Positions 1-55,459 of a DNA stretch of 55,459 nucleotides are shown in pieces; position 1 is the first letter of the stretch; each line of letters starts with the position of its first letter. Source of the stretch: Dongiaceae bacterium (GTDB taxonomy: Bacteria > Pseudomonadota > Alphaproteobacteria > Dongiales > Dongiaceae); NCBI GenBank assembly GCA_040902645.1, contig JBBDWW010000005.1, forward strand, positions 1 through 55,459. The letters are read 5' to 3'. Under the pieces are notes generated by a model. That model ran no database searches. It worked only from the letters and a program-made list of their open reading frames with translations, and was not told where the DNA came from. The position numbers were made by a program, and so were the translations under genes.

Positions 1-1002
1 ACCCGTATCACCGGCTTGATCCGCCACGACATTGGCCGGCGCGGCAAACGCTTCGTTCGCCTCGATGAGATCGAGATCGTTCGGCTTCCAGCCGGCCTTG
101 GCAAGCGCCTCGCGGCTCGCCGGGATCGGACCCGAACCCATGATTGCCGGATCGACGCCCGCGGTCGCCCAGGAAACGATGCGCGCGATCGGCGCAAGGC
201 CGCGCTTCTTCGCCTCGTCCATCGACATGACGACGATCGCCGCCGCGCCGTCATTGATGCCGGAGGCATTGCCCGCCGTCACGGTGCCGCCTTCGCGCAG
301 AAAGGCGGGGCGAAGCTTGGCCAGCGAATCGATCGTCGTGCCGTGGCGCGGATATTCATCGTCCGCGACGACGACGTCGCCCTTCCGGCTCTTCACCGTC
401 ACCGGCACGATCTCGTCCTTGAAGCGTCCCGCCTTCTGCGCGGCCTCAGCCTTCTGCTGCGAGGATGCGGCGAACGCGTCCTGCTCCTCGCGCGTGATCT
501 GCCATTTCTGCGCGACGTTCTCGGCTGTATTGCCCATGTGATAGCCGTTGAAGGCGTCCCACAGCCCGTCCTTGATCATGGTGTCGACCAGCTCGGCATT
601 GCCCATCTTCACGCCGGCGCGCAGGTACACGCAGTGCGGCGCCTGGGTCATGCTCTCCTGGCCGCCGGCGACGACGATGCGACTGTCGCCGGTCTTGATC
701 GCCTGATAGGCGAGTGCGACCGCGCGCAATCCCGAGCCGCAAAGCTGGTTGATCTGGATCGCGGTCTTTTCGACCGGAATGCCGGCCGCGACCGCAGCCT
801 GACGGGCCGGATTCTGTCCGGCGCCCGCCGTCAAAATCTGGCCGAGGATGGCCTCGTCGATGTCGCCGGTTGCCAGTTTGGCGCGTTCCAGCGCCGCCTT
901 GATGGCGATCGCGCCAAGTTCGTGCGCGGCCAGCGTGGCAAAGGCCCCGTTAAAGGCGCCGACCGGCGTACGGACGGCACTGACGATGGCGATATCGGTC
1001 AT
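1..1002 (-). CDS. phaA: acetyl-CoA C-acetyltransferase (thiolase II); C-terminus cut by the window edge
   Basis: Not in the ORF track because it runs off the edge. Manual reverse translation from the ATG at 1002..1000 gives MTDIAIVSAVRTPVGAFNGAFATLAAHELGAIAIKAALERAKL... It contains the thiolase active-site Cys motif INQLCGSGLRAV. There are 334 in-frame codons down to position 1. It sits next to phaC and phaR. Confidence 0.9.
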   Translation of the reverse strand, partial: MTDIAIVSAVRTPVGAFNGAFATLAAHELGAIAIKAALERAKLATGDIDEAILGQILTAGAGQNPARQAAVAAGIPVEKTAIQINQLCGSGLRAVALAYQAIKTGDSRIVVAGGQESMTQAPHCVYLRAGVKMGNAELVDTMIKDGLWDAFNGYHMGNTAENVAQKWQITREEQDAFAASSQQKAEAAQKAGRFKDEIVPVTVKSRKGDVVVADDEYPRHGTTIDSLAKLRPAFLREGGTVTAGNASGINDGAAAIVVMSMDEAKKRGLAPIARIVSWATAGVDPAIMGSGPIPASREALAKAGWKPNDLDLIEANEAFAAPANVVADQAGDTG

Positions 1003-1119
1003 TCTGTCTCTCTCCCTTGGGGGGTCGGGGGGCGGCGCGGGCGGGATCAGAACGGCCCGCAGCAGGTCGTTATAGCCAAACCTAGTGACCGGCCTGTTGC
1101 GGTGCAAGAATGGCCCCGG

Positions 1120-2379
1120 TCAGGGGACGGCGCGCAACCATGCGGCAATCGGCTGCCAGACCTCGCGCTCGGCCCGGCCACCGACCATCATTCCGATATG
1201 GCCGGCTGCGGGGGTCATCGGCGTTGCCCGGGGCAGTGTTGCCGCCAGCGCCCGGGCGGAGCCCGGCGGCACGATCCGGTCGGTATCGGGGATCACCACC
1301 AGAGCGGGCAGATCGCAGGACGCGGGCGAAACCGCCGTGCCACCGATCCGCCACTGGCCGGTCGCGGGGCTGTTCGCGCCGTACCAACCGGCCAAAGTCT
1401 CGATCGCGACCAGGGTCGCGAGCGGAATCCCGTCATTGAGCCAGTCCTCGAGTGCGACGAACCGCCGCGCGCGGTCGCTGGCAGGATCAAGTTCGGCGAA
1501 GGCGAGAAACTTGCGGATCACCTGCATCGGATCGAGTGCGGCGAACAGCGACTGGATCGCATCGACCGGGAGGGCACCTGCGGCTGCCATCGTCGGCATC
1601 AGCCATGCCGCCATGGCGCCAAGGCCGCGCGCCTGTTCGGGACGTTCGGCGTGAAAATCCCACGGCGTCGCGAGCAGCGCGAGGCCGGCGAGATCGCGCT
1701 CGCGCCGATGCGCCAGCGCGAGCGCAAGATTGCCGCCCATGCAGTAGCCGAGAACGATCGGCTTCGCCTTGTTCGTCGCGGCTCGAACCGCGTCGAGCGC
1801 CGGCTCCAGCCGCTCTGTCGTGTATGACGTCAGATCGAAGCCGCGCTCGGCGACGCCGGGCGCATCCCAGTCGATGGCGAATACCGGAAATCCCTGGTTT
1901 GCGAGCCAGCGCAGAAAGCTGGTTTCCGGCATCAGATCGAGCACGTAGTAGCGATTGACCAGCGAGGGCACGACCAGAATCGGCGGCAGCGTCCTGTCGG
2001 TCGCATGGTTGCGATAATCGAGCAGCCGCGTCGTGCCGGCCTGCCAGAGCAACGGCACCGCCGCCATGTCGCGGCGATAGCGATGCGTGCGATAGGCGGC
2101 GACGCCGCTTTCGAATCGCGCGCGACGCGCGGCGATTTCGCCGATGACAGCAGCGGTAAATTCCTGCGGTTCGACGTTACCGAGATTTTCGAGAAGCGCC
2201 GCGCGGTCGCTTTGGAGCTGCGGGCTCCAGGGCAGCGATCCGTTCTTCAAGAGCGGCAAGGCGGCGAGCGAGCTCGTCCAGGCGCCCGTCGCGGTCGCCA
2301 GATGCTGCATGTACGGACGCGGCCCCAGACGTTCCGGCGACGCTTCCGGGCTCTGCGGCGGATGGCTTATTGTCTCCAT
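1120..2379 (-). CDS. phaC: class-III-like poly(3-hydroxyalkanoate) synthase (alpha/beta hydrolase)
   Basis: Track ORF of 419 aa. It has the lipase-box-like GYCMGG motif and a PLLWQ..LLDY..PILVVPSLVNRYYVLDL core resembling class III PhaC, and sits in a PHA gene context. The start is uncertain, either ATG 2379 or ATG 2310. No canonical start codon lies further downstream until Met105. Confidence 0.8.
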   Translation of the reverse strand: METISHPPQSPEASPERLGPRPYMQHLATATGAWTSSLAALPLLKNGSLPWSPQLQSDRAALLENLGNVEPQEFTAAVIGEIAARRARFESGVAAYRTHRYRRDMAAVPLLWQAGTTRLLDYRNHATDRTLPPILVVPSLVNRYYVLDLMPETSFLRWLANQGFPVFAIDWDAPGVAERGFDLTSYTTERLEPALDAVRAATNKAKPIVLGYCMGGNLALALAHRRERDLAGLALLATPWDFHAERPEQARGLGAMAAWLMPTMAAAGALPVDAIQSLFAALDPMQVIRKFLAFAELDPASDRARRFVALEDWLNDGIPLATLVAIETLAGWYGANSPATGQWRIGGTAVSPASCDLPALVVIPDTDRIVPPGSARALAATLPRATPMTPAAGHIGMMVGGRAEREVWQPIAAWLRAVP

Positions 2380-2548
2380 GGGTCGCGCTCCAGGCGGCAG
2401 CGGCGGCGAGCCCGGCCGAACCCATGGCCGCGATGAAGCGGCTCATCTGCTCGGCCAGCGCCGGATCCCCGGCCAGCGCCGAAAGCTGCGCCTCCCAGAG
2501 ATCGAGATAGCGCCGCGCCAGGCTCTCCAGATCGGGCGTTTCGCTCAT
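2177..2548 (-). CDS. small hypothetical protein upstream of phaC, possibly a PhaE-like partner; only the N-terminal ~55 codons look coding
   Basis: Track ORF of 123 aa (MSETPDLESLARRYLDLWEAQLSALAGDPALAEQMSRFIAAMG...). Third-position GC is high from 2548 down to about 2385. It then collapses, while the phaC frame becomes the high-GC3 frame. See the finding on the frame switch. Confidence 0.35.
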   Translation of the reverse strand: MSETPDLESLARRYLDLWEAQLSALAGDPALAEQMSRFIAAMGSAGLAAAAAWSATHGDNKPSAAEPGSVAGTSGAASVHAASGDRDGRLDELARRLAALEERIAALEPAAPKRPRGASRKSR

Positions 2549-2607
2549 GATTCCCGACTATAGGCGAGGCCCGCCCGGGAGGCCACATACCGCGCCGCAA
2601 CACCCGT

Positions 2608-2618
2608 TTGCGGCGCAG
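2608..2618. promoter_or_regulatory. candidate PhaR operator half (TTGC-N3-GCAG)
   Basis: TTGCGGCGCAG lies in the divergent phaR/phaC-side intergenic region. It resembles the CTGC-N3-GCAG PhaR site that I recall being reported for Rhodobacter sphaeroides. Confidence 0.25.
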
Positions 2619-2670
2619 CGAATGCATTGCACAACGCCGCCCAAATCCTGTTATGCTCGCCCCTTCGCGT

Positions 2671-2681
2671 GTGCAGCGCAG
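2671..2681. promoter_or_regulatory. candidate PhaR operator half (GTGC-N3-GCAG)
   Basis: GTGCAGCGCAG is a second copy of the TGC-N3-GCAG pattern. It lies 24 to 34 nt upstream of the phaR ATG. Confidence 0.25.
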
Positions 2682-2704
2682 GCATTCGAGGACAGCGCGG
2701 ACCC

Positions 2705-3346
2705 ATGGCAGATACCGGCACGGGTCAGACCGGCCCGATTACCATCAAGAAGTACGCCAACCGGCGGCTCTACAATACGGCAACCTCAAGTTATGTGACG
2801 CTCGACCATCTCTGCCAGATGGTGAAAGACGGCGTCGAATTCACGGTGTTCGACGCCAAGACCGGCGACGATATCACTCGCCAGGTTCTGACTCAGATCA
2901 TCGTCGAAGAGGAATCGAAGGGCGGCCAAAATCTGCTGCCGCTCAACTTCCTGCGTCAACTCATCAAGTTCTATGGCGACAATCTCCAGTTCCTGGTGCC
3001 GCGCTATCTCGAACATTCAATGGAATCGTTCGCGCGCAATCAGGAGCAGATGCGCAAGGCGATGCAGGACAGTTTCGGCGGCATGTTCCCGTTCGGCCGC
3101 TTCGAGGAGATGGGCAAGCAGAACCTCGCTCTGTTTGAGCAGGCGATGCAGATGTTCAACCCATTCCGCGCAGCCGGCACGCCGGGCGCAACCAATGCGC
3201 CCGAACGCGAGGTGGTACCCGATATCGCCGGCCAGGCAAAGAAGGCCGCCGACTCGGTCGAAGCGTTGCGCCAGCAGCTCGAACAGCTGCAGGAGAAGAT
3301 CGACGCGCTCGGCCGGGACCGGACCGGGAAATCGCAGCAGGGCTGA
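2705..3346 (+). CDS. phaR: polyhydroxyalkanoate synthesis repressor PhaR
   Basis: Lies within the track ORF 2627..3346. From ATG 2705 it reads MADTGTGQTGPITIKKYANRRLYNTATSSYVTLDHLCQMVKDG..., the hallmark PhaR N-terminal DNA-binding motif. Confidence 0.9.
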   Translation: MADTGTGQTGPITIKKYANRRLYNTATSSYVTLDHLCQMVKDGVEFTVFDAKTGDDITRQVLTQIIVEEESKGGQNLLPLNFLRQLIKFYGDNLQFLVPRYLEHSMESFARNQEQMRKAMQDSFGGMFPFGRFEEMGKQNLALFEQAMQMFNPFRAAGTPGATNAPEREVVPDIAGQAKKAADSVEALRQQLEQLQEKIDALGRDRTGKSQQG

Positions 3347-3424
3347 TCCGCCGCCTCGCCATGCTTGCTGCGGATTGCTAGTGTCGCAGCCTTGTCCATC
3401 AGCCTCCCGTTGAACTCCAAGACA

Positions 3425-4942
3425 ATGACCGACACGCCGACCACCATTGTCGATCTGATTGCGGCACGTCCGGGCAATGACCCCGCTTTGCTCGCCCCCG
3501 ATCGCGAGACGCTGAGCTACGGGGCGCTGGCAGCACAGATCGATCGAACGGCAGCTTCACTCGCCGCGCATGGCATCAGCCCGGGCGATAGCGTCGCGAT
3601 CGTGCTGCCGAACGGGCCGGAAGCGGCAACCGCCTTTCTCGGTGTCGCCGCACAGGCCGCCGCTGCTCCGCTCAATCCCGGCTATCGCACCGACGAGTTC
3701 GATTTCTATCTCGGCGATCTCGCGGCGAAGGCGCTGATCGTTGCAGCCGGAGCCGACACGCCGGCGATCGAGGTGGCACGACGGCGCGGCATTCCGATCC
3801 TTGCCATCACGCCACAGACCGCCGCCGGCGCGTTCACGATCGATGCCCCGTCCGGCACGAATCGGAAGTCGAAGCGGCCCGGCGGCGAAGACACGGCTCT
3901 GCTGCTGCACACCTCGGGCACGACCTCGCGACCCAAACTGGTGCCGCTCAGCCATCGCAACCTGATCGCCTCGGCCGGGAATATTGCGACGACGCTCAAG
4001 CTCGGTGCGGCCGACCGCTGTCTCAACATCATGCCGTTGTTCCATATTCACGGGCTCGTCGGCGTGCTCGCCGCATCGATCCGTGCCGGCGGCTCGGTTT
4101 TCTGTTCGCCCGGCTACAACGCGCTGCGCTTCTACGCCTGGCTGACGGATTCCCAGGCGAGCTGGTACTCGGCGGTACCGACCATGCATCAGGCGAATCT
4201 CGCGCGCGCCTCGCATAACCGTGCGGTACTGGATACGCAGACGCTGCGCTTCATCCGCTCGTCCTCGTCGTCCTTGCCGGCGCGCGTCATGGCCGAACTC
4301 GAAGAGACGTTCGGCTGCCCGGTTATCGAGTCCTACGGCATGACCGAGGCGACGCATCAGATGACCAGCAACATGTTGCCGCCAGGCGGACGCAAGGCCG
4401 GTTCGGTCGGTATCGCCGCCGGGCCCGAAGTCCGGCTGATGTCGGAAGACGGCACATTGTTGTCGGGCGATGCGATCGGCGAAGTGGTCATTCGCGGCCG
4501 CAATGTGACAGCGGGTTATCTCAACAACATGGCGGCCAACGCGACCGCGTTCCACGATGGCTGGTTCCGTACCGGCGATCTCGGCCGCTTCGATCAGGAG
4601 GGTTTTCTCACGATCGAGGGACGGCTCAAGGAAATCATCAATCGCGGCGGCGAGAAGATCAGCCCGCGCGAAGTCGACGAGGCGCTGATGGCGCATCCCG
4701 CCGTCGCCCAGGCCGTCGCCTTTGCAATGCCGCATGCGAAACTGGGCGAAGAAGTCGCTGCGGCCGTCGTGCTGCGCGATTCGATGACGACCGACGAACG
4801 GGGCCTGCGCGATTTCCTCTCGGAACGGCTCGCCGATTTCAAGGTGCCGCGGAAGATCGTCATTCTCGACGAAATCCCGAAGGGCGCGACCGGCAAGCTG
4901 CAGCGCATCGGGCTTGCCGCGAAACTCGGTCTCGCCTCGTGA
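3425..4942 (+). CDS. AMP-dependent acyl-CoA synthetase/ligase (ANL superfamily)
   Basis: Lies within the track ORF 3365..4942, with the likely start at MTDTPTTIVDL (ATG 3425). ANL motifs present: HTSGTTSRPK, ESYGMTE, FRTGD, GRLKEIINRGGEKI and PKGATGKLQR. Confidence 0.85.
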   Translation: MTDTPTTIVDLIAARPGNDPALLAPDRETLSYGALAAQIDRTAASLAAHGISPGDSVAIVLPNGPEAATAFLGVAAQAAAAPLNPGYRTDEFDFYLGDLAAKALIVAAGADTPAIEVARRRGIPILAITPQTAAGAFTIDAPSGTNRKSKRPGGEDTALLLHTSGTTSRPKLVPLSHRNLIASAGNIATTLKLGAADRCLNIMPLFHIHGLVGVLAASIRAGGSVFCSPGYNALRFYAWLTDSQASWYSAVPTMHQANLARASHNRAVLDTQTLRFIRSSSSSLPARVMAELEETFGCPVIESYGMTEATHQMTSNMLPPGGRKAGSVGIAAGPEVRLMSEDGTLLSGDAIGEVVIRGRNVTAGYLNNMAANATAFHDGWFRTGDLGRFDQEGFLTIEGRLKEIINRGGEKISPREVDEALMAHPAVAQAVAFAMPHAKLGEEVAAAVVLRDSMTTDERGLRDFLSERLADFKVPRKIVILDEIPKGATGKLQRIGLAAKLGLAS

Positions 4943-5922
4943 AGATCTGCATCTACGGCGCCGGATCGATCGGCGGGCTGCTCGGCGCGCGGCTCGCGCA
5001 TAAGGGCAATCACGAGGTGACGCTGATCGCACGCGGCGCGCATCTCGAGGCGATCCGCCGCAGCGGCCTGAAGCTCATTACCGACGAGGAAACGATCGTC
5101 GCACGGCCGGCGGCAACCGACGATCCGAAACAGGCAGGTCCGCAGGACGTGGTGATCGTCGCCGTGAAAGCGCCCGCGGTTGCCGGCATCGCCGAGGCCA
5201 TGCAGCCGCTGCTCGGCCCCGATACCGCCGTGCTGACGGCGATGAACGGCGTGCCCTGGTGGTATTTCCACGGGCTCGACGGTCCGTGGCGCGACCGCCG
5301 CATCCGCAGCCTCGATCCCAACGGGCGGCTCGAAAGACTGATCGAAACGCGCCGCGTGATCGGTTGCGTCGTCTATCCAGCCGCCGAGATCGCGGAGCCG
5401 GGTGTCATCCGGCACGGCTATGGCAACCGTTTCATGCTCGGCGAACCGGATGGCAGCCGCAGCGAGCGGATCGGGGCGCTATCCGCCGCGCTCAACGATG
5501 CCGATTTCAAGGCGCCCGTGCGCCCAAAGATCCGCGACGATATCTGGGTCAAATTGTGGGGCAATCTGTCGTTCAATCCGGTCAGCATTCTCACGCACGG
5601 CACCCTGGTCCAGATCGCGCGCGATCCCGGCACCAACGCGGTCATCCGCCGCATGATGGAAGAAAGCCAGCGGGTCGCCGAGGCGCTCGGCGTTTCCTTC
5701 GGCGTCGATATCGAAACCCGGATCGGCTGGGCGGCCGATGTCGGCGAACATAAGAGCTCGATGCTGCAGGATCTCGAGAACGGCAAGGCGATGGAGATCG
5801 ATGCGCTGCTGACGGCCGTGGTCGAGATGGGCGACATGGTCGGCATCGAAACGCCGTTGCTCGATACGATCCTCGCCTTGGCGATCCAGCGCGGCCGCGT
5901 TGCCGGCTGCTACTCCGCATAG
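4939..5922 (+). CDS. 2-dehydropantoate 2-reductase family (ApbA/PanE) oxidoreductase
   Basis: Track ORF of 327 aa. It has an N-terminal Rossmann motif (MKICIYGAGSIGG) and the ApbA-family length. The GTG start overlaps the upstream stop (GTGA). Confidence 0.8.
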   Translation: MKICIYGAGSIGGLLGARLAHKGNHEVTLIARGAHLEAIRRSGLKLITDEETIVARPAATDDPKQAGPQDVVIVAVKAPAVAGIAEAMQPLLGPDTAVLTAMNGVPWWYFHGLDGPWRDRRIRSLDPNGRLERLIETRRVIGCVVYPAAEIAEPGVIRHGYGNRFMLGEPDGSRSERIGALSAALNDADFKAPVRPKIRDDIWVKLWGNLSFNPVSILTHGTLVQIARDPGTNAVIRRMMEESQRVAEALGVSFGVDIETRIGWAADVGEHKSSMLQDLENGKAMEIDALLTAVVEMGDMVGIETPLLDTILALAIQRGRVAGCYSA

Positions 5923-5924
5923 CC

Positions 5925-7157
5925 GTGCCCGCTGACGGCGCCGCGTCACCCGCGGCCAACCGCTGGCGCGCGCTTGCGCTGATCGCCTTCTGCCAGGTTA
6001 TGGCCCTTGCCCTGTGGTTCTCGGCAACCGCGATCCTGCCCTCGCTCGCGCGCGACTACGCACTCTCCGCGACACAGCAATCCTTGTTTACCAGCGGCGT
6101 ACAGGCGGGGTTCGTCGTCGGCACACTGATCTCAGCCTTCTTCGGCCTTGCCGACCGGCTCGACCCGCGACGTTTTTTCGCCGCCTCGGCGCTGGTCGCC
6201 GCACTCGCCAACGCTGCGTTGCTTCTGGTCGAGCCGACATCCTGGGGCGTGATCGCGCTGCGGTTCGCGACCGGTATGTGTATGGCCGGCGTCTATCCCG
6301 TCGGGATGAAGCTCGCCTCGACCTGGGCGAAGAACGACATGGGCCTCGTCGTCGGGCTACTGGTGGGCGCACTCACGATTGGATCGGCAGCGCCGCATCT
6401 CTTCAATGCGCTGGGCGGGCTCGACTGGCGGGCGACGCTTGTCACCGCCTCGCTCTCGGCGCTCACCGCCGCCGTTGCGATCCTGTTCGTCCGGCTGAGG
6501 CCGCGCATGGTGGCAACGCCGCGCTTCGATCCGCGCATGGCGCTTGCCGCCTGGCGGGTGCGTTCACTGCGCCTCGCGAATTTCGGTTATTTCGGCCATA
6601 TGTGGGAGCTCTACGCCATGTGGGCGTGGATCGGCGTCTTCCTGCAGGCGAGCTTCCTCGCGACGATGACGCCGCCGGACGCAGCCCTGCTGGCACGCTA
6701 TGCGACCTTTGCGGTGGTCGGGATCGGGGCGGTCGGCTGCGTCGCGGCGGGACTGCTCGCCGACCGGCTCGGCCGCACCACGATCACCATCGCGGCGATG
6801 GCGGTGAGCGGCGCCTGCGCGCTGACGGTCGGGTTTCTGTTCGGCGGTGATTCGCGCTGGCTGATTGCGCTTTGCCTCATCTGGGGCATCGCGGTCGTTG
6901 CCGATTCCGCGCAGTTCTCGGCCTCGATCGCCGAACTCTCCGAGCGCCATCTGGTCGGCACGATGCTGACTTTGCAGACCTCGATTGGCTTTACGCTCAC
7001 GCTGTTGACCATCCACCTGATGCCCTGGTGGATCGATACGCTCGGCTGGGAATACGCCTTTGCGCCGCTGGCGATCGGCCCGATGCTCGGCGTTATCGCG
7101 ATGGCGCGGCTGCGCGCCGATCCGGATTCCCGAAAGCTCGCGGGTGGACGACGGTAG
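5925..7157 (+). CDS. MFS transporter
   Basis: Track ORF of 410 aa. It is polytopic and hydrophobic, with about 12 predicted helices and an MFS-like layout. Confidence 0.8.
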   Translation: MPADGAASPAANRWRALALIAFCQVMALALWFSATAILPSLARDYALSATQQSLFTSGVQAGFVVGTLISAFFGLADRLDPRRFFAASALVAALANAALLLVEPTSWGVIALRFATGMCMAGVYPVGMKLASTWAKNDMGLVVGLLVGALTIGSAAPHLFNALGGLDWRATLVTASLSALTAAVAILFVRLRPRMVATPRFDPRMALAAWRVRSLRLANFGYFGHMWELYAMWAWIGVFLQASFLATMTPPDAALLARYATFAVVGIGAVGCVAAGLLADRLGRTTITIAAMAVSGACALTVGFLFGGDSRWLIALCLIWGIAVVADSAQFSASIAELSERHLVGTMLTLQTSIGFTLTLLTIHLMPWWIDTLGWEYAFAPLAIGPMLGVIAMARLRADPDSRKLAGGRR

Positions 7158-7166
7158 GAGCGCGCG

Positions 7167-7643
7167 CTACTCCCACCCGCTGCCGAGTTTCGCGCGCTCG
7201 GCGGGCGGGAGGGTCGCCGCGGCATCCGCGATCGCCGCCAGCACCGCTGCCTGAAACGCATCGTTGCGCCGGCGTAATTCGTCCTGCGCCGCATCGATGG
7301 CGGCACGATCGAACGGCTCCGCGCGCAAGAGGTCGAGCGCAACACGCCGCTGCGCCAGCAGCGCGCCGCCAGCCTCGACCAGCGCCTCGCGATCGGCCCC
7401 CACCGCTTCGAGGAAACTGTCGCGGTCCGCCCGATCGAGACCTTCGGTCAGGCGGAACAACAGCCAGCGAACGGGGCGGACCTGGTCATCCTGCATCCAG
7501 GCCGCGGCGATCTGATCGCTTCCGCCAAACCAGTGGTGCAGATGGCGGCCACCCGTCATCCCGAGCAGGAAGAGATTGAGAACGACCGACAGCGCCAGCG
7601 CGATCACGACCCAGCGTGCATGGGTCCACACAGCGGTTACCAT
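7167..7643 (-). CDS. periplasmic Spy/CpxP-like heavy-metal sensor family protein
   Basis: Track ORF of 158 aa. It has one N-terminal TM/signal anchor followed by a helical Arg/Asp/Ala-rich domain. It is the last gene of the ECF sigma operon and overlaps the upstream gene by 7 nt. Confidence 0.55.
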   Translation of the reverse strand: MVTAVWTHARWVVIALALSVVLNLFLLGMTGGRHLHHWFGGSDQIAAAWMQDDQVRPVRWLLFRLTEGLDRADRDSFLEAVGADREALVEAGGALLAQRRVALDLLRAEPFDRAAIDAAQDELRRRNDAFQAAVLAAIADAAATLPPAERAKLGSGWE

Positions 7644-8083
7644 GATTGGTCGACCTCCGAGCTTGAAACGGGAAACAGGGCGGCGAGGGTTTCGTCGGCG
7701 ATCGCCGGTTCGGGATCGCCCCAGCCGATGAGAAAGCCGGCGAGGGCCGCCGCCAGCGCAAGACCGGCCGCAGCCGGGCCGTCGACGCCGATCGTATGCA
7801 CCAGCCAGCCGACCGGATGGCGCAGCGGATCGCGCTGCGGCATGGCGAGGACGCGCGCCGTCAGGATCGTGGTATCGAGCGGACGCAATGTCGGCAGCGT
7901 CATGGCATCGAGCATGGCATCGAGCCGCGCCGCCTCGTCATGCTGCGCATGGGCCTCCGGCATCGCTGCCAACAGCCGTTCGGCCGCCGGTCGTTCGGCA
8001 GCGGGCCAGTGCGCCGCATCGGCACCATAGGCATCGAGAAGCGCCTGCAATCGTTCGAGCGTCATATGTGTCGCAGTCATCAT
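7637..8083 (-). CDS. putative single-pass anti-sigma factor
   Basis: Track ORF of 148 aa. It overlaps the ECF sigma stop by 4 nt (ATGA). It has a cytoplasmic helical N-terminus plus one TM segment (AAAGLALAAALAGFLIGW). Confidence 0.55.
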   Translation of the reverse strand: MMTATHMTLERLQALLDAYGADAAHWPAAERPAAERLLAAMPEAHAQHDEAARLDAMLDAMTLPTLRPLDTTILTARVLAMPQRDPLRHPVGWLVHTIGVDGPAAAGLALAAALAGFLIGWGDPEPAIADETLAALFPVSSSEVDQSW

Positions 8084-8694
8084 TCGTCACCCCATGCTTC
8101 CTGCCCGTGCAGCAGATCGCCTCGTTCCGGTTCGAGCATCGCGCGAAGTTTCCGCCGGGCACGTACCAGCAACGCCTCGAGCGCGCCCACATTGATGCCC
8201 AGCATCGACGCGGCTTCTTCGTTGCTGCGCGCCTCGAAATGACAAAGTAGCAAGGCTTCGCGCTGGCGCGGCGGCAGCCGGTCGACCGCCGCGGTCACAC
8301 GCGCCGAAGTTTCCCGTTCGGCGATGCGCCGGTCGGCACCCGGCGTTTCGTCGCGCGGGTCGCCCGCGATTTCGAGCGGCAGCGGCGTCACGCGCCGCTT
8401 ACGGTCGATGCAGAGATTCACCAGCACGCGGACCAGCCATGTACTGAAACGCGCGGTGGTCGGGCTGTCGTCGTTCGCATGCCAGCTTGGCGCCTTGCGC
8501 CAGGCACGCAGGAACGCCTCCTGCAGCAGTTCGTCGGCATCGGCCGCGTTGCCGGTGACGCGGAGCGCAATCGCGCGTGCGCGGCCGGCGTGACGCTCGA
8601 CCAGGAGACCGAACGCGACGCCGTCGCCGGTGCCGGCCCGGCGCATGAGCAGATCGTCCCCCTCGCCGTCCAAAGCGCCGATCCCGTCACCCAT
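8080..8694 (-). CDS. ECF-type RNA polymerase sigma-70 family factor
   Basis: Track ORF of 204 aa. Region 2 reads DELLQEAFLRAWRKAPSW...STWLVRVLVNLCIDRKRR. Region 4 reads LPPRQREALLLCHFEARSNEEAASMLGINVGALEALLVRARRKL. Confidence 0.9.
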   Translation of the reverse strand: MGDGIGALDGEGDDLLMRRAGTGDGVAFGLLVERHAGRARAIALRVTGNAADADELLQEAFLRAWRKAPSWHANDDSPTTARFSTWLVRVLVNLCIDRKRRVTPLPLEIAGDPRDETPGADRRIAERETSARVTAAVDRLPPRQREALLLCHFEARSNEEAASMLGINVGALEALLVRARRKLRAMLEPERGDLLHGQEAWGDE

Positions 8695-8874
8695 CGCAAT
8701 CCGGTTCTTTGACCCATCGGTCCGTTCCGCCCTGGCTGTCTGTAGCCGGGCGGGCGGCGACGATGCCGGGTACCCCGCCCTTTTGCCGGGCTGCTGATGT
8801 CTTTACACGCGGGGCGACGCCGAATCCTGCGCAGCATTGGCGCCAGAATAGGCCCGAAGACGCCGGAACCGCGC

Positions 8875-9129
8875 TCAGGGCGTCTGTTCTGCCTGCCATT
8901 CCTGCATCTGCTGCTGGGTCCGGGCGAGATGGCCCGGCGAACGCGCGCCGCAGCCGCAATCCTCGTCCGCCTCGCCATCGGACGGCCCAGCGGTATTCGC
9001 CTCTGTGACCACAGGAGGGGATGGTTCGGGCGGCGCCGTCTCAACGCTGTCGGCACCCCCGGCAAACGCCGCAGCCAGCGGCGCCAAGCCAATCAGCATT
9101 GCCATCGCAAAGGGGTGAAAATAGACCAT
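8875..9129 (-). CDS. small putative secreted protein (hypothetical)
   Basis: Track ORF of 84 aa. It has a signal-peptide-like N-terminus (MVYFHPFAMAMLIGLAPLAAAFA), a CGCG Cys pair and moderate GC3. There is no clear RBS. Confidence 0.35.
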   Translation of the reverse strand: MVYFHPFAMAMLIGLAPLAAAFAGGADSVETAPPEPSPPVVTEANTAGPSDGEADEDCGCGARSPGHLARTQQQMQEWQAEQTP

Positions 9130-9385
9130 GACACCAGCATAAGAGCCGCTTCTGCCGCGAGATAGGGCTCGCAGCAGCCCGGGCGGGTCTTGCCTTGCGG
9201 GCCGCCCAGGGGCCAGAATTGTGCAAATAAGAAGCGAAATTGGCAGGGTGGAAACGGTTTATCCGGCTGGTCGTGCCAACCGTCCTGCTTTCAATTCCCC
9301 AGAAAACTCCTCCGTGCGGCCGACGATGCCGTACGCCTGATGCAAAGTGAGGAACCGGGGATCGGGAAACTGCGTGGAGGCGACA

Positions 9386-10528
9386 ATGGAAACCAAACGG
9401 GACATCGAACGGTTCATCGACGAGATCAAATACGGCAGGCTCGGCCGCCGCGACATCATGCGCATCATGGCATCGATCGGACTCGCTTCGTTCATCCTGC
9501 CGACCGGCCGCACGGCCGCGCTCGCGCAGGAAGAACAGCCGATGCTCTACACTTGGGCCGGCTACGAAGTGCCCGAGATGCACAAGGAATATTTCGACAA
9601 ATACGGTGCCTCGCCGGATGCGACCGTCTGGGGTGACGAGGAAGAGGCCGAAATCAAGATGCGCTCGGGCTTCGAGCCCGACATGGTCATGCCCTGCTCG
9701 TACAAGGTGATGAAATGGAACGAGCTCGGCTTCCTGCGGCCGATCGATACGTCACGGCTCGAGCATTGGGACGAGATCATTCCCACGCTCTATAACGTGC
9801 CCGACACGGTGCTGGAAGGCCAGCGCATGTGGGTCCCGGCCTGGTGGGGCCTGACGTCCGTCACGTTCCGGACCGATCTCGCGCCCGAATATGTTCCAGC
9901 CGAAGCCCATACCTGGGGCATTCTCTGGGACGAGAAATATTCGGGACGTCTCTCGATGATCGACAGCCTGATCGACGGCGTGATGGTCGCGGCGATCTAT
10001 AGCGGCGCCGCCGATCCCTTCAACATGACGCCGGAAGAAATGGCGCGCTGCAAGGAGTACATGGAGCGGCAGAAGCCGCTGCTGCGTTTCTATTCCAGCG
10101 ACAACACCGGTTGGCAGCAGGCACTGGCAAGCGGCGAACTGGTGGCCGCGGGATCGTGGAACGATACGATCCTCAACCTCTCGAACCAGGGCATTCCCTC
10201 AATGTTCATGCAGCCAAAGGAAGGCGCGATGACCTGGACCTGCGGTCTTTCGATGACCAACTGGGTCACGCCCGAAAAAGAGGCGATCGTCTATGACCTG
10301 ATGAATGCCTATCTGAGTGTCGATACCGGGATCTATTGGGTCGACAGTTTCGGCATGGGCCATTCGAATAAACTTGTGTACGACCAGATCTCCGACGAAG
10401 ACCTGATCAAACGCGGCCTGACACCGGGCGATATCGAAGCCTATATCGCGGCCGGAGTTTTCCAGGCGACGATCAAGAACGAGCCCGAACTGCAGCAGAT
10501 GTACGAGGCGGTGAAAGCCGGCATCTGA
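9386..10528 (+). CDS. PotD/PotF-family polyamine ABC substrate-binding protein with a Tat-like signal
   Basis: Lies within the track ORF 9347..10528. ATG 9386 is preceded by GGAGG. The sequence reads METKRDIERFIDEIKYGRLGRRDIMRIMASIGLASFILPTGRTAALA, followed by a PotD-like body. Confidence 0.8.
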   Translation: METKRDIERFIDEIKYGRLGRRDIMRIMASIGLASFILPTGRTAALAQEEQPMLYTWAGYEVPEMHKEYFDKYGASPDATVWGDEEEAEIKMRSGFEPDMVMPCSYKVMKWNELGFLRPIDTSRLEHWDEIIPTLYNVPDTVLEGQRMWVPAWWGLTSVTFRTDLAPEYVPAEAHTWGILWDEKYSGRLSMIDSLIDGVMVAAIYSGAADPFNMTPEEMARCKEYMERQKPLLRFYSSDNTGWQQALASGELVAAGSWNDTILNLSNQGIPSMFMQPKEGAMTWTCGLSMTNWVTPEKEAIVYDLMNAYLSVDTGIYWVDSFGMGHSNKLVYDQISDEDLIKRGLTPGDIEAYIAAGVFQATIKNEPELQQMYEAVKAGI

Positions 10529-10560
10529 ACGCGCCGTCTGGCGGTCACGCCAAAGAAAAC

Positions 10561-10590
10561 GGGGGCGCCCTTAGCCGGGGCGCCCCCTTT
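10561..10590. terminator. bidirectional rho-independent terminator between convergent binding-protein genes
   Basis: Perfect 10-bp GC stem (GGGGGCGCCC / GGGCGCCCCC) with a 7-nt loop. It is flanked by an A-run upstream and TTTTCATTT downstream. A second 7-bp hairpin follows at 10599..10619. Confidence 0.7.
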
Positions 10591-10631
10591 TCATTTGAAC
10601 CCGGTCAACGCAACCGGGTCATTCCTGACCG

Positions 10632-11789
10632 TTACTTTTGCAGGTTGGTCCAGATCTTGTCGTAGAGCGCCGCAACGTCCGCACCGCAGGGCGGTACGAA
10701 TTCCGGCGCCGGCGCGTCTGCCGGCAGCTTGATTTCCGGTGCCGATGCGAACTCCGGATCGAGGAACGCCTCACTGCCCGCGATCCCGTTCGCATATTTT
10801 GCGAAATCGGAGATCAGGGCCGCGTTTTCGGGATCCATGATGAAGTTCTGGAACAGCTTGGCGTTCTCGACATTCGTCGCACCCTTCAGCACGACGACAT
10901 TGTCCATCCAGCCGGTGAACCCTTCCTTCGGATAGGCATAGGTCGACGTTGGCACATCAGAAAGTCGAACGCGCATCGCTGCACCGTTCCACTGCTGCGT
11001 GACGTCGACATCGCCCGCTGTCATCAATGCGATCGTGTCATACGACATGGTGCGCCAGCATTCCTTCGCCTTCACCAGCATGTCGTTCAGCTCGCGTAGC
11101 TGCTCCGGGTTGCTGTTGCAACGCGGATAGCCGAGATAGCGCAGGCCCGCGTTGAGGACGTCGTTCACGTCGAGCAGCATGTTGATCCGGCCGCAAAGCG
11201 CTTCCGGCGGTTCGAACAGGATCGCAAGCGTATTGATGTCGCCACTATACTTGGCGGTATCAACGGTAAACGACGTGGTGCCCCACTGCCATGGAACGCT
11301 GTAGTGGCGACCCGGATCCCAATAGACGTCCTTCCAGTTCGCTTCAACGTTCTGGAAGTTCGACATCTGGTCGGGGCGGGTTTCCTCGAGCATACCCTCT
11401 TCGATCATGATCGCGACCATATAGTCACCGGGCACGACGATGTCGTAGCCGTGACCGCCGGCCTTCACTTTGGCCAGCATGGTCTCGTTCGAATCGTAGG
11501 CGTCGAGCGTCACCTTGATATTGTGGGCTTCCTCGAACTTCGTGATCAGTTCGGGGTTGGTATAATTGCCCCAGTTATAGATGTGCAGCTCGCCGCCCGC
11601 GGGAATGGCCGCCTCTTCTTCGGCGGTTTCCGTAGCCTCTTCTTCGGCTGCCGGCGCTTCGGCGGTTTCTTCGGTGGTGGTCTCTTCTGTCTGGCTCTGC
11701 TCTTCCTGCTTCTCGTCGCAGGCCGACAATGTCAGAGCTGCAACAGCGACAAATACGACCATGTATTTGCGCCAGAATTCCAGCTTCAT
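10632..11789 (-). CDS. PotD/PotF-family polyamine ABC substrate-binding lipoprotein
   Basis: Track ORF of 385 aa. It has a lipobox (LTLSAC), an acidic Thr/Glu-rich linker and then HIYNWGNYTNPELI..., typical of spermidine/putrescine binding proteins. Confidence 0.85.
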   Translation of the reverse strand: MKLEFWRKYMVVFVAVAALTLSACDEKQEEQSQTEETTTEETAEAPAAEEEATETAEEEAAIPAGGELHIYNWGNYTNPELITKFEEAHNIKVTLDAYDSNETMLAKVKAGGHGYDIVVPGDYMVAIMIEEGMLEETRPDQMSNFQNVEANWKDVYWDPGRHYSVPWQWGTTSFTVDTAKYSGDINTLAILFEPPEALCGRINMLLDVNDVLNAGLRYLGYPRCNSNPEQLRELNDMLVKAKECWRTMSYDTIALMTAGDVDVTQQWNGAAMRVRLSDVPTSTYAYPKEGFTGWMDNVVVLKGATNVENAKLFQNFIMDPENAALISDFAKYANGIAGSEAFLDPEFASAPEIKLPADAPAPEFVPPCGADVAALYDKIWTNLQK

Positions 11790-12016
11790 GTTCCCCTCAC
11801 AGTGAGTTTCGGTAGTCTTGCCCCGGCATCTCGCCGCAGGGTTGCGGAGGCCGAACGCGGCCTCGTCGTCAGTCGATCATACTTCCCGAAAGCCGGTCAA
11901 TCGAGACGATTCGGCGGGCATTTCGAGACCGGATGCCGTCGTTTGGGACGGCCCCGATGGTCGATAGAGCGTTCCCGGGCGGGATAGCCGATCGATCCAT
12001 CGAGGCTCCCGACCCA

Positions 12017-12886
12017 TCAACGGCTGCGGCGGCTGATGAAATAAAACAACGTCACGAACAGGACCGAAACCGCCAGCACGATGGTCGAAATTGCATTGAT
12101 TTCGGGCGTCACCCCGCGCCGGATCGCGCATAAAATTAAAATCGGCAAAGTGGTCTCGCCGGGACCGGCGACGAACGCGGTGATGATGACGTCGTCGAAC
12201 GACACGATGAAAGCCAGCATCGCACCCGCGACGATGCCCGGAATCAGGAGCGGCAGGGTTACCCGTTTAAAGGTCTGCCAGGGGGTCGCATAGAGGTCGG
12301 CTGCTGCCTGTTCGAGAGTGAGGTCCATATCCTCGAGCCGCGCCCGGATCGGCATATAGGCAAAGGGGATACAGAAAACCGTGTGCGCAATGATCAGATT
12401 GCCGAACCCGAAATAGACGCCCAGCTCGGTTCGCAGCAGCGCGAAGAACGAGAGCGTCGCCACCGCCGTCACGATCTCGGGCACGACCAAAGGCTGGTTG
12501 ATCACGAGATAGGCCGCTGTCATGCCGCGATAGGCGCGCGTCCGGGTCGTTGCGAGCGCCGCCGCCGTTGCGATCACCGTCGATACCACCGTGGCAACAC
12601 CCGCCAGCTTCAGCGATACCCAGGTCGCGTCGCGGATACCTTCGTTCTGGAACGCGGCGTGATACCAGTCGAAGCTGAACTCGGTCCACACCGCGACCGA
12701 GCGGTTTTCGTTGAACGAAAATATGATCAGCACGACGATCGGCGCATAGAGCATTACAAGGCAGAGAATCGCCAGCGTGCCGAAACCCGGCTGGTAGCGG
12801 AGGTTGAGATAGCGCGGCAGGCGCCGGCGGCGGATGGCGAGGTCAGCCATGAGCGCGGGCCTTCCCGCCGGTGCTCGTCCGGACAT
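12017..12886 (-). CDS. polyamine ABC transporter permease (PotC/PotI-like)
   Basis: Track ORF of 289 aa, a polytopic permease with an EAA-loop-type motif (LEQAAADLYATPWQTFKRVTLPLLIPG). Confidence 0.85.
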   Translation of the reverse strand: MSGRAPAGRPALMADLAIRRRRLPRYLNLRYQPGFGTLAILCLVMLYAPIVVLIIFSFNENRSVAVWTEFSFDWYHAAFQNEGIRDATWVSLKLAGVATVVSTVIATAAALATTRTRAYRGMTAAYLVINQPLVVPEIVTAVATLSFFALLRTELGVYFGFGNLIIAHTVFCIPFAYMPIRARLEDMDLTLEQAAADLYATPWQTFKRVTLPLLIPGIVAGAMLAFIVSFDDVIITAFVAGPGETTLPILILCAIRRGVTPEINAISTIVLAVSVLFVTLFYFISRRSR

Positions 12887-13820
12887 AGAACATCAGCGTA
12901 ATCATCACGAAAGCCATCAGGATGAGTGCCGCTGCCGAGCCGAAGGGCCAGTTGCGCGAGCTGCCGAACTGCAACGAAATCAGATTGCCGATCATCAGGT
13001 TCTTGCCGCCGCCGAGCATGATCGGCGTGATGAATGCGCCGAGTGCGGGAATGAACACCAGGATGCAGCCGGCGATGATGCCGGGCTTCGCGAGGGGAAT
13101 GATGATCCGCCGCAGCACGCGATAGCGGCTGGCATAGAGATCGAACCCGGCCTCGACCAGGCGGAAATCGAGCTTTTCGAGACTGGCGTAGATCGGCAGC
13201 ACCATGAAAGGCAGATAGCTGTAAATCAGTCCGAGCCCGACTGCGAAGTCGGTGTAGAGCATGACCAAAGGCTGGTCGATGATCCCGAGCTTCTGCAGCG
13301 CGATATTTATCAACCCCTCGTCCCGGATGATGATCAGCATCGAATAAGTGCGAATCAACAAATTTGTCCAGAACGGCAGGGTGAAGAGAAAGACCCAGAG
13401 ATTGCGGGTTTCCGGCGGTCGCGTCGCCATGAAATAGGCGGCAGGGAAACCGAACAGCAGTGCAGCGATGGTCGAATAGATCGCCAGCAGGAACGAGCGG
13501 CCGTAGATCTGGAGATAGGCGGTGTTAAAGACGCGGATCGATTCCTCGAAAATGTCGCGCTCAAACAGGAACTGGACATAGGCGTCGGTCGAGAATTCCC
13601 ATTTTACGCCGGCATAATCGTCCGGAGACAGAAACGAATACATCACGATGATGAAGAGCGGGCAGATCCCGAAAATGATGATCGCCAGCAATGCCGGGCT
13701 CAGCAGCAGCCATCGTCGGCGGCGCTGCTGGGCCTCCTGCTCGTCGAGATTGATGCCGGCACGCTGCATCGCGATCGCACGATCGGCGCCGGTCGGAAAG
13801 ATATCGGCGGCCCGGGCCAT
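12843..13820 (-). CDS. polyamine ABC transporter permease (PotB/PotH-like)
   Basis: Track ORF of 325 aa, a permease with the motif LVEAGFDLYASRYRVLRRIIIPLAKPG. Its 3' end overlaps the next gene's start, though the true downstream start may be internal. Confidence 0.85.
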   Translation of the reverse strand: MARAADIFPTGADRAIAMQRAGINLDEQEAQQRRRRWLLLSPALLAIIIFGICPLFIIVMYSFLSPDDYAGVKWEFSTDAYVQFLFERDIFEESIRVFNTAYLQIYGRSFLLAIYSTIAALLFGFPAAYFMATRPPETRNLWVFLFTLPFWTNLLIRTYSMLIIIRDEGLINIALQKLGIIDQPLVMLYTDFAVGLGLIYSYLPFMVLPIYASLEKLDFRLVEAGFDLYASRYRVLRRIIIPLAKPGIIAGCILVFIPALGAFITPIMLGGGKNLMIGNLISLQFGSSRNWPFGSAAALILMAFVMITLMFYVRTSTGGKARAHG

Positions 13821-13827
13821 TGCGGCG

Positions 13828-14916
13828 TCAGTCTATCAGCATGCGGGCAGCACCGGTCGGCACTTCGATTGACACGCTGTCGCCGACCTGGAATCGCTGG
13901 TGACCGTCGAGCGCATTCTGGACCCGAACCTCGAGCCGCGACGTATCGGCTAGTTCCACGACATAGTTGGTGTCGGTACCGACATAAGTCGCCTGGACGA
14001 CTTTGGCGCCCGACAGCGCATCGGTTTTCGCAAGCCGGATCTTTTCAGGTCGCAGCGCGAGCGTCACGTCGTTGCCGGGCAGCACATCCGCGATCGCGAC
14101 CACATCGAATTCGAGCCCGCTATCGCTGCGGCAACGCGCCTTGCCGTTCTCGATCGTGACGACGCGCGCCAGGACGAAGTTGGTATCGCCGATGAAATCG
14201 GCCACGAACCGGTTAACCGGCTGTTCGTAGATTTCATGCGGCCCGCCGAGCTGCTGGATGCGGCCCTGACTCATGACCGCGAGCCGGTCCGACATGGTCA
14301 GCGCTTCTTCCTGATCGTGCGTCACGAAGATGAAGGTGATGCCGGTCTGCTGCTGGATATTCTTGAGCTCGACGCGCATGCCCTGGCGGAGCTTGAGATC
14401 GAGAGCCGATAGCGGCTCGTCCAGCAGCAATACTTTCGGCCGGTTGGCGAGCGCGCGGGCGAGCGCCACGCGCTGCTGCTGGCCGCCCGAAAGCTGCGAG
14501 GGCCGGCGGTTGCCATAGCCGGCGAGCTGTACCAGACCCAGCATTTCGTCGACCGTCGGATTGATCGTCGAAGAATCGACGCGCCGCATTTCGAGACCGA
14601 AAGCGATGTTCTGGCGGACCGTCATGTGCGGAAACAGTGCATAAGACTGGAAGACCGTGTTGACCAGACGCTTGTTCGGTGGGAGATGACCGACCGGCTC
14701 GCCTTCGAGCAGAATTTCGCCGGCGGTCGGCAGTTCGAACCCCGCAATCAGACGCAGCAATGTCGTCTTGCCGCAGCCCGAGGGGCCGAGCAGCGTAAAA
14801 AACTCATTTTCCCGGATCTCGATCGACACGTCGTCGAGGGCCCGCACCGCATCGGGGCCATGGCCGAAAATTTTTGTAACGCCGCGCGCCTCAACGGCGG
14901 AACGTTCTGTCGCCAC
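13828..14916 (-). CDS. polyamine ABC transporter ATP-binding protein (PotA/PotG-like)
   Basis: Track ORF of 362 aa. It has Walker A (GPSGCGKTT), the signature [15 protein letters not shown], Walker B (LLLDEP) and a C-terminal TOBE-like domain. Confidence 0.9.
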
Positions 14917-15010
14917 GCCCCATATCCCCCTGCCGGTTCGCGCGACTCTATGGGAACGTCCCGGGCGGGCTCAAGCCCCGTGCCGGAAGGGGCCGCAACG
15001 CCCCGTTGCT

Positions 15011-16171
15011 TCAGGCCAGCCGGTCGACGGTCACGAAGCGGTTCGGCAGGAACCCGTTGAAGCCGGTACGAAGCGCGACGGCATAGGCACCCAGCCGATC
15101 GATCCGCACGTAATCGCCGGTCCGGACATCCACCGGCAGCTCGAACTCGTAGGGCAAGGTATCGAGATTGTCGCAGGTCGGACCGTAGACGCGAAAACCC
15201 CTGGTGTCATTCGCCGCCGGACCGTCCGGCCGGATCAGCGCGATCGGCCAGCGAATGCCGATCGTCGCTCCGATCAGGCTGCCATAGATCCCGTCATTGA
15301 GATGGATTGCTTCGCCGGTCGCGAGTTCGACGCGCGCGATCAGCGACATCGCCGGTGCAACGAGAGCGCGGCCGGGCTCGCACATCAGAATGCAATCGGC
15401 GGGCAACGCGAGCTTTGCAACGCCCCTGGCGATCACGTCGATGAAAGTCTCGAGCGGCGGCGGCGTTTCGCCTACATAGGCCGCCGGAAATCCGCCGCCG
15501 ACATCGAGGCAACGGATCGCAACACCCGATTGACGCAAGACCGTGCCGACCAGATCGAGCGCCAGCGTCCAGGCTTCGGGATCGAGACATTGCGAGCCGA
15601 CATGAAAGCAAAGGCCCGGCTGGAATCCCGCGTCGACCAGCGCGCGCAACAACGACACCGTCTTGTCCGGCGTTGCGCCGAACTTGGCCGAGAGATTGAA
15701 CTTGGCACCTTTGCTCGGCGTTGCGAGACGAACCAGCGTCACTGTCTCGCGCCGATCGTTACCCAGCACCGCGATCATCTTGTCGATCTCGGCGGCGTGA
15801 TCGATCACGTAATGCCGGACACCGAATTCATCGAACGCCCGCCGGATCGCCTGCGGCGACTTGACCGGATGCATGAAATGGCCCTGCACACCGGGAAAAC
15901 GCCGGCCGACCAGCTCAATCTCGGCGATCGACGCGGTATCGAAATGTCGGATCCCGCCTTGGTACAAAGCGTCGAGCACGAAGGGCAATGGATTACATTT
16001 CACGGCGTAGAGCACATGGCCCGGGAACAGCGACACGAAGCGTTGCGCCGCCCCGACCAGCGACGGACGGTCGATGCAATAGACCGGTTCGTCGGGCCGC
16101 CAGGCGGCGACCATCTCGGCCGGCGAGCGAAAATGGGGAAAATCGTCACTCACCCCGGCTACTTGCCGCAA
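15011..16171 (-). CDS. type III PLP-dependent decarboxylase (ornithine/lysine/arginine decarboxylase family)
   Basis: Track ORF of 386 aa. It has YAVKCN (PLP lysine), GGGFP and CEPGRALV motifs plus the C-terminal beta domain. The start is uncertain, either TTG 16171 or GTG 16153. Confidence 0.8.
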   Translation of the reverse strand: MRQVAGVSDDFPHFRSPAEMVAAWRPDEPVYCIDRPSLVGAAQRFVSLFPGHVLYAVKCNPLPFVLDALYQGGIRHFDTASIAEIELVGRRFPGVQGHFMHPVKSPQAIRRAFDEFGVRHYVIDHAAEIDKMIAVLGNDRRETVTLVRLATPSKGAKFNLSAKFGATPDKTVSLLRALVDAGFQPGLCFHVGSQCLDPEAWTLALDLVGTVLRQSGVAIRCLDVGGGFPAAYVGETPPPLETFIDVIARGVAKLALPADCILMCEPGRALVAPAMSLIARVELATGEAIHLNDGIYGSLIGATIGIRWPIALIRPDGPAANDTRGFRVYGPTCDNLDTLPYEFELPVDVRTGDYVRIDRLGAYAVALRTGFNGFLPNRFVTVDRLA

Positions 16172-16217
16172 TCAAACGGCGAAGTAAAGTCCCGGCCTTA
16201 TCGCCCCGGCAGACACT

Positions 16218-16679
16218 CTATTTGCAGAGATAGTTCTCGAGGCATACGAGCGAACTCTCCCAACCCTGGGCATGTTCGTCACGGGATTCCAGCGTGTCGA
16301 ACACCGATTGCGTGAGCTTGACCTGGGTGCCCTTGGCATGATCGCGTAATTCGACCGTCACCGTAGTTTCAATGCCGCGCCGGCCTTCCGTCTCCCAACC
16401 CCACGTAAAGACGAGCCGTTCGTTCGGGGTGATCTCCTGAAACTCGCCACTCACCACATGCTCCTCACCTTCGTTCGAGCGCAAGAACAGGCGATAGCGG
16501 CCGCCCGGCCGCAGATCGAGCTCGCAGCGCTCGACTTTATAGTTCTCCGGCCCCATCCAGGCCGCGTAGCAATCGCGATCGGTAAAAGCGCGCCAGACCG
16601 CGTCGCGCGGCGCCGCGACATTGCGGATGATCTTTAAGGTGCGATCGACGGATTCGGTGGCATCGGCGATGGCAATCAT
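16218..16679 (-). CDS. SRPBCC / AHSA1-like domain protein
   Basis: Track ORF of 153 aa. The pattern VWRAFTD...W.GP...V..CELDLRPGGRYR...GE.HVVSGEFQEI.PNERLVFTW is typical of Aha1-like SRPBCC proteins. Confidence 0.7.
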   Translation of the reverse strand: MIAIADATESVDRTLKIIRNVAAPRDAVWRAFTDRDCYAAWMGPENYKVERCELDLRPGGRYRLFLRSNEGEEHVVSGEFQEITPNERLVFTWGWETEGRRGIETTVTVELRDHAKGTQVKLTQSVFDTLESRDEHAQGWESSLVCLENYLCK

Positions 16680-16861
16680 CGGGTTCCTCCCCTGTCGATT
16701 CTACCTCAGCCTCCATATGGGGAGGGGGAAGACGGAATGCGCCCCCATCCAACCGCTCTCCCCAGCCCCCGATCCGACAAAGGGGCCGGATAAACGGGCG
16801 TCACATAAATGACATTGGGGTGCGCGGGTTGCGGATAAGCCGGACAGGCTCCGATCGGAAC

Positions 16862-19800
16862 TCAGAAACGGGTTCCGAAACCCCCAGCCTTCGCCCCGGG
16901 GGCGCCCTCCGGCTCGGGGAAGGTCAAGAAGATGCCGCAGGATTCCATGTCGAACTGCACGGCGCGCATGCGCGCGGCCGCTGGCGCATTCGGGTTGCGA
17001 TACCAGCCGGCAATCGCACGCGCACGTTCGGCCAGCATCGAATGCAATCGCGGCGGCTGACCTTCCGGCCTGAACCGGAGAAACCGTTCGGTGAGCCCGT
17101 CGACCGCCGACCAGTTCTTCTCCTCCAACCGAATCTCAATCGCGACCCGATAAAACCAGGGAACATTATGGGCCAGCGACTCGGCCAGCCGTGCCTCGCC
17201 TTCCTCCAGGAACCGGGTGCGCTCCGCTTCATCGTCGGCTGCCATTGCCGAATGGGCGCAACTAGACGGGCCGACGAATCCGAAGCCGGTTTCCTTGACG
17301 AGCGTGTTTGCTCGCGCACACAGTTCCTGTGCCAGCGCGCGGTTGCCCTCGAAATACTCGCATTCCGCACGCACGAGAAGAAACTGGGCCTCATATCGTT
17401 TTGCGCCCACTTTCGTGGCGAGCGCCATCCCCTGCTCGAGTGCCGGTTCCGTCGCGGTACAATTTCCACTCAGAGAGAGGCCCACACTGAGCGATACAAA
17501 GCCGAACACTTCGGCATAGGAATCATGCAAGGGCAGCGTCTTTTCGACCGCCTGGCGCATAAGCGCGATCGCGTCGGAAAACTTGGCCGAATAGGTGAGA
17601 CAATGCCCCCACATCAGCCGGTTCGGTTCGGCGATCCGAATCCGGTTGACGCTTTCCGCGAGGTCGACGCAGCGACGGAATGATTCAGCGGCGGCGATCC
17701 ATCGTCCGACTGCATAATCGGCATCGCCGAGTCCGCTCCACGCCATTGCTTCGAGCACCGGATCGGCGCGGCGGCGGGCGATCTCCAGCGCCGCCTCGTG
17801 CGCGCGGCGGCAAAGATCGGCCTGACCTAAGGCGAAATGCAGATTGCCGCGCAGATGGTGCATACGCCCGCGCACCGCGTCGTCGCCGGCATGGGCCAGC
17901 GGCTCAGCGCGGCCGAGGATGGCCAGCGCTGCTGCGCTTTCGCCGAGCAAACGCAAAGCGGCGGCCTGGCCGACCAGAGCCCGCAACTGCACCGAGTCAT
18001 CGCGCGAAAGCTCGTACGCCGCCTCACAGCATTCCAGGGCCGTACTGCCTTGGCCCAGATCGTGCAACAGCTCGCCCTCCTTGAGCTTGAGGGTTGCCTG
18101 CATCGCCGGGTTGCTCGCAACCAGACCGCCACGTCGCGCGAGCAACATGGCTTCCTCCGGCTTGAACGCGGTCTCACAAAATTCTGCTGCCCGAAGATAG
18201 GCCTGCGCTGCCGCGGGATCCTCGGCGCGTTCGAGATGCTCCGCATGGAGCGCCGGGTCGCGCTCCGTATACCAGGTTGCGATTCGTCCATGGATCTCAT
18301 GCCGGCGCGCTCGCAACATCGACGCGTTGATACCGTCGCGAATGAGCGCGTGCGCGAACATATAACCTTCGCCTTCGCGTCGCAGGAACAACTCGTCGAC
18401 CAGCACGCTACATTGTCGATCGGCGTCATCGTGCAAAGCACGGAGCAACTCGAAGGGAAATCGTTGCCCGATCGCGGCGGCCGTCTGCAATACGGAACGC
18501 GCCGGCGGATCGAGCCGGTCCATGCGCGCCTGCACCAGACTTTGCACCGTGCCCGGCAGATTGCCGGCAGCGGTTCCCGCGCTCTTGAGGAGTTGCACCA
18601 GAAACAGGGGATTGCCCTCGGCGCGTGCAATGCAATTTGCGATGATTCCATCGGGCGCGGAAGCGATTGCCCCGGCCAGTGCCGCCGCTTCGCCCTGTCG
18701 CAGCGGCGGCAGGTCCACGATCAGAATCGCCGCATCACGCGCCGCGGAGCGCCAGGCGCGATCGAATGGATCGCCCTCGAGTCGCGTCGTCATGATCAGC
18801 ATGCCAGGGCACTCCGACAATCCCCGAGCAAGCCGGGCCAACGCGGCCAATGTCGTAGCATTCGCCCAGTGCACGTCCTCGACCACGACGAGCAAAGGCT
18901 GTCGCCGCCGTGCAAAGCGGCGGCACATGCGGGCGACGGTGCGGCTTCGACCATCCGCGCGCACGCGCGGCGCCATCGCATCGTAGACAGCCTGCAATTC
19001 CGGCGGCTGCGGAAGATTGAACAGGTCGTTGAGAAAGCCTGCTTCTTCGGTATCAGCCAATCCTTCGGCAATGGCCCGCGCAACCGCTCGTTCGCGATCG
19101 ACCGCCGGCGCATTAGAATCGACCGCCAGCAGCGCATGCGCGATTTGTCGAATCGGATCCGCGCCGGAGGCCGCACCGAAATCGAGCGCATGGGCGATGA
19201 TCCCATGAAATCCTGAATCGGCAGCCTTGCGAAGAAGTTCTTCGATCAGGCGTGTCTTGCCCATCCCGGCTTCGCCGCGAACCACCAAAGCCTGGCCGTA
19301 GCCGCTAACACTGCAGCTCTCGAGCGCTCCAGTCAGCTGCGCGAGTTGGGCGGCACGGCCGATAAACGGTGCCGACTCGCCGGTGCCGCGCTCTCCGGCG
19401 AGCGCGGTCAGGCGCCAGACCGGAAGGTCGTCGACAAACCCCTTCAGCGATTGGAGACCGATCGGCTCGACAATCGCATTGCCGGCGAGGGTCGTCTCGA
19501 TCATCTGATCGATCAGGATTTCCCCGGGTGCCGCGCGTGCCTGCAGGCGCGCCGCCAGATTCACCGCCTCGCCGGTTACCGTGTACTCGCGATGATGCGC
19601 ACTGCCGGTCGAATCCGCGACGACCGCACCGGCCGCGAGACCGATGCGAATCCGGATCGGCTCGACCTCGGCATCCAACGCGGCAAACGCACTCTGGATC
19701 TGCAGAGCCGCCGCGGCCGCGCGTCGCGTGTCGTTGCCATGAGCAATAGGCGCGCCGAAGACAGCCATGACCGCGTCGCCGATATGCTTGTCGACATGGC

Positions 19801-20053
19801 CGCCATGATCCGTAATCACCTGGTCGACGACTTGGAAGAAGCGCATCAGCAGCGCATGGACGTCTTCGGCATCCAGTCGCTGTGTGAGGTCGGTGTACCC
19901 GGCGATATCGGCAAAAAGAATAATCGCGTGGCGCCGCTCGCCGGCGGGGGGGTTCGGCGTCGTGTCGGTGGCTACAGCCTCGGCGCCGCACGCACCGCAG
20001 AACCGGGCACCGGTATCGATTGCCGCGCCGCACGCCGTGCAGAAGCGCGGCAT
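16862..20053 (-). CDS. zinc-ribbon / class III adenylate-guanylate cyclase / AAA(STAND) ATPase / TPR multidomain protein
   Basis: Track ORF of 1063 aa. The N-terminal zinc ribbon reads CTACGAAIDTGARFCGACG. Cyclase motifs are ILFADIAGYT, KHIGDAVMAVFGAP and GEAVNLAARLQ. Walker A is GEAGMGKTRL. The C-terminus is a long helical-repeat region. Confidence 0.85.
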   Translation of the reverse strand: MPRFCTACGAAIDTGARFCGACGAEAVATDTTPNPPAGERRHAIILFADIAGYTDLTQRLDAEDVHALLMRFFQVVDQVITDHGGHVDKHIGDAVMAVFGAPIAHGNDTRRAAAAALQIQSAFAALDAEVEPIRIRIGLAAGAVVADSTGSAHHREYTVTGEAVNLAARLQARAAPGEILIDQMIETTLAGNAIVEPIGLQSLKGFVDDLPVWRLTALAGERGTGESAPFIGRAAQLAQLTGALESCSVSGYGQALVVRGEAGMGKTRLIEELLRKAADSGFHGIIAHALDFGAASGADPIRQIAHALLAVDSNAPAVDRERAVARAIAEGLADTEEAGFLNDLFNLPQPPELQAVYDAMAPRVRADGRSRTVARMCRRFARRRQPLLVVVEDVHWANATTLAALARLARGLSECPGMLIMTTRLEGDPFDRAWRSAARDAAILIVDLPPLRQGEAAALAGAIASAPDGIIANCIARAEGNPLFLVQLLKSAGTAAGNLPGTVQSLVQARMDRLDPPARSVLQTAAAIGQRFPFELLRALHDDADRQCSVLVDELFLRREGEGYMFAHALIRDGINASMLRARRHEIHGRIATWYTERDPALHAEHLERAEDPAAAQAYLRAAEFCETAFKPEEAMLLARRGGLVASNPAMQATLKLKEGELLHDLGQGSTALECCEAAYELSRDDSVQLRALVGQAAALRLLGESAAALAILGRAEPLAHAGDDAVRGRMHHLRGNLHFALGQADLCRRAHEAALEIARRRADPVLEAMAWSGLGDADYAVGRWIAAAESFRRCVDLAESVNRIRIAEPNRLMWGHCLTYSAKFSDAIALMRQAVEKTLPLHDSYAEVFGFVSLSVGLSLSGNCTATEPALEQGMALATKVGAKRYEAQFLLVRAECEYFEGNRALAQELCARANTLVKETGFGFVGPSSCAHSAMAADDEAERTRFLEEGEARLAESLAHNVPWFYRVAIEIRLEEKNWSAVDGLTERFLRFRPEGQPPRLHSMLAERARAIAGWYRNPNAPAAARMRAVQFDMESCGIFLTFPEPEGAPGAKAGGFGTRF

Positions 20054-20186
20054 CTACGTCACCCGCCCCGATCGTTCCTGCCGACTCTGAAACGATGGCC
20101 GGTATGAACGTCGTGCATGGGTAGACCTCCGTTCGCTGGCGCAGACAATTTTTGCGCCCCGGCAGATTGCTATCAATTAAAGCCGA

Positions 20187-20780
20187 TCAGACATCGGCCT
20201 GATAGGGTGGCGCTGGATCATACTGGATCATCTTCTGCACGCGTCGGGCAAAATTCGGATCCCAGATCTCGCCGACCAGCCACAGCGCCATGTCGATCCC
20301 GGCCGATACGCCGGCGGCCGTCACCAGATTGCCGTCGCGGACATAACGTGGCCCGTCCAGCACCTCGGCGCGGCCGAGCGCCCGCAAGGCCGGTATGAAA
20401 TCCCAATGGGTGGTGACCCGCTTGCCGTCGCACAGCCCGGCCGCAGCCAGCAGCAGCGAGCCGGTGCACACACTGGTCACCCATTGGCAGTTCCGGGCGA
20501 CGCCGGCGATCCAGTCCAGCAGCATGCGATTGGTTGCCTCGCGGCGCGTCCCTTCGCCGCCCGGCACCAGGATGATATCGAGGCGCGGCGCATCGTCGGT
20601 CGTCGCATCCGGCAACACGCGCATACCGTTGGCACAGGTGACCGGCCCGTCACGCTCGGCGATCAGCAGGACGCGCGTGCCCTCGCGCTCGTAGGCCGCA
20701 GCGCAGAGAACCTCCCAGGGACCAACAAAATCGAGTTCCTCGACGCCGTCGAAGATCAGGATGCCGATGGTCGGTATCAT
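20187..20780 (-). CDS. DJ-1/PfpI family protein
   Basis: Track ORF of 197 aa. It has the nucleophile-elbow motif SVCTGSLLLAAAGL and the family layout (ILIFDGVEELDFVGP...). Confidence 0.85.
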   Translation of the reverse strand: MIPTIGILIFDGVEELDFVGPWEVLCAAAYEREGTRVLLIAERDGPVTCANGMRVLPDATTDDAPRLDIILVPGGEGTRREATNRMLLDWIAGVARNCQWVTSVCTGSLLLAAAGLCDGKRVTTHWDFIPALRALGRAEVLDGPRYVRDGNLVTAAGVSAGIDMALWLVGEIWDPNFARRVQKMIQYDPAPPYQADV

Positions 20781-20792
20781 GGTGGCTCTCCT

Positions 20793-21551
20793 CTAATGCG
20801 TCGCCCGGTGCAGACCGCCATCGACCAGGATCGTCTGGCCGGTGATGTACGAGGATTTGTTCGACGCGAAATACAGCACCGCATCGCCGATCTCGTCCAT
20901 GCGGGCGGCGCGCTGCATCGGGATTTCGCGCAGCGCCGCGTCGGTCAGGTCGATATTCTCGGCGAAGCCCGGCAGCAGGTTGTTCATGCGCACATGGTCG
21001 CGCGCATAGCGGTCGGCAAAAAGCTTGGTGAAACCGTGCAGCGCCGCCCGCAATGTCGAGAGCGGGAAATTCCCCTGCGGTTCGATCGCCGCGATCGAGG
21101 AGATGTTCACGAACGCACCGCCGCCCTGCCCGATCATGATCGGCGCCGCGGCGCGGGCCGCGCGGATAACCGAGAGAACATAGGAATCGAATCCGGCCTG
21201 CCAGGTGGCATCCTCGATATCGAGCAGGCTCACCGGATTGTCGGCGTCAAAGCCGATCGTTTTGAGCGGCCAGTCCGGGCCGCGCGGAATCTTGCCGTGA
21301 CCCATCGAGGTGACGACGGCATCGATCCGGCCCCATTCCGACATGGCTTGCTTGACCAGCGCGTCGAGGTCGGCGGATTCGCGATTCGAGCCCTGACGGC
21401 CGATGCCGCCGAGTTCCTTTGCCAGTTCCATGCTACGAGGCGACGGCGACATCAGCGCAACCTTGAACCCGCCCGCTGCCAGTGCGCGGGCCGCCGCGGC
21501 ACCGAGGCCCGAGCCGGCCCCCGTTACGATCGCAACCCTGGTCTCCGCCAT
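20793..21551 (-). CDS. SDR family oxidoreductase
   Basis: Lies within the track ORF 20793..21596. ATG 21551 is preceded by AAGGAG. The sequence reads MAETRVAIVTGAGSGLG (TGxxxGxG). Confidence 0.85.
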   Translation of the reverse strand: MAETRVAIVTGAGSGLGAAAARALAAGGFKVALMSPSPRSMELAKELGGIGRQGSNRESADLDALVKQAMSEWGRIDAVVTSMGHGKIPRGPDWPLKTIGFDADNPVSLLDIEDATWQAGFDSYVLSVIRAARAAAPIMIGQGGGAFVNISSIAAIEPQGNFPLSTLRAALHGFTKLFADRYARDHVRMNNLLPGFAENIDLTDAALREIPMQRAARMDEIGDAVLYFASNKSSYITGQTILVDGGLHRATH

Positions 21552-21611
21552 CGCACGCTCCTTCTGGTTATCAGGCTGCGGCTTTTGCGCCGGCAAACCT
21601 TATACTAGCCC

Positions 21612-22238
21612 GTGAACCGATCCGACGGACCAGCGCGCGAAACGATGGCAGACACATCCAGAAACAAAGCGCGGCGGGCCGGGCGTTCCCCCATCGGAAC
21701 CATGCCGGCCTTCTTTCCCGCCAGGCTGGCGCCGCGGCAACTCTTGTTGAGCCAGACGCTCGCCTATGGCGTCGGGCTCGCCTTGCCGGCTCTCGTGGGC
21801 ATCATTTTCGCAGCCGTCTATGGCGAGTACTGGGCGCTGGCCTTGCCGGTTCCATTCGCAATGGTGCTGGGGATCGCCGCATCGTTCCGGCCGCGCGGCT
21901 TCCTGGTCGACGCGCAGCGCATCGCCGTCGTGCGCACGATCGGCCCGATCACATGGCCTTTGTCCGATGTCGCGATCCTGCGTGCACCGCCGGTCTGGGG
22001 GCCGACCAAACCGCTCGCACTCATGGCGACGAGGGGTCTGTTTGGAACCTATGGCTGGTTCTGGAACCGCGACTGGGGCGCGCACCGGATCTATATGACC
22101 GACCCGGACGAGGCGGTCGAAATCGAGCTGACCAGCGGCCGGCATATCGTGGTGACGCCGGCTTCGCATCGCGATTTTGTTGCAGCCGTGCGCGATGCGG
22201 CGAAGAACGCGGGGATCGCAATCCAGATCGAGCAGTAA
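21612..22238 (+). CDS. membrane protein with a bacterial PH (bPH_5-like) domain
   Basis: Track ORF of 208 aa. It has two TM helices, then GLFGTYGWFWNRDWGAHRIYMTDPDEAVEIELTSGRHIVVTPASHRDFV, resembling bacterial PH-domain proteins. The start is uncertain. Confidence 0.5.
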   Translation: MNRSDGPARETMADTSRNKARRAGRSPIGTMPAFFPARLAPRQLLLSQTLAYGVGLALPALVGIIFAAVYGEYWALALPVPFAMVLGIAASFRPRGFLVDAQRIAVVRTIGPITWPLSDVAILRAPPVWGPTKPLALMATRGLFGTYGWFWNRDWGAHRIYMTDPDEAVEIELTSGRHIVVTPASHRDFVAAVRDAAKNAGIAIQIEQ

Positions 22239-22278
22239 TCGCGCCGATACGCGGCACGGACCTCCGGTGCGCGGACGT

Positions 22279-23817
22279 TTAACGCAGCGCGGCGCGCGCC
22301 ACCTTGCCGGTCGCGGTCAATGGTAGCGAGGGCCGGAACTCGATCGAATCCGGCACCATCCAGGTTGGCATGCGATCGGCAAGCCAGCCGCGCAGCGCAT
22401 CGGAATCGGCCGAGGCGCCGGGATTGAGCACGATATAGGCCTTGGCACGTTCGCCGAGCACGCCGTCCGGTACGCCGACGACGGCAGCGAGCGAAACCTG
22501 CGGATGTGCGCAGAGTGCATTCTCGACCGCGGTCGGATCGATGCGGTGATAGCCGCTCATGATCTTGTCGTCGAGGCGGCCGAACACCACGAGATGCCCG
22601 TCCGTATCGATCAACCCGCCATCGCCGGTGCGGTACCAGCCGTTCTGCAGCACCCGCGCGGTTTCCTTGGGCATGTTGTAATAGCCCTTCATCACGCCGG
22701 GCGAGGCGACCGCAATTTCGCCCTCAACACCCATCGGACGGATCGAACCGTCTTCGGCAAGGATACGCACCTTCACCCCGGGGATCGGCCGACCGACCTT
22801 GCCGCGCACATAGCCGTCGCGTTCGAGGCACCAGGAAACCGCCGTCGTGGTTTCGGTCGCGCCATAGCCCGGCAGGATCGGCACGCCGAACTGGGCGACG
22901 AATTCCTCGTACCAGCTCAGCGGAAAGGCCGCCCCGCCGGTGACGCATAGTTTCAGATTGCGGCGAATCGCGGCGATGTCCGCCTTGTCCGCATGCGCGA
23001 TCAGATCGTGATAGAAGATCGGCATCTCAAGTAAATACGTGATGCCCTCGTCGGCAATGATCTTCAGCACCTCTTCGGGATCGCGCGTATCGCAGAGTAC
23101 GATCGTATTGGCCATGAAGACCGGCAGCAGCAGCAAGAAGAGCTGCGCCATGATGCCTTCGTAATCGCCCGGCGCCAGACGGCGGTCGCAGGCTTCGGGT
23201 GCGGCGAGCGGCATCGTCAGCAGCGTCATTGCCGCGATATTACCGTGCGTGATCTGCGCGCCCTTGCGCACGCCCATCGTACCCGAGGTGAACGCGATCG
23301 TCGCGACCTCGTCGGGCATCACCGGGGCTGCGGGAACATCGCCATGGCGCGTCTCGAACCAGTGGCTGATCAGCGCGTATTCCGATTTCATTTCGTCGGA
23401 TATCGGATCCATCGGCAGCGTCCAGACCGGTATCTGCCGGCCGGTATCCTGCACGGCTCCGAGCAGCGTTTCGGCCAGCTCGTCGCTGCCGCGCTCGGAG
23501 GAACAGATGATCGCGTCGATATCGCATTCCTTGATCACCTCGGCGAATTCGCCCCGGGTCCAGAGGTGATCGAAACCGACCAATGTGGCGCCGGTCTTGA
23601 TAATACCAAAATAGGCGGCGACGAAACCCGGACGCAGCGTCGTACAGAGCGCGACGCGGCTGCCGCGACCGAGGCCGCGCCGCAGCAGTTCGACCGTCAA
23701 TCCGTTCGCCATCGACTGGATCTGGCTGTAGGTGAACGACCGGCTGCGATGACGCACCGCGATCACATCGGGACAGCGCCGCGCGCTCGAATCGAGATAT
23801 GTCGCGATGTTGAGCAT
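22279..23817 (-). CDS. ANL-superfamily adenylating enzyme (acyl/aryl-CoA ligase), paralogue A
   Basis: Track ORF of 512 aa. Motifs present: FTSGTMGVRKG, GYGATETT, YRTGD, GRLDDKI and the C-terminal LTATGKVAR lysine. It is the last gene of the luxI-linked operon. Confidence 0.85.
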   Translation of the reverse strand: MLNIATYLDSSARRCPDVIAVRHRSRSFTYSQIQSMANGLTVELLRRGLGRGSRVALCTTLRPGFVAAYFGIIKTGATLVGFDHLWTRGEFAEVIKECDIDAIICSSERGSDELAETLLGAVQDTGRQIPVWTLPMDPISDEMKSEYALISHWFETRHGDVPAAPVMPDEVATIAFTSGTMGVRKGAQITHGNIAAMTLLTMPLAAPEACDRRLAPGDYEGIMAQLFLLLLPVFMANTIVLCDTRDPEEVLKIIADEGITYLLEMPIFYHDLIAHADKADIAAIRRNLKLCVTGGAAFPLSWYEEFVAQFGVPILPGYGATETTTAVSWCLERDGYVRGKVGRPIPGVKVRILAEDGSIRPMGVEGEIAVASPGVMKGYYNMPKETARVLQNGWYRTGDGGLIDTDGHLVVFGRLDDKIMSGYHRIDPTAVENALCAHPQVSLAAVVGVPDGVLGERAKAYIVLNPGASADSDALRGWLADRMPTWMVPDSIEFRPSLPLTATGKVARAALR

Positions 23818-23821
23818 GGCG

Positions 23822-25366
23822 CTATGTACCGCGCAGCGCCGCGCGGGCGACTTTGCCGGTGGCGGTCAAGGGCAAGTTTAGCCGGAACTCGATCAGGTCG
23901 GGAACCATCCAGGCCGGCATCTGATCGGCGAGCCAGTCGCGCAGTGCATCCGGATCGGCCGGAACGCCGGGATTGAGAACGATGAACGCTTTGGTCCGCT
24001 CGCCGAGCACGTCGTCGGGAACGCCGATGACCGCTGCAAGCGACACGCCCGGATGCGCACAGAGCGCATTCTCGACGGCAGTCGGATCGATGCGGTGATA
24101 GCCGCTGGTGATCTTGTCGTCGAGACGGCCGATGACGACCAGATGCCCGTCGCCATCGATCAGTCCGCGATCGCCGGTCATGTACCAGCCGTTCTGCAGC
24201 ACGCGCGCGGTATCCTTGGGCATTCCGAAATAGCCCTTCATCACGCCAGGCGACGAGACCGCAATCTCGCCTTCGGATTCCGCGGGCCGGACAGAACCGT
24301 CTTCGGCGAGGATGCGCAGCTTCACGCCGGGAATCGGGCGGCCGACCTTACCGCGCACATAGCCGTCGCGCTCGAGACACCAGGTAACCGCCGTAGTCGT
24401 TTCGGTCGCGCCATAGCCCGGCAGGATCGGCGTACCGTAGAGCCTGACGAACTCTTCGTACCAGGCCGGCGGAAAGGCGGCGCCGCCGGTCACGCAGATC
24501 TTCAGATTGCGGCGAATAGTAGCGGTATCGGCCTTGCCGGCATGTGCGATCAGGTCGTGATAGAAGATCGGCATCTCGAGCAGATAGGTGATGCCTTCGG
24601 TCGCGATCATCCGCAGCACTTCGTCCGGATCCCGGGTGTCGCACAGCACGATCGTGTCGCCCATGAAGATCGGCGCCAGCAGCAGGAAGAACTGCGCCAT
24701 GATGCCTTCATATTTGCCCGGTGCCAGGCGCCGCGCACAGGCCTCGCGCGCCGCGAGCGGCATAGTCAGAAGCGTCATCGCATAGAGATTGCCGTGCGTG
24801 ATTTGCGCACCCTTGCGCACGCCGGTCGTACCCGACGTAAAGGCGATGGTCGCGACCTCGTCGGGCGCCACCGACGCAGCGGCCACATCGCTGTTCGGCA
24901 TCGCATGCCATTCCGATACCGAAGCAAAACCGGTGCCGGGTGTGTTTGCGCCGGGCGTGACCGGCAAGGTCCAGATCGGAACCGGCCGGCCGGTGGCGAC
25001 TACCGCCGCCGCCAGCGTCTCAGCGAGCACGCTGTCGCCCCGATCGGCCGAGCAAATGATCGCATCGACCTCGCAATCCTCGATCAGGCGCTCGAAATCA
25101 TGGCGGTTCCAGGCATCGTCGAACCCGACCAGCGTCGCGCCGGTCTTGAGGATGCCGAAGAACGCCGCAACGAAACCGGGGCGGACCGTCGAACAGAGCG
25201 CGACCCGACTGCCGCGACCGATGCCGTTGGTCATCAGACCGATCGCCATGCTGTCGGCCATCGCCTGAATCTGGCGATAGGTGTAGGAGCGGCCACGATG
25301 GCGCACCGCGACGGCATCGGGCAGCCGCCGCGTGGTCGAGTCGAGATAGGTGGCGACGTTAAGCAT
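23822..25366 (-). CDS. ANL-superfamily adenylating enzyme (acyl/aryl-CoA ligase), paralogue B
   Basis: Track ORF of 514 aa. It carries the same motif set (FTSGTTGVRKG, GYGATETT, YMTGD, GRLDDKI, LTATGKVAR) and is collinear with paralogue A along its whole length. Confidence 0.85.
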   Translation of the reverse strand: MLNVATYLDSTTRRLPDAVAVRHRGRSYTYRQIQAMADSMAIGLMTNGIGRGSRVALCSTVRPGFVAAFFGILKTGATLVGFDDAWNRHDFERLIEDCEVDAIICSADRGDSVLAETLAAAVVATGRPVPIWTLPVTPGANTPGTGFASVSEWHAMPNSDVAAASVAPDEVATIAFTSGTTGVRKGAQITHGNLYAMTLLTMPLAAREACARRLAPGKYEGIMAQFFLLLAPIFMGDTIVLCDTRDPDEVLRMIATEGITYLLEMPIFYHDLIAHAGKADTATIRRNLKICVTGGAAFPPAWYEEFVRLYGTPILPGYGATETTTAVTWCLERDGYVRGKVGRPIPGVKLRILAEDGSVRPAESEGEIAVSSPGVMKGYFGMPKDTARVLQNGWYMTGDRGLIDGDGHLVVIGRLDDKITSGYHRIDPTAVENALCAHPGVSLAAVIGVPDDVLGERTKAFIVLNPGVPADPDALRDWLADQMPAWMVPDLIEFRLNLPLTATGKVARAALRGT

Positions 25367-26609
25367 TGCCGCGCGCCTCGCTGGATACCGGCGTCGACGA
25401 GTCCGACCGCATCAATGGCAGCAGAATGACCAGACCTGTGGCGATGATAGCCGCTGCGACACCGACCAGGAACGGGGCCGACGGCGAAATCACCTGGAAC
25501 ACGAAACCGCCGAGCAGCGGACCGATGATCCAGGCGGCGTTCGTGCCGGTATGGCAGAGCCCCATCGCTGCGCCCTGCTCGTTCGCCGGTGCCGCTTTGG
25601 AGAACAGGCTGGCATAACAGGAATTGGCGGTCGCAGCGCCGGCACCGGCGAGCGTCATCGCGGCCAGCAGCGACCATGGCTCGATCCAGAAGACCGGCAA
25701 TAACAGGCTGCCAGCCACCACCAATGTCGAGGCGATCGAAAGCGGCACCAGGCCGAACCAGCGTGCCGCCCGCTCGGTGAACCAGAACTGGGTCACGAAG
25801 CCCGCGACGCCGGCGGCCAGATAGGCCAGCGACAATTCGGTCGCACCCCAATTGAGTCGCACACTCGTCCAAACCCCGACGGTGCCGTCGAGCTGTGCCC
25901 AGACGAGCGCGAGCACTGTCATCGCGGCGATGGGTAGCGCGAAAGCACGCGTCAGCATCGTCGCCGAGATTCCGTGCCCGAGCCATCGAAGCTTGCCGAG
26001 GCCGACCGAGCGGGCCTCGGGAGGTACCAGAATCATCTCGACCGGTTTTGCCTGGGTCGACGCCGGGACGATCCGGCGCAGCAGCAAAGCCGCGAGCACC
26101 AGCGTGACAATCGCAATGCCGGTGACAGCCCAGCCGATCGTCACATGCGAATCATTGGACATCCGGCTCAGCAGATAAGCGATCAGCGGACCGACCACAA
26201 AAGCCAGCGCCCAGGCGCCGTTGAAATGCGCCATCCCGCGCGTGCGGGATTCTTCGTCAGTTGCATCGGCGATATAGGCCTGAAGCACCGGTATAGCCGC
26301 GGCCCCGAGACCGGCGAGGCCGCGGGCTACCAGAAGCCAGAAATAACTGTCGCCCATGGCCAGAACCGCATTGGAGAGCGGCATCACGGCGAGCGTCAGC
26401 AGGATGACGGGCTTGCGGCCGATATGGTCACTGAAGCGGCCCCACAGGAACGCGGTGAGCACCAGCATCAGGGTATCGAATGCCATAACGAACGCGACCA
26501 TGAACGGCGACGCCCCGAGCTCCATCGCGCGATAGGGCATCACGGGTGTCACAATCGCCAAGCTGAGCATGGCGAGAAAGACCAGGAGCACGGGCCTGCG
26601 CATGGTCAA
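25359..26609 (-). CDS. MFS transporter (drug:H+ antiporter-like)
   Basis: Track ORF of 416 aa. It has the MFS motif A-like sequence GRFSDHIGRKPVILL and about 12 TM helices. It lies 11 nt after the P450 stop and overlaps the ligase B start by 8 nt. Confidence 0.85.
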   Translation of the reverse strand: MTMRRPVLLVFLAMLSLAIVTPVMPYRAMELGASPFMVAFVMAFDTLMLVLTAFLWGRFSDHIGRKPVILLTLAVMPLSNAVLAMGDSYFWLLVARGLAGLGAAAIPVLQAYIADATDEESRTRGMAHFNGAWALAFVVGPLIAYLLSRMSNDSHVTIGWAVTGIAIVTLVLAALLLRRIVPASTQAKPVEMILVPPEARSVGLGKLRWLGHGISATMLTRAFALPIAAMTVLALVWAQLDGTVGVWTSVRLNWGATELSLAYLAAGVAGFVTQFWFTERAARWFGLVPLSIASTLVVAGSLLLPVFWIEPWSLLAAMTLAGAGAATANSCYASLFSKAAPANEQGAAMGLCHTGTNAAWIIGPLLGGFVFQVISPSAPFLVGVAAAIIATGLVILLPLMRSDSSTPVSSEARGNA

Positions 26610-26620
26610 TATGTTCGATG

Positions 26621-28012
26621 TCAGTTTCGGGTGCGGATGCGTGCCATGATCGGTCCACTCGGCCGAAGCGTGATCATTGGCTCCGGCACGACATTCTGCC
26701 CGGGTTCGATTTCAACTTCGAAACGGCGCAGCAGCAGCCCTAAAATGACTCGCGCTTCCCACAGCGCGAACTGCTCGCCAAGGCAGCGCCGCGGGCCGCC
26801 GCCGAAGGGGAAATAGGAATAACGATCGGATCCGCGCTCGTCGCGTCCCGCGAAACGTTCCGGCCGGAATGCGTCGGGATCAGGCCACAGCTCGGGATTC
26901 CGCTGCACGGCATAGGGACAGAGAATCATGTTTGTGCCGGCCGCAATCGGCATATCCTCGAACCGGTCGTCCTCGATTGCCGCGCGCGACATCGTCCAGA
27001 CCGGCGGATAGAGCCGCATGGTCTCATGGAACACCTGACCGACATAGTCGAGCCGGCGCAACGCATCGATGGTCGCTTCGCCCGACGGCATCACATTGTC
27101 GATTTCCTCGCGCATGCCCCGCATGGCTTCGCGATGCTTGTCCCCGATCCACCAGACCCAGCTCAGCGCATTGGCGGTCGTTTCGTGCCCGGCCAAAATA
27201 AAACTGCGGACCTCGTCGATCAGCAGATTAGGCGCCGGCCCATCGGCCGGACGATCGCTATAGGCGGCGATGAAGATATCGAGCAGATCGCCGCGCGGCG
27301 AGCCCTCTTTCTGGCGCTGCACCACAATGGATTCGACGAACTCGTCGATCACGCGCTGCGCCGCGGCAACGCGGCGATTGCGAGGCGTCGGAACGCCAAA
27401 GGGGATATTGACCACCGCCCAGACCCGGCGTTCGGCATCGCGCAGCAGAAATGTCAGCGCGCTGTAAATCGATTCATAGCGATCGTCGAGCGTGACGCTG
27501 AATAACGCGCGCATGATGATGTCGAGGGTGACCCGCATCATTTCTTCGGCAAGATCGACCGGCCGGCCGCGCCGCGCTTCCTCTTCCCAGCGCCGAACCA
27601 TGTCCGATGCCGCGTCGTTCATCGCAGCAACCAGCCGCGGATATTCGAAGCCCTGAAAGCCTTTTGCCGATGTCCGACGCTGGGCGAGCCAGGCATCGCC
27701 TTCGGCGAGAAAGATGCCGTCGCCGAGCATCGGCTTCAGCAGCGCCACATAATCGCTCTTCCGATAGTTCCGCGCGTTGTCTTGCATCACATGCTTGATC
27801 AACGCAGGCGACGTCGGAAAGAGAGCGCGCCGGAATCCGAGCCGCATTTCCACGGCCCGACCCGGGATGCGACCCAGTTGGGCGAAGAATGCGAGCGGAT
27901 CCCGGCGCAGTTGCGGGAGGACACCGACGATCGGCCAGCCCGGCACACGGGCAATCCGGGAGGAGGCAGGGCATTGAACCGTACCCGGAGCAGCCGTCGA
28001 GATTGCCATCAA
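26621..28012 (-). CDS. cytochrome P450 (E-class, CYP4/CYP102-like motifs)
   Basis: Track ORF of 463 aa. Motifs: I-helix AGHETTAN, K-helix ETMRLYPP, FRPERF, and the heme loop FPFGGGPRRCLGEQFA. GGAGG lies upstream of the TTG 28012 / ATG 28009 start. Confidence 0.9.
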   Translation of the reverse strand: MMAISTAAPGTVQCPASSRIARVPGWPIVGVLPQLRRDPLAFFAQLGRIPGRAVEMRLGFRRALFPTSPALIKHVMQDNARNYRKSDYVALLKPMLGDGIFLAEGDAWLAQRRTSAKGFQGFEYPRLVAAMNDAASDMVRRWEEEARRGRPVDLAEEMMRVTLDIIMRALFSVTLDDRYESIYSALTFLLRDAERRVWAVVNIPFGVPTPRNRRVAAAQRVIDEFVESIVVQRQKEGSPRGDLLDIFIAAYSDRPADGPAPNLLIDEVRSFILAGHETTANALSWVWWIGDKHREAMRGMREEIDNVMPSGEATIDALRRLDYVGQVFHETMRLYPPVWTMSRAAIEDDRFEDMPIAAGTNMILCPYAVQRNPELWPDPDAFRPERFAGRDERGSDRYSYFPFGGGPRRCLGEQFALWEARVILGLLLRRFEVEIEPGQNVVPEPMITLRPSGPIMARIRTRN

Positions 28013-28030
28013 TGGCGTCCTCCCGATCCC

Positions 28031-28318
28031 TCAAGCGTCATGCGGACGACCATTGGCCCGGCGCTGGCTGAAAGACGGGTGTGCGTTGTCGTTGTCGCGC
28101 GCAGCCATCTGCGCCGACACGATCTTTACAGAATGGGTGATCGATTCACGAATGCTCTGGCCGGCAACGCCGATCAGGTGCGATTCGAAGACGAGATTGA
28201 TCCGCAAAGCGACCTCCTGCAGATACTGCAGGCTTTCGATGATCGCGTGTGCTTCGCGCATCTGTTCGGTCGAGCGCAGGGCCGTCGGCTCGAGCGTTTC
28301 GCTCTTGGTCATAGGCAT
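28031..28318 (-). CDS. 95-aa orphan protein between luxI and the P450 (hypothetical; candidate quorum-sensing modulator)
   Basis: This is the C-terminal part of the track ORF 28031..28651. ATG 28318 is preceded by AAAGGAG with a 7-nt spacer. It starts 37 nt after the luxI stop. The sequence is MPMTKSETLEPTALRSTEQMREAHAIIESLQYLQEVALRINLVFESHLIGVAGQSIRESITHSVKIVSAQMAARDNDNAHPSFSQRRANGRPHDA. It looks helical with a polar tail. I recognise no family. Confidence 0.55.
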   Translation of the reverse strand: MPMTKSETLEPTALRSTEQMREAHAIIESLQYLQEVALRINLVFESHLIGVAGQSIRESITHSVKIVSAQMAARDNDNAHPSFSQRRANGRPHDA

Positions 28319-28355
28319 TCCAATGCTCCTTTGGGCATGGGAGAAGTCGGGAAGA

Positions 28356-28997
28356 TCAGGCAGCCCGTTCGAGCTGCGCCGGCAGGCCATGGGCGAGCAC
28401 GGATTCGCGAATACCTGTCGCCTGTTCGATATTGGCGAGAACGTCCCGATTGATCGGGAACCATCCGGCCAATGCTTTGGTGATGCCGATCCGGCGAACC
28501 GCCGTGGTTTGCCGTGGCCGGCAACCGACCCGCGGCAGAATGCGCGCAACGCGAAGGTCATAAACGGTGACCATCTCGTTGATGCCGTTTTCCATGCAGA
28601 ACTCGACCATGCCGTGGAACAGCTCACCGGTGATGCTGTTGATGGCGGCAAGCCCGTCGCGACAGCCCTGCGGCATATCGACCGAGAAGCGGCTGCATTC
28701 CCAGATTCGCGGATGCTGCGGTGCCGGTTGGCCTTCCAGCAGCTCCGGGAACGTATCTTTCAGCATGTAGGGGCCTGTCGTGGGCAACAGACGCCACGAG
28801 CCAACCACTTCTTCCTGGTCGTCGAGTGCCAGCAGATAGACCGGATCGAGCTTGTCGAACTCGTCGCGCTCTTCGCCGTCCTCGACCTCAACGTCCCAGC
28901 CAAGCCGGTCGCGGAACACGCGACAGCGCAGCCGATGCATCTGGCGCAGCAGTTCCGGGTAAAACCGGGCGTTCTGCCGTGTAACAGTGAGGATCAT
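28356..28997 (-). CDS. LuxI-family acyl-homoserine-lactone synthase
   Basis: Lies within the track ORF 28356..29057. ATG 28997 is preceded by GGGGAGG. The sequence MILTVTRQNARFYPELLRQMHRLRCRVFRDRLGWDVEVEDGEERDEFDKLDPVYLLAL...WRLLPTTGPYML...ECSRF closely parallels TraI-type synthases. Confidence 0.9.
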   Translation of the reverse strand: MILTVTRQNARFYPELLRQMHRLRCRVFRDRLGWDVEVEDGEERDEFDKLDPVYLLALDDQEEVVGSWRLLPTTGPYMLKDTFPELLEGQPAPQHPRIWECSRFSVDMPQGCRDGLAAINSITGELFHGMVEFCMENGINEMVTVYDLRVARILPRVGCRPRQTTAVRRIGITKALAGWFPINRDVLANIEQATGIRESVLAHGLPAQLERAA

Positions 28998-29072
28998 GAC
29001 AACCTCCCCAAAGAAAACCTCGGGGGACAACCAATCATGATGCTCCGACTCCCACACCCCGCCAGAACTGGT

Positions 29073-29100
29073 GGGATTTCAGAAATCGACATTTGATCCC
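29073..29100 (-). promoter_or_regulatory. imperfect dyad upstream of luxI (weak candidate LuxR-type operator)
   Basis: The minus strand reads GGGATCAAATGTCGATTTCTGAAATCCC. The outer arms GGGAT/ATCCC are perfect. The inner 18-mer TCAAATGTCGATTTCTGA pairs at 6 of 9 positions about a centre offset by 1 nt. It lies 76 to 103 nt upstream of the luxI ATG. It is not a canonical lux or tra box. Confidence 0.2.
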
Positions 29101-29161
29101 CCGAAGCAGGACCATCGAATCCGTCATCGCGACGAGCCGCCAAGTATCGGTCGCCGGAATC

Positions 29162-29195
29162 AAAAAAACGGGAGCGCCCTAAGAACGTCCCGTTT
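29162..29195 (-). terminator. rho-independent terminator after luxR
   Basis: On the minus strand: AAACGGGA, a 14-nt loop, TCCCGTTT, then TTTTTTT. It begins 30 nt after the luxR stop and separates luxR from luxI. Confidence 0.6.
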
Positions 29196-29224
29196 CGAGT
29201 TTGTTGGATAGCCTCTGGGGCTGT

Positions 29225-29956
29225 TTACGGGACGATAAGGTTGAGTGTGATGGCCTTGACCACGGCATGGTGCTTTGAATGCACGCCCATCTTGTCCATC
29301 ACCGCGCGGAGATAGAAGCGCACGGTATCTTCTGAAAGCTTGAGGATCGCCGCACATTCCCATGTGGTCTTGCCGCGTGCGGTCCAAAGCAGGCAATCGC
29401 GCTCGCGATCGGTCACATGGACGGCGTCGCGATCATCGGCTGTCCGCCACAGCATCAGGGCGCCGTCATGCGCACCCAGAACGACGAGCTGGAGTGCTGA
29501 GCGGATTTCCGGCCATTCCCGGGCAAGCTCCTTCTCGCCGCGATCGAAGCTGGCGCCGAACACGGTGTAACCATTGCCCGGCCCATGAATCGGCATGGTG
29601 ACACCGCTGCGCAGGCCGAAGTCGCGCGCTTCTTGGAACATCTTGCGCCCGCGCCGGGTCATCGAGGGATCGGTTTCGAGCTCGTCCCAGCGAACCGGCC
29701 GCAAACCACCCGACACCGCATGGATTGTCGGATCGGTCGCGACATAGTCCTTGTCGATATAATGGGCGGTCCACTCTTCCGGGTAGGTCGTCATATAGCG
29801 CGGTGCGAAGCAACCTTCGCAGTTCCGGATGACCGTATAGGTCCAGGCGCCCACGCCGATTTCATCGAGCGATCGCGACAACCGCGGCTTCAGGTCGGCC
29901 GGGTCGGTGAGATCCGCGAATTTCTCAATTGAATCAAAGTACTGCTGAACACCCAT
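29225..29956 (-). CDS. LuxR-family AHL-responsive transcription factor
   Basis: Track ORF of 243 aa. The autoinducer-binding signature residues are in the expected order (EEW..HY....Y.ATDP....RPVRW). The C-terminal HTH reads RERDCLLWTARGKTTWECAAILKLSEDTVRFYLRAVMDKMG. Confidence 0.9.
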   Translation of the reverse strand: MGVQQYFDSIEKFADLTDPADLKPRLSRSLDEIGVGAWTYTVIRNCEGCFAPRYMTTYPEEWTAHYIDKDYVATDPTIHAVSGGLRPVRWDELETDPSMTRRGRKMFQEARDFGLRSGVTMPIHGPGNGYTVFGASFDRGEKELAREWPEIRSALQLVVLGAHDGALMLWRTADDRDAVHVTDRERDCLLWTARGKTTWECAAILKLSEDTVRFYLRAVMDKMGVHSKHHAVVKAITLNLIVP

Positions 29957-30111
29957 GTCCCATCCCCGTGCGGCCCTGCGGAGCCCACGATGGTTCGATT
30001 TTGACCGGACATAACTCGAAAATCAATGGCCTATCTCAACCAGTTAACCTAGGCGCCCAAGTGCCGGATCGAGCGTTCCTGGGCCGCCTGGGGTGCCGGA
30101 TAGACCGCCGG

Positions 30112-31248
30112 TCAGCTTTTTTCGCCGAGCGCGATCAGCACTTTCATCTGGAAATCGTGGACCCCGTGCTCGGAAATATCGCTGCGGTCGGCATCGACGA
30201 CGAAACGGCCCTGCCGATAACCGAGCGAATGCAGGCCTTTCTGCACGCTCTCGCAGATCGGGATGTCCTCGAGCCGGACCTCGTGCACGAAATCGATGAC
30301 TTCGCGGTCGGCGGCGCTGGGCGCCTCGTAGGGGAAATACCACTCGCAGCGTTGCACGGATTGCTCCGGACCGATCGGCACATGGTGAAAGACCGTCAGA
30401 TTGCCGCCCGGATAGCTCTCGATCGACCAATTCGGCCATAAAAGCCAGCTTGCGAACTCGCCGGGCCGGTTCGAACCCTCGGTTCGGGTCGAATAGCCGG
30501 TGCTGGCGCCCTTGTCGCGACTGGAATGGCTATGGTGATGCTCGAATGTCACGACCCGGTATGAATCGACATCGAGCGCCCCGCTAACCAGGGTCTGATG
30601 CTGATTGGGGCAGTGATAGCACTCCGAATAATTCTCGACCGAGTTCTTCCAGTTGGCCTTCAGCGGATATTCGTCGCGATGCGCGCATTTGAGCGAGGCC
30701 GCATGCGGCGAGAAGGAGGCGATCTCGGCGGCCAGCGGCCCCGCGACCGTTTCGAAGGGCGGGGCCGACCCGTCGAGATTGACGAACAGGAAGCCGAGGA
30801 AGGATTCGAGCCGGACCGGCTTAAGCCCGAAGGCAGCCGGGTCGAACCCGGCGACCCGGTCGGTACCCCGCGCCTTGCGCAGATTGCCGCCAAGATCGTA
30901 GGTCCAAGTGTGATAAGGGCAGGTGATCGAGGCAGCCGGCAACTGCCCTTCGCCCTCGAGCAGCCGATGCGCCCGATGCTGGCAGACATTGAAGTAAGAT
31001 TTCAGCGCGCCCTCGCGGTCGCGCAGCACGATCACACTCTGATCGACGATTTCGCGCACGATATAGCGGCCCGGCGCCGCGAGCATCGAGACATGCCCGA
31101 CATATTGCCAGGTGCGATAGAAGATCGCGCGCTTCTCGCGCTCGAAGATCTCTGGGTCATGGTAGTAGAAGCCGGGCAGCGTATAGGAACGTGCAGGATC
31201 CCGGTCGATCCGCTGCAGCGCGTCGTGGGCAAGGTTCAAATGGCTCAT
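30112..31248 (-). CDS. Rieske [2Fe-2S] non-heme-iron oxygenase alpha subunit (choline-monooxygenase-like subgroup)
   Basis: Lies within the track ORF 30112..31422. ATG 31248 is preceded by GGGAG. The Rieske motif is CQHRAHRL...CPYHTWTY. The mononuclear-iron motif is ENYSECYHCPNQH. Confidence 0.85.
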   Translation of the reverse strand: MSHLNLAHDALQRIDRDPARSYTLPGFYYHDPEIFEREKRAIFYRTWQYVGHVSMLAAPGRYIVREIVDQSVIVLRDREGALKSYFNVCQHRAHRLLEGEGQLPAASITCPYHTWTYDLGGNLRKARGTDRVAGFDPAAFGLKPVRLESFLGFLFVNLDGSAPPFETVAGPLAAEIASFSPHAASLKCAHRDEYPLKANWKNSVENYSECYHCPNQHQTLVSGALDVDSYRVVTFEHHHSHSSRDKGASTGYSTRTEGSNRPGEFASWLLWPNWSIESYPGGNLTVFHHVPIGPEQSVQRCEWYFPYEAPSAADREVIDFVHEVRLEDIPICESVQKGLHSLGYRQGRFVVDADRSDISEHGVHDFQMKVLIALGEKS

Positions 31249-31409
31249 CGTGGTCGGCTCCCGCATGGTCGCAATGCGGTCCGGGGGTGAAGCGATTGTA
31301 GCGCCTCTTCCGCCCACGGCAAGGCCGCCGACACCCGGATCACGCCGGTTTTGCCCGAATCGCGGCGCGGGCGCTATGGTCGCGGCCCACGGCGCCCTGC
31401 AGGACCGAC

Positions 31410-32399
31410 ATGATCGAGGCAATCGGGCTTTCGAAGCGTTACACGGTCTATCGCAAGGAGGCCGGTTTCGCCGGCAGCCTGCGCGCGTTCTTCCATCGCG
31501 AGCATTACGATGTCGACGCGGTGAGCGATCTCACGGTCCGCATAGGCCCCGGCGAGATCGTCGGGTTTCTCGGCCCGAACGGCGCCGGCAAGACGACCAC
31601 GCTCAAGATGCTGTCGGGACTGCTGCACCCTTCGTCCGGCAGCGTGAGCGTCGCCGGCTATACCCCGAAAGAGCGCGACCGGGAATTCCTGCGCTCGATT
31701 GCGCTTGTCATGGGACAGAAGATGCAGCTGCACTGGGATATCCCGGCGACAGACTTCTTCCTCGTGCTCAAGACGATCTACGATATTTCCAATGCCGATT
31801 ATCGTGCCCGGCTCGACGAACTCGTGGCCATGCTCGATCTCGGCGATCTGGTGAACCGGCCGATACGCCGGCTCTCGCTCGGCGAGCGCATGAAATGCGA
31901 ACTCGCGGCGGCACTCCTGCATCGGCCGCGCATACTTTTTCTCGACGAACCGACGATCGGACTCGATGTGACCGCCCAGGCGGCGATCCGGAATTTCATC
32001 ATCGACTATAACCGTCGCTACGGCGCGACCGTCCTCATCACGTCGCACTATATGGCGGACGTGACGGCGCTGGCGCGGCGTGTCCTGGTCATCGATCTCG
32101 GCCGCTTGGTGTTCGACGGCGATCTGCAGGCGCTGATCGAACGGCACAGTCCGGACAAGATTCTGCGCGTGCAGTTCGCCGAAGAGGTCGCGCCGGAGCG
32201 GCTCGCGCGGTTCGGCACGCTGCGGCAGCTCGACGGGCTCGTCGCCGAGATCGCCGTACCGCGCGCCAACATTGCCCGCCAGGCAGCCGACATTCTGGCG
32301 TCGCTGCCGGTTGCCGATATTGCGATCGAAGAGCCGGCCGTGGAAGACGTGATCCGGACCGTCTTCCGCACCGCCGGTACTGTCGGGAAACCCGTATGA
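31410..32399 (+). CDS. ABC transporter ATP-binding protein (ABC-2 type)
   Basis: Track ORF of 329 aa. It has Walker A (GPNGAGKTT), the signature LSLGERMKCELAAAL and Walker B (LFLDEP). Confidence 0.9.
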   Translation: MIEAIGLSKRYTVYRKEAGFAGSLRAFFHREHYDVDAVSDLTVRIGPGEIVGFLGPNGAGKTTTLKMLSGLLHPSSGSVSVAGYTPKERDREFLRSIALVMGQKMQLHWDIPATDFFLVLKTIYDISNADYRARLDELVAMLDLGDLVNRPIRRLSLGERMKCELAAALLHRPRILFLDEPTIGLDVTAQAAIRNFIIDYNRRYGATVLITSHYMADVTALARRVLVIDLGRLVFDGDLQALIERHSPDKILRVQFAEEVAPERLARFGTLRQLDGLVAEIAVPRANIARQAADILASLPVADIAIEEPAVEDVIRTVFRTAGTVGKPV

Positions 32400-33211
32400 C
32401 ACGGCGCCGCTTGGATCCCTTCCGGCCGTTTCGCCTCGCCCGCGCATTGGTCGCGCACAGCTTCAGCGAGTATGCGGCCTATCGCATGGAGATGGTGTTC
32501 TGGGTCGTGGGTGGCACGCTGCCTTTGTTCATGATGTTTCTCTGGATCGAGTTGGCCGAGCAACAGGCGACTGGCTCGTTTTCCGCCGCCGATTTTGCCG
32601 CGTATTTTCTGCTCGTCTTTCTGATGCGGCATATGACGCCCTTCGTTCCGGTGCCCGATCTTGAGCGCGCGATCCGGCATGGCGAGCTATCCGCACAGTT
32701 GCTGCGCCCGCTCGACCCCTATTGGCCGATGACCGCCTCGCAGTTGATGGACATTCTGCATCGACTGCCGATCACCATACCGGTGGTCATCGTCGGCATG
32801 ATCTGGTCCGGCGCCTGGCAAATAATCGCGTTCGAAGACTGGCCATTCTTTGTCGTCGCGGTCTTCGGTGCGATCCTGTTGCATTACAATCTGCTCTATT
32901 GCGCCGGGCTCGCCGCCTTCTGGATGGAGCGCGTCCGTGGCTTCGAAGGGCTGATGTGGAACGGCTATTTCGTACTGGGCGGCGGGCTTGCGCCGATCGC
33001 GCTTTTTCCCGATGTCGTGCAGCAGGTCGTCGTCTGGTCGCCATTCCGCTACATGATGAGTTTCCCGATCGAGATCGCGATCGGCCGCGTGGCGCCCGCC
33101 GATATGTGGTTCGGCTTCGCGCTCCTGGCCTTCTGGCTGGCGTTCAGCATCGGATTGATGCGCCTGCTTTGGCATCGCGGACTGCGCCGCTATGCGGCGT
33201 ACGGATCGTGA
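32396..33211 (+). CDS. ABC-2 family transporter permease
   Basis: Track ORF of 271 aa, a polytopic protein. It overlaps the ATPase stop by 4 nt. Confidence 0.75.
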   Translation: MTRRRLDPFRPFRLARALVAHSFSEYAAYRMEMVFWVVGGTLPLFMMFLWIELAEQQATGSFSAADFAAYFLLVFLMRHMTPFVPVPDLERAIRHGELSAQLLRPLDPYWPMTASQLMDILHRLPITIPVVIVGMIWSGAWQIIAFEDWPFFVVAVFGAILLHYNLLYCAGLAAFWMERVRGFEGLMWNGYFVLGGGLAPIALFPDVVQQVVVWSPFRYMMSFPIEIAIGRVAPADMWFGFALLAFWLAFSIGLMRLLWHRGLRRYAAYGS

Positions 33212-33993
33212 TGCGCGTCCTGCGCCTGTTGCGGTCGTTCTGGACCAACGCGCTGCAGGTCGAACTCGAGTTTCGGGCCGATCTCCTCATCAATCTGATC
33301 AATGCGCCGTTGATGTTCGGCGCCGGCCTCGCAGTCCTGGCCGCCGTCTTTGCCGAGACGTCGAGCGTCGGCGGCTGGTCGTTCGACGAGGCGGTCGCCG
33401 TGCTCGGCGTCTTTCTGATCGTGGACGGGTTTGTTGGCACGATCCTCAGCCCCAATCTCGGCCGGCTGCCGGAGTATATCCGGCTCGGTAATCTGGATTA
33501 CATGCTGCTCATGCCGGTCGGCAGCCACTTCCAGGTGTCGTTGCGCCATCTCAATCTCTGGGAAGCACCCAATCTGCTGCTAGGCAGCGCTTTGGTTATC
33601 TATTCGATGCTAGCGCTCGACCGCGTCGATCCGGCGACCATCGCGCTTTTCCTGCTGATGCTCACAGCCGGTCTCGCAACGGCTTTCGCGCTCTGGTCGC
33701 TCATCTATACGAGCGCGTTCTGGTTTGTGCGGGTATCCAATCTCGAAGTGATGTTCCGCACGCTGGTCGATGTCGGACGCTTCCCGGTGTCGGCCTTGCC
33801 GCCCTGGCTGCGTCTCCTGCTGACGGCGGTGCTGCCGGTCGCCTTCATCACCAACGTGCCCGCGGCGGCGGTCGCCGGTCGGCTCGATTGGGCGACGGGG
33901 TTGCTCGCTTTGCTGATCGCCGCGGTCGCGCTCGCCGTCAGCTATCTCTTCTGGTGCCGCGCGGTCGCGTCCTACACGAGTGCGAGCAGCTAA
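33211..33993 (+). CDS. ABC-2 family transporter permease (second subunit)
   Basis: Lies within the track ORF 32722..33993. ATG 33211 overlaps the upstream TGA (TGATG). The sequence MRVLRLLRSFWTNALQVELEFRADLLINL... is polytopic. Confidence 0.75.
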   Translation: MRVLRLLRSFWTNALQVELEFRADLLINLINAPLMFGAGLAVLAAVFAETSSVGGWSFDEAVAVLGVFLIVDGFVGTILSPNLGRLPEYIRLGNLDYMLLMPVGSHFQVSLRHLNLWEAPNLLLGSALVIYSMLALDRVDPATIALFLLMLTAGLATAFALWSLIYTSAFWFVRVSNLEVMFRTLVDVGRFPVSALPPWLRLLLTAVLPVAFITNVPAAAVAGRLDWATGLLALLIAAVALAVSYLFWCRAVASYTSASS

Positions 33994-35183
33994 GGCGTCT
34001 GCGAATCCGGTTTGCGGCGCAGGCCCGACCAGCGCGCGAGCGCATAGACAGCCCCGCCGGCGATCAGACCCCAGAACGCGCCGCTGATGCCGAAGAAGGT
34101 CAGCCCCGACGCCGTGACGACAAACGTCACGATGGCGGCCTCGCGGTCTTTCGCCTCGGCAACCGCGCCCATCAGAGCCGAGGCGAATGCGCCGAGCAGG
34201 GCGAGGCCGGCGACCGCCTTGATCAGGATTGGCGGCGATGCCGTGAGAAAAGCCGTCGCCGCACCGGCCATCAGCCCGAACAGGATGTAGACGAAACCCG
34301 CGGTCGCGGCGGCCCACCAGCGTCGCGCCGGATCGGGATGTGCCTCGGGCCCGGCGCACAGCGCTGCGGTTATTGCGGCGAGGTTGATCGCATGACCGCC
34401 GAACGGCGCCGCGAGCAGCGTGAGGATGCCGGTATCGCGGAACAGCGGCCCCGGATCGGGCCGATAGCCGTTGGCGCTCAACACCGCGATGCCGGTCACG
34501 TTCTGCGAGGCCATGGTGACGACGAACAGCGGGAGAGCGATGCCGATCAGCGCCTGCAAGGTGAAATCCGGCACGATCAGGATCGGCTTCGGCCAGAGCG
34601 AACCGAATGCCGACATCGAGATGTCGGTGGTGAATGCGACCATCAGGACGGTGACGACGACGGCGGCCGGCACCGCATAGAGCCGGCGAAAGCGCGCGAC
34701 CAGCGCCCAGACGATGATGATCGGCAAAGCCTGCAACGGCACCTCGGCAACCGCCTGAACCGGCGCCAGGCAAAATCCCAGCAGCACGCCAGCCAGCATC
34801 GCATTCGCGAGGGGCGATGGAATTGCCGTCACCCAGCGGCCGAGCGGTTTCCAGAACCCGGCAATCACGATCAGCGCACCGACGACAAGGAAGGCACCGA
34901 CCGCGGCAGCGAACCCGCCTTCGACCGCGCCGGCCGTCGCCAGCAACGCGGCACCCGGCGTCGACCAGGCGACGCTGATCGGCATGCGCGTGCGAAAACT
35001 GAGCCAGATGCCGCCAACACCCATCGCGATCGACAACGCGATCAGGCCCGACGCCGCCTCGGCAGGGCTCGCACCGACGCCGGCGAGGCCCGGCAACACG
35101 ACGACGGCGCTCGAGAAACCGACAAGGGCTGCGAGCAGCCCGGCGACGACGGCCTGGACGGATAGGCCGCCGTTCATAGGCAA
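33990..35183 (-). CDS. BenE-family benzoate/H+ symporter-like transporter
   Basis: Track ORF of 397 aa. The N-terminus (SVQAVVAGLLAALVGFSSAVVVL...ISVAWSTPGAALL) and the hydrophobic topology resemble BenE. Confidence 0.75.
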   Translation of the reverse strand: MPMNGGLSVQAVVAGLLAALVGFSSAVVVLPGLAGVGASPAEAASGLIALSIAMGVGGIWLSFRTRMPISVAWSTPGAALLATAGAVEGGFAAAVGAFLVVGALIVIAGFWKPLGRWVTAIPSPLANAMLAGVLLGFCLAPVQAVAEVPLQALPIIIVWALVARFRRLYAVPAAVVVTVLMVAFTTDISMSAFGSLWPKPILIVPDFTLQALIGIALPLFVVTMASQNVTGIAVLSANGYRPDPGPLFRDTGILTLLAAPFGGHAINLAAITAALCAGPEAHPDPARRWWAAATAGFVYILFGLMAGAATAFLTASPPILIKAVAGLALLGAFASALMGAVAEAKDREAAIVTFVVTASGLTFFGISGAFWGLIAGGAVYALARWSGLRRKPDSQTP

Positions 35184-35189
35184 CGCAGA

Positions 35190-35666
35190 TCAGGCGCGGC
35201 GCACATGGAGGACGCAGCAGCCATCGTGGCCCGGCTTCCAGGTGTCGATATCGATGGCAAAGCCGGCGCGCTCGAGCGTGCCGTAATCCGCCTCGGCCGC
35301 GATCGAGCAGAACAGCTCGATATCGGCATCCGGCAATCCTGCCTCTTCCCACGCCAGCTTCAGCGGGCAGCGGCGCATGTGCATGCGCAACGCATCGGGG
35401 CCCTCCATGCGCGAATCCGGCTGAAACATCTTTCCGCCGTCCGGCACGCCCGCGAAATCGGCGACGATCCCGTCGAAATTGGCCGGCGCATGGCATTTCA
35501 GCCCGTCGCCCTGGTCCGCGCCCCAGTTGTAGATCGCCTCGCGCAGGATCGCGATCGCGTTCTCGCGGCCGACCTTTTTCTCGGCAGCGCGAAAGATGGC
35601 CGCATAGAGTTTTGCGCGCTGCTTGTTCGACTCTTCCAGCGCACGGTGCATCGTCTCGCCGTCCAT
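35190..35666 (-). CDS. L-2-amino-thiazoline-4-carboxylic acid hydrolase family protein
   Basis: Track ORF of 158 aa. Its Cys-containing pattern (MRRCPLKLAWEEAGL...ELFCSIAAEADYG...CCVLHV) matches my recollection of the ATC-hydrolase family. It starts 3 nt after the upstream stop. Confidence 0.55.
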   Translation of the reverse strand: MDGETMHRALEESNKQRAKLYAAIFRAAEKKVGRENAIAILREAIYNWGADQGDGLKCHAPANFDGIVADFAGVPDGGKMFQPDSRMEGPDALRMHMRRCPLKLAWEEAGLPDADIELFCSIAAEADYGTLERAGFAIDIDTWKPGHDGCCVLHVRRA

Positions 35667-35669
35667 CGC

Positions 35670-38039
35670 CTAGAGCGCCCCCAGCGCGCGGTCGAGAGCT
35701 TCGACCAGAATGTCGGCATGTTCCTTGCGGAAGGCGAGCGGCGGTCGGATCTTGAGCACATTGCCATGGGGGCCCTCGCGCCCGACCAGCACGCCGTTGT
35801 TGCGCATATGATTGATGACGCGCTTGGCCTCCTCCGGCGCGGGCTCCAGCGTCTTGCGGTCGCGCACCAGCTCGACACCGGTGAGCAGGCCGGAGCCGCG
35901 CACATCGCCGAGCCAGCGATGCTTGTTCATCAGCTCGCGCATCTTGCTGCGCTTGTATTCGCCGGTTTCCTGCGCGCGCGGCATCAGCCCTTCGCGCTCG
36001 ACCACATCCAGGACCGCCATCCCCGCGGCGCAGGCCACGGGATTGCCGCCGAATGTCGAGAAGAATCCAGTCGTTTCCCCGAACGCCTGGCGAATCTCCG
36101 GCCGGGTGACGGCGACGCCGAGCGCGATTCCATTGCCGATCGGCTTGCCGGTGGTGATGAAATCGGGAATGGCGCCGTGGGTTTCGATGCCCCACATATG
36201 CGTCCCCATGCGCCCGAAACCGCACTGCACCTCATCGGCGATGATCATGCCGCCGGCCGCACGCACCTTTTCGCAGACCAGCTTCAGGTAACCCGCCGGC
36301 ACGTTCGGAATGCCGTTCGAGGTGAAGCCGGAATCGATCATGAAGGCGGCAACGCCATAGCCGGCTTCCTGAAGCTCCCGGATCGCACGATCGGCATCGG
36401 CGGCATATTTGGCCGCGAGGTCACCATCGCCGTCCTTGTAGGGCCCGCGATACGGGTCCGGCCCGATCAGCGTCCGTACATGCGGCTGCAGCGGCCGCTT
36501 CTTGAGATCGTAGGGCGACAGCGCGTCGATCGATTCGGAAATGCCGTGATAGGCCGCTTCCATGACGAGGGCGCCGCGGTTGCCGGTCATCTGCTTGGCC
36601 ATGCGGAAGGCGGCGTCGTTTGCCTCGCTCCCGGAATTGACGAACAGACAGGCTTCAAGCCCCTTTGGCATGGTCGCCGTCAACCGCTCGGCGTAATCCA
36701 GAATGTTGCGATAGAGATACCGGGTGTTCGTGTTGAGGGCGGCCGCCTGGCGGGCGATCGCGCGCGCAACATGCGGATGGGCGTGCCCGACATGCGGCAC
36801 GTTGTTATAGGAATCGAGCAGCCGGGTCCCGTCGGCGGTAAAGAGCCACGGCCCCTCGCCGCGCACGACATGCACGGGGTTCTCATAGGAGAGCTCGAGC
36901 GTCTTGCCGAGAAAGCGTTCCCGCTTCTTCAGCAGGTCCTTCGTGTCGTCCGCGATGCCGGTTTCACCGGGTTTCGGGCAGTAAGCGGGGAAACGGCAGG
37001 CATCGCGCAGTGCCCGCCGCACCTTGTCGCGGCCCAATGTCATGAAAACATCGAGCGCGTGATGCGACGGCGCTTCGTAGGACTCGAGGTAGCCGGGCCC
37101 GCTCGGCTGGCTGTTGCGCCAGGCGATGATGACCAGGGTCAGGGCATAGCGCGCAAGGATGAGATCGTAAATGACATTGATCTCGTCCTCCTCGAGCGGG
37201 TTGACCGCGTCGTAACCGGCGACGATGGTGCAGATCGAGTCGATCAGATGGCGCTCTATCTTGGAAAGATCGGACGCGGTCACCGCCGGATCGGCCGCAA
37301 GCACGGTATGGATCATGTCGCCGAAATCTATGATACCGGCGACCTGCTCCGGATTCGCCGGATCGACCACCATATTGTTGCCGTTGGCATCGTTATGGAT
37401 GATCTGGCCGCGCAGCCGCGACAGGTTCGGCAGAACATCGGCGATGAAGGCGTCGAGCGCGCGCTCGACGCGGGCGCGGCCTTCCTGGTCCGCGATATGG
37501 TGGACATGCTGACACAGCCCGACGACCTGCGTGACATCCCAGAGCAGCGGGTGACGCGCCGCGGGATGGTGATAGCCGCGCAGCGCCTTCGCCAGGCGCG
37601 CGACCGCGCCGCCGGCATTGCGCAACAATGTCGGCGTGGGCGGCATGTCGCCCAGTTCCGTTCCTTCGATCCAGCTCACCGCACGAACGATGTGGCGCGC
37701 ACCGCCACCCATGTCCGCCCAGTCGAACGGCTCACCCTGCTTCGTATGCACGACCCGCGGCACGGGAAAGCCCGGGTCGGTCTGCGCGACATGGAGCAGC
37801 CCGCGCAACTGCAGGTCCACCACGCCGGGGTCTTCGTCGACATTGGCGATCTTGAAGACGAACCGTTCGCCGCGCGCCGTGGTGACCCGGAAATTCTGGT
37901 CGCGCTCCGAAACCAGGGGCTTGAACTCGCCCTCGAGGCCGAAGCTCCCGGCCGCGACGCGACGCACGAGATCCTCGGGGAAGGCCGGTGGATTGCGATC
38001 GAGGAACTTCACGTCGCCTTCCGGTTTGACCTCATTCAT
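35670..38039 (-). CDS. fusion protein: APH-type phosphotransferase (hydroxylysine-kinase-like) plus class-III aminotransferase-fold PLP enzyme (phospho-lyase-like)
   Basis: Lies within the track ORF 35670..38150. ATG 38039 is preceded by GGGAGAG. The kinase half has IIHNDANGNNMVV and IIDFGD. The PLP half has DEVQCGFGRMG and TTGKPIGNG, matching the GKPMGNG signature I recall for AGXT2L-type phospho-lyases. Confidence 0.8.
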   Translation of the reverse strand: MNEVKPEGDVKFLDRNPPAFPEDLVRRVAAGSFGLEGEFKPLVSERDQNFRVTTARGERFVFKIANVDEDPGVVDLQLRGLLHVAQTDPGFPVPRVVHTKQGEPFDWADMGGGARHIVRAVSWIEGTELGDMPPTPTLLRNAGGAVARLAKALRGYHHPAARHPLLWDVTQVVGLCQHVHHIADQEGRARVERALDAFIADVLPNLSRLRGQIIHNDANGNNMVVDPANPEQVAGIIDFGDMIHTVLAADPAVTASDLSKIERHLIDSICTIVAGYDAVNPLEEDEINVIYDLILARYALTLVIIAWRNSQPSGPGYLESYEAPSHHALDVFMTLGRDKVRRALRDACRFPAYCPKPGETGIADDTKDLLKKRERFLGKTLELSYENPVHVVRGEGPWLFTADGTRLLDSYNNVPHVGHAHPHVARAIARQAAALNTNTRYLYRNILDYAERLTATMPKGLEACLFVNSGSEANDAAFRMAKQMTGNRGALVMEAAYHGISESIDALSPYDLKKRPLQPHVRTLIGPDPYRGPYKDGDGDLAAKYAADADRAIRELQEAGYGVAAFMIDSGFTSNGIPNVPAGYLKLVCEKVRAAGGMIIADEVQCGFGRMGTHMWGIETHGAIPDFITTGKPIGNGIALGVAVTRPEIRQAFGETTGFFSTFGGNPVACAAGMAVLDVVEREGLMPRAQETGEYKRSKMRELMNKHRWLGDVRGSGLLTGVELVRDRKTLEPAPEEAKRVINHMRNNGVLVGREGPHGNVLKIRPPLAFRKEHADILVEALDRALGAL

Positions 38040-38312
38040 GTGTCTCTCCCGCTGGCCCGCGCCGGGCTTTTTCCCGCAAATTCGCCCCGGTCGACCGGTT
38101 CGAGGCGAGAGGCTAGCGGGACGACGGGAGGGGATCAATCGGGGCGGCAACTATTTCTCGAGACACGATCGCCCGGCCCTCGCGCGGCTGCCATCGCCGA
38201 TCCGGCGCGCCTGTCGAACTATCGCATTGTCGGCGCTTCGCCGATCACTTTAGAATCGCTTGGTTGCGTCAAACCGCGGTGCGCACAGACTTGGTGGAGA
38301 ATCGGATGAGCA

Positions 38313-39719
38313 TTGGCGTCGGAGGAGGCATCGAGACGTGGCACCGATAACTGCCAGCGCGTTCAAGACGGGCGCGTTGGCACCGTGACGAGCGTCTTCC
38401 GCAATCTCGCCGCTTATTTTGCGCTCGCGCGTTCCGGTTCCTTCGATGGCCGGTTCTACCGCGTTTGCTTCCCCGATTCGAGCGCCGGCCGCGTCACGCC
38501 GCTATGGCCTTTTCTGACGATCGGATGGCGCGAGGGACGATGGCCAAACCCGTCCTTCGACATGACGCGGTTCCTCGCTGACAATCCGGCATTGAAGGCT
38601 CAATCCGGATTTCCGCTGGCACCCTTTCTTGCGGAAGACGCCCGCCTGAAAGACGAACGGGCAAGGCGTCTGCCCGCGATCGATCCGCTGGCCGACGGCA
38701 CGCACGATCTCGATGACCTGCCGATCAGACTGACGATGCTGTCCGACGCGGAGCGACGGATCCTGCTTCGTCATCTGCTCGCCTATGAACTCCTGCCATC
38801 GAGCTCGACCCTCCGATCGGAACCCTTAACGGACATCGCGAGCGACCAGGCGATCGATCGCATCGCCCAGCGATCGCGCCCGCGAACCCAGGATCGACCG
38901 GATGTGTCGATCGTCATTCCGGTCTACGGCCAGGAACGGCTGGCGTTGAGCTGCATCGAATCGATCCTGCGCTGGGACTACCGGCGCCGCTTCGAGATCG
39001 TCGTCGCCGACGATGCGAGCCCGACGGGGTTCCCGATGAAGCTTTATGGGCTGCCAGGCATAACGCTGTTTCGGCACGAGACGAATCGAGGATATCTGCA
39101 TAGCTGCAACGGCGCCGCAGCCGTTGCCCGAGGCCGTTACCTCATATTTCTGAATAGCGACACGATCGTGCTGCCGAACTGGCTCGATGCGTTGATCGAC
39201 ACCCTCGACATGGTCCCGGGTGCGGGCCTGGTCGGATCCCGGCTGCTGTTTGCCGATGGACGATTGCAGGAGGCAGGTGCCGCCGTCCGGGAAGACGGGA
39301 CGATCCTGAACTATGGCCGATGGCAGGACGCCAACGATCCCGCGTTCAATGTTCAAAGAGAGGTGGATTACTGTACGGGCGCGTCGATCGCGTTGCGAAA
39401 GACGCTCTGGGACGCGCTGGGCGGGTTCGATGCGCGATATGTCCCGGCTTATTACGAAGACACCGATCTTGCCTTCCGCGTGCGCGAACACGGCCAACGC
39501 GTGCTGTATCAGCCGTTATCGACCGTCATTCATTTCGAGGGGCAGTCGTCGCAATCTCATCCCGACGGCAGCGTGAAACGGCGGTATCAGGAGATCAACC
39601 GCAACCGCTTTCTCGCTCGGTGGAAGAACGCCATCGAAGATCGCGGAAACGCGGGAAGCGGACGCTCAGACCTTGAGGGTGGTCGCGTTCAGCAACGGAT
39701 CGAGCGCGACTCTCAGTAG
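38313..39719 (+). CDS. family 2 glycosyltransferase
   Basis: Track ORF of 468 aa. The GT2 core is VSIVIPVYGQ...VVADDASP...FLNSDT...YYEDTDLAFR. The start is uncertain, either TTG 38313 or GTG 38385. Confidence 0.8.
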   Translation: MASEEASRRGTDNCQRVQDGRVGTVTSVFRNLAAYFALARSGSFDGRFYRVCFPDSSAGRVTPLWPFLTIGWREGRWPNPSFDMTRFLADNPALKAQSGFPLAPFLAEDARLKDERARRLPAIDPLADGTHDLDDLPIRLTMLSDAERRILLRHLLAYELLPSSSTLRSEPLTDIASDQAIDRIAQRSRPRTQDRPDVSIVIPVYGQERLALSCIESILRWDYRRRFEIVVADDASPTGFPMKLYGLPGITLFRHETNRGYLHSCNGAAAVARGRYLIFLNSDTIVLPNWLDALIDTLDMVPGAGLVGSRLLFADGRLQEAGAAVREDGTILNYGRWQDANDPAFNVQREVDYCTGASIALRKTLWDALGGFDARYVPAYYEDTDLAFRVREHGQRVLYQPLSTVIHFEGQSSQSHPDGSVKRRYQEINRNRFLARWKNAIEDRGNAGSGRSDLEGGRVQQRIERDSQ

Positions 39720-40045
39720 AAGGTCCGGACGAAGCGAAGATCCCGATCCAGCGGATCCCGCTCGTCGAGCATGCCGAAGCGCAAATATCGCGGATCGCTC
39801 TGATCGTTGCGATCACGATTACGATTCAGATCGCGATTCCAATCGCCGCCATCGTTGAGATCGCGGAGCATATTGTCCCATTGCTCGTGCTTGCGCTCAT
39901 TGTCGCGATCCCGATCGCGATCGTTATCGTCCTTCCACTCCCAGCGATTGTCGTCGTCGTCATTGTCGGCGAACGCCAGCGGGGTAGCGGTCAAGAAAAG
40001 TGCCACCGCGGCCGCCAAGAACACCGGAACGGACAAGCGAGTCAT
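39713..40045 (-). CDS. secreted Asp/Arg/Asn/Trp-rich low-complexity protein (hypothetical)
   Basis: Lies within the track ORF 39713..40054. ATG 40045 is preceded by AAGGAG. The signal peptide is MTRLSVPVFLAAAVALFLTATPLAFA. It is followed by DNDDDDNRWEWKDDNDRDRDRDNERKHEQWDN... Confidence 0.55.
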   Translation of the reverse strand: MTRLSVPVFLAAAVALFLTATPLAFADNDDDDNRWEWKDDNDRDRDRDNERKHEQWDNMLRDLNDGGDWNRDLNRNRDRNDQSDPRYLRFGMLDERDPLDRDLRFVRTFY

Positions 40046-40109
40046 GATTAGCACTCCTTGTTAATGTTGCGATGCTGTCGGCGGCCGAGGATGGCGTTCA
40101 TAATGTGGC

Positions 40110-40538
40110 TTAGCCTTCTTCGTTTTCCTTGCGATCGTCCGGGCTCAGTACGCCGTCGCCGTTCTGATCGAACCGCGTAAACATCCGCTCGGCAGCGGCT
40201 TCGAATTCGGCGCGCGTCGCGTTGCCGTCTTCGTCGCTATCGAGCTTGCTAAAGTCCGGACCGCGGCGTTCGCTGCCATGCTCTTCACGAAATTGCGCAA
40301 TGGCTTCGTCGAACTCGGTCTGAGTAACGACGCCGTTGCTATCGGCGTCGAGCTTGGCGAACCAGTCGTCTCGGCCGGTCGTGAACTCGTCCCGGTCGAT
40401 CGCTCCGTCCGCGTTCGAATCATAGCGTTCCAGCATCTTGGCCCGATGATCGTCCGACCCGCTGCCGGCGGCGGCCGAGAGGCTGACACCCGCGGCAGCG
40501 GCCGCAAAAACAGCGGCCATAAGGATTGCTCGGTTCAA
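40110..40538 (-). CDS. secreted EF-hand calcium-binding protein (four EF loops)
   Basis: Track ORF of 142 aa. The TTG start is preceded by AAGGAG. It has a signal peptide and the loops DSNADGAIDRDEF, DADSNGVVTQTEF, DSDEDGNATRAEF and DQNGDGVLSPDD. Confidence 0.8.
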   Translation of the reverse strand: MNRAILMAAVFAAAAAGVSLSAAAGSGSDDHRAKMLERYDSNADGAIDRDEFTTGRDDWFAKLDADSNGVVTQTEFDEAIAQFREEHGSERRGPDFSKLDSDEDGNATRAEFEAAAERMFTRFDQNGDGVLSPDDRKENEEG

Positions 40539-40696
40539 AAGATTTCTCCTTCTAGATTGGTCGATGCGCGTTACCGCATCTCCCTTTCACTAACCCGAAG
40601 GTAAAACCCTGCGCTTATCTCTTATGTAGGTAGCTGGACGATTAAAAGAAGTGCGGGCGCGCCAGCCGCCCAGGACCGGCCGGCGCCGCCTCGCGT

Positions 40697-40774
40697 CTAA
40701 AGTACGCCGAACAGATAAAGTAAAATGATGACGGGGATCGGAATGCCGATTAGCCACAACAAAACACCGCGCAT
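40697..40774 (-). CDS. 25-aa hydrophobic micro-protein (hypothetical)
   Basis: Not in the track because it is too short. The ATG at 40774..40772 is preceded by GAGAGGG. The sequence is MRGVLLWLIGIPIPVIILLYLFGVL, ending at a TAG. A GC-rich hairpin and a T-run (ACTTCTTTTAAT) follow. Confidence 0.4.
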   Translation of the reverse strand: MRGVLLWLIGIPIPVIILLYLFGVL

Positions 40775-40993
40775 GACGAAGGCCCTCTCTTCAGGTTACG
40801 CATACGGAGGGAACCGATCGGCGTCCCGCCCCGCGCCGGCGGATGCCCGTCCGGCTGCGTACCGCCGCTATCCCCATCCGCCTGAGAATGAGAGATGGGG
40901 CGGGACACGCGCCGAACCAACGCCAGCCACGCTTTTGCCACGCGAGACGACGGCGGATGCGTAGAGGGGCTTTATTGCGTAACGGGACTTGTC

Positions 40994-42271
40994 TTAGATC
41001 AAAGGTTCGCGGTTGCGCCGCTCGCGCACCCGGATGAGCCCACCGAGCAGCGCTTCGAGATTGCCCCAGAACCCGTTCTTCACGGCCATGCGCCAGCGCC
41101 GAAGCCGGGTAAAGCGCGGTACCGGCTCCGCCGACATACGAAGCGCCAGTACGCGAGCGGGCCCCGCGATTTTGCGGGTGCGATGATCGTCATGCATCGC
41201 CAAGAACTCCGCGAGACCGATCGGAGCGAGTTCGATCGCACCCGCCGCGGCCGCTTCGGCCACCAGCCGCTCGCCTTTGGCGGTACGGGCGACGAACACG
41301 TTCTGACCCGGCGCTTCCTTGTGCACCGGCTTACCGCCTTCCATCACCCAGCCATCCGGACAGGCGACATCGGACAGCTCACCGATCGCATCGGGGCAAA
41401 TCTTGCAGCGATATTGAATGTCGTAGCTCCACGGAACCCCCGCATCGAACCAGACTTTGTCGTAAGTGAGTTCGTGAACGGCGCCGCTTTTCGTCCGGAC
41501 ATGGGTCGGGCCCGGCCAGCCCTCCCCGCGCCAGCGGAAAATTTCGACCTCGTCGGGCGCAACACCGACATAGGCGGCGATCTTGCGCGCGGTATGGAGG
41601 GTCGGGACGCCGCCGCAGAAATTCGTGATGAGATAGGGGATCTGCGCATCGACGCGCGGATCGATCCTGGCGAGGTTGCGAATCGCGGCGACATCGCAGG
41701 GCTTGGCGGCGACTGCGAACCGACAGCCTTCATCGAGCAGGCGATGCACGTGAACGAGGGGTGCTGCCGGGCCGTAACGCGATTGCGCGCCGGATACGAC
41801 CTCCTCGCGGCTGCGGCTCACCTGCGCCTCCGTCAGCATCGGCTGATCCGTGGACGCGCGAACATGCAGGATCGCGTCGACCGCGTTCGTTTCGAGCAAA
41901 TGGATCGAGAGCGCGGTCATCCCGCCGCCGGCAGCCGCTCGACGGCGAACGGCCGGATCCCCGGCCCAGCCGCGATGCAAGGTCCGGATCGGCCCATAGA
42001 TCGAATCCATGTGTCCGGCCTCGCCTGCATTGGCGGGATCCGGCCCTTCGATGCGAATGCCGGGGCAGACCGCGCGGATTGCATCCATCGTCGTCTCGTC
42101 GACTGGCGCTTTGACGACGGGCCGGATCTGCCCGTAGGACGTGATCGTCATTTCGACGCGCGTTTTTCCGGCGAGGCTCTCGCACAAGCCACAACCCGCG
42201 CAGAGCCCGTGCGCGACGATCGTCGGCAGATCGATCCCGGATCCCGCGCGAGTGGGCGACGCTCCCGTCAT
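40994..42271 (-). CDS. FrhB-family (coenzyme F420 hydrogenase/dehydrogenase beta-like) flavo-iron-sulfur protein
   Basis: Lies within the track ORF 40994..42544. ATG 42271 lies 14 nt after the ABC ATPase stop. Features: CAGCGLCESL near the N-terminus, AAKPCDVAAIRNL, NFCGGVP and CKICPDAIGELSDVACPD. Confidence 0.7.
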   Translation of the reverse strand: MTGASPTRAGSGIDLPTIVAHGLCAGCGLCESLAGKTRVEMTITSYGQIRPVVKAPVDETTMDAIRAVCPGIRIEGPDPANAGEAGHMDSIYGPIRTLHRGWAGDPAVRRRAAAGGGMTALSIHLLETNAVDAILHVRASTDQPMLTEAQVSRSREEVVSGAQSRYGPAAPLVHVHRLLDEGCRFAVAAKPCDVAAIRNLARIDPRVDAQIPYLITNFCGGVPTLHTARKIAAYVGVAPDEVEIFRWRGEGWPGPTHVRTKSGAVHELTYDKVWFDAGVPWSYDIQYRCKICPDAIGELSDVACPDGWVMEGGKPVHKEAPGQNVFVARTAKGERLVAEAAAAGAIELAPIGLAEFLAMHDDHRTRKIAGPARVLALRMSAEPVPRFTRLRRWRMAVKNGFWGNLEALLGGLIRVRERRNREPLI

Positions 42272-42285
42272 TTTATCCAATCTTG

Positions 42286-44364
42286 CTAGTCGGTCAGCGG
42301 GAAGTGGCAGCGGATGATGCGGCCATCCTCGAGCGGCCGATCGAGCGGCTCTTCGACCCGGCAACGATCCTGCGCATAGGGGCAGCGCGGATGGAACTCG
42401 CAGCCGGAAGGTCGGCGCGCGAGGCTCGGTACTTCGCCTTCGATCGATACAAGGCTCCGCCTCTTCTCGGGATCGGGCCGCGGAATGCCCTTCACCAGCG
42501 CCTCGGTATACGGATGCGCGGGCCGGGCAAAGATGCGGTCGCAATTGCCATACTCGACGATGCGGCCGAGATACATGATTGCCAGCCGGTCGGCAATATG
42601 CCGCACCACCGGCAGATTATGCGTGATAATCATGTAGCTGAGCCCGTGCGTGCGCTGCAACTCGCCCATCAGATTGAGAATTTCGCCCTGCACCGATACG
42701 TCAAGCCCGGCGGTCGGCTCGTCGGCGAGGATGAGCTGCGGCTGCAGTGCGAGCGCGCGGGCGACGCCGACGCGCCGTGCCTGCCCACCCGACAATTCAT
42801 GCGGATAGCGCGAGAGGAAGTTGCGCGGGAAGCGCACCATGTCGCAGAGCCGTTCGGCTTCGCGATAGCGATCCTCGACCGGCACGCGATGGATATCGAA
42901 CGGCTCGGTCATCAAAGAGAGCACCGTCTGGCGCGGGCTGAGCGAACCGACCGGGTCCTGGAACATCATCGCCATGTCGCGGCGGAGCGGTTTGAAGGCC
43001 GCCGCCGACAGGCCGGTCAGTTCGCGGCCGCGATAGGCGACGCTGCCCGAATGCGTCCTGACCAGACCGAGAATCGCCCGCGCTGCCGTCGTCTTGCCGG
43101 AACCGCTTTCGCCAACCACGCCCAGCGTTTCGCCGCGTTCGAGCTCGAAACTGATATTGCGCACCGCATCGACGAAGGGATCGGCAACACCGGCGAGGCG
43201 CGCCCGCAGCGCGCCCATCGAGCGGAACCGCACGCGCAGATGATCGACCTTGAGCATCGGCCCTTCGCCGCTTGCCGCCGTGCCGGATTTGAGCGGTGCC
43301 GGCGCCGCGGCGAACACGGCTGCTTCCCGGCTCGGCGGATCGGGCTCGTACAATGTTATCTCGCCGATCGGCGGCGGCCAGTTCGGATCGCCTTTTTCGG
43401 GATGCAGCAGATGGCAGCGCGCATCATGCCCCTCGCCGGCATCGTAAAGCGGCGGCATAACGGTGAGGCACATATCGAAAACCTTGGGGCAGCGCGGTGC
43501 GAAGACGCAACCGGCCGGTAGATTGCGCAGATCGGGGAGATCGCCGGCAATGGTCGGCAGCAGGCGCGAGCGCTCGAGAACGCGCGCCGGATCGCATTCG
43601 ATCAGAGCGCGGGTATAGGGATGCCGCGCATTATAGAAAATCTGCCGAACATCGCCGCGCTCGACGACCTCGCCGGCATACATGACCACCACCTCGTCGC
43701 AGAGTTGGGCGATCAGCCCGAGATTATGCGAGACCACGACCAGCGTCGCCTGCAGCTCGGCCTGCAGCGAGCGCATCAGATGCATGATCTGCGCTTCCAT
43801 CGTCACGTCGAGCGCGGTCGTCGGCTCGTCGGCGATCAGCAGGAACGGGTCCATCATCAGCGCCATCGCGATCGAGATACGCTGGCGCATGCCGCCGCTG
43901 AACTGGTGCGGATAGCTGCGGATGCGCATTTCCGGATCGGCGATCCCGACCCGGCGCATCATCGCGATCGCCAGCTTGCGCTTCTCGGCGACCGACAGAT
44001 TGCGGCGCCGATAGAGGATATCCAGCATCTGCTGACCGTAGGTCAGCACCGGTATCTGCGAGGTCATCGGATCCTGGAAAATGACCGACACTTCCTCGCC
44101 GCGATAGGCGCGCAATGCGGCCTCGTCGAAGCCGAGCACGTCCTTGCCGCCGAAATCGATCTCACCGCCGGTCACCACCGCATTCCCGGCCAGAAGCCGT
44201 AGCACGGTCCAGATCACCGTACTCTTGCCCGAACCGCTCTCGCCGACGATGCCGAGGATCTTGCCCTTCGGCACGTCGAGATCGACATGGCGCAGCGCGT
44301 GGACGCGGCCGCCCGGCGTACGGAAATCGACGCTGAGATCGCGGATCGCGAGCTGGGTTTCCAT
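42286..44364 (-). CDS. fused double ATP-binding subunit of a peptide/opine-type ABC importer (DppD-DppF-like)
   Basis: Track ORF of 692 aa. It has two Walker A motifs (GESGSGKST and GESGSGKTT) and two signature motifs (FSGGMRQR and LSGGQARR). Confidence 0.9.
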   Translation of the reverse strand: METQLAIRDLSVDFRTPGGRVHALRHVDLDVPKGKILGIVGESGSGKSTVIWTVLRLLAGNAVVTGGEIDFGGKDVLGFDEAALRAYRGEEVSVIFQDPMTSQIPVLTYGQQMLDILYRRRNLSVAEKRKLAIAMMRRVGIADPEMRIRSYPHQFSGGMRQRISIAMALMMDPFLLIADEPTTALDVTMEAQIMHLMRSLQAELQATLVVVSHNLGLIAQLCDEVVVMYAGEVVERGDVRQIFYNARHPYTRALIECDPARVLERSRLLPTIAGDLPDLRNLPAGCVFAPRCPKVFDMCLTVMPPLYDAGEGHDARCHLLHPEKGDPNWPPPIGEITLYEPDPPSREAAVFAAAPAPLKSGTAASGEGPMLKVDHLRVRFRSMGALRARLAGVADPFVDAVRNISFELERGETLGVVGESGSGKTTAARAILGLVRTHSGSVAYRGRELTGLSAAAFKPLRRDMAMMFQDPVGSLSPRQTVLSLMTEPFDIHRVPVEDRYREAERLCDMVRFPRNFLSRYPHELSGGQARRVGVARALALQPQLILADEPTAGLDVSVQGEILNLMGELQRTHGLSYMIITHNLPVVRHIADRLAIMYLGRIVEYGNCDRIFARPAHPYTEALVKGIPRPDPEKRRSLVSIEGEVPSLARRPSGCEFHPRCPYAQDRCRVEEPLDRPLEDGRIIRCHFPLTD

Positions 44365-44368
44365 CCGC

Positions 44369-45319
44369 TCAGCGTCCCTTGCGCAAACGCGGATCGAACA
44401 CGTCGCGCAGCGCTTCGCCGAGGAAGGTGAAACCGAGTGTGGTCAGCACTAGCGGTATGCCACCGGCGATCACCAGCCAGGGCGTTTCTCGAATGGCGAG
44501 GTAACCCTCGTTGAGAATGGTGCCCCAGCTTGCCTGCGGCGGCAGCACGCCGAGACCGAGGAAGCTGAGCCCTGCTTCAACCGTCACGACCACGGGCACG
44601 TCCATGGCGCCGAGAATCAGCAGTGGCCCGACCACGTTCGGCATGATGTGCCTCGCCATGATGCGCCCGGTGCTGGCGCCCAGCGATTGCTCGGCCGTGA
44701 TAAACTCGGCATTCTTGAGCGCGAGTGTGCTGGTGCGGACCAGACGCGCATAGCCCGGCACGGACGTGACGATGATGATGATCAGCACCAGCTCGAGGCT
44801 GGGCCCGGTGACCGCGACGACCGCGAGCGCCAGCACGATGACCGGGAAGGCGCGCACGGTATCGAAAATCAGCAGCAGCAGGCTATCGAGCCAGCGCGGG
44901 CCATAGCCGGAAATGATGCCGAGTGCGATTCCGAGCGCGAGCGACGCCGAAACGCCGATCGCGGCGATCTTGAGCGCGACCCGCCCACCGAACAGCACGC
45001 GCGAAAACGTGTCGCGGCCAAGCTGATCGGTGCCGGCGAGGTGGGCCCAGCTTGGGCCCTGCAGACGGGCGGGAATGTCGAGGGCGTTGGGATCGTAGGG
45101 CGCGATCCACGGCGCGAATATCGCGCTCGCAAAGAACAGCAGAACCAGAATGAGCCCGAACATGCCCGGGCCGTTCTGCAGAAAGGACAGCAGCTTTTCG
45201 CGCCGCTCGCTGAAGCGGCGTTCAACCGGTGCCGGCGGGGCGACCGCGAGATCAGAGGGATTCGCGGACACGGGGATCCAGCTTTGCAACCACGAGGTCG
45301 GCAACGAGCGTAACGACAA
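44369..45319 (-). CDS. ABC permease (DppC/OppC-like)
   Basis: Track ORF of 316 aa. It has the N-terminal APWIAPYDP motif and a permease core. Start ATG 45319 overlaps the upstream gene by 68 nt. The alternative GTG 45271 overlaps it by 20 nt. Confidence 0.85.
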   Translation of the reverse strand: MSLRSLPTSWLQSWIPVSANPSDLAVAPPAPVERRFSERREKLLSFLQNGPGMFGLILVLLFFASAIFAPWIAPYDPNALDIPARLQGPSWAHLAGTDQLGRDTFSRVLFGGRVALKIAAIGVSASLALGIALGIISGYGPRWLDSLLLLIFDTVRAFPVIVLALAVVAVTGPSLELVLIIIIVTSVPGYARLVRTSTLALKNAEFITAEQSLGASTGRIMARHIMPNVVGPLLILGAMDVPVVVTVEAGLSFLGLGVLPPQASWGTILNEGYLAIRETPWLVIAGGIPLVLTTLGFTFLGEALRDVFDPRLRKGR

Positions 45320-46196
45320 TGTAGATGGCGGTGATGACCAGAACCGCGCCCTGCACGACCGGGAAGTTGCGTCCGCTTATCATATTGAAAATCAACTTTC
45401 CGACGCCTGGCCGCTCGAAAATGACCTCGGCGAAGACAGCGCCGGAAAGCAGGCCCCCAAAGCCGATGCCGATCAGCGTGATCGTCGGCAGGATTGCGAC
45501 CCGCAATGCATAGCGATAGATGATGGTCTGGCGCGGCAGGCCGAAGGCCTGCGCCGCACGGATATAGTTTTCGCCCATCACCTCGAGCATCGAGGCGCGC
45601 ACCATGCGCGCGAGATAGCCGACCCAGCCGAGCCCAACCGCGAAGGCCGGCAGGATGAGGTGCAAAGCTTGGTCGAGCGGATCGCCCGGCTCGCCGGCAC
45701 CGATCGCCGGCAGCACGCCGAGCAGGATCGCAAAGAACAGCAGCGACCAGATCGACACCACGAAGGACGGAACGGCGATCGTTCCGATCGAGATAACGCC
45801 TGTGATGCGATCGAGCAGCGTATTGGGACGAACCGCCGCGAAACAACCAAGCGGAATTCCGATCAACATGGCCCAGCCAAGCCCGGCCACCGCCAGCAGC
45901 AGCGTGAAGGGCAGAACTTCGAACACCATGGCGGCGACGCCGCGTTCGGAAAAGACCGCAGTTCCGAGGTCACCCATCAGCGCGTTCCTGGCATAGACCA
46001 GGAACTGCACCAGGACCGAGTCGTCGAGATGCATTTTTTCGGCATAGCGCGCGATCGCTTCGGGAGTCGCACGCGGGCCGAGAGCAATCGTGATCGGATC
46101 GCCGGGGAGGAATCGCAGGAGCGCAAACAATACGAACAGCGCGCAGAAAACGATGACGATCGACAAGCCGACGCGCTTGAGCGTGTAGATCCACAT
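45252..46196 (-). CDS. ABC permease (DppB/OppB-like)
   Basis: Track ORF of 314 aa. It has a MWIYTLKRVGLSIVIV N-terminus and ends ...LVADLVVAKLDPRVR, as is typical of this family. Confidence 0.85.
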   Translation of the reverse strand: MWIYTLKRVGLSIVIVFCALFVLFALLRFLPGDPITIALGPRATPEAIARYAEKMHLDDSVLVQFLVYARNALMGDLGTAVFSERGVAAMVFEVLPFTLLLAVAGLGWAMLIGIPLGCFAAVRPNTLLDRITGVISIGTIAVPSFVVSIWSLLFFAILLGVLPAIGAGEPGDPLDQALHLILPAFAVGLGWVGYLARMVRASMLEVMGENYIRAAQAFGLPRQTIIYRYALRVAILPTITLIGIGFGGLLSGAVFAEVIFERPGVGKLIFNMISGRNFPVVQGAVLVITAIYIVVTLVADLVVAKLDPRVRESL

Positions 46197-46273
46197 CGGC
46201 CGGACCTAAGGCGACAATCGGAGTGGGAACGAAAAGGCCGGGATCCGAAGATCCCGGCCAATCGCTTTGATCA

Positions 46274-47824
46274 TCAGGCCGGCCGGAAGTCTCGAAGATC
46301 CATTTCACCGGACGGATAGACGTCGATCGCCAGCTCATTCCTGTAGATGAACGTCTCCGGCTCGTGATTGAGCCAGACATAGGCGCCGGTGTCTTCCATG
46401 ATCTCCTGCATGCGCAGATAGATCTCGTTGCGGCGGTCTACATCGGTCTCCGACAGGCCCTCGAGATACAATGCCTCGAACTCGTCGTCCGACCAGCGCT
46501 CCCAGTTCCACACACCGACCTGGTCGCGACGGAACCACTGCGTGCATTCGTACGGGTCGGGCGCAGTGCCGAAACGCATGATCCAGAGCTGCAGATCCTT
46601 CCACTGCTCGCCGGCCGCCTCCGAACCCATTTCCCAGAACGGACCGGAATCGACCGGTGTCACGGTCGCGTTGATGCCGATCGCGCCGAGATTGGCCTGG
46701 ATGATCTGGGCTGCGAGGATACGTTCCTGGACATTGAGCGTCTTGATATCCAGATCGAGTTCTGCGATGCCGGCTTCTTCGAGCAACGAAGCAGCCTTCT
46801 CCGGATCGTACGAGTATTTCGTCGCGGCACGATGGCCGACCAGGCCCGGGCACACGATGCCGTTCGATTTTTCCGTGGTGCCGGAATAGGCGCCCTGGAT
46901 CACCGAATCCACATCGACCGCATGCTGGATTGCCTGACGCACGCGAATATCCGAAAGCGTCGGATGCTCGGTGTTCATGCCCAGCCACATATATTGCAAC
47001 GCACCCGCGACCCGGATCGACGAACCATCCGGCGGCGTGTCGCCATAGCGAGCGACTGTCGCCGGCGTGATTTCCGTGCAGGCAACTTCGCCCGCTTCGA
47101 ACGCGAGTTCGGCTGCCCGATCTTCTTCGATGATGAGCGCGCGGATTTCGCTGAAGGCCGGCGCCGGGCCGGTCCATTCCGGGTTCGGCAGGAAGGTGAT
47201 CCGCTGTTGCGGCGCCCATTGCAGAATGTAAGGGCCGCAGGTCGCCGGGAACTCGGTCGTGAACTGACCGCCGACGGCATCCATCGCCTTGCGCGAGAGA
47301 ATGGTGGCGGGACCCGCGGCCAGCGTGACCATCGGGAACGGAGCGAAGGGCGTGTTCAGGACAATCGTGCCGGCATAGGGTCCGGTCACGTCGACGCGCT
47401 CCATCGCCTCGAAATTGCCGCTCCAGTCCGTCGTCTTCATGCGTTCGAACGAGTATTTCACGTCGTCGGCCGTGAGCTCGCCATAGCCGTTGGTCCACAT
47501 GAAGCCGGGATTGAGTTCGAAATCAATGTGTAGATCGTCGCGCTGCACGACGGAGCTAGCATAGACCGTCGGTTCCCAGCCGAGCGAGCCGTCTGCCATC
47601 GTGGCGTATTCGACCAGCGCAGGCATGACCGCCTTCTGGGTTTCGATTTCGGTACCGCCGACCATGTATCCCGGGTCGAGGACCGCAATATCGCTGTCGA
47701 ACCTGACATAGAGAACATTGTCCTGTGCTTTCCCGAAAGACGGGACCACACCGAAAGCACCGGCCGCGCCCGCCGCGAGCGAACTGGCCAGAACCTGTCG
47801 GCGTGTAAGTTTGATGGTCGGCAT
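46274..47824 (-). CDS. family-5 ABC substrate-binding protein (peptide/nickel/opine type) with a Tat signal
   Basis: Track ORF of 516 aa. The Tat-like signal is TRRQVLASSLAAGAAGAFG. Its size and layout fit SBP_bac_5. Confidence 0.85.
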   Translation of the reverse strand: MPTIKLTRRQVLASSLAAGAAGAFGVVPSFGKAQDNVLYVRFDSDIAVLDPGYMVGGTEIETQKAVMPALVEYATMADGSLGWEPTVYASSVVQRDDLHIDFELNPGFMWTNGYGELTADDVKYSFERMKTTDWSGNFEAMERVDVTGPYAGTIVLNTPFAPFPMVTLAAGPATILSRKAMDAVGGQFTTEFPATCGPYILQWAPQQRITFLPNPEWTGPAPAFSEIRALIIEEDRAAELAFEAGEVACTEITPATVARYGDTPPDGSSIRVAGALQYMWLGMNTEHPTLSDIRVRQAIQHAVDVDSVIQGAYSGTTEKSNGIVCPGLVGHRAATKYSYDPEKAASLLEEAGIAELDLDIKTLNVQERILAAQIIQANLGAIGINATVTPVDSGPFWEMGSEAAGEQWKDLQLWIMRFGTAPDPYECTQWFRRDQVGVWNWERWSDDEFEALYLEGLSETDVDRRNEIYLRMQEIMEDTGAYVWLNHEPETFIYRNELAIDVYPSGEMDLRDFRPA

Positions 47825-48145
47825 TGTGATGATCCTCCCTGTTGAACCCTTATCGAGCCGTTGTGCCTCGATTTTGACCCGGATTGTCCCTCAAGAGGCA
47901 AATATTTTGCAATGCCGGGTAGCCCTAATTCGCCACGATCCGCCTGTCCGCGTCATCGCAATCGGCGACGCAGGCGTCATACCCGGCCAATCCGCCAGCA
48001 ACGGGTGTCGCGAATACGCGATTCTACCCGCGGATGCGGGCGGCGTCTGGAGAGGCTAGCGCGCGCGCTCATGCCAGAGCCAGTGCCGCGCGATCCGCGG
48101 GGCAACGTCTCCCGGGGCCGCGACGGCCCTTAAAGTCGGTCGCCG

Positions 48146-49540
48146 TCAGTGGGCGCGGCGGCGTGCGGTGAACGCTTCGCTCGGATTTGAGCGATGCGCG
48201 CTGTGGACCGCGGCGAGCAGCCGCTGGCGCCAGCGCTGGGCGTCGTTCCCCTGCACCTTGCGCATCATCGAGAGCCACCGACCCTGGCGTTCGTCCCGTT
48301 TCATTTCGGTGGCGCGCCGAAGCCCTCCGGCAATCGACCGATCGTCGAGCGGATCCACCAGAATGGCGTCGGTCAATTCGCTGGCAGCACCGGTGGATTG
48401 CGAAAGCACCAGCACGCCCGGGTCTTCGGGGTTCTGCGCCGCAATATACTCTTTCGCCGCGAGGCCCATGCCCGCGCGCGGTCGCGCCATGAGGCCGATC
48501 CGGGATGCGCGCAGCAGCGCCAGTTTTTCCGCGCGGGTGAATGCGCGATGTGCCAGGTGGACCGGTTTCCAATCGTCACTGCCGAAACAGCCGTTGATGC
48601 AATCCGACATCGCGCGGAGCTCGCCCGCCGCCGCCCGCAGCTCGGGCCGCGGGGTCGCTGCCATCACCTGAAGCAGACAGATCCGTTCGGCGAGTTCGGG
48701 GCTTTGCTCGAACAATGTTTCGAGCGCGCTGAACGAACGATGAATACCGCTCACCTCGTCGAGCCGCTCGAGGCCGACGATCGCAGTCTGTCCATGCAGT
48801 ACGGTGCGGATCCGGCGGACCAGCGCATCGACGGCCGACGAACTGGCCATCGACTGCGCGCGGCTTGCATCGATACCGGTCGGGAAGGCACCGACCGCGA
48901 CGCTGCTGCCATCGATCGAGAGCCGACCGCCGGCTGCGTTGCCGCCGCAAAATTGTTCGGCGAATGCCTGGAAGTTCGCGCGGCATTCGTCGGTCTGAAA
49001 TCCGACCAGATCGTAGCACGCCAGATCCTCGGCGAGTTCGCGTGCCCAGGGCAGCGCGGCAAAGATATCGGGGTCGGGAAAGGGTTCGCGGAGGAAGAAG
49101 CCCATCGGCACGGTATAGCCCTGCCGCCGCAGTTCACGCGCCACCGGAATCAAATGATGGTCGTGCACGAGGATGCTGTCGCTCGAGACCGCATACCGTG
49201 CGACCGTGTCGGCAAAGCGTACGTTGACGCGCCGATAAGCCAGATAGCTCGCCTGATCGAATTGCGCCAGATCAAGACGGCCATACAGCACCGGCCCCAA
49301 GGCATGTTCGGCGAGAAAGGAATGGCCCGCGACCTGCTCGGTCGTCAGCCCGACGGAAACGCGCCCGTAGCTCCCTTCCCTGCTGGGAAGATCGGCGGCC
49401 GATGGGCGATCCTCGGCCCCGCCGATCCAAAGCCCGGCGGTATCTTCGAGCGCGGCAACGAGCGTGGAGGCCACCCCGTTGTTCTGGATCTCCACTTCGG
49501 TGCCGGGGAGCCGGTTCGATACGACGATGAGGCGCTGCAT
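48146..49540 (-). CDS. divergent GT20-family protein (trehalose-6-phosphate-synthase-like)
   Basis: Lies within the track ORF 48146..49618. ATG 49540 is preceded by AGGAGG. MQRLIVVSNRLP..., HDHHLIPVARELR, YDLVGFQT and VLVLSQSTGAASEL parallel OtsA. Several substrate-binding motifs are altered; see the finding. Confidence 0.7.
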   Translation of the reverse strand: MQRLIVVSNRLPGTEVEIQNNGVASTLVAALEDTAGLWIGGAEDRPSAADLPSREGSYGRVSVGLTTEQVAGHSFLAEHALGPVLYGRLDLAQFDQASYLAYRRVNVRFADTVARYAVSSDSILVHDHHLIPVARELRRQGYTVPMGFFLREPFPDPDIFAALPWARELAEDLACYDLVGFQTDECRANFQAFAEQFCGGNAAGGRLSIDGSSVAVGAFPTGIDASRAQSMASSSAVDALVRRIRTVLHGQTAIVGLERLDEVSGIHRSFSALETLFEQSPELAERICLLQVMAATPRPELRAAAGELRAMSDCINGCFGSDDWKPVHLAHRAFTRAEKLALLRASRIGLMARPRAGMGLAAKEYIAAQNPEDPGVLVLSQSTGAASELTDAILVDPLDDRSIAGGLRRATEMKRDERQGRWLSMMRKVQGNDAQRWRQRLLAAVHSAHRSNPSEAFTARRRAH

Positions 49541-49743
49541 GACCCATCCCCTCCTGTTCGAGACCCATGGCGAATGCCACCTGGCAGAACATCGAGCGGC
49601 GATTTTGATCTGAAACACCTCGCTCGATAACGACGGTCTCGGTCATCGTTGTCCCAGCTGTAGCAGGCGTTCGATGTCCCGACACTGATTCAGCGCAAAG
49701 CGAGGGGAAAATCGACGCAGATATCGATGATAAATTTGTGAGA

Positions 49744-49757
49744 TTGCGGTGGATCAA
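49744..49757. promoter_or_regulatory. FNR/FixK-type box candidate (TTGCGGTGGATCAA)
   Basis: It matches TTGAT-N4-ATCAA at 8 of 10 positions. It lies in the AT-enriched divergent region between the GT20 gene and the first Crp/Fnr gene. A match of this quality is expected by chance several times in 55 kb. Confidence 0.2.
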
Positions 49758-49927
49758 GATCGCGAAGATGGAAGGACGCAGTAAACATTGAGTTTTCATA
49801 TCGGAATCGGTGCCTTATTCTACCGTATAGTATAGGACGACTTAGTCGACGCCGACCGTTCGGCGTTTCATACTCGATAGAGATCGCCGAGACGCCGCTG
49901 AGCCGTCGCGTCGCGTCGATCATTACG

Positions 49928-50626
49928 ATGACGGATGGCGATCGCGAGGCGCTGGCTGCGCTCGAGGCAAATCCGATCAAGATTCCGAAAGGCAAGGAAC
50001 TGATCGAGCCCGGCGAAGACGGCACCAAGCCTTTCGTTCTTCTGTCGGGATTCGTGATTGTTTCGCGTTCGAGCAGCGCCGGCGAGCGGCTTATCATCGA
50101 CCTGATGATTCCAGGCGACCTTGGCAATCTGCGTTCGATCGTTCTGGAACAGACGGACATGTTCTTCGATTCCGCCAGCGACGTTACGATTTCGCGCTTT
50201 CATCCGAAGACGTACTACGAATTGCTGACCAAGCAGCCTCGGCTCGGCACGGCGCTGTTCTTTGCCAATGCGGTAGACCGGTCGCTGATGGCGGAGCGGC
50301 TCTACAGCATCGGACGTCGCAGCGGCTATCAGCGGCTGGGCCATTTCCTGCTCGACTTGCTGGCGCGGATGCGTCGCGCCGGAGTCGCAGACGAAAACTC
50401 GTTTCGGGCGCCGCTGACCCTGGCGATCCTCGGCGATCTTCTCGGCATGACGCTCGAGCATGTCAGCCGCCTCACACAGCGGCTTCGCCGGGCCGGCTTC
50501 CTGCGCACCGAGCGCGACCTTTACGAGTTTCCCGATCTCGAGGGCCTGGCCAAGGCTGCAGACTTCGATCCGTTTTATCTCCATTTGAAGGAAAATCCGG
50601 AAGCGAAGCAGAAGGCATTGCGCTAG
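49928..50626 (+). CDS. Crp/Fnr-family transcriptional regulator (paralogue 1)
   Basis: Track ORF of 232 aa. It has a cNMP-binding-like beta barrel followed by the HTH LTLAILGDLLGMTLEHVSRLTQRLRRAGFL. There is no N-terminal Cys cluster, so it is not an FNR-type oxygen sensor. Confidence 0.85.
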   Translation: MTDGDREALAALEANPIKIPKGKELIEPGEDGTKPFVLLSGFVIVSRSSSAGERLIIDLMIPGDLGNLRSIVLEQTDMFFDSASDVTISRFHPKTYYELLTKQPRLGTALFFANAVDRSLMAERLYSIGRRSGYQRLGHFLLDLLARMRRAGVADENSFRAPLTLAILGDLLGMTLEHVSRLTQRLRRAGFLRTERDLYEFPDLEGLAKAADFDPFYLHLKENPEAKQKALR

Positions 50627-50651
50627 CTTTTCGATCGCCATCAACGGCTGC

Positions 50652-50789
50652 GGCGACAGACTTCTGGTGACGAGGCGGGAGCGCTGGGAATTCGTCGATC
50701 TTCCGCGAATGGGTCAGGCCTGCGACTTCGACCCCTGCTATCTGCACAATGCAGACGATGTGTCGCTCCCGGGTGACGGCGCAGGCTGA
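50652..50789 (+). pseudogene. C-terminal remnant of a third Crp/Fnr paralogue
   Basis: Manual translation gives GDRLLVTRRERWEFVDLPRMGQACDFDPCYLHNADDVSLPGDGAG*. About 19 of 30 positions are identical to the C-terminus of paralogue 2 (DGFLVTKRDHWQFIDLPGMEKACDFDPAYLH). No cNMP domain, HTH or start codon lies upstream. Confidence 0.6.
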
Positions 50790-51068
50790 AGCGGGCCATT
50801 GGCTGCCTCTCACCCCTGCGAAGGCCCCACGCGGCACAGTCCCCCCGTTCCGGTGAACAATCGCTGCCGACGGCGCCGCGACCGTTCATCCCACAGGCCG
50901 CCGCCTAATCCCCGGAATTTGCGGCAGGATCCATCTAAATAACACTGATCCATTGTATGTCTCTTTTTATACATCATTATGATTTCGGATTGTTCAGCTT
51001 GATCCATAGCGGCCCGGTAAGGGCCCTCGCCTGACCAACGCCGACGATTTTCGGAAAGGGGCGATTAA

Positions 51069-51920
51069 ATGGAAATTCGAGAAAAGCTACGGGCCGGGGG
51101 CAGTCCCTTCCTGCGACGAATGGATCGGGCAAGCCGCCTTTCGGAACCCGAACAGAAAGCATTCGCGGCGCTCGAGACGTCGGTCGAGTCTTTTGCCAAG
51201 GGAACAGATCTCGTGCGGCCGGGCGACCGCCACTCGCGACCTTTCATCCTCCAGAGCGGCTATGTCATCGTCGCGCGGCATAATTCGACCGGGCAGCGGA
51301 TGATCATCGACCTGATGATCCCCGGCGATATCGGAAACGCACGGGCGATCGTGCTGCCCCGGGCCGATATGCTCTACACCGCGCTCAACGATATCGTCGT
51401 ATCGCGGATTCCGATCGAGGCGCATCGCGATCTGATGCTGGCCCATCCGCGGCCGTCGATGGCGCTCTTATGGACGGGCGCCATCAGCCGGTCGCTGCTG
51501 GCGGAACGGCTGTACAGCCTCGGTCGGCGGAACGGCTATCAGCGGACTGGACATTTTCTGCTCGAGTTGCGGGTGCGCCTCGAGGAAGTCGGGTTGACCG
51601 ACGGCCCCTCGTTCCGGGCACCACTGACGCTGGCGGTTCTCGGCGATCTTCTCGGCCTGACACCCGAACATGTCAGCCGCGTCGTACAACGCCTCCGGCG
51701 CGATGGTTTCCTCGTTACCAAGCGCGATCACTGGCAGTTCATTGATTTGCCCGGTATGGAGAAGGCGTGCGATTTCGATCCCGCCTACCTGCATACATTA
51801 GACCGGGAGCTGGTAGCCTTTTCATTGCATGAGATCGGGACTTCCGCCGCGATGAGCGCAGGACGTCCGCCAGATCAAACCGGCGCCGGCGCGTTTATGC
51901 TAGCGGCCGCGCAAAGCTGA
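51069..51920 (+). CDS. Crp/Fnr-family transcriptional regulator (paralogue 2, with a C-terminal extension)
   Basis: Track ORF of 283 aa. It is collinear with paralogue 1 (LMIPGDIGN..., SLLAERLYSLGRRNGYQRTGHFLLEL, LTLAVLGDLLGLTPEHVSRVVQRLRRDGFL). Confidence 0.85.
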   Translation: MEIREKLRAGGSPFLRRMDRASRLSEPEQKAFAALETSVESFAKGTDLVRPGDRHSRPFILQSGYVIVARHNSTGQRMIIDLMIPGDIGNARAIVLPRADMLYTALNDIVVSRIPIEAHRDLMLAHPRPSMALLWTGAISRSLLAERLYSLGRRNGYQRTGHFLLELRVRLEEVGLTDGPSFRAPLTLAVLGDLLGLTPEHVSRVVQRLRRDGFLVTKRDHWQFIDLPGMEKACDFDPAYLHTLDRELVAFSLHEIGTSAAMSAGRPPDQTGAGAFMLAAAQS

Positions 51921-52271
51921 GTTCGTGTCGATCGGGGTCGGCGATATGAAAATATCGCTCTCCCCATGGCGCGTCGTTCGGCGCGAACGCCGGCACCAGG
52001 CCTCGCGCGAGTGCCAGGCGGTACATCGCGTCGACATCGTCGACATAAAAAATCACCCGGCCCCACCAGCCCCGCGGCGGAGCTTCCGCCGTTAGGTTGA
52101 GATGCTGGTTGCCGATGGCGAAGCTGCTGAAACGCGCGTCGCGGCTGCTGACGAGGCAAATTCCAGTGCCTCGTAGAAGGCAACCGCGCCGGCCATATCG
52201 GCGGTGCCGAGCGTGATCGCCGCGATGCGCTCGATTTGCCGAGCTGGCACGTCATCCGCTCTGCTCACCAT
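51895..52271 (-). pseudogene. VOC/glyoxalase-family gene interrupted by a single-base frameshift
   Basis: From ATG 52271 the sequence reads MVSRADDVPARQIERIAAITLGTADMAGAVAFYEALEF... This frame then hits a stop. A second frame continues ...LVSSRDARFSSFAIGNQHLNLTAEAPPRGWWGRVIFYVDDVDAMYRLALARGLVPAFAPNDAPWGERYFHIADPDRHELSFARPLA*. The total length is 377 nt, one short of 126 codons. The frame junction is near 52150..52166. Confidence 0.6.
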
Positions 52272-52590
52272 GGCTCTCCCATGCTGTTCCTCTCGACGGG
52301 CAGGGGATAGATTGGTTGCGGTCGATCGAATCGCTATGTCATCGCGACGCTACGCCCCGAGCGACCTGCGCGATCGTTTTTACAAAGGGTGCGTGTATAT
52401 AGTATTGTCCGGGGGCAATGAGGGGACGCCCGTCAGCGAGCAACAGGATAGGTATGAGGATTAACGGCAAAATACCGTGTTTTCGGTAGACAACGCCCCT
52501 TATCCGCATAACATGCTATCGGTGGTCGGCTAGGGTTTCGGCCGATCTGGTGCTCGATGATCCAAGCAGTCCCCATGAGGATGGATTTCG

Positions 52591-53259
52591 ATGCCCGACG
52601 AATCGCAGGACGACAGTCTCCGCGTGCTCTTTGCCGACGATCACCGCCTGGTTCGGGAGGCGCTCGCGCCGTTCATCACCCGGATCGCCCCTTCGGTGCA
52701 TCTCGACGAAGCCTCTTCGGTCGACGAAGCGCTGGTGCTGCTGCGCGACAACGGGGTTTACGATCTGATTCTTCTCGATCTCAACATGCCGGGCATGGAT
52801 GGGTTCAACGGTTTCAACAAGATTCGTGAGATGGCGCCCGACAAGCCAATCGCGATTCTCTCCGGTTCGCTCGATCCGGATGATGTCAGCCAGGCGCTCG
52901 AACATGGTGCTGCCGGCTATATTCCCAAGACGACGACGGGCGGCACGCTCGTTAACGCGTTGCAAATCATCCTGGCTGGCGAAGTCTATGTGCCGCCGGC
53001 ACTCATGGCTTCGACGGCGTCGCGTACCGCGCGCGATCATCGCGATGTTCGCGAGGTTGCGCTCGCCGATCGCCAGATGGAAGTTCTGAAGGCGCTTGCC
53101 GAGGGGCTGCCGAACAAGGAGATCGCCCGCCGTCTCGGAATCGCCGAGATCACGGTGAAGGTGCATCTGCAATCGATCTACCGGAAGCTCGGCGTCTCGA
53201 ATCGGACCGAAGCGCTGGCGGCTGCGCTCAATCGCGGTCTGGTCTCGCTGAAACGATAA
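52591..53259 (+). CDS. NarL/FixJ-family response regulator (REC plus LuxR-type HTH)
   Basis: Track ORF of 222 aa. The REC domain has LLDLNMPGMDG with the phospho-acceptor Asp. The HTH reads LADRQMEVLKALAEGLPNKEIARRLGIAEITVKVHLQSIYRKLGV. Confidence 0.9.
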   Translation: MPDESQDDSLRVLFADDHRLVREALAPFITRIAPSVHLDEASSVDEALVLLRDNGVYDLILLDLNMPGMDGFNGFNKIREMAPDKPIAILSGSLDPDDVSQALEHGAAGYIPKTTTGGTLVNALQIILAGEVYVPPALMASTASRTARDHRDVREVALADRQMEVLKALAEGLPNKEIARRLGIAEITVKVHLQSIYRKLGVSNRTEALAAALNRGLVSLKR

Positions 53260-53283
53260 GATCGCGCGGACGGTCGCGATTCT

Positions 53284-55459
53284 CTATTTATCGAGCACCG
53301 CACGGATCGCGTTGGCTAGTTCCTTCTTGCGGAACGGCTTGCTCAGGATCGGCACATCGGAAAGATCGAGCCCGCTGGCAGTCAGGGCATTGGTCGGATA
53401 ACCGGACATATAGAGCACGCGCACATCCGGCACGAGTTCGCCGGCTTTCCTGCCGACATCGATGCCGGTCATGCCGCCCGGCATGACCATATCGGTAAGC
53501 ACCAGATCGATCCGACCGGCATTCTGCAGCATGCCGATGGCAGCCGGTCCGTCGCCGGCTTCGAGTACCAGGTATTTCAGACTGCGCAACTGCTCGACCG
53601 TCACCTCGCGTACCCGCTCGTCGTCTTCGACGACGAGGATAACTTCTTTGTCGCCGACCGCGGGAATGTCTTCGGGAATGACGCGCACGATCGGCGCGGT
53701 CTCGGCAACCGGCAGATAGAGCCGCACGGTCGTCCCGCACATCGTCTCGCTGTAGATTTTGACATGGCCGCCGGATTGCTTGGTAAAGCCATAAACCATG
53801 CTAAGGCCGAGTCCGCTGCCCTTGCCGATATCCTTGGTCGTAAAGAACGGGTCGAAGGCGCGATCGAGAACCTCGCGCGACATGCCGGTTCCGGTATCCG
53901 TCACGTCGATCATGACATAATTGCCCGGGATGACGCCGGGATTGCGGGTTTTATACTCGTCGTCGAGCACGATGTTCTGCGCTTCGATGGTGAGCGTGCC
54001 GCCATCGGGCATCGCATCGCGGGCATTGACCGCCAGATTGATCAACGCGTTCTCGAGCTGCTCCGGATCGGCACTGATCGCCCAGATTCCAGGCGCAATC
54101 GTGGTATGGATCTTGACGCTGGCATCGAGCGTGCGGGTGATGAGCGGCAGGAAATTGGCGATGGCACCGGTCAGTTCGATCGATTGCGGCCGCAGCACCT
54201 GGCGCCGGGCGAACGCGGACAGCCGATGCGTCAGGGCCGAACCGCTTTCCGCCGCGCGCGCGATCAGTTCCGCCATCCGACGCTGCTCCGGGCTATCCTT
54301 GAGTGCGTCGCTAAGCAACTCGCTGTTGCCCAAAATAATGCCGAGCAAATTGTTGAAGTCATGCGCAACGCCGCCGGTCAGCTGGCCGATTGCCTCCATC
54401 TTCAACGCCTGACGGAGCTGCGCCTCGATCTCGTGCTGCGCGGACATGTCCTTGATGAAACCACTGAATATGACCTCGTCGTCCATACGGATCGGCGAGA
54501 CCACGACTTCGGCAGGAAACTCCGTGCCATTACGACGCCGGGCAGTCATCTCGTTGCGTCGGCCGACGAATTCCGCCTGACCCGATTTGAGATACGCAGC
54601 GACACCGGCCAGGTATTTCGTGCGCATTTCCGCGGGAATGATCATGTCGGCCAGCGTTGATCCGATGGCCTCGTCGCGCGACCAGCCGAATATCGCTTCC
54701 GCCTGGGAATTCCATTCCATGATCGCGCCGCCGGCATCGATCATGACGAACGCATCGAGCGCGGTGTTGATCACCGATCGGTAAAGCTGCTCGCGGCGCT
54801 GCAGGGCGATTTCAGCCTCACGGCGCTCTGAAATGTCCTGAACGGTGCCATGGGTCACGATCGAATCGCCGTCGGGCGTGATCTCGTTCTCAGCGGTCTC
54901 GTAGATCGTCTTGACCGTTCCGTCGGCCGCGACGATCCGATATTCGAGCGCGTAGCCGAAGCCCACATCGCCGAAGACGTTCTGCACCTTGTCGCGATCG
55001 GGCGGATACACGAACCGTTTCAGATACTGGCCGTTCGATACGGAGAGTTCCAGCGCGGGGACACCGAAGATGGCCGCAGCGGAATCCGAGTATTCGGCCG
55101 TACCACCGAGCTTATGGATATCGCTCCCGCGGGCCCGCCAGATCCAGTGCCCGATTTTCGCCATGCGCTGGGCCCGGCGCATTCGCCCCTCGCTTTCGGC
55201 GAGCGCCTCCTGGATCCGCTGCCGGTCGGTGATATCGACATGCGTTGCCAACACCCGAAGGGGCGTGTCGGATTCGTCGCGAACGATACGACCCTTGGCG
55301 AGCATCCAGCGGAAGCTGCCGTCACGATGCTTGAGGCGAAACTCAGATTCGTACCGCGTTGTGGTGCCATCGAGGGCGGCATTCAGAAGATTGGTCACAC
55401 GCGACCGATCGGCCGGGTGCAATAACGATTCCCAGGCGCCGATACTGCTTTCCAGATCG
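53284..55459 (-). CDS. hybrid sensor histidine kinase (multiple PAS, HisKA, HATPase_c, REC); N-terminus lies beyond the window
   Basis: Track ORF 53284..55422. The frame stays open to the window end (..DLESSIGAWESLLHPADR..). The H-box is QLTGGVAHDFNNLL. ATPase motifs are NLAVNARDAMP, DTGTGM and GSGLGLS. The C-terminal REC has LVLTDMVMPG. Confidence 0.9.
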   Translation of the reverse strand, partial: DLESSIGAWESLLHPADRSRVTNLLNAALDGTTTRYESEFRLKHRDGSFRWMLAKGRIVRDESDTPLRVLATHVDITDRQRIQEALAESEGRMRRAQRMAKIGHWIWRARGSDIHKLGGTAEYSDSAAAIFGVPALELSVSNGQYLKRFVYPPDRDKVQNVFGDVGFGYALEYRIVAADGTVKTIYETAENEITPDGDSIVTHGTVQDISERREAEIALQRREQLYRSVINTALDAFVMIDAGGAIMEWNSQAEAIFGWSRDEAIGSTLADMIIPAEMRTKYLAGVAAYLKSGQAEFVGRRNEMTARRRNGTEFPAEVVVSPIRMDDEVIFSGFIKDMSAQHEIEAQLRQALKMEAIGQLTGGVAHDFNNLLGIILGNSELLSDALKDSPEQRRMAELIARAAESGSALTHRLSAFARRQVLRPQSIELTGAIANFLPLITRTLDASVKIHTTIAPGIWAISADPEQLENALINLAVNARDAMPDGGTLTIEAQNIVLDDEYKTRNPGVIPGNYVMIDVTDTGTGMSREVLDRAFDPFFTTKDIGKGSGLGLSMVYGFTKQSGGHVKIYSETMCGTTVRLYLPVAETAPIVRVIPEDIPAVGDKEVILVVEDDERVREVTVEQLRSLKYLVLEAGDGPAAIGMLQNAGRIDLVLTDMVMPGGMTGIDVGRKAGELVPDVRVLYMSGYPTNALTASGLDLSDVPILSKPFRKKELANAIRAVLDK

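Follow-up and report, generated by a model that had tools for sequence, protein, structure and literature searches.

A LuxR/LuxI locus joining an AHL synthase to a conserved small protein and a cytochrome P450 in a Dongiaceae-like alphaproteobacterium

The window analyzed here is a 55,459-nt stretch of DNA from an uncultured Dongiaceae-like alphaproteobacterium, which carries a LuxR/LuxI quorum-sensing locus on its minus strand. A previous interpretation made from the letters alone (the sequence-only reading) had placed seven minus-strand genes here. ORF positions and profile searches bear out all their coordinates and domains, and recomputation returned the same junctions of 37, 18, 11, −8, and 4 nt. 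The locus comprises the following features:

29225..29956, minus strand: luxR, AHL-responsive transcription factor (Autoind_bind and GerE domains)
29162..29195, minus strand: intrinsic terminator of the luxR transcript, hairpin of −17.4 kcal/mol (z −3.6), then U7
29058..29075, minus strand: lux-box-like dyad CCCACCAGTTCTGGCGGG, putative LuxR operator for the luxI operon
28356..28997, minus strand: luxI, AHL synthase (PF00765 Autoind_synth, E 7e-48), first gene of the operon
28031..28318, minus strand: small protein X, 95 aa, no Pfam or NCBIfam match, conserved helical hairpin
26621..28012, minus strand: cytochrome P450 (PF00067, E 5e-85), no fused reductase
25359..26609, minus strand: Tet(A)/DHA1-like MFS transporter (MFS_1, PF07690, E 5e-50), accessory
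23822..25366, minus strand: ANL1, acyl-CoA-ligase-like adenylating enzyme (AMP-binding and AMP-binding_C), accessory
22279..23817, minus strand: ANL2, closing the operon, 75% identical to its tandem paralogue ANL1
21612..22238, plus strand: convergent bPH_5 (bacterial PH domain) gene (PF10882, E 4.6e-5), 3′ boundary of the operon

The gene content and boundaries of the luxI–X–P450–MFS–ANL1–ANL2 operon are established. LuxI translation starts at an ATG at 28997, preceded by the ribosome-binding site GGGGAGG, and the junctions from luxI to ANL2 range from −8 to 37 nt. The start of ANL1 overlaps the stop of the MFS gene by 8 nt, and the X–P450 junction of 18 nt becomes 21 nt with the P450 start at the ATG at 28009. 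The operon ends with ANL2 because the convergent bPH_5 gene comes after it; the same convergent gene is also called in a relative (L002). A minus-strand ORF at 21600–22169 is a mere shadow of this gene.

The hairpin and T-run that the sequence-only reading had seen after luxR were recovered by folding, and luxR would be transcribed alone, stopping at its own terminator. An operator-like dyad lies 5′ of luxI and is conserved: CCCACCAGTTCTGGCGGG is centered ~70 nt ahead of the luxI start codon, occurs as a single copy in a scan of the window, and is invariant among close relatives, with equivalent dyads at the same offset from luxI in most distant cassette loci. An upstream dyad of 18–20 bp conserved in relatives is what would be predicted for a lux-box-controlled promoter. 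The tight junctions, this dyad, and the synteny described below back the earlier proposal of one unit headed by luxI, probably under LuxR control. AHL-bound LuxR probably binds the putative operator at 29058–29075 and would drive a single transcript from luxI to ANL2.

LuxR has both domains of a LuxR-type receptor. Aligned with LasR and TraR, it retains the ligand-pocket motifs YPxxW, HY, DP, and RW, including equivalents of LasR Y56, W60, D73, and W88 (YPeeW, HY, tDP, vrW). The pocket is fully canonical and gives no reason to expect an unusual ligand, which counts against readings in which the signal is tailored. LuxI is a full-length LuxI-type AHL synthase (163 bits for PF00765, cut-off 24), whose homologues are ~213 aa long. 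It scores 132 bits (E 1.5e-37) against LasI, 90 against TofI, 76 against BjaI, and 62 against RpaI. The NCBIfam TraI models NF052393 and NF010408 give 179.8 and 181.6 bits, under their curated cut-offs of 250 and 292 bits, so the protein is TraI-like only and not a TraI equivalog. Placement in the acyl-CoA-using BjaI/RpaI/BraI clade was rejected since LasI and TraI are far closer, similarity serving here as a proxy for substrate. The caveat of the sequence-only reading, that the synthase looks like an acyl-ACP-type TraI, is thereby upheld; as a TraI/LasI-like enzyme, LuxI would probably make its AHL from acyl-ACP.

Small protein X had been called an orphan; it belongs instead to a conserved and probably regulatory gene family. 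X is a real gene, with a strong ribosome-binding site (AAGGAG, 8 nt ahead of the ATG) and a dN/dS of ~0.07, indicating purifying selection. The family comprises 93 clusters, every one annotated as hypothetical, with lengths of 57–116 aa, and X matches no Pfam or NCBIfam model. Its AF2 model consists of two helices (res. 11–39 and 43–77) with pLDDT >95 over residues 21–60, and a Foldseek search against the PDB gave no match at E ≤ 0.001. Several identities were discarded. TraM anti-activators show no family match and are absent among the 50 Foldseek (PDB) matches listed. An acyl carrier protein conflicts with the two-helix hairpin fold and the lack of an invariant Ser across the family, and a ferredoxin with the absence of Cys from the window's X and of an invariant Cys across the family.

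The closest counterparts of X are found in alphaproteobacterial luxR–luxI pairs like the one described here, CinR/CinI/CinS of Rhizobium leguminosarum and MmaR/MmaI/MmaP of Methylobacterium fujisawaense. In both, an ORF of 59–67 aa directly 3′ of the synthase gene is co-transcribed with it, and its small protein product (CinS or MmaP) binds PraR (PMC10790750, PMC4149787). X occupies the same position, 37 nt after luxI, co-directional and with coding conservation, and is likened to these proteins by position and context. X is probably a CinS/MmaP-like regulator, and would most likely act as they do, being made together with the synthase and titrating a transcription factor. Its partner may be a PraR-like XRE protein: such genes flank many related cassettes, at least 10 of them with the gene right beside luxR, whereas the window has no PraR-like gene, unlike the PraR-linked cin and mma systems. 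P450, MFS, and ANL genes are not described for the reported cin and mma loci (PMC10790750, PMC4149787).

The P450 (463 aa, PF00067 at 286 bits) consists of the P450 domain alone. The characteristic motifs FxxGxRxCxG, ExxR, and AGxxT are all present, as the heme-thiolate loop FPFGGGPRRCLG at 401, ETMR at 330, and AGHETT in the I-helix at 274. It falls in a CYP4/CYP102/CYP97-like group, its closest solved structures being 7wzl, CYP97, CYP170A1, CYP4B1, and CYP102. Lacking a fused diflavin reductase domain, it is not a self-sufficient CYP102-type enzyme, and the cassette encodes no P450 redox partner. Judged by eye, the N-terminal sequence has neither an evident signal peptide nor a membrane anchor. 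Terpenoid oxidases are the best NCBIfam matches, all far under their cut-offs. Homology leaves the substrate unfixed; an AHL or an AHL precursor would be the candidate.

A synteny search, proposed with the sequence-only reading, was strongly positive. Among 55 LuxI lineages in public data, 42 could be evaluated for a downstream P450, and 20 of these carry one 250–525 nt downstream of luxI on the same strand. In a rough NJ tree, the 20 lineages form one LuxI clade, to which the window's LuxI belongs. X lies between luxI and the P450 in 19/20 of them and is found in 23 LuxI lineages in all; a single lineage (L099) has X beside luxI without a P450. The flanks are otherwise unrelated, and the luxI–X–P450 order, recurring in many unrelated genomic contexts, is not due to chance. 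At least 14 further pairs of LuxI and P450 matches lie on contigs of equal size. All four P450 homologues looked up at 42–46% identity adjoin luxI–X. A Skermanella P450 at 37% identity does not adjoin luxI and marks the edge of the linked clade, within which the P450 looks like a dedicated partner of its LuxI clade. The full cassette is present in the cultured Pelagibius sp. CAU 1746, and eight lineages (e.g. L006, L012, L096) have a minimal luxR–luxI–X–P450 cassette and nothing more. Literature searches found no description of a luxI–X–P450 cassette.

Downstream of the P450, content differs by lineage (MFS–ANL, MFP–MFS, or nothing), and the fixed partners of luxI in the clade are X and the P450, with MFS and ANL as accessories. 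Of the P450-positive lineages that could be evaluated, 8 of 18 have the MFS gene and 7 of 16 have ANL; where present, MFS–ANL always lies 3′ of the P450 in a fixed order across deep divergence. Lineage L094 has an MFP and an EmrB-like pump in their place, which points to export. The window's MFS protein scores 171 bits against MFS_1, with Tet(A)-type efflux models as best NCBIfam matches, far under cut-offs; about 12 TM segments would be expected of a DHA1 efflux pump, and a rough hydropathy scan marked 13 hydrophobic stretches, several of them overlapping, so the TM count is not firm. ANL1 and ANL2 both have the AMP-binding and C-terminal domains with motifs A3, A5, A7, A8, and A10 intact (TSGTTGVRKG in ANL1, TSGTMGVRKG in ANL2, and YGATE, YxTGD, GRLDD, and PLTATGK in both), and their best subfamily is PRK06187 (322 and 318 bits, below the 476-bit cut-off and too low to assign a substrate class). 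The sequence-only reading correctly described two adenylating genes with intact motifs, but they amount to one recently duplicated enzyme: the two are tandem paralogues with 75% identity, and relatives with LuxI identity of 78% or lower have a single ANL. MFS and ANL would form an optional add-on for transport of an amphipathic acyl compound and fatty-acid activation, for either supply or salvage.

The best explanation, to which we give slightly less than an even chance, is a LuxR-autoinduced operon whose P450 oxidizes the acyl chain of the AHL or of an AHL precursor, with a CinS/MmaP-like X and optional MFS/ANL. Such signal tailoring is the preferred form of an earlier hypothesis of a quorum-controlled small molecule or a signal-tailoring or turnover module. 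Minimal cassettes consist of luxR, luxI, X, and the P450 alone, and the sole substrate that such a cassette itself makes is the AHL or a precursor of it. The co-expressed, soluble P450 would oxidize the acyl chain of either, and the exported signal would be an oxygenated AHL with a structure not set by the synthase alone.

Counted against this explanation is the alternative that the P450, alone or together with MFS and ANL, is a quorum-controlled output. It would be carried along on the luxI transcript as the chief target of the circuit, and its substrate would be a lipid or terpenoid, from the cell or its environment, that has no relation to the signal. LuxI-led operons bearing output genes are classical (luxICDABE, traI–trb), and the earlier statement that AHL synthases normally stand alone was overstated. 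The cinIS and mmaIP operons are likewise led by the synthase gene (PMC10790750). Terpenoid oxidases among the best P450 family matches, the canonical AHL pocket in LuxR, and the lineage-dependent downstream content all agree with an output role. Yet the minimal four-gene cassettes have no other biosynthetic gene beside the P450, the cassette as a whole sits in unrelated neighborhoods, and every checked P450 at ≥40% identity adjoined luxI–X, a linkage so exclusive that it would be unusual for a generic output gene; we regard this alternative as rather unlikely.

It is less probable again that the P450 serves to inactivate the signal through omega or sub-terminal oxidation of the AHL, with ANL passing the oxidized acyl products on to beta-oxidation as built-in negative feedback. 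RpfB, an acyl-CoA ligase encoded next to the DSF synthase, works in turnover and offers a precedent, and the P450 is akin to CYP4 and CYP102. AHL oxidation by CYP102A1 is an established quorum-quenching reaction, as cited in PMC5479921. Against turnover, a single transcript yielding at a fixed ratio both a synthase and the enzyme that undoes its work would be wasteful, ANL is lacking from over half of the cassette lineages, and no lactonase or acylase is linked. The poorest prospects, if by a small step, belong to the earlier proposal that the ligases make the CoA thioester of an exogenous or P450-modified acid, which LuxI would condense into a non-standard HSL by an RpaI/BjaI-like route, with the MFS protein as importer of the acid. 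The constant MFS–ANL order after the P450 speaks for it, as does the resemblance of a transporter plus acyl-activating enzyme to the LplT/Aas import-and-activation pair. However, LasI and TraI are far better matches for LuxI than BjaI and RpaI are, the L094 pump points to export, and ANL is missing from 9/16 evaluable lineages that keep luxI–X–P450. The ligases are not core, X and the P450 being the invariant partners of luxI, and a CoA route fed by ligases is therefore unlikely as the basis of the system.

More tentatively than for the tailoring operon itself, we suggest that a Rhodospirillales-like clade (Dongiaceae, Pelagibius, Magnetovibrionaceae, Constrictibacter, and many uncultured lineages) communicates through AHLs that the operon's P450 has oxygenated after their synthesis, that LuxR prefers the oxidized form, and that X-type hairpins connect the circuit with a regulator of the XRE type; this is possible but would not be our expectation. 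If true, AHLs would be tailored after the synthase, a step so far not established in AHL signaling, X would be a new family of helical-hairpin proteins, and bacteria with the cassette may chemically edit their signal once made.

The nearest characterized synthases are TraI and LasI, plasmid TraI being 41–49% identical to the window's LuxI. On conjugative plasmids of rhizobia and Agrobacterium, the TraR/TraI–trb system likewise has traI as the first gene of an operon activated by a LuxR-type protein, whereas the locus described here has no trb or conjugation genes and appears chromosomal, in varied contexts. RpaI, BraI, and BjaI are LuxI homologues able to use ligase-supplied CoA-activated acids; the window's LuxI is farther from BjaI and RpaI than from LasI, and the ligase is dispensable across its clade. 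Avenolide biosynthesis in Streptomyces (Aco and the P450 Cyp17) is an earlier case of a P450 that helps to produce an autoregulator in bacteria, but its signal chemistry, synthase, and receptor family are all unrelated to those of this locus. CYP102A1 (P450 BM3), of a related P450 class, hydroxylates the acyl chains of AHLs (cited in PMC5479921) and of N-acyl amino acids. It is a reductase fusion that acts as a quencher, from a Gram-positive host making no AHL, whereas the P450 here lacks a reductase domain and its gene lies inside the synthase operon. A marine alphaproteobacterium makes poly-hydroxylated long-chain AHLs of unknown enzymology, for which a P450 has been proposed (PMC5479921).

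We sampled 80 metagenome loci fetched with the LuxI profile, together with targeted look-ups, scored them by tblastn and, for the small protein X, with an HMM, and clustered LuxI at 80% identity into 55 lineages. A P450 gene lies 250-525 nt downstream of luxI on the same strand in 20 of the 42 evaluable lineages (55 in all). X, the product of the 95-aa ORF directly after luxI, is encoded in the luxI-P450 gap of 19 of these 20 and is found in 1 of the 22 P450-negative lineages. The P450-linked synthases form a single clade in a rough NJ tree, and ordinary luxR-luxI pairs begin below ~47% identity to the window LuxI. Of the evaluable P450-linked lineages, 8 of 18 have an MFS transporter gene farther downstream and 7 of 16 a gene for an adenylating acyl-CoA-ligase-like enzyme (ANL). 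A relative at 78% LuxI identity has luxR-luxI-small ORF-P450-MFS and one ANL, another at 60% has luxR-luxI-small ORF-P450 only, in a wholly different neighbourhood, and eight lineages carry a minimal cassette of luxR, luxI, X and P450 alone. P450 homologues 42-46% identical adjoin luxI-X in all four cases looked up, and at least 14 further LuxI and P450 matches pair up on equally long contigs; a Skermanella plasmid P450, 37% identical, has no adjacent luxI. The full luxR-luxI-X-P450-MFS-ANL cassette is present in the cultured Pelagibius sp. CAU 1746 and in a Magnetovibrionaceae MAG (L095, GCA_049603795.1), a P450 homologue occurs in P. marinus and P. litoralis, and one lineage has a membrane-fusion protein and an EmrB-like MFS pump in place of MFS-ANL. 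The sequence-only reading had named a neighbourhood conserved in no relative as something that would refute it; the recurring luxI-X-P450 order clearly goes against such a refutation.

In the window, the seven co-directional minus-strand ORFs are found as that reading had placed them, and the five junctions downstream of luxI recompute to the same 37, 18, 11, -8 and 4 nt.

Genes of the cassette and its 3' limit
29225-29956, minus strand: LuxR, with Autoind_bind and GerE domains
28356-28997, minus strand: LuxI, Autoind_synth (E 7e-48)
28031-28318, minus strand: X, 95-aa ORF, no family match
26621-28012, minus strand: P450, PF00067 (E 5e-85)
25359-26609, minus strand: MFS_1 transporter
23822-25366, minus strand: ANL1, AMP-binding enzyme
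22279-23817, minus strand: ANL2, AMP-binding enzyme
21612-22238, plus strand: convergent bacterial PH-domain (bPH_5) gene, 3' limit of the co-directional run

The P450 contains the heme-thiolate loop and the ExxR and AGHETT motifs, and, as previously claimed, the core adenylation motifs are intact in both ligases. ANL1 and ANL2, 75% identical, are a tandem duplication. The run stops at ANL2 because of the convergent bPH_5 gene. A minus-strand ORF at 21600-22169 was rejected as an operon gene, being a shadow of the bPH_5 gene (40-70% conserved versus 95% in its neighbours), so that the SDR and DJ-1 genes farther downstream belong to a separate unit.

The centre of an 8-2-8 dyad, CCCACCAGTTCTGGCGGG (29058-29075), lies ~70 nt ahead of the luxI start codon. 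The window has a single copy, close relatives keep it unchanged, and most distant cassette loci have G/C-rich equivalents at the same offset (ACCCCCCAGTTCTGGGGGG in Pelagibius; CCTAGTAGATCTACTAGG in the related locus L044). The LuxR ligand-pocket residues are kept in an alignment with LasR and TraR, and the hairpin and T-run noticed at the end of luxR make a good terminator (U7 after a hairpin of -17.4 kcal/mol, z -3.6). Together with the very short junctions, the dyad, pocket and terminator support the earlier proposal of a luxI-led polycistron autoinduced through LuxR and AHL, its transcription being deduced from these sequence features.

A second dyad, GATTTC-T-GAAATC (29075-29087, minus strand), abuts the lux-box-like one; its version in the related locus L009, GGATTCC-G-GGAATCC, has both arms changed and the symmetry kept, and the site may be an operator for another dimeric regulator. 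In the luxI leader, a stem-loop at 29003-29026 (minus strand) pairs CCCCC with the luxI Shine-Dalgarno sequence GGGGAGG. Similar sequestering hairpins, alike in structure though their sequences differ, precede luxI in P450-linked and P450-less relatives. A cassette-specific role was discarded, as luxI loci without a P450 have them just as often and their z-scores are modest; the hairpin may exert general translational control in this LuxI group.

LuxI scores 132 bits against LasI, 76 against BjaI and 62 against RpaI, reaches ~180 bits with the NCBIfam TraI models, below their cut-offs, and is 41-49% identical to plasmid TraI. The caveat attached to the sequence-only reading, that the synthase looks acyl-ACP-type and TraI-like, is borne out by these scores, which favour, short of proof, an acyl-ACP enzyme. 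The P450 groups with 7wzl, CYP97, CYP170A1, CYP4B1 and CYP102; it has no reductase domain, and no membrane anchor was seen by eye in its N-terminal sequence. The nearest matches of the ANLs are fatty-acyl or feruloyl-CoA synthetases and, with a score under its cut-off, the PRK06187 'long-chain fatty-acid-CoA ligase' model. The MFS protein is similar to efflux pumps of the Tet(A)/DHA1 type, again with scores under the cut-offs.

We tentatively favour signal tailoring, in which LuxI and the P450 would jointly make an oxygenated AHL, although we put its probability somewhat short of even. Because four-gene cassettes occur in eight lineages and every member of the P450 clade that was checked stands beside luxI-X, the simplest P450 substrate would be what LuxI makes or the acyl precursor of that product. 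The MFS and ANL genes would form an optional module for transport and fatty-acid activation, with either an ancestral origin and repeated losses or repeated gains behind it. A chemical precedent is CYP102A1, which hydroxylates AHLs (PMC5479921). The same source describes poly-hydroxylated long-chain AHLs of unexplained origin in marine bacteria, for which a P450 was proposed. Oxygenation of the signal by the P450, the central chemical claim, is a possibility to which we give slightly less than an even chance, and it is directly testable in cultured strains.

The P450 might instead be a plain quorum-controlled output, which we consider unlikely given its place beside luxI-X in every case checked; the locus would then still be a tidy conserved quorum-sensing regulon, though its interest would be ordinary. 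A turnover of the signal built into the locus, by omega-oxidation and ANL action, is improbable, ANL being absent from more than half of the evaluable cassette lineages. Hypothesis 1 of the sequence-only reading, in which the ligases feed LuxI a CoA-activated acid, is weakened because ANL is dispensable (present in 7 of 16 evaluable lineages) and LuxI is not BjaI- or RpaI-like, and we now regard it as very unlikely.

The 'orphan' label given to X does not hold: X is a gene family. Its gene has a strong Shine-Dalgarno sequence and a dN/dS of ~0.07 against relatives, similar to LuxI and P450, and its product shares the core AxAIxxCLxYLxxEAxxxGLxxxAHLIGVAAEA. Single-sequence phmmer against 1.8 billion representatives returned one cluster; a profile of synteny-derived copies was required to recover 93, all annotated 'hypothetical' and none with a Pfam domain. 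One member is in the cultured Constrictibacter sp. MBR-5, and tblastn of an X homologue against plasmids gave no match. The AlphaFold model is a hairpin of two helices (residues 11-39 and 43-77; pLDDT >95 over residues 21-60), for which Foldseek returned generic hairpins only, with non-significant E-values. An acyl carrier protein, ferredoxin or MbtH-like helper was rejected: the absence of an invariant Ser or Cys argues against a carrier protein and a ferredoxin, there is no Trp motif, and the predicted fold is a two-helix hairpin. TraM found neither sequence nor Foldseek support. In the related locus L099, XRE-luxR-luxI-X occurs without a P450, which ties X to the synthase and not to the P450. 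A PraR-like XRE gene (motif TFQQIQKYERGxNR) adjoins luxR in at least ten related loci. CinS of Rhizobium and MmaP of Methylobacterium, small proteins co-transcribed with the synthase, have the XRE factor PraR as a binding partner (PMC10790750, PMC4149787). In position, directly after the synthase gene, X is analogous to them and on that ground would be a CinS/MmaP-like regulator.

AHL diversity is normally attributed to the choice of acyl-ACP or acyl-CoA by LuxI, and luxI-led operons such as luxICDABE and traI-trb are already known. Others are cinIS and mmaIP (PMC10790750). Literature searches for a luxI-P450 cassette returned nothing relevant; one survey does list P450s within 'hserlactone' antiSMASH regions, but these are unrelated. 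As far as these searches show, the pairing of a P450 locked to a LuxI clade with a new small-protein family is new. To our knowledge, no systematic case is on record of an AHL being edited enzymatically after synthesis, or of its precursor being edited, and a P450-LuxI lock across ~20 lineages would be the first. If correct, it offers a genetic candidate for the poly-hydroxylated AHLs of marine bacteria (PMC5479921). X adds an unannotated small-protein family tied to luxI and extends the idea of synthase-coupled small regulators well past rhizobia and methylotrophs, and the cultured Pelagibius carrier of the full cassette makes the question directly testable.

Several related loci vary around the core. 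In L095, the genes after the cassette encode a SET-domain protein, a PraR-like XRE protein and a second LuxR homologue, a larger regulatory island with the same core. Two metagenome loci (L040, L041) carry their P450 homologue (33-37% identity) not downstream but upstream, on the other strand, an alternative luxI-P450 arrangement. In two ENA contigs (L097/L098), an inserted IS (DDE transposase) separates luxR from luxI within a full cassette. The P450 of L098 is broken into two ORFs, which suggests that the cassette is decaying in that lineage.

A plasmid or phage origin was set aside, with no close DNA match in PLSDB. An ABC ATPase and two ABC-2 membrane proteins (31410-33993, plus strand) diverge from a Rieske ring-hydroxylating oxygenase alpha-subunit gene (30112-31248, minus strand), and no link of these ABC genes to the cassette was seen. 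The Rieske gene immediately precedes luxR and is co-directional with it; it was rejected as a cassette member, since no lineage but the Dongiaceae keeps it there, at LuxI identities as low as 78%. Beyond the bPH_5 gene lie genes for an SDR, a DJ-1/PfpI protein and a 1063-aa protein with zinc-ribbon, class III cyclase, AAA/STAND and TPR domains (20187-21596 and 16862-20053, minus strand), whose synteny is confined to the closest relatives. The nearest loci, in MAGs labelled Dongiaceae or Rhodospirillaceae with LuxI 93-98% identical, show full synteny from the Rieske gene through the 1063-aa gene.
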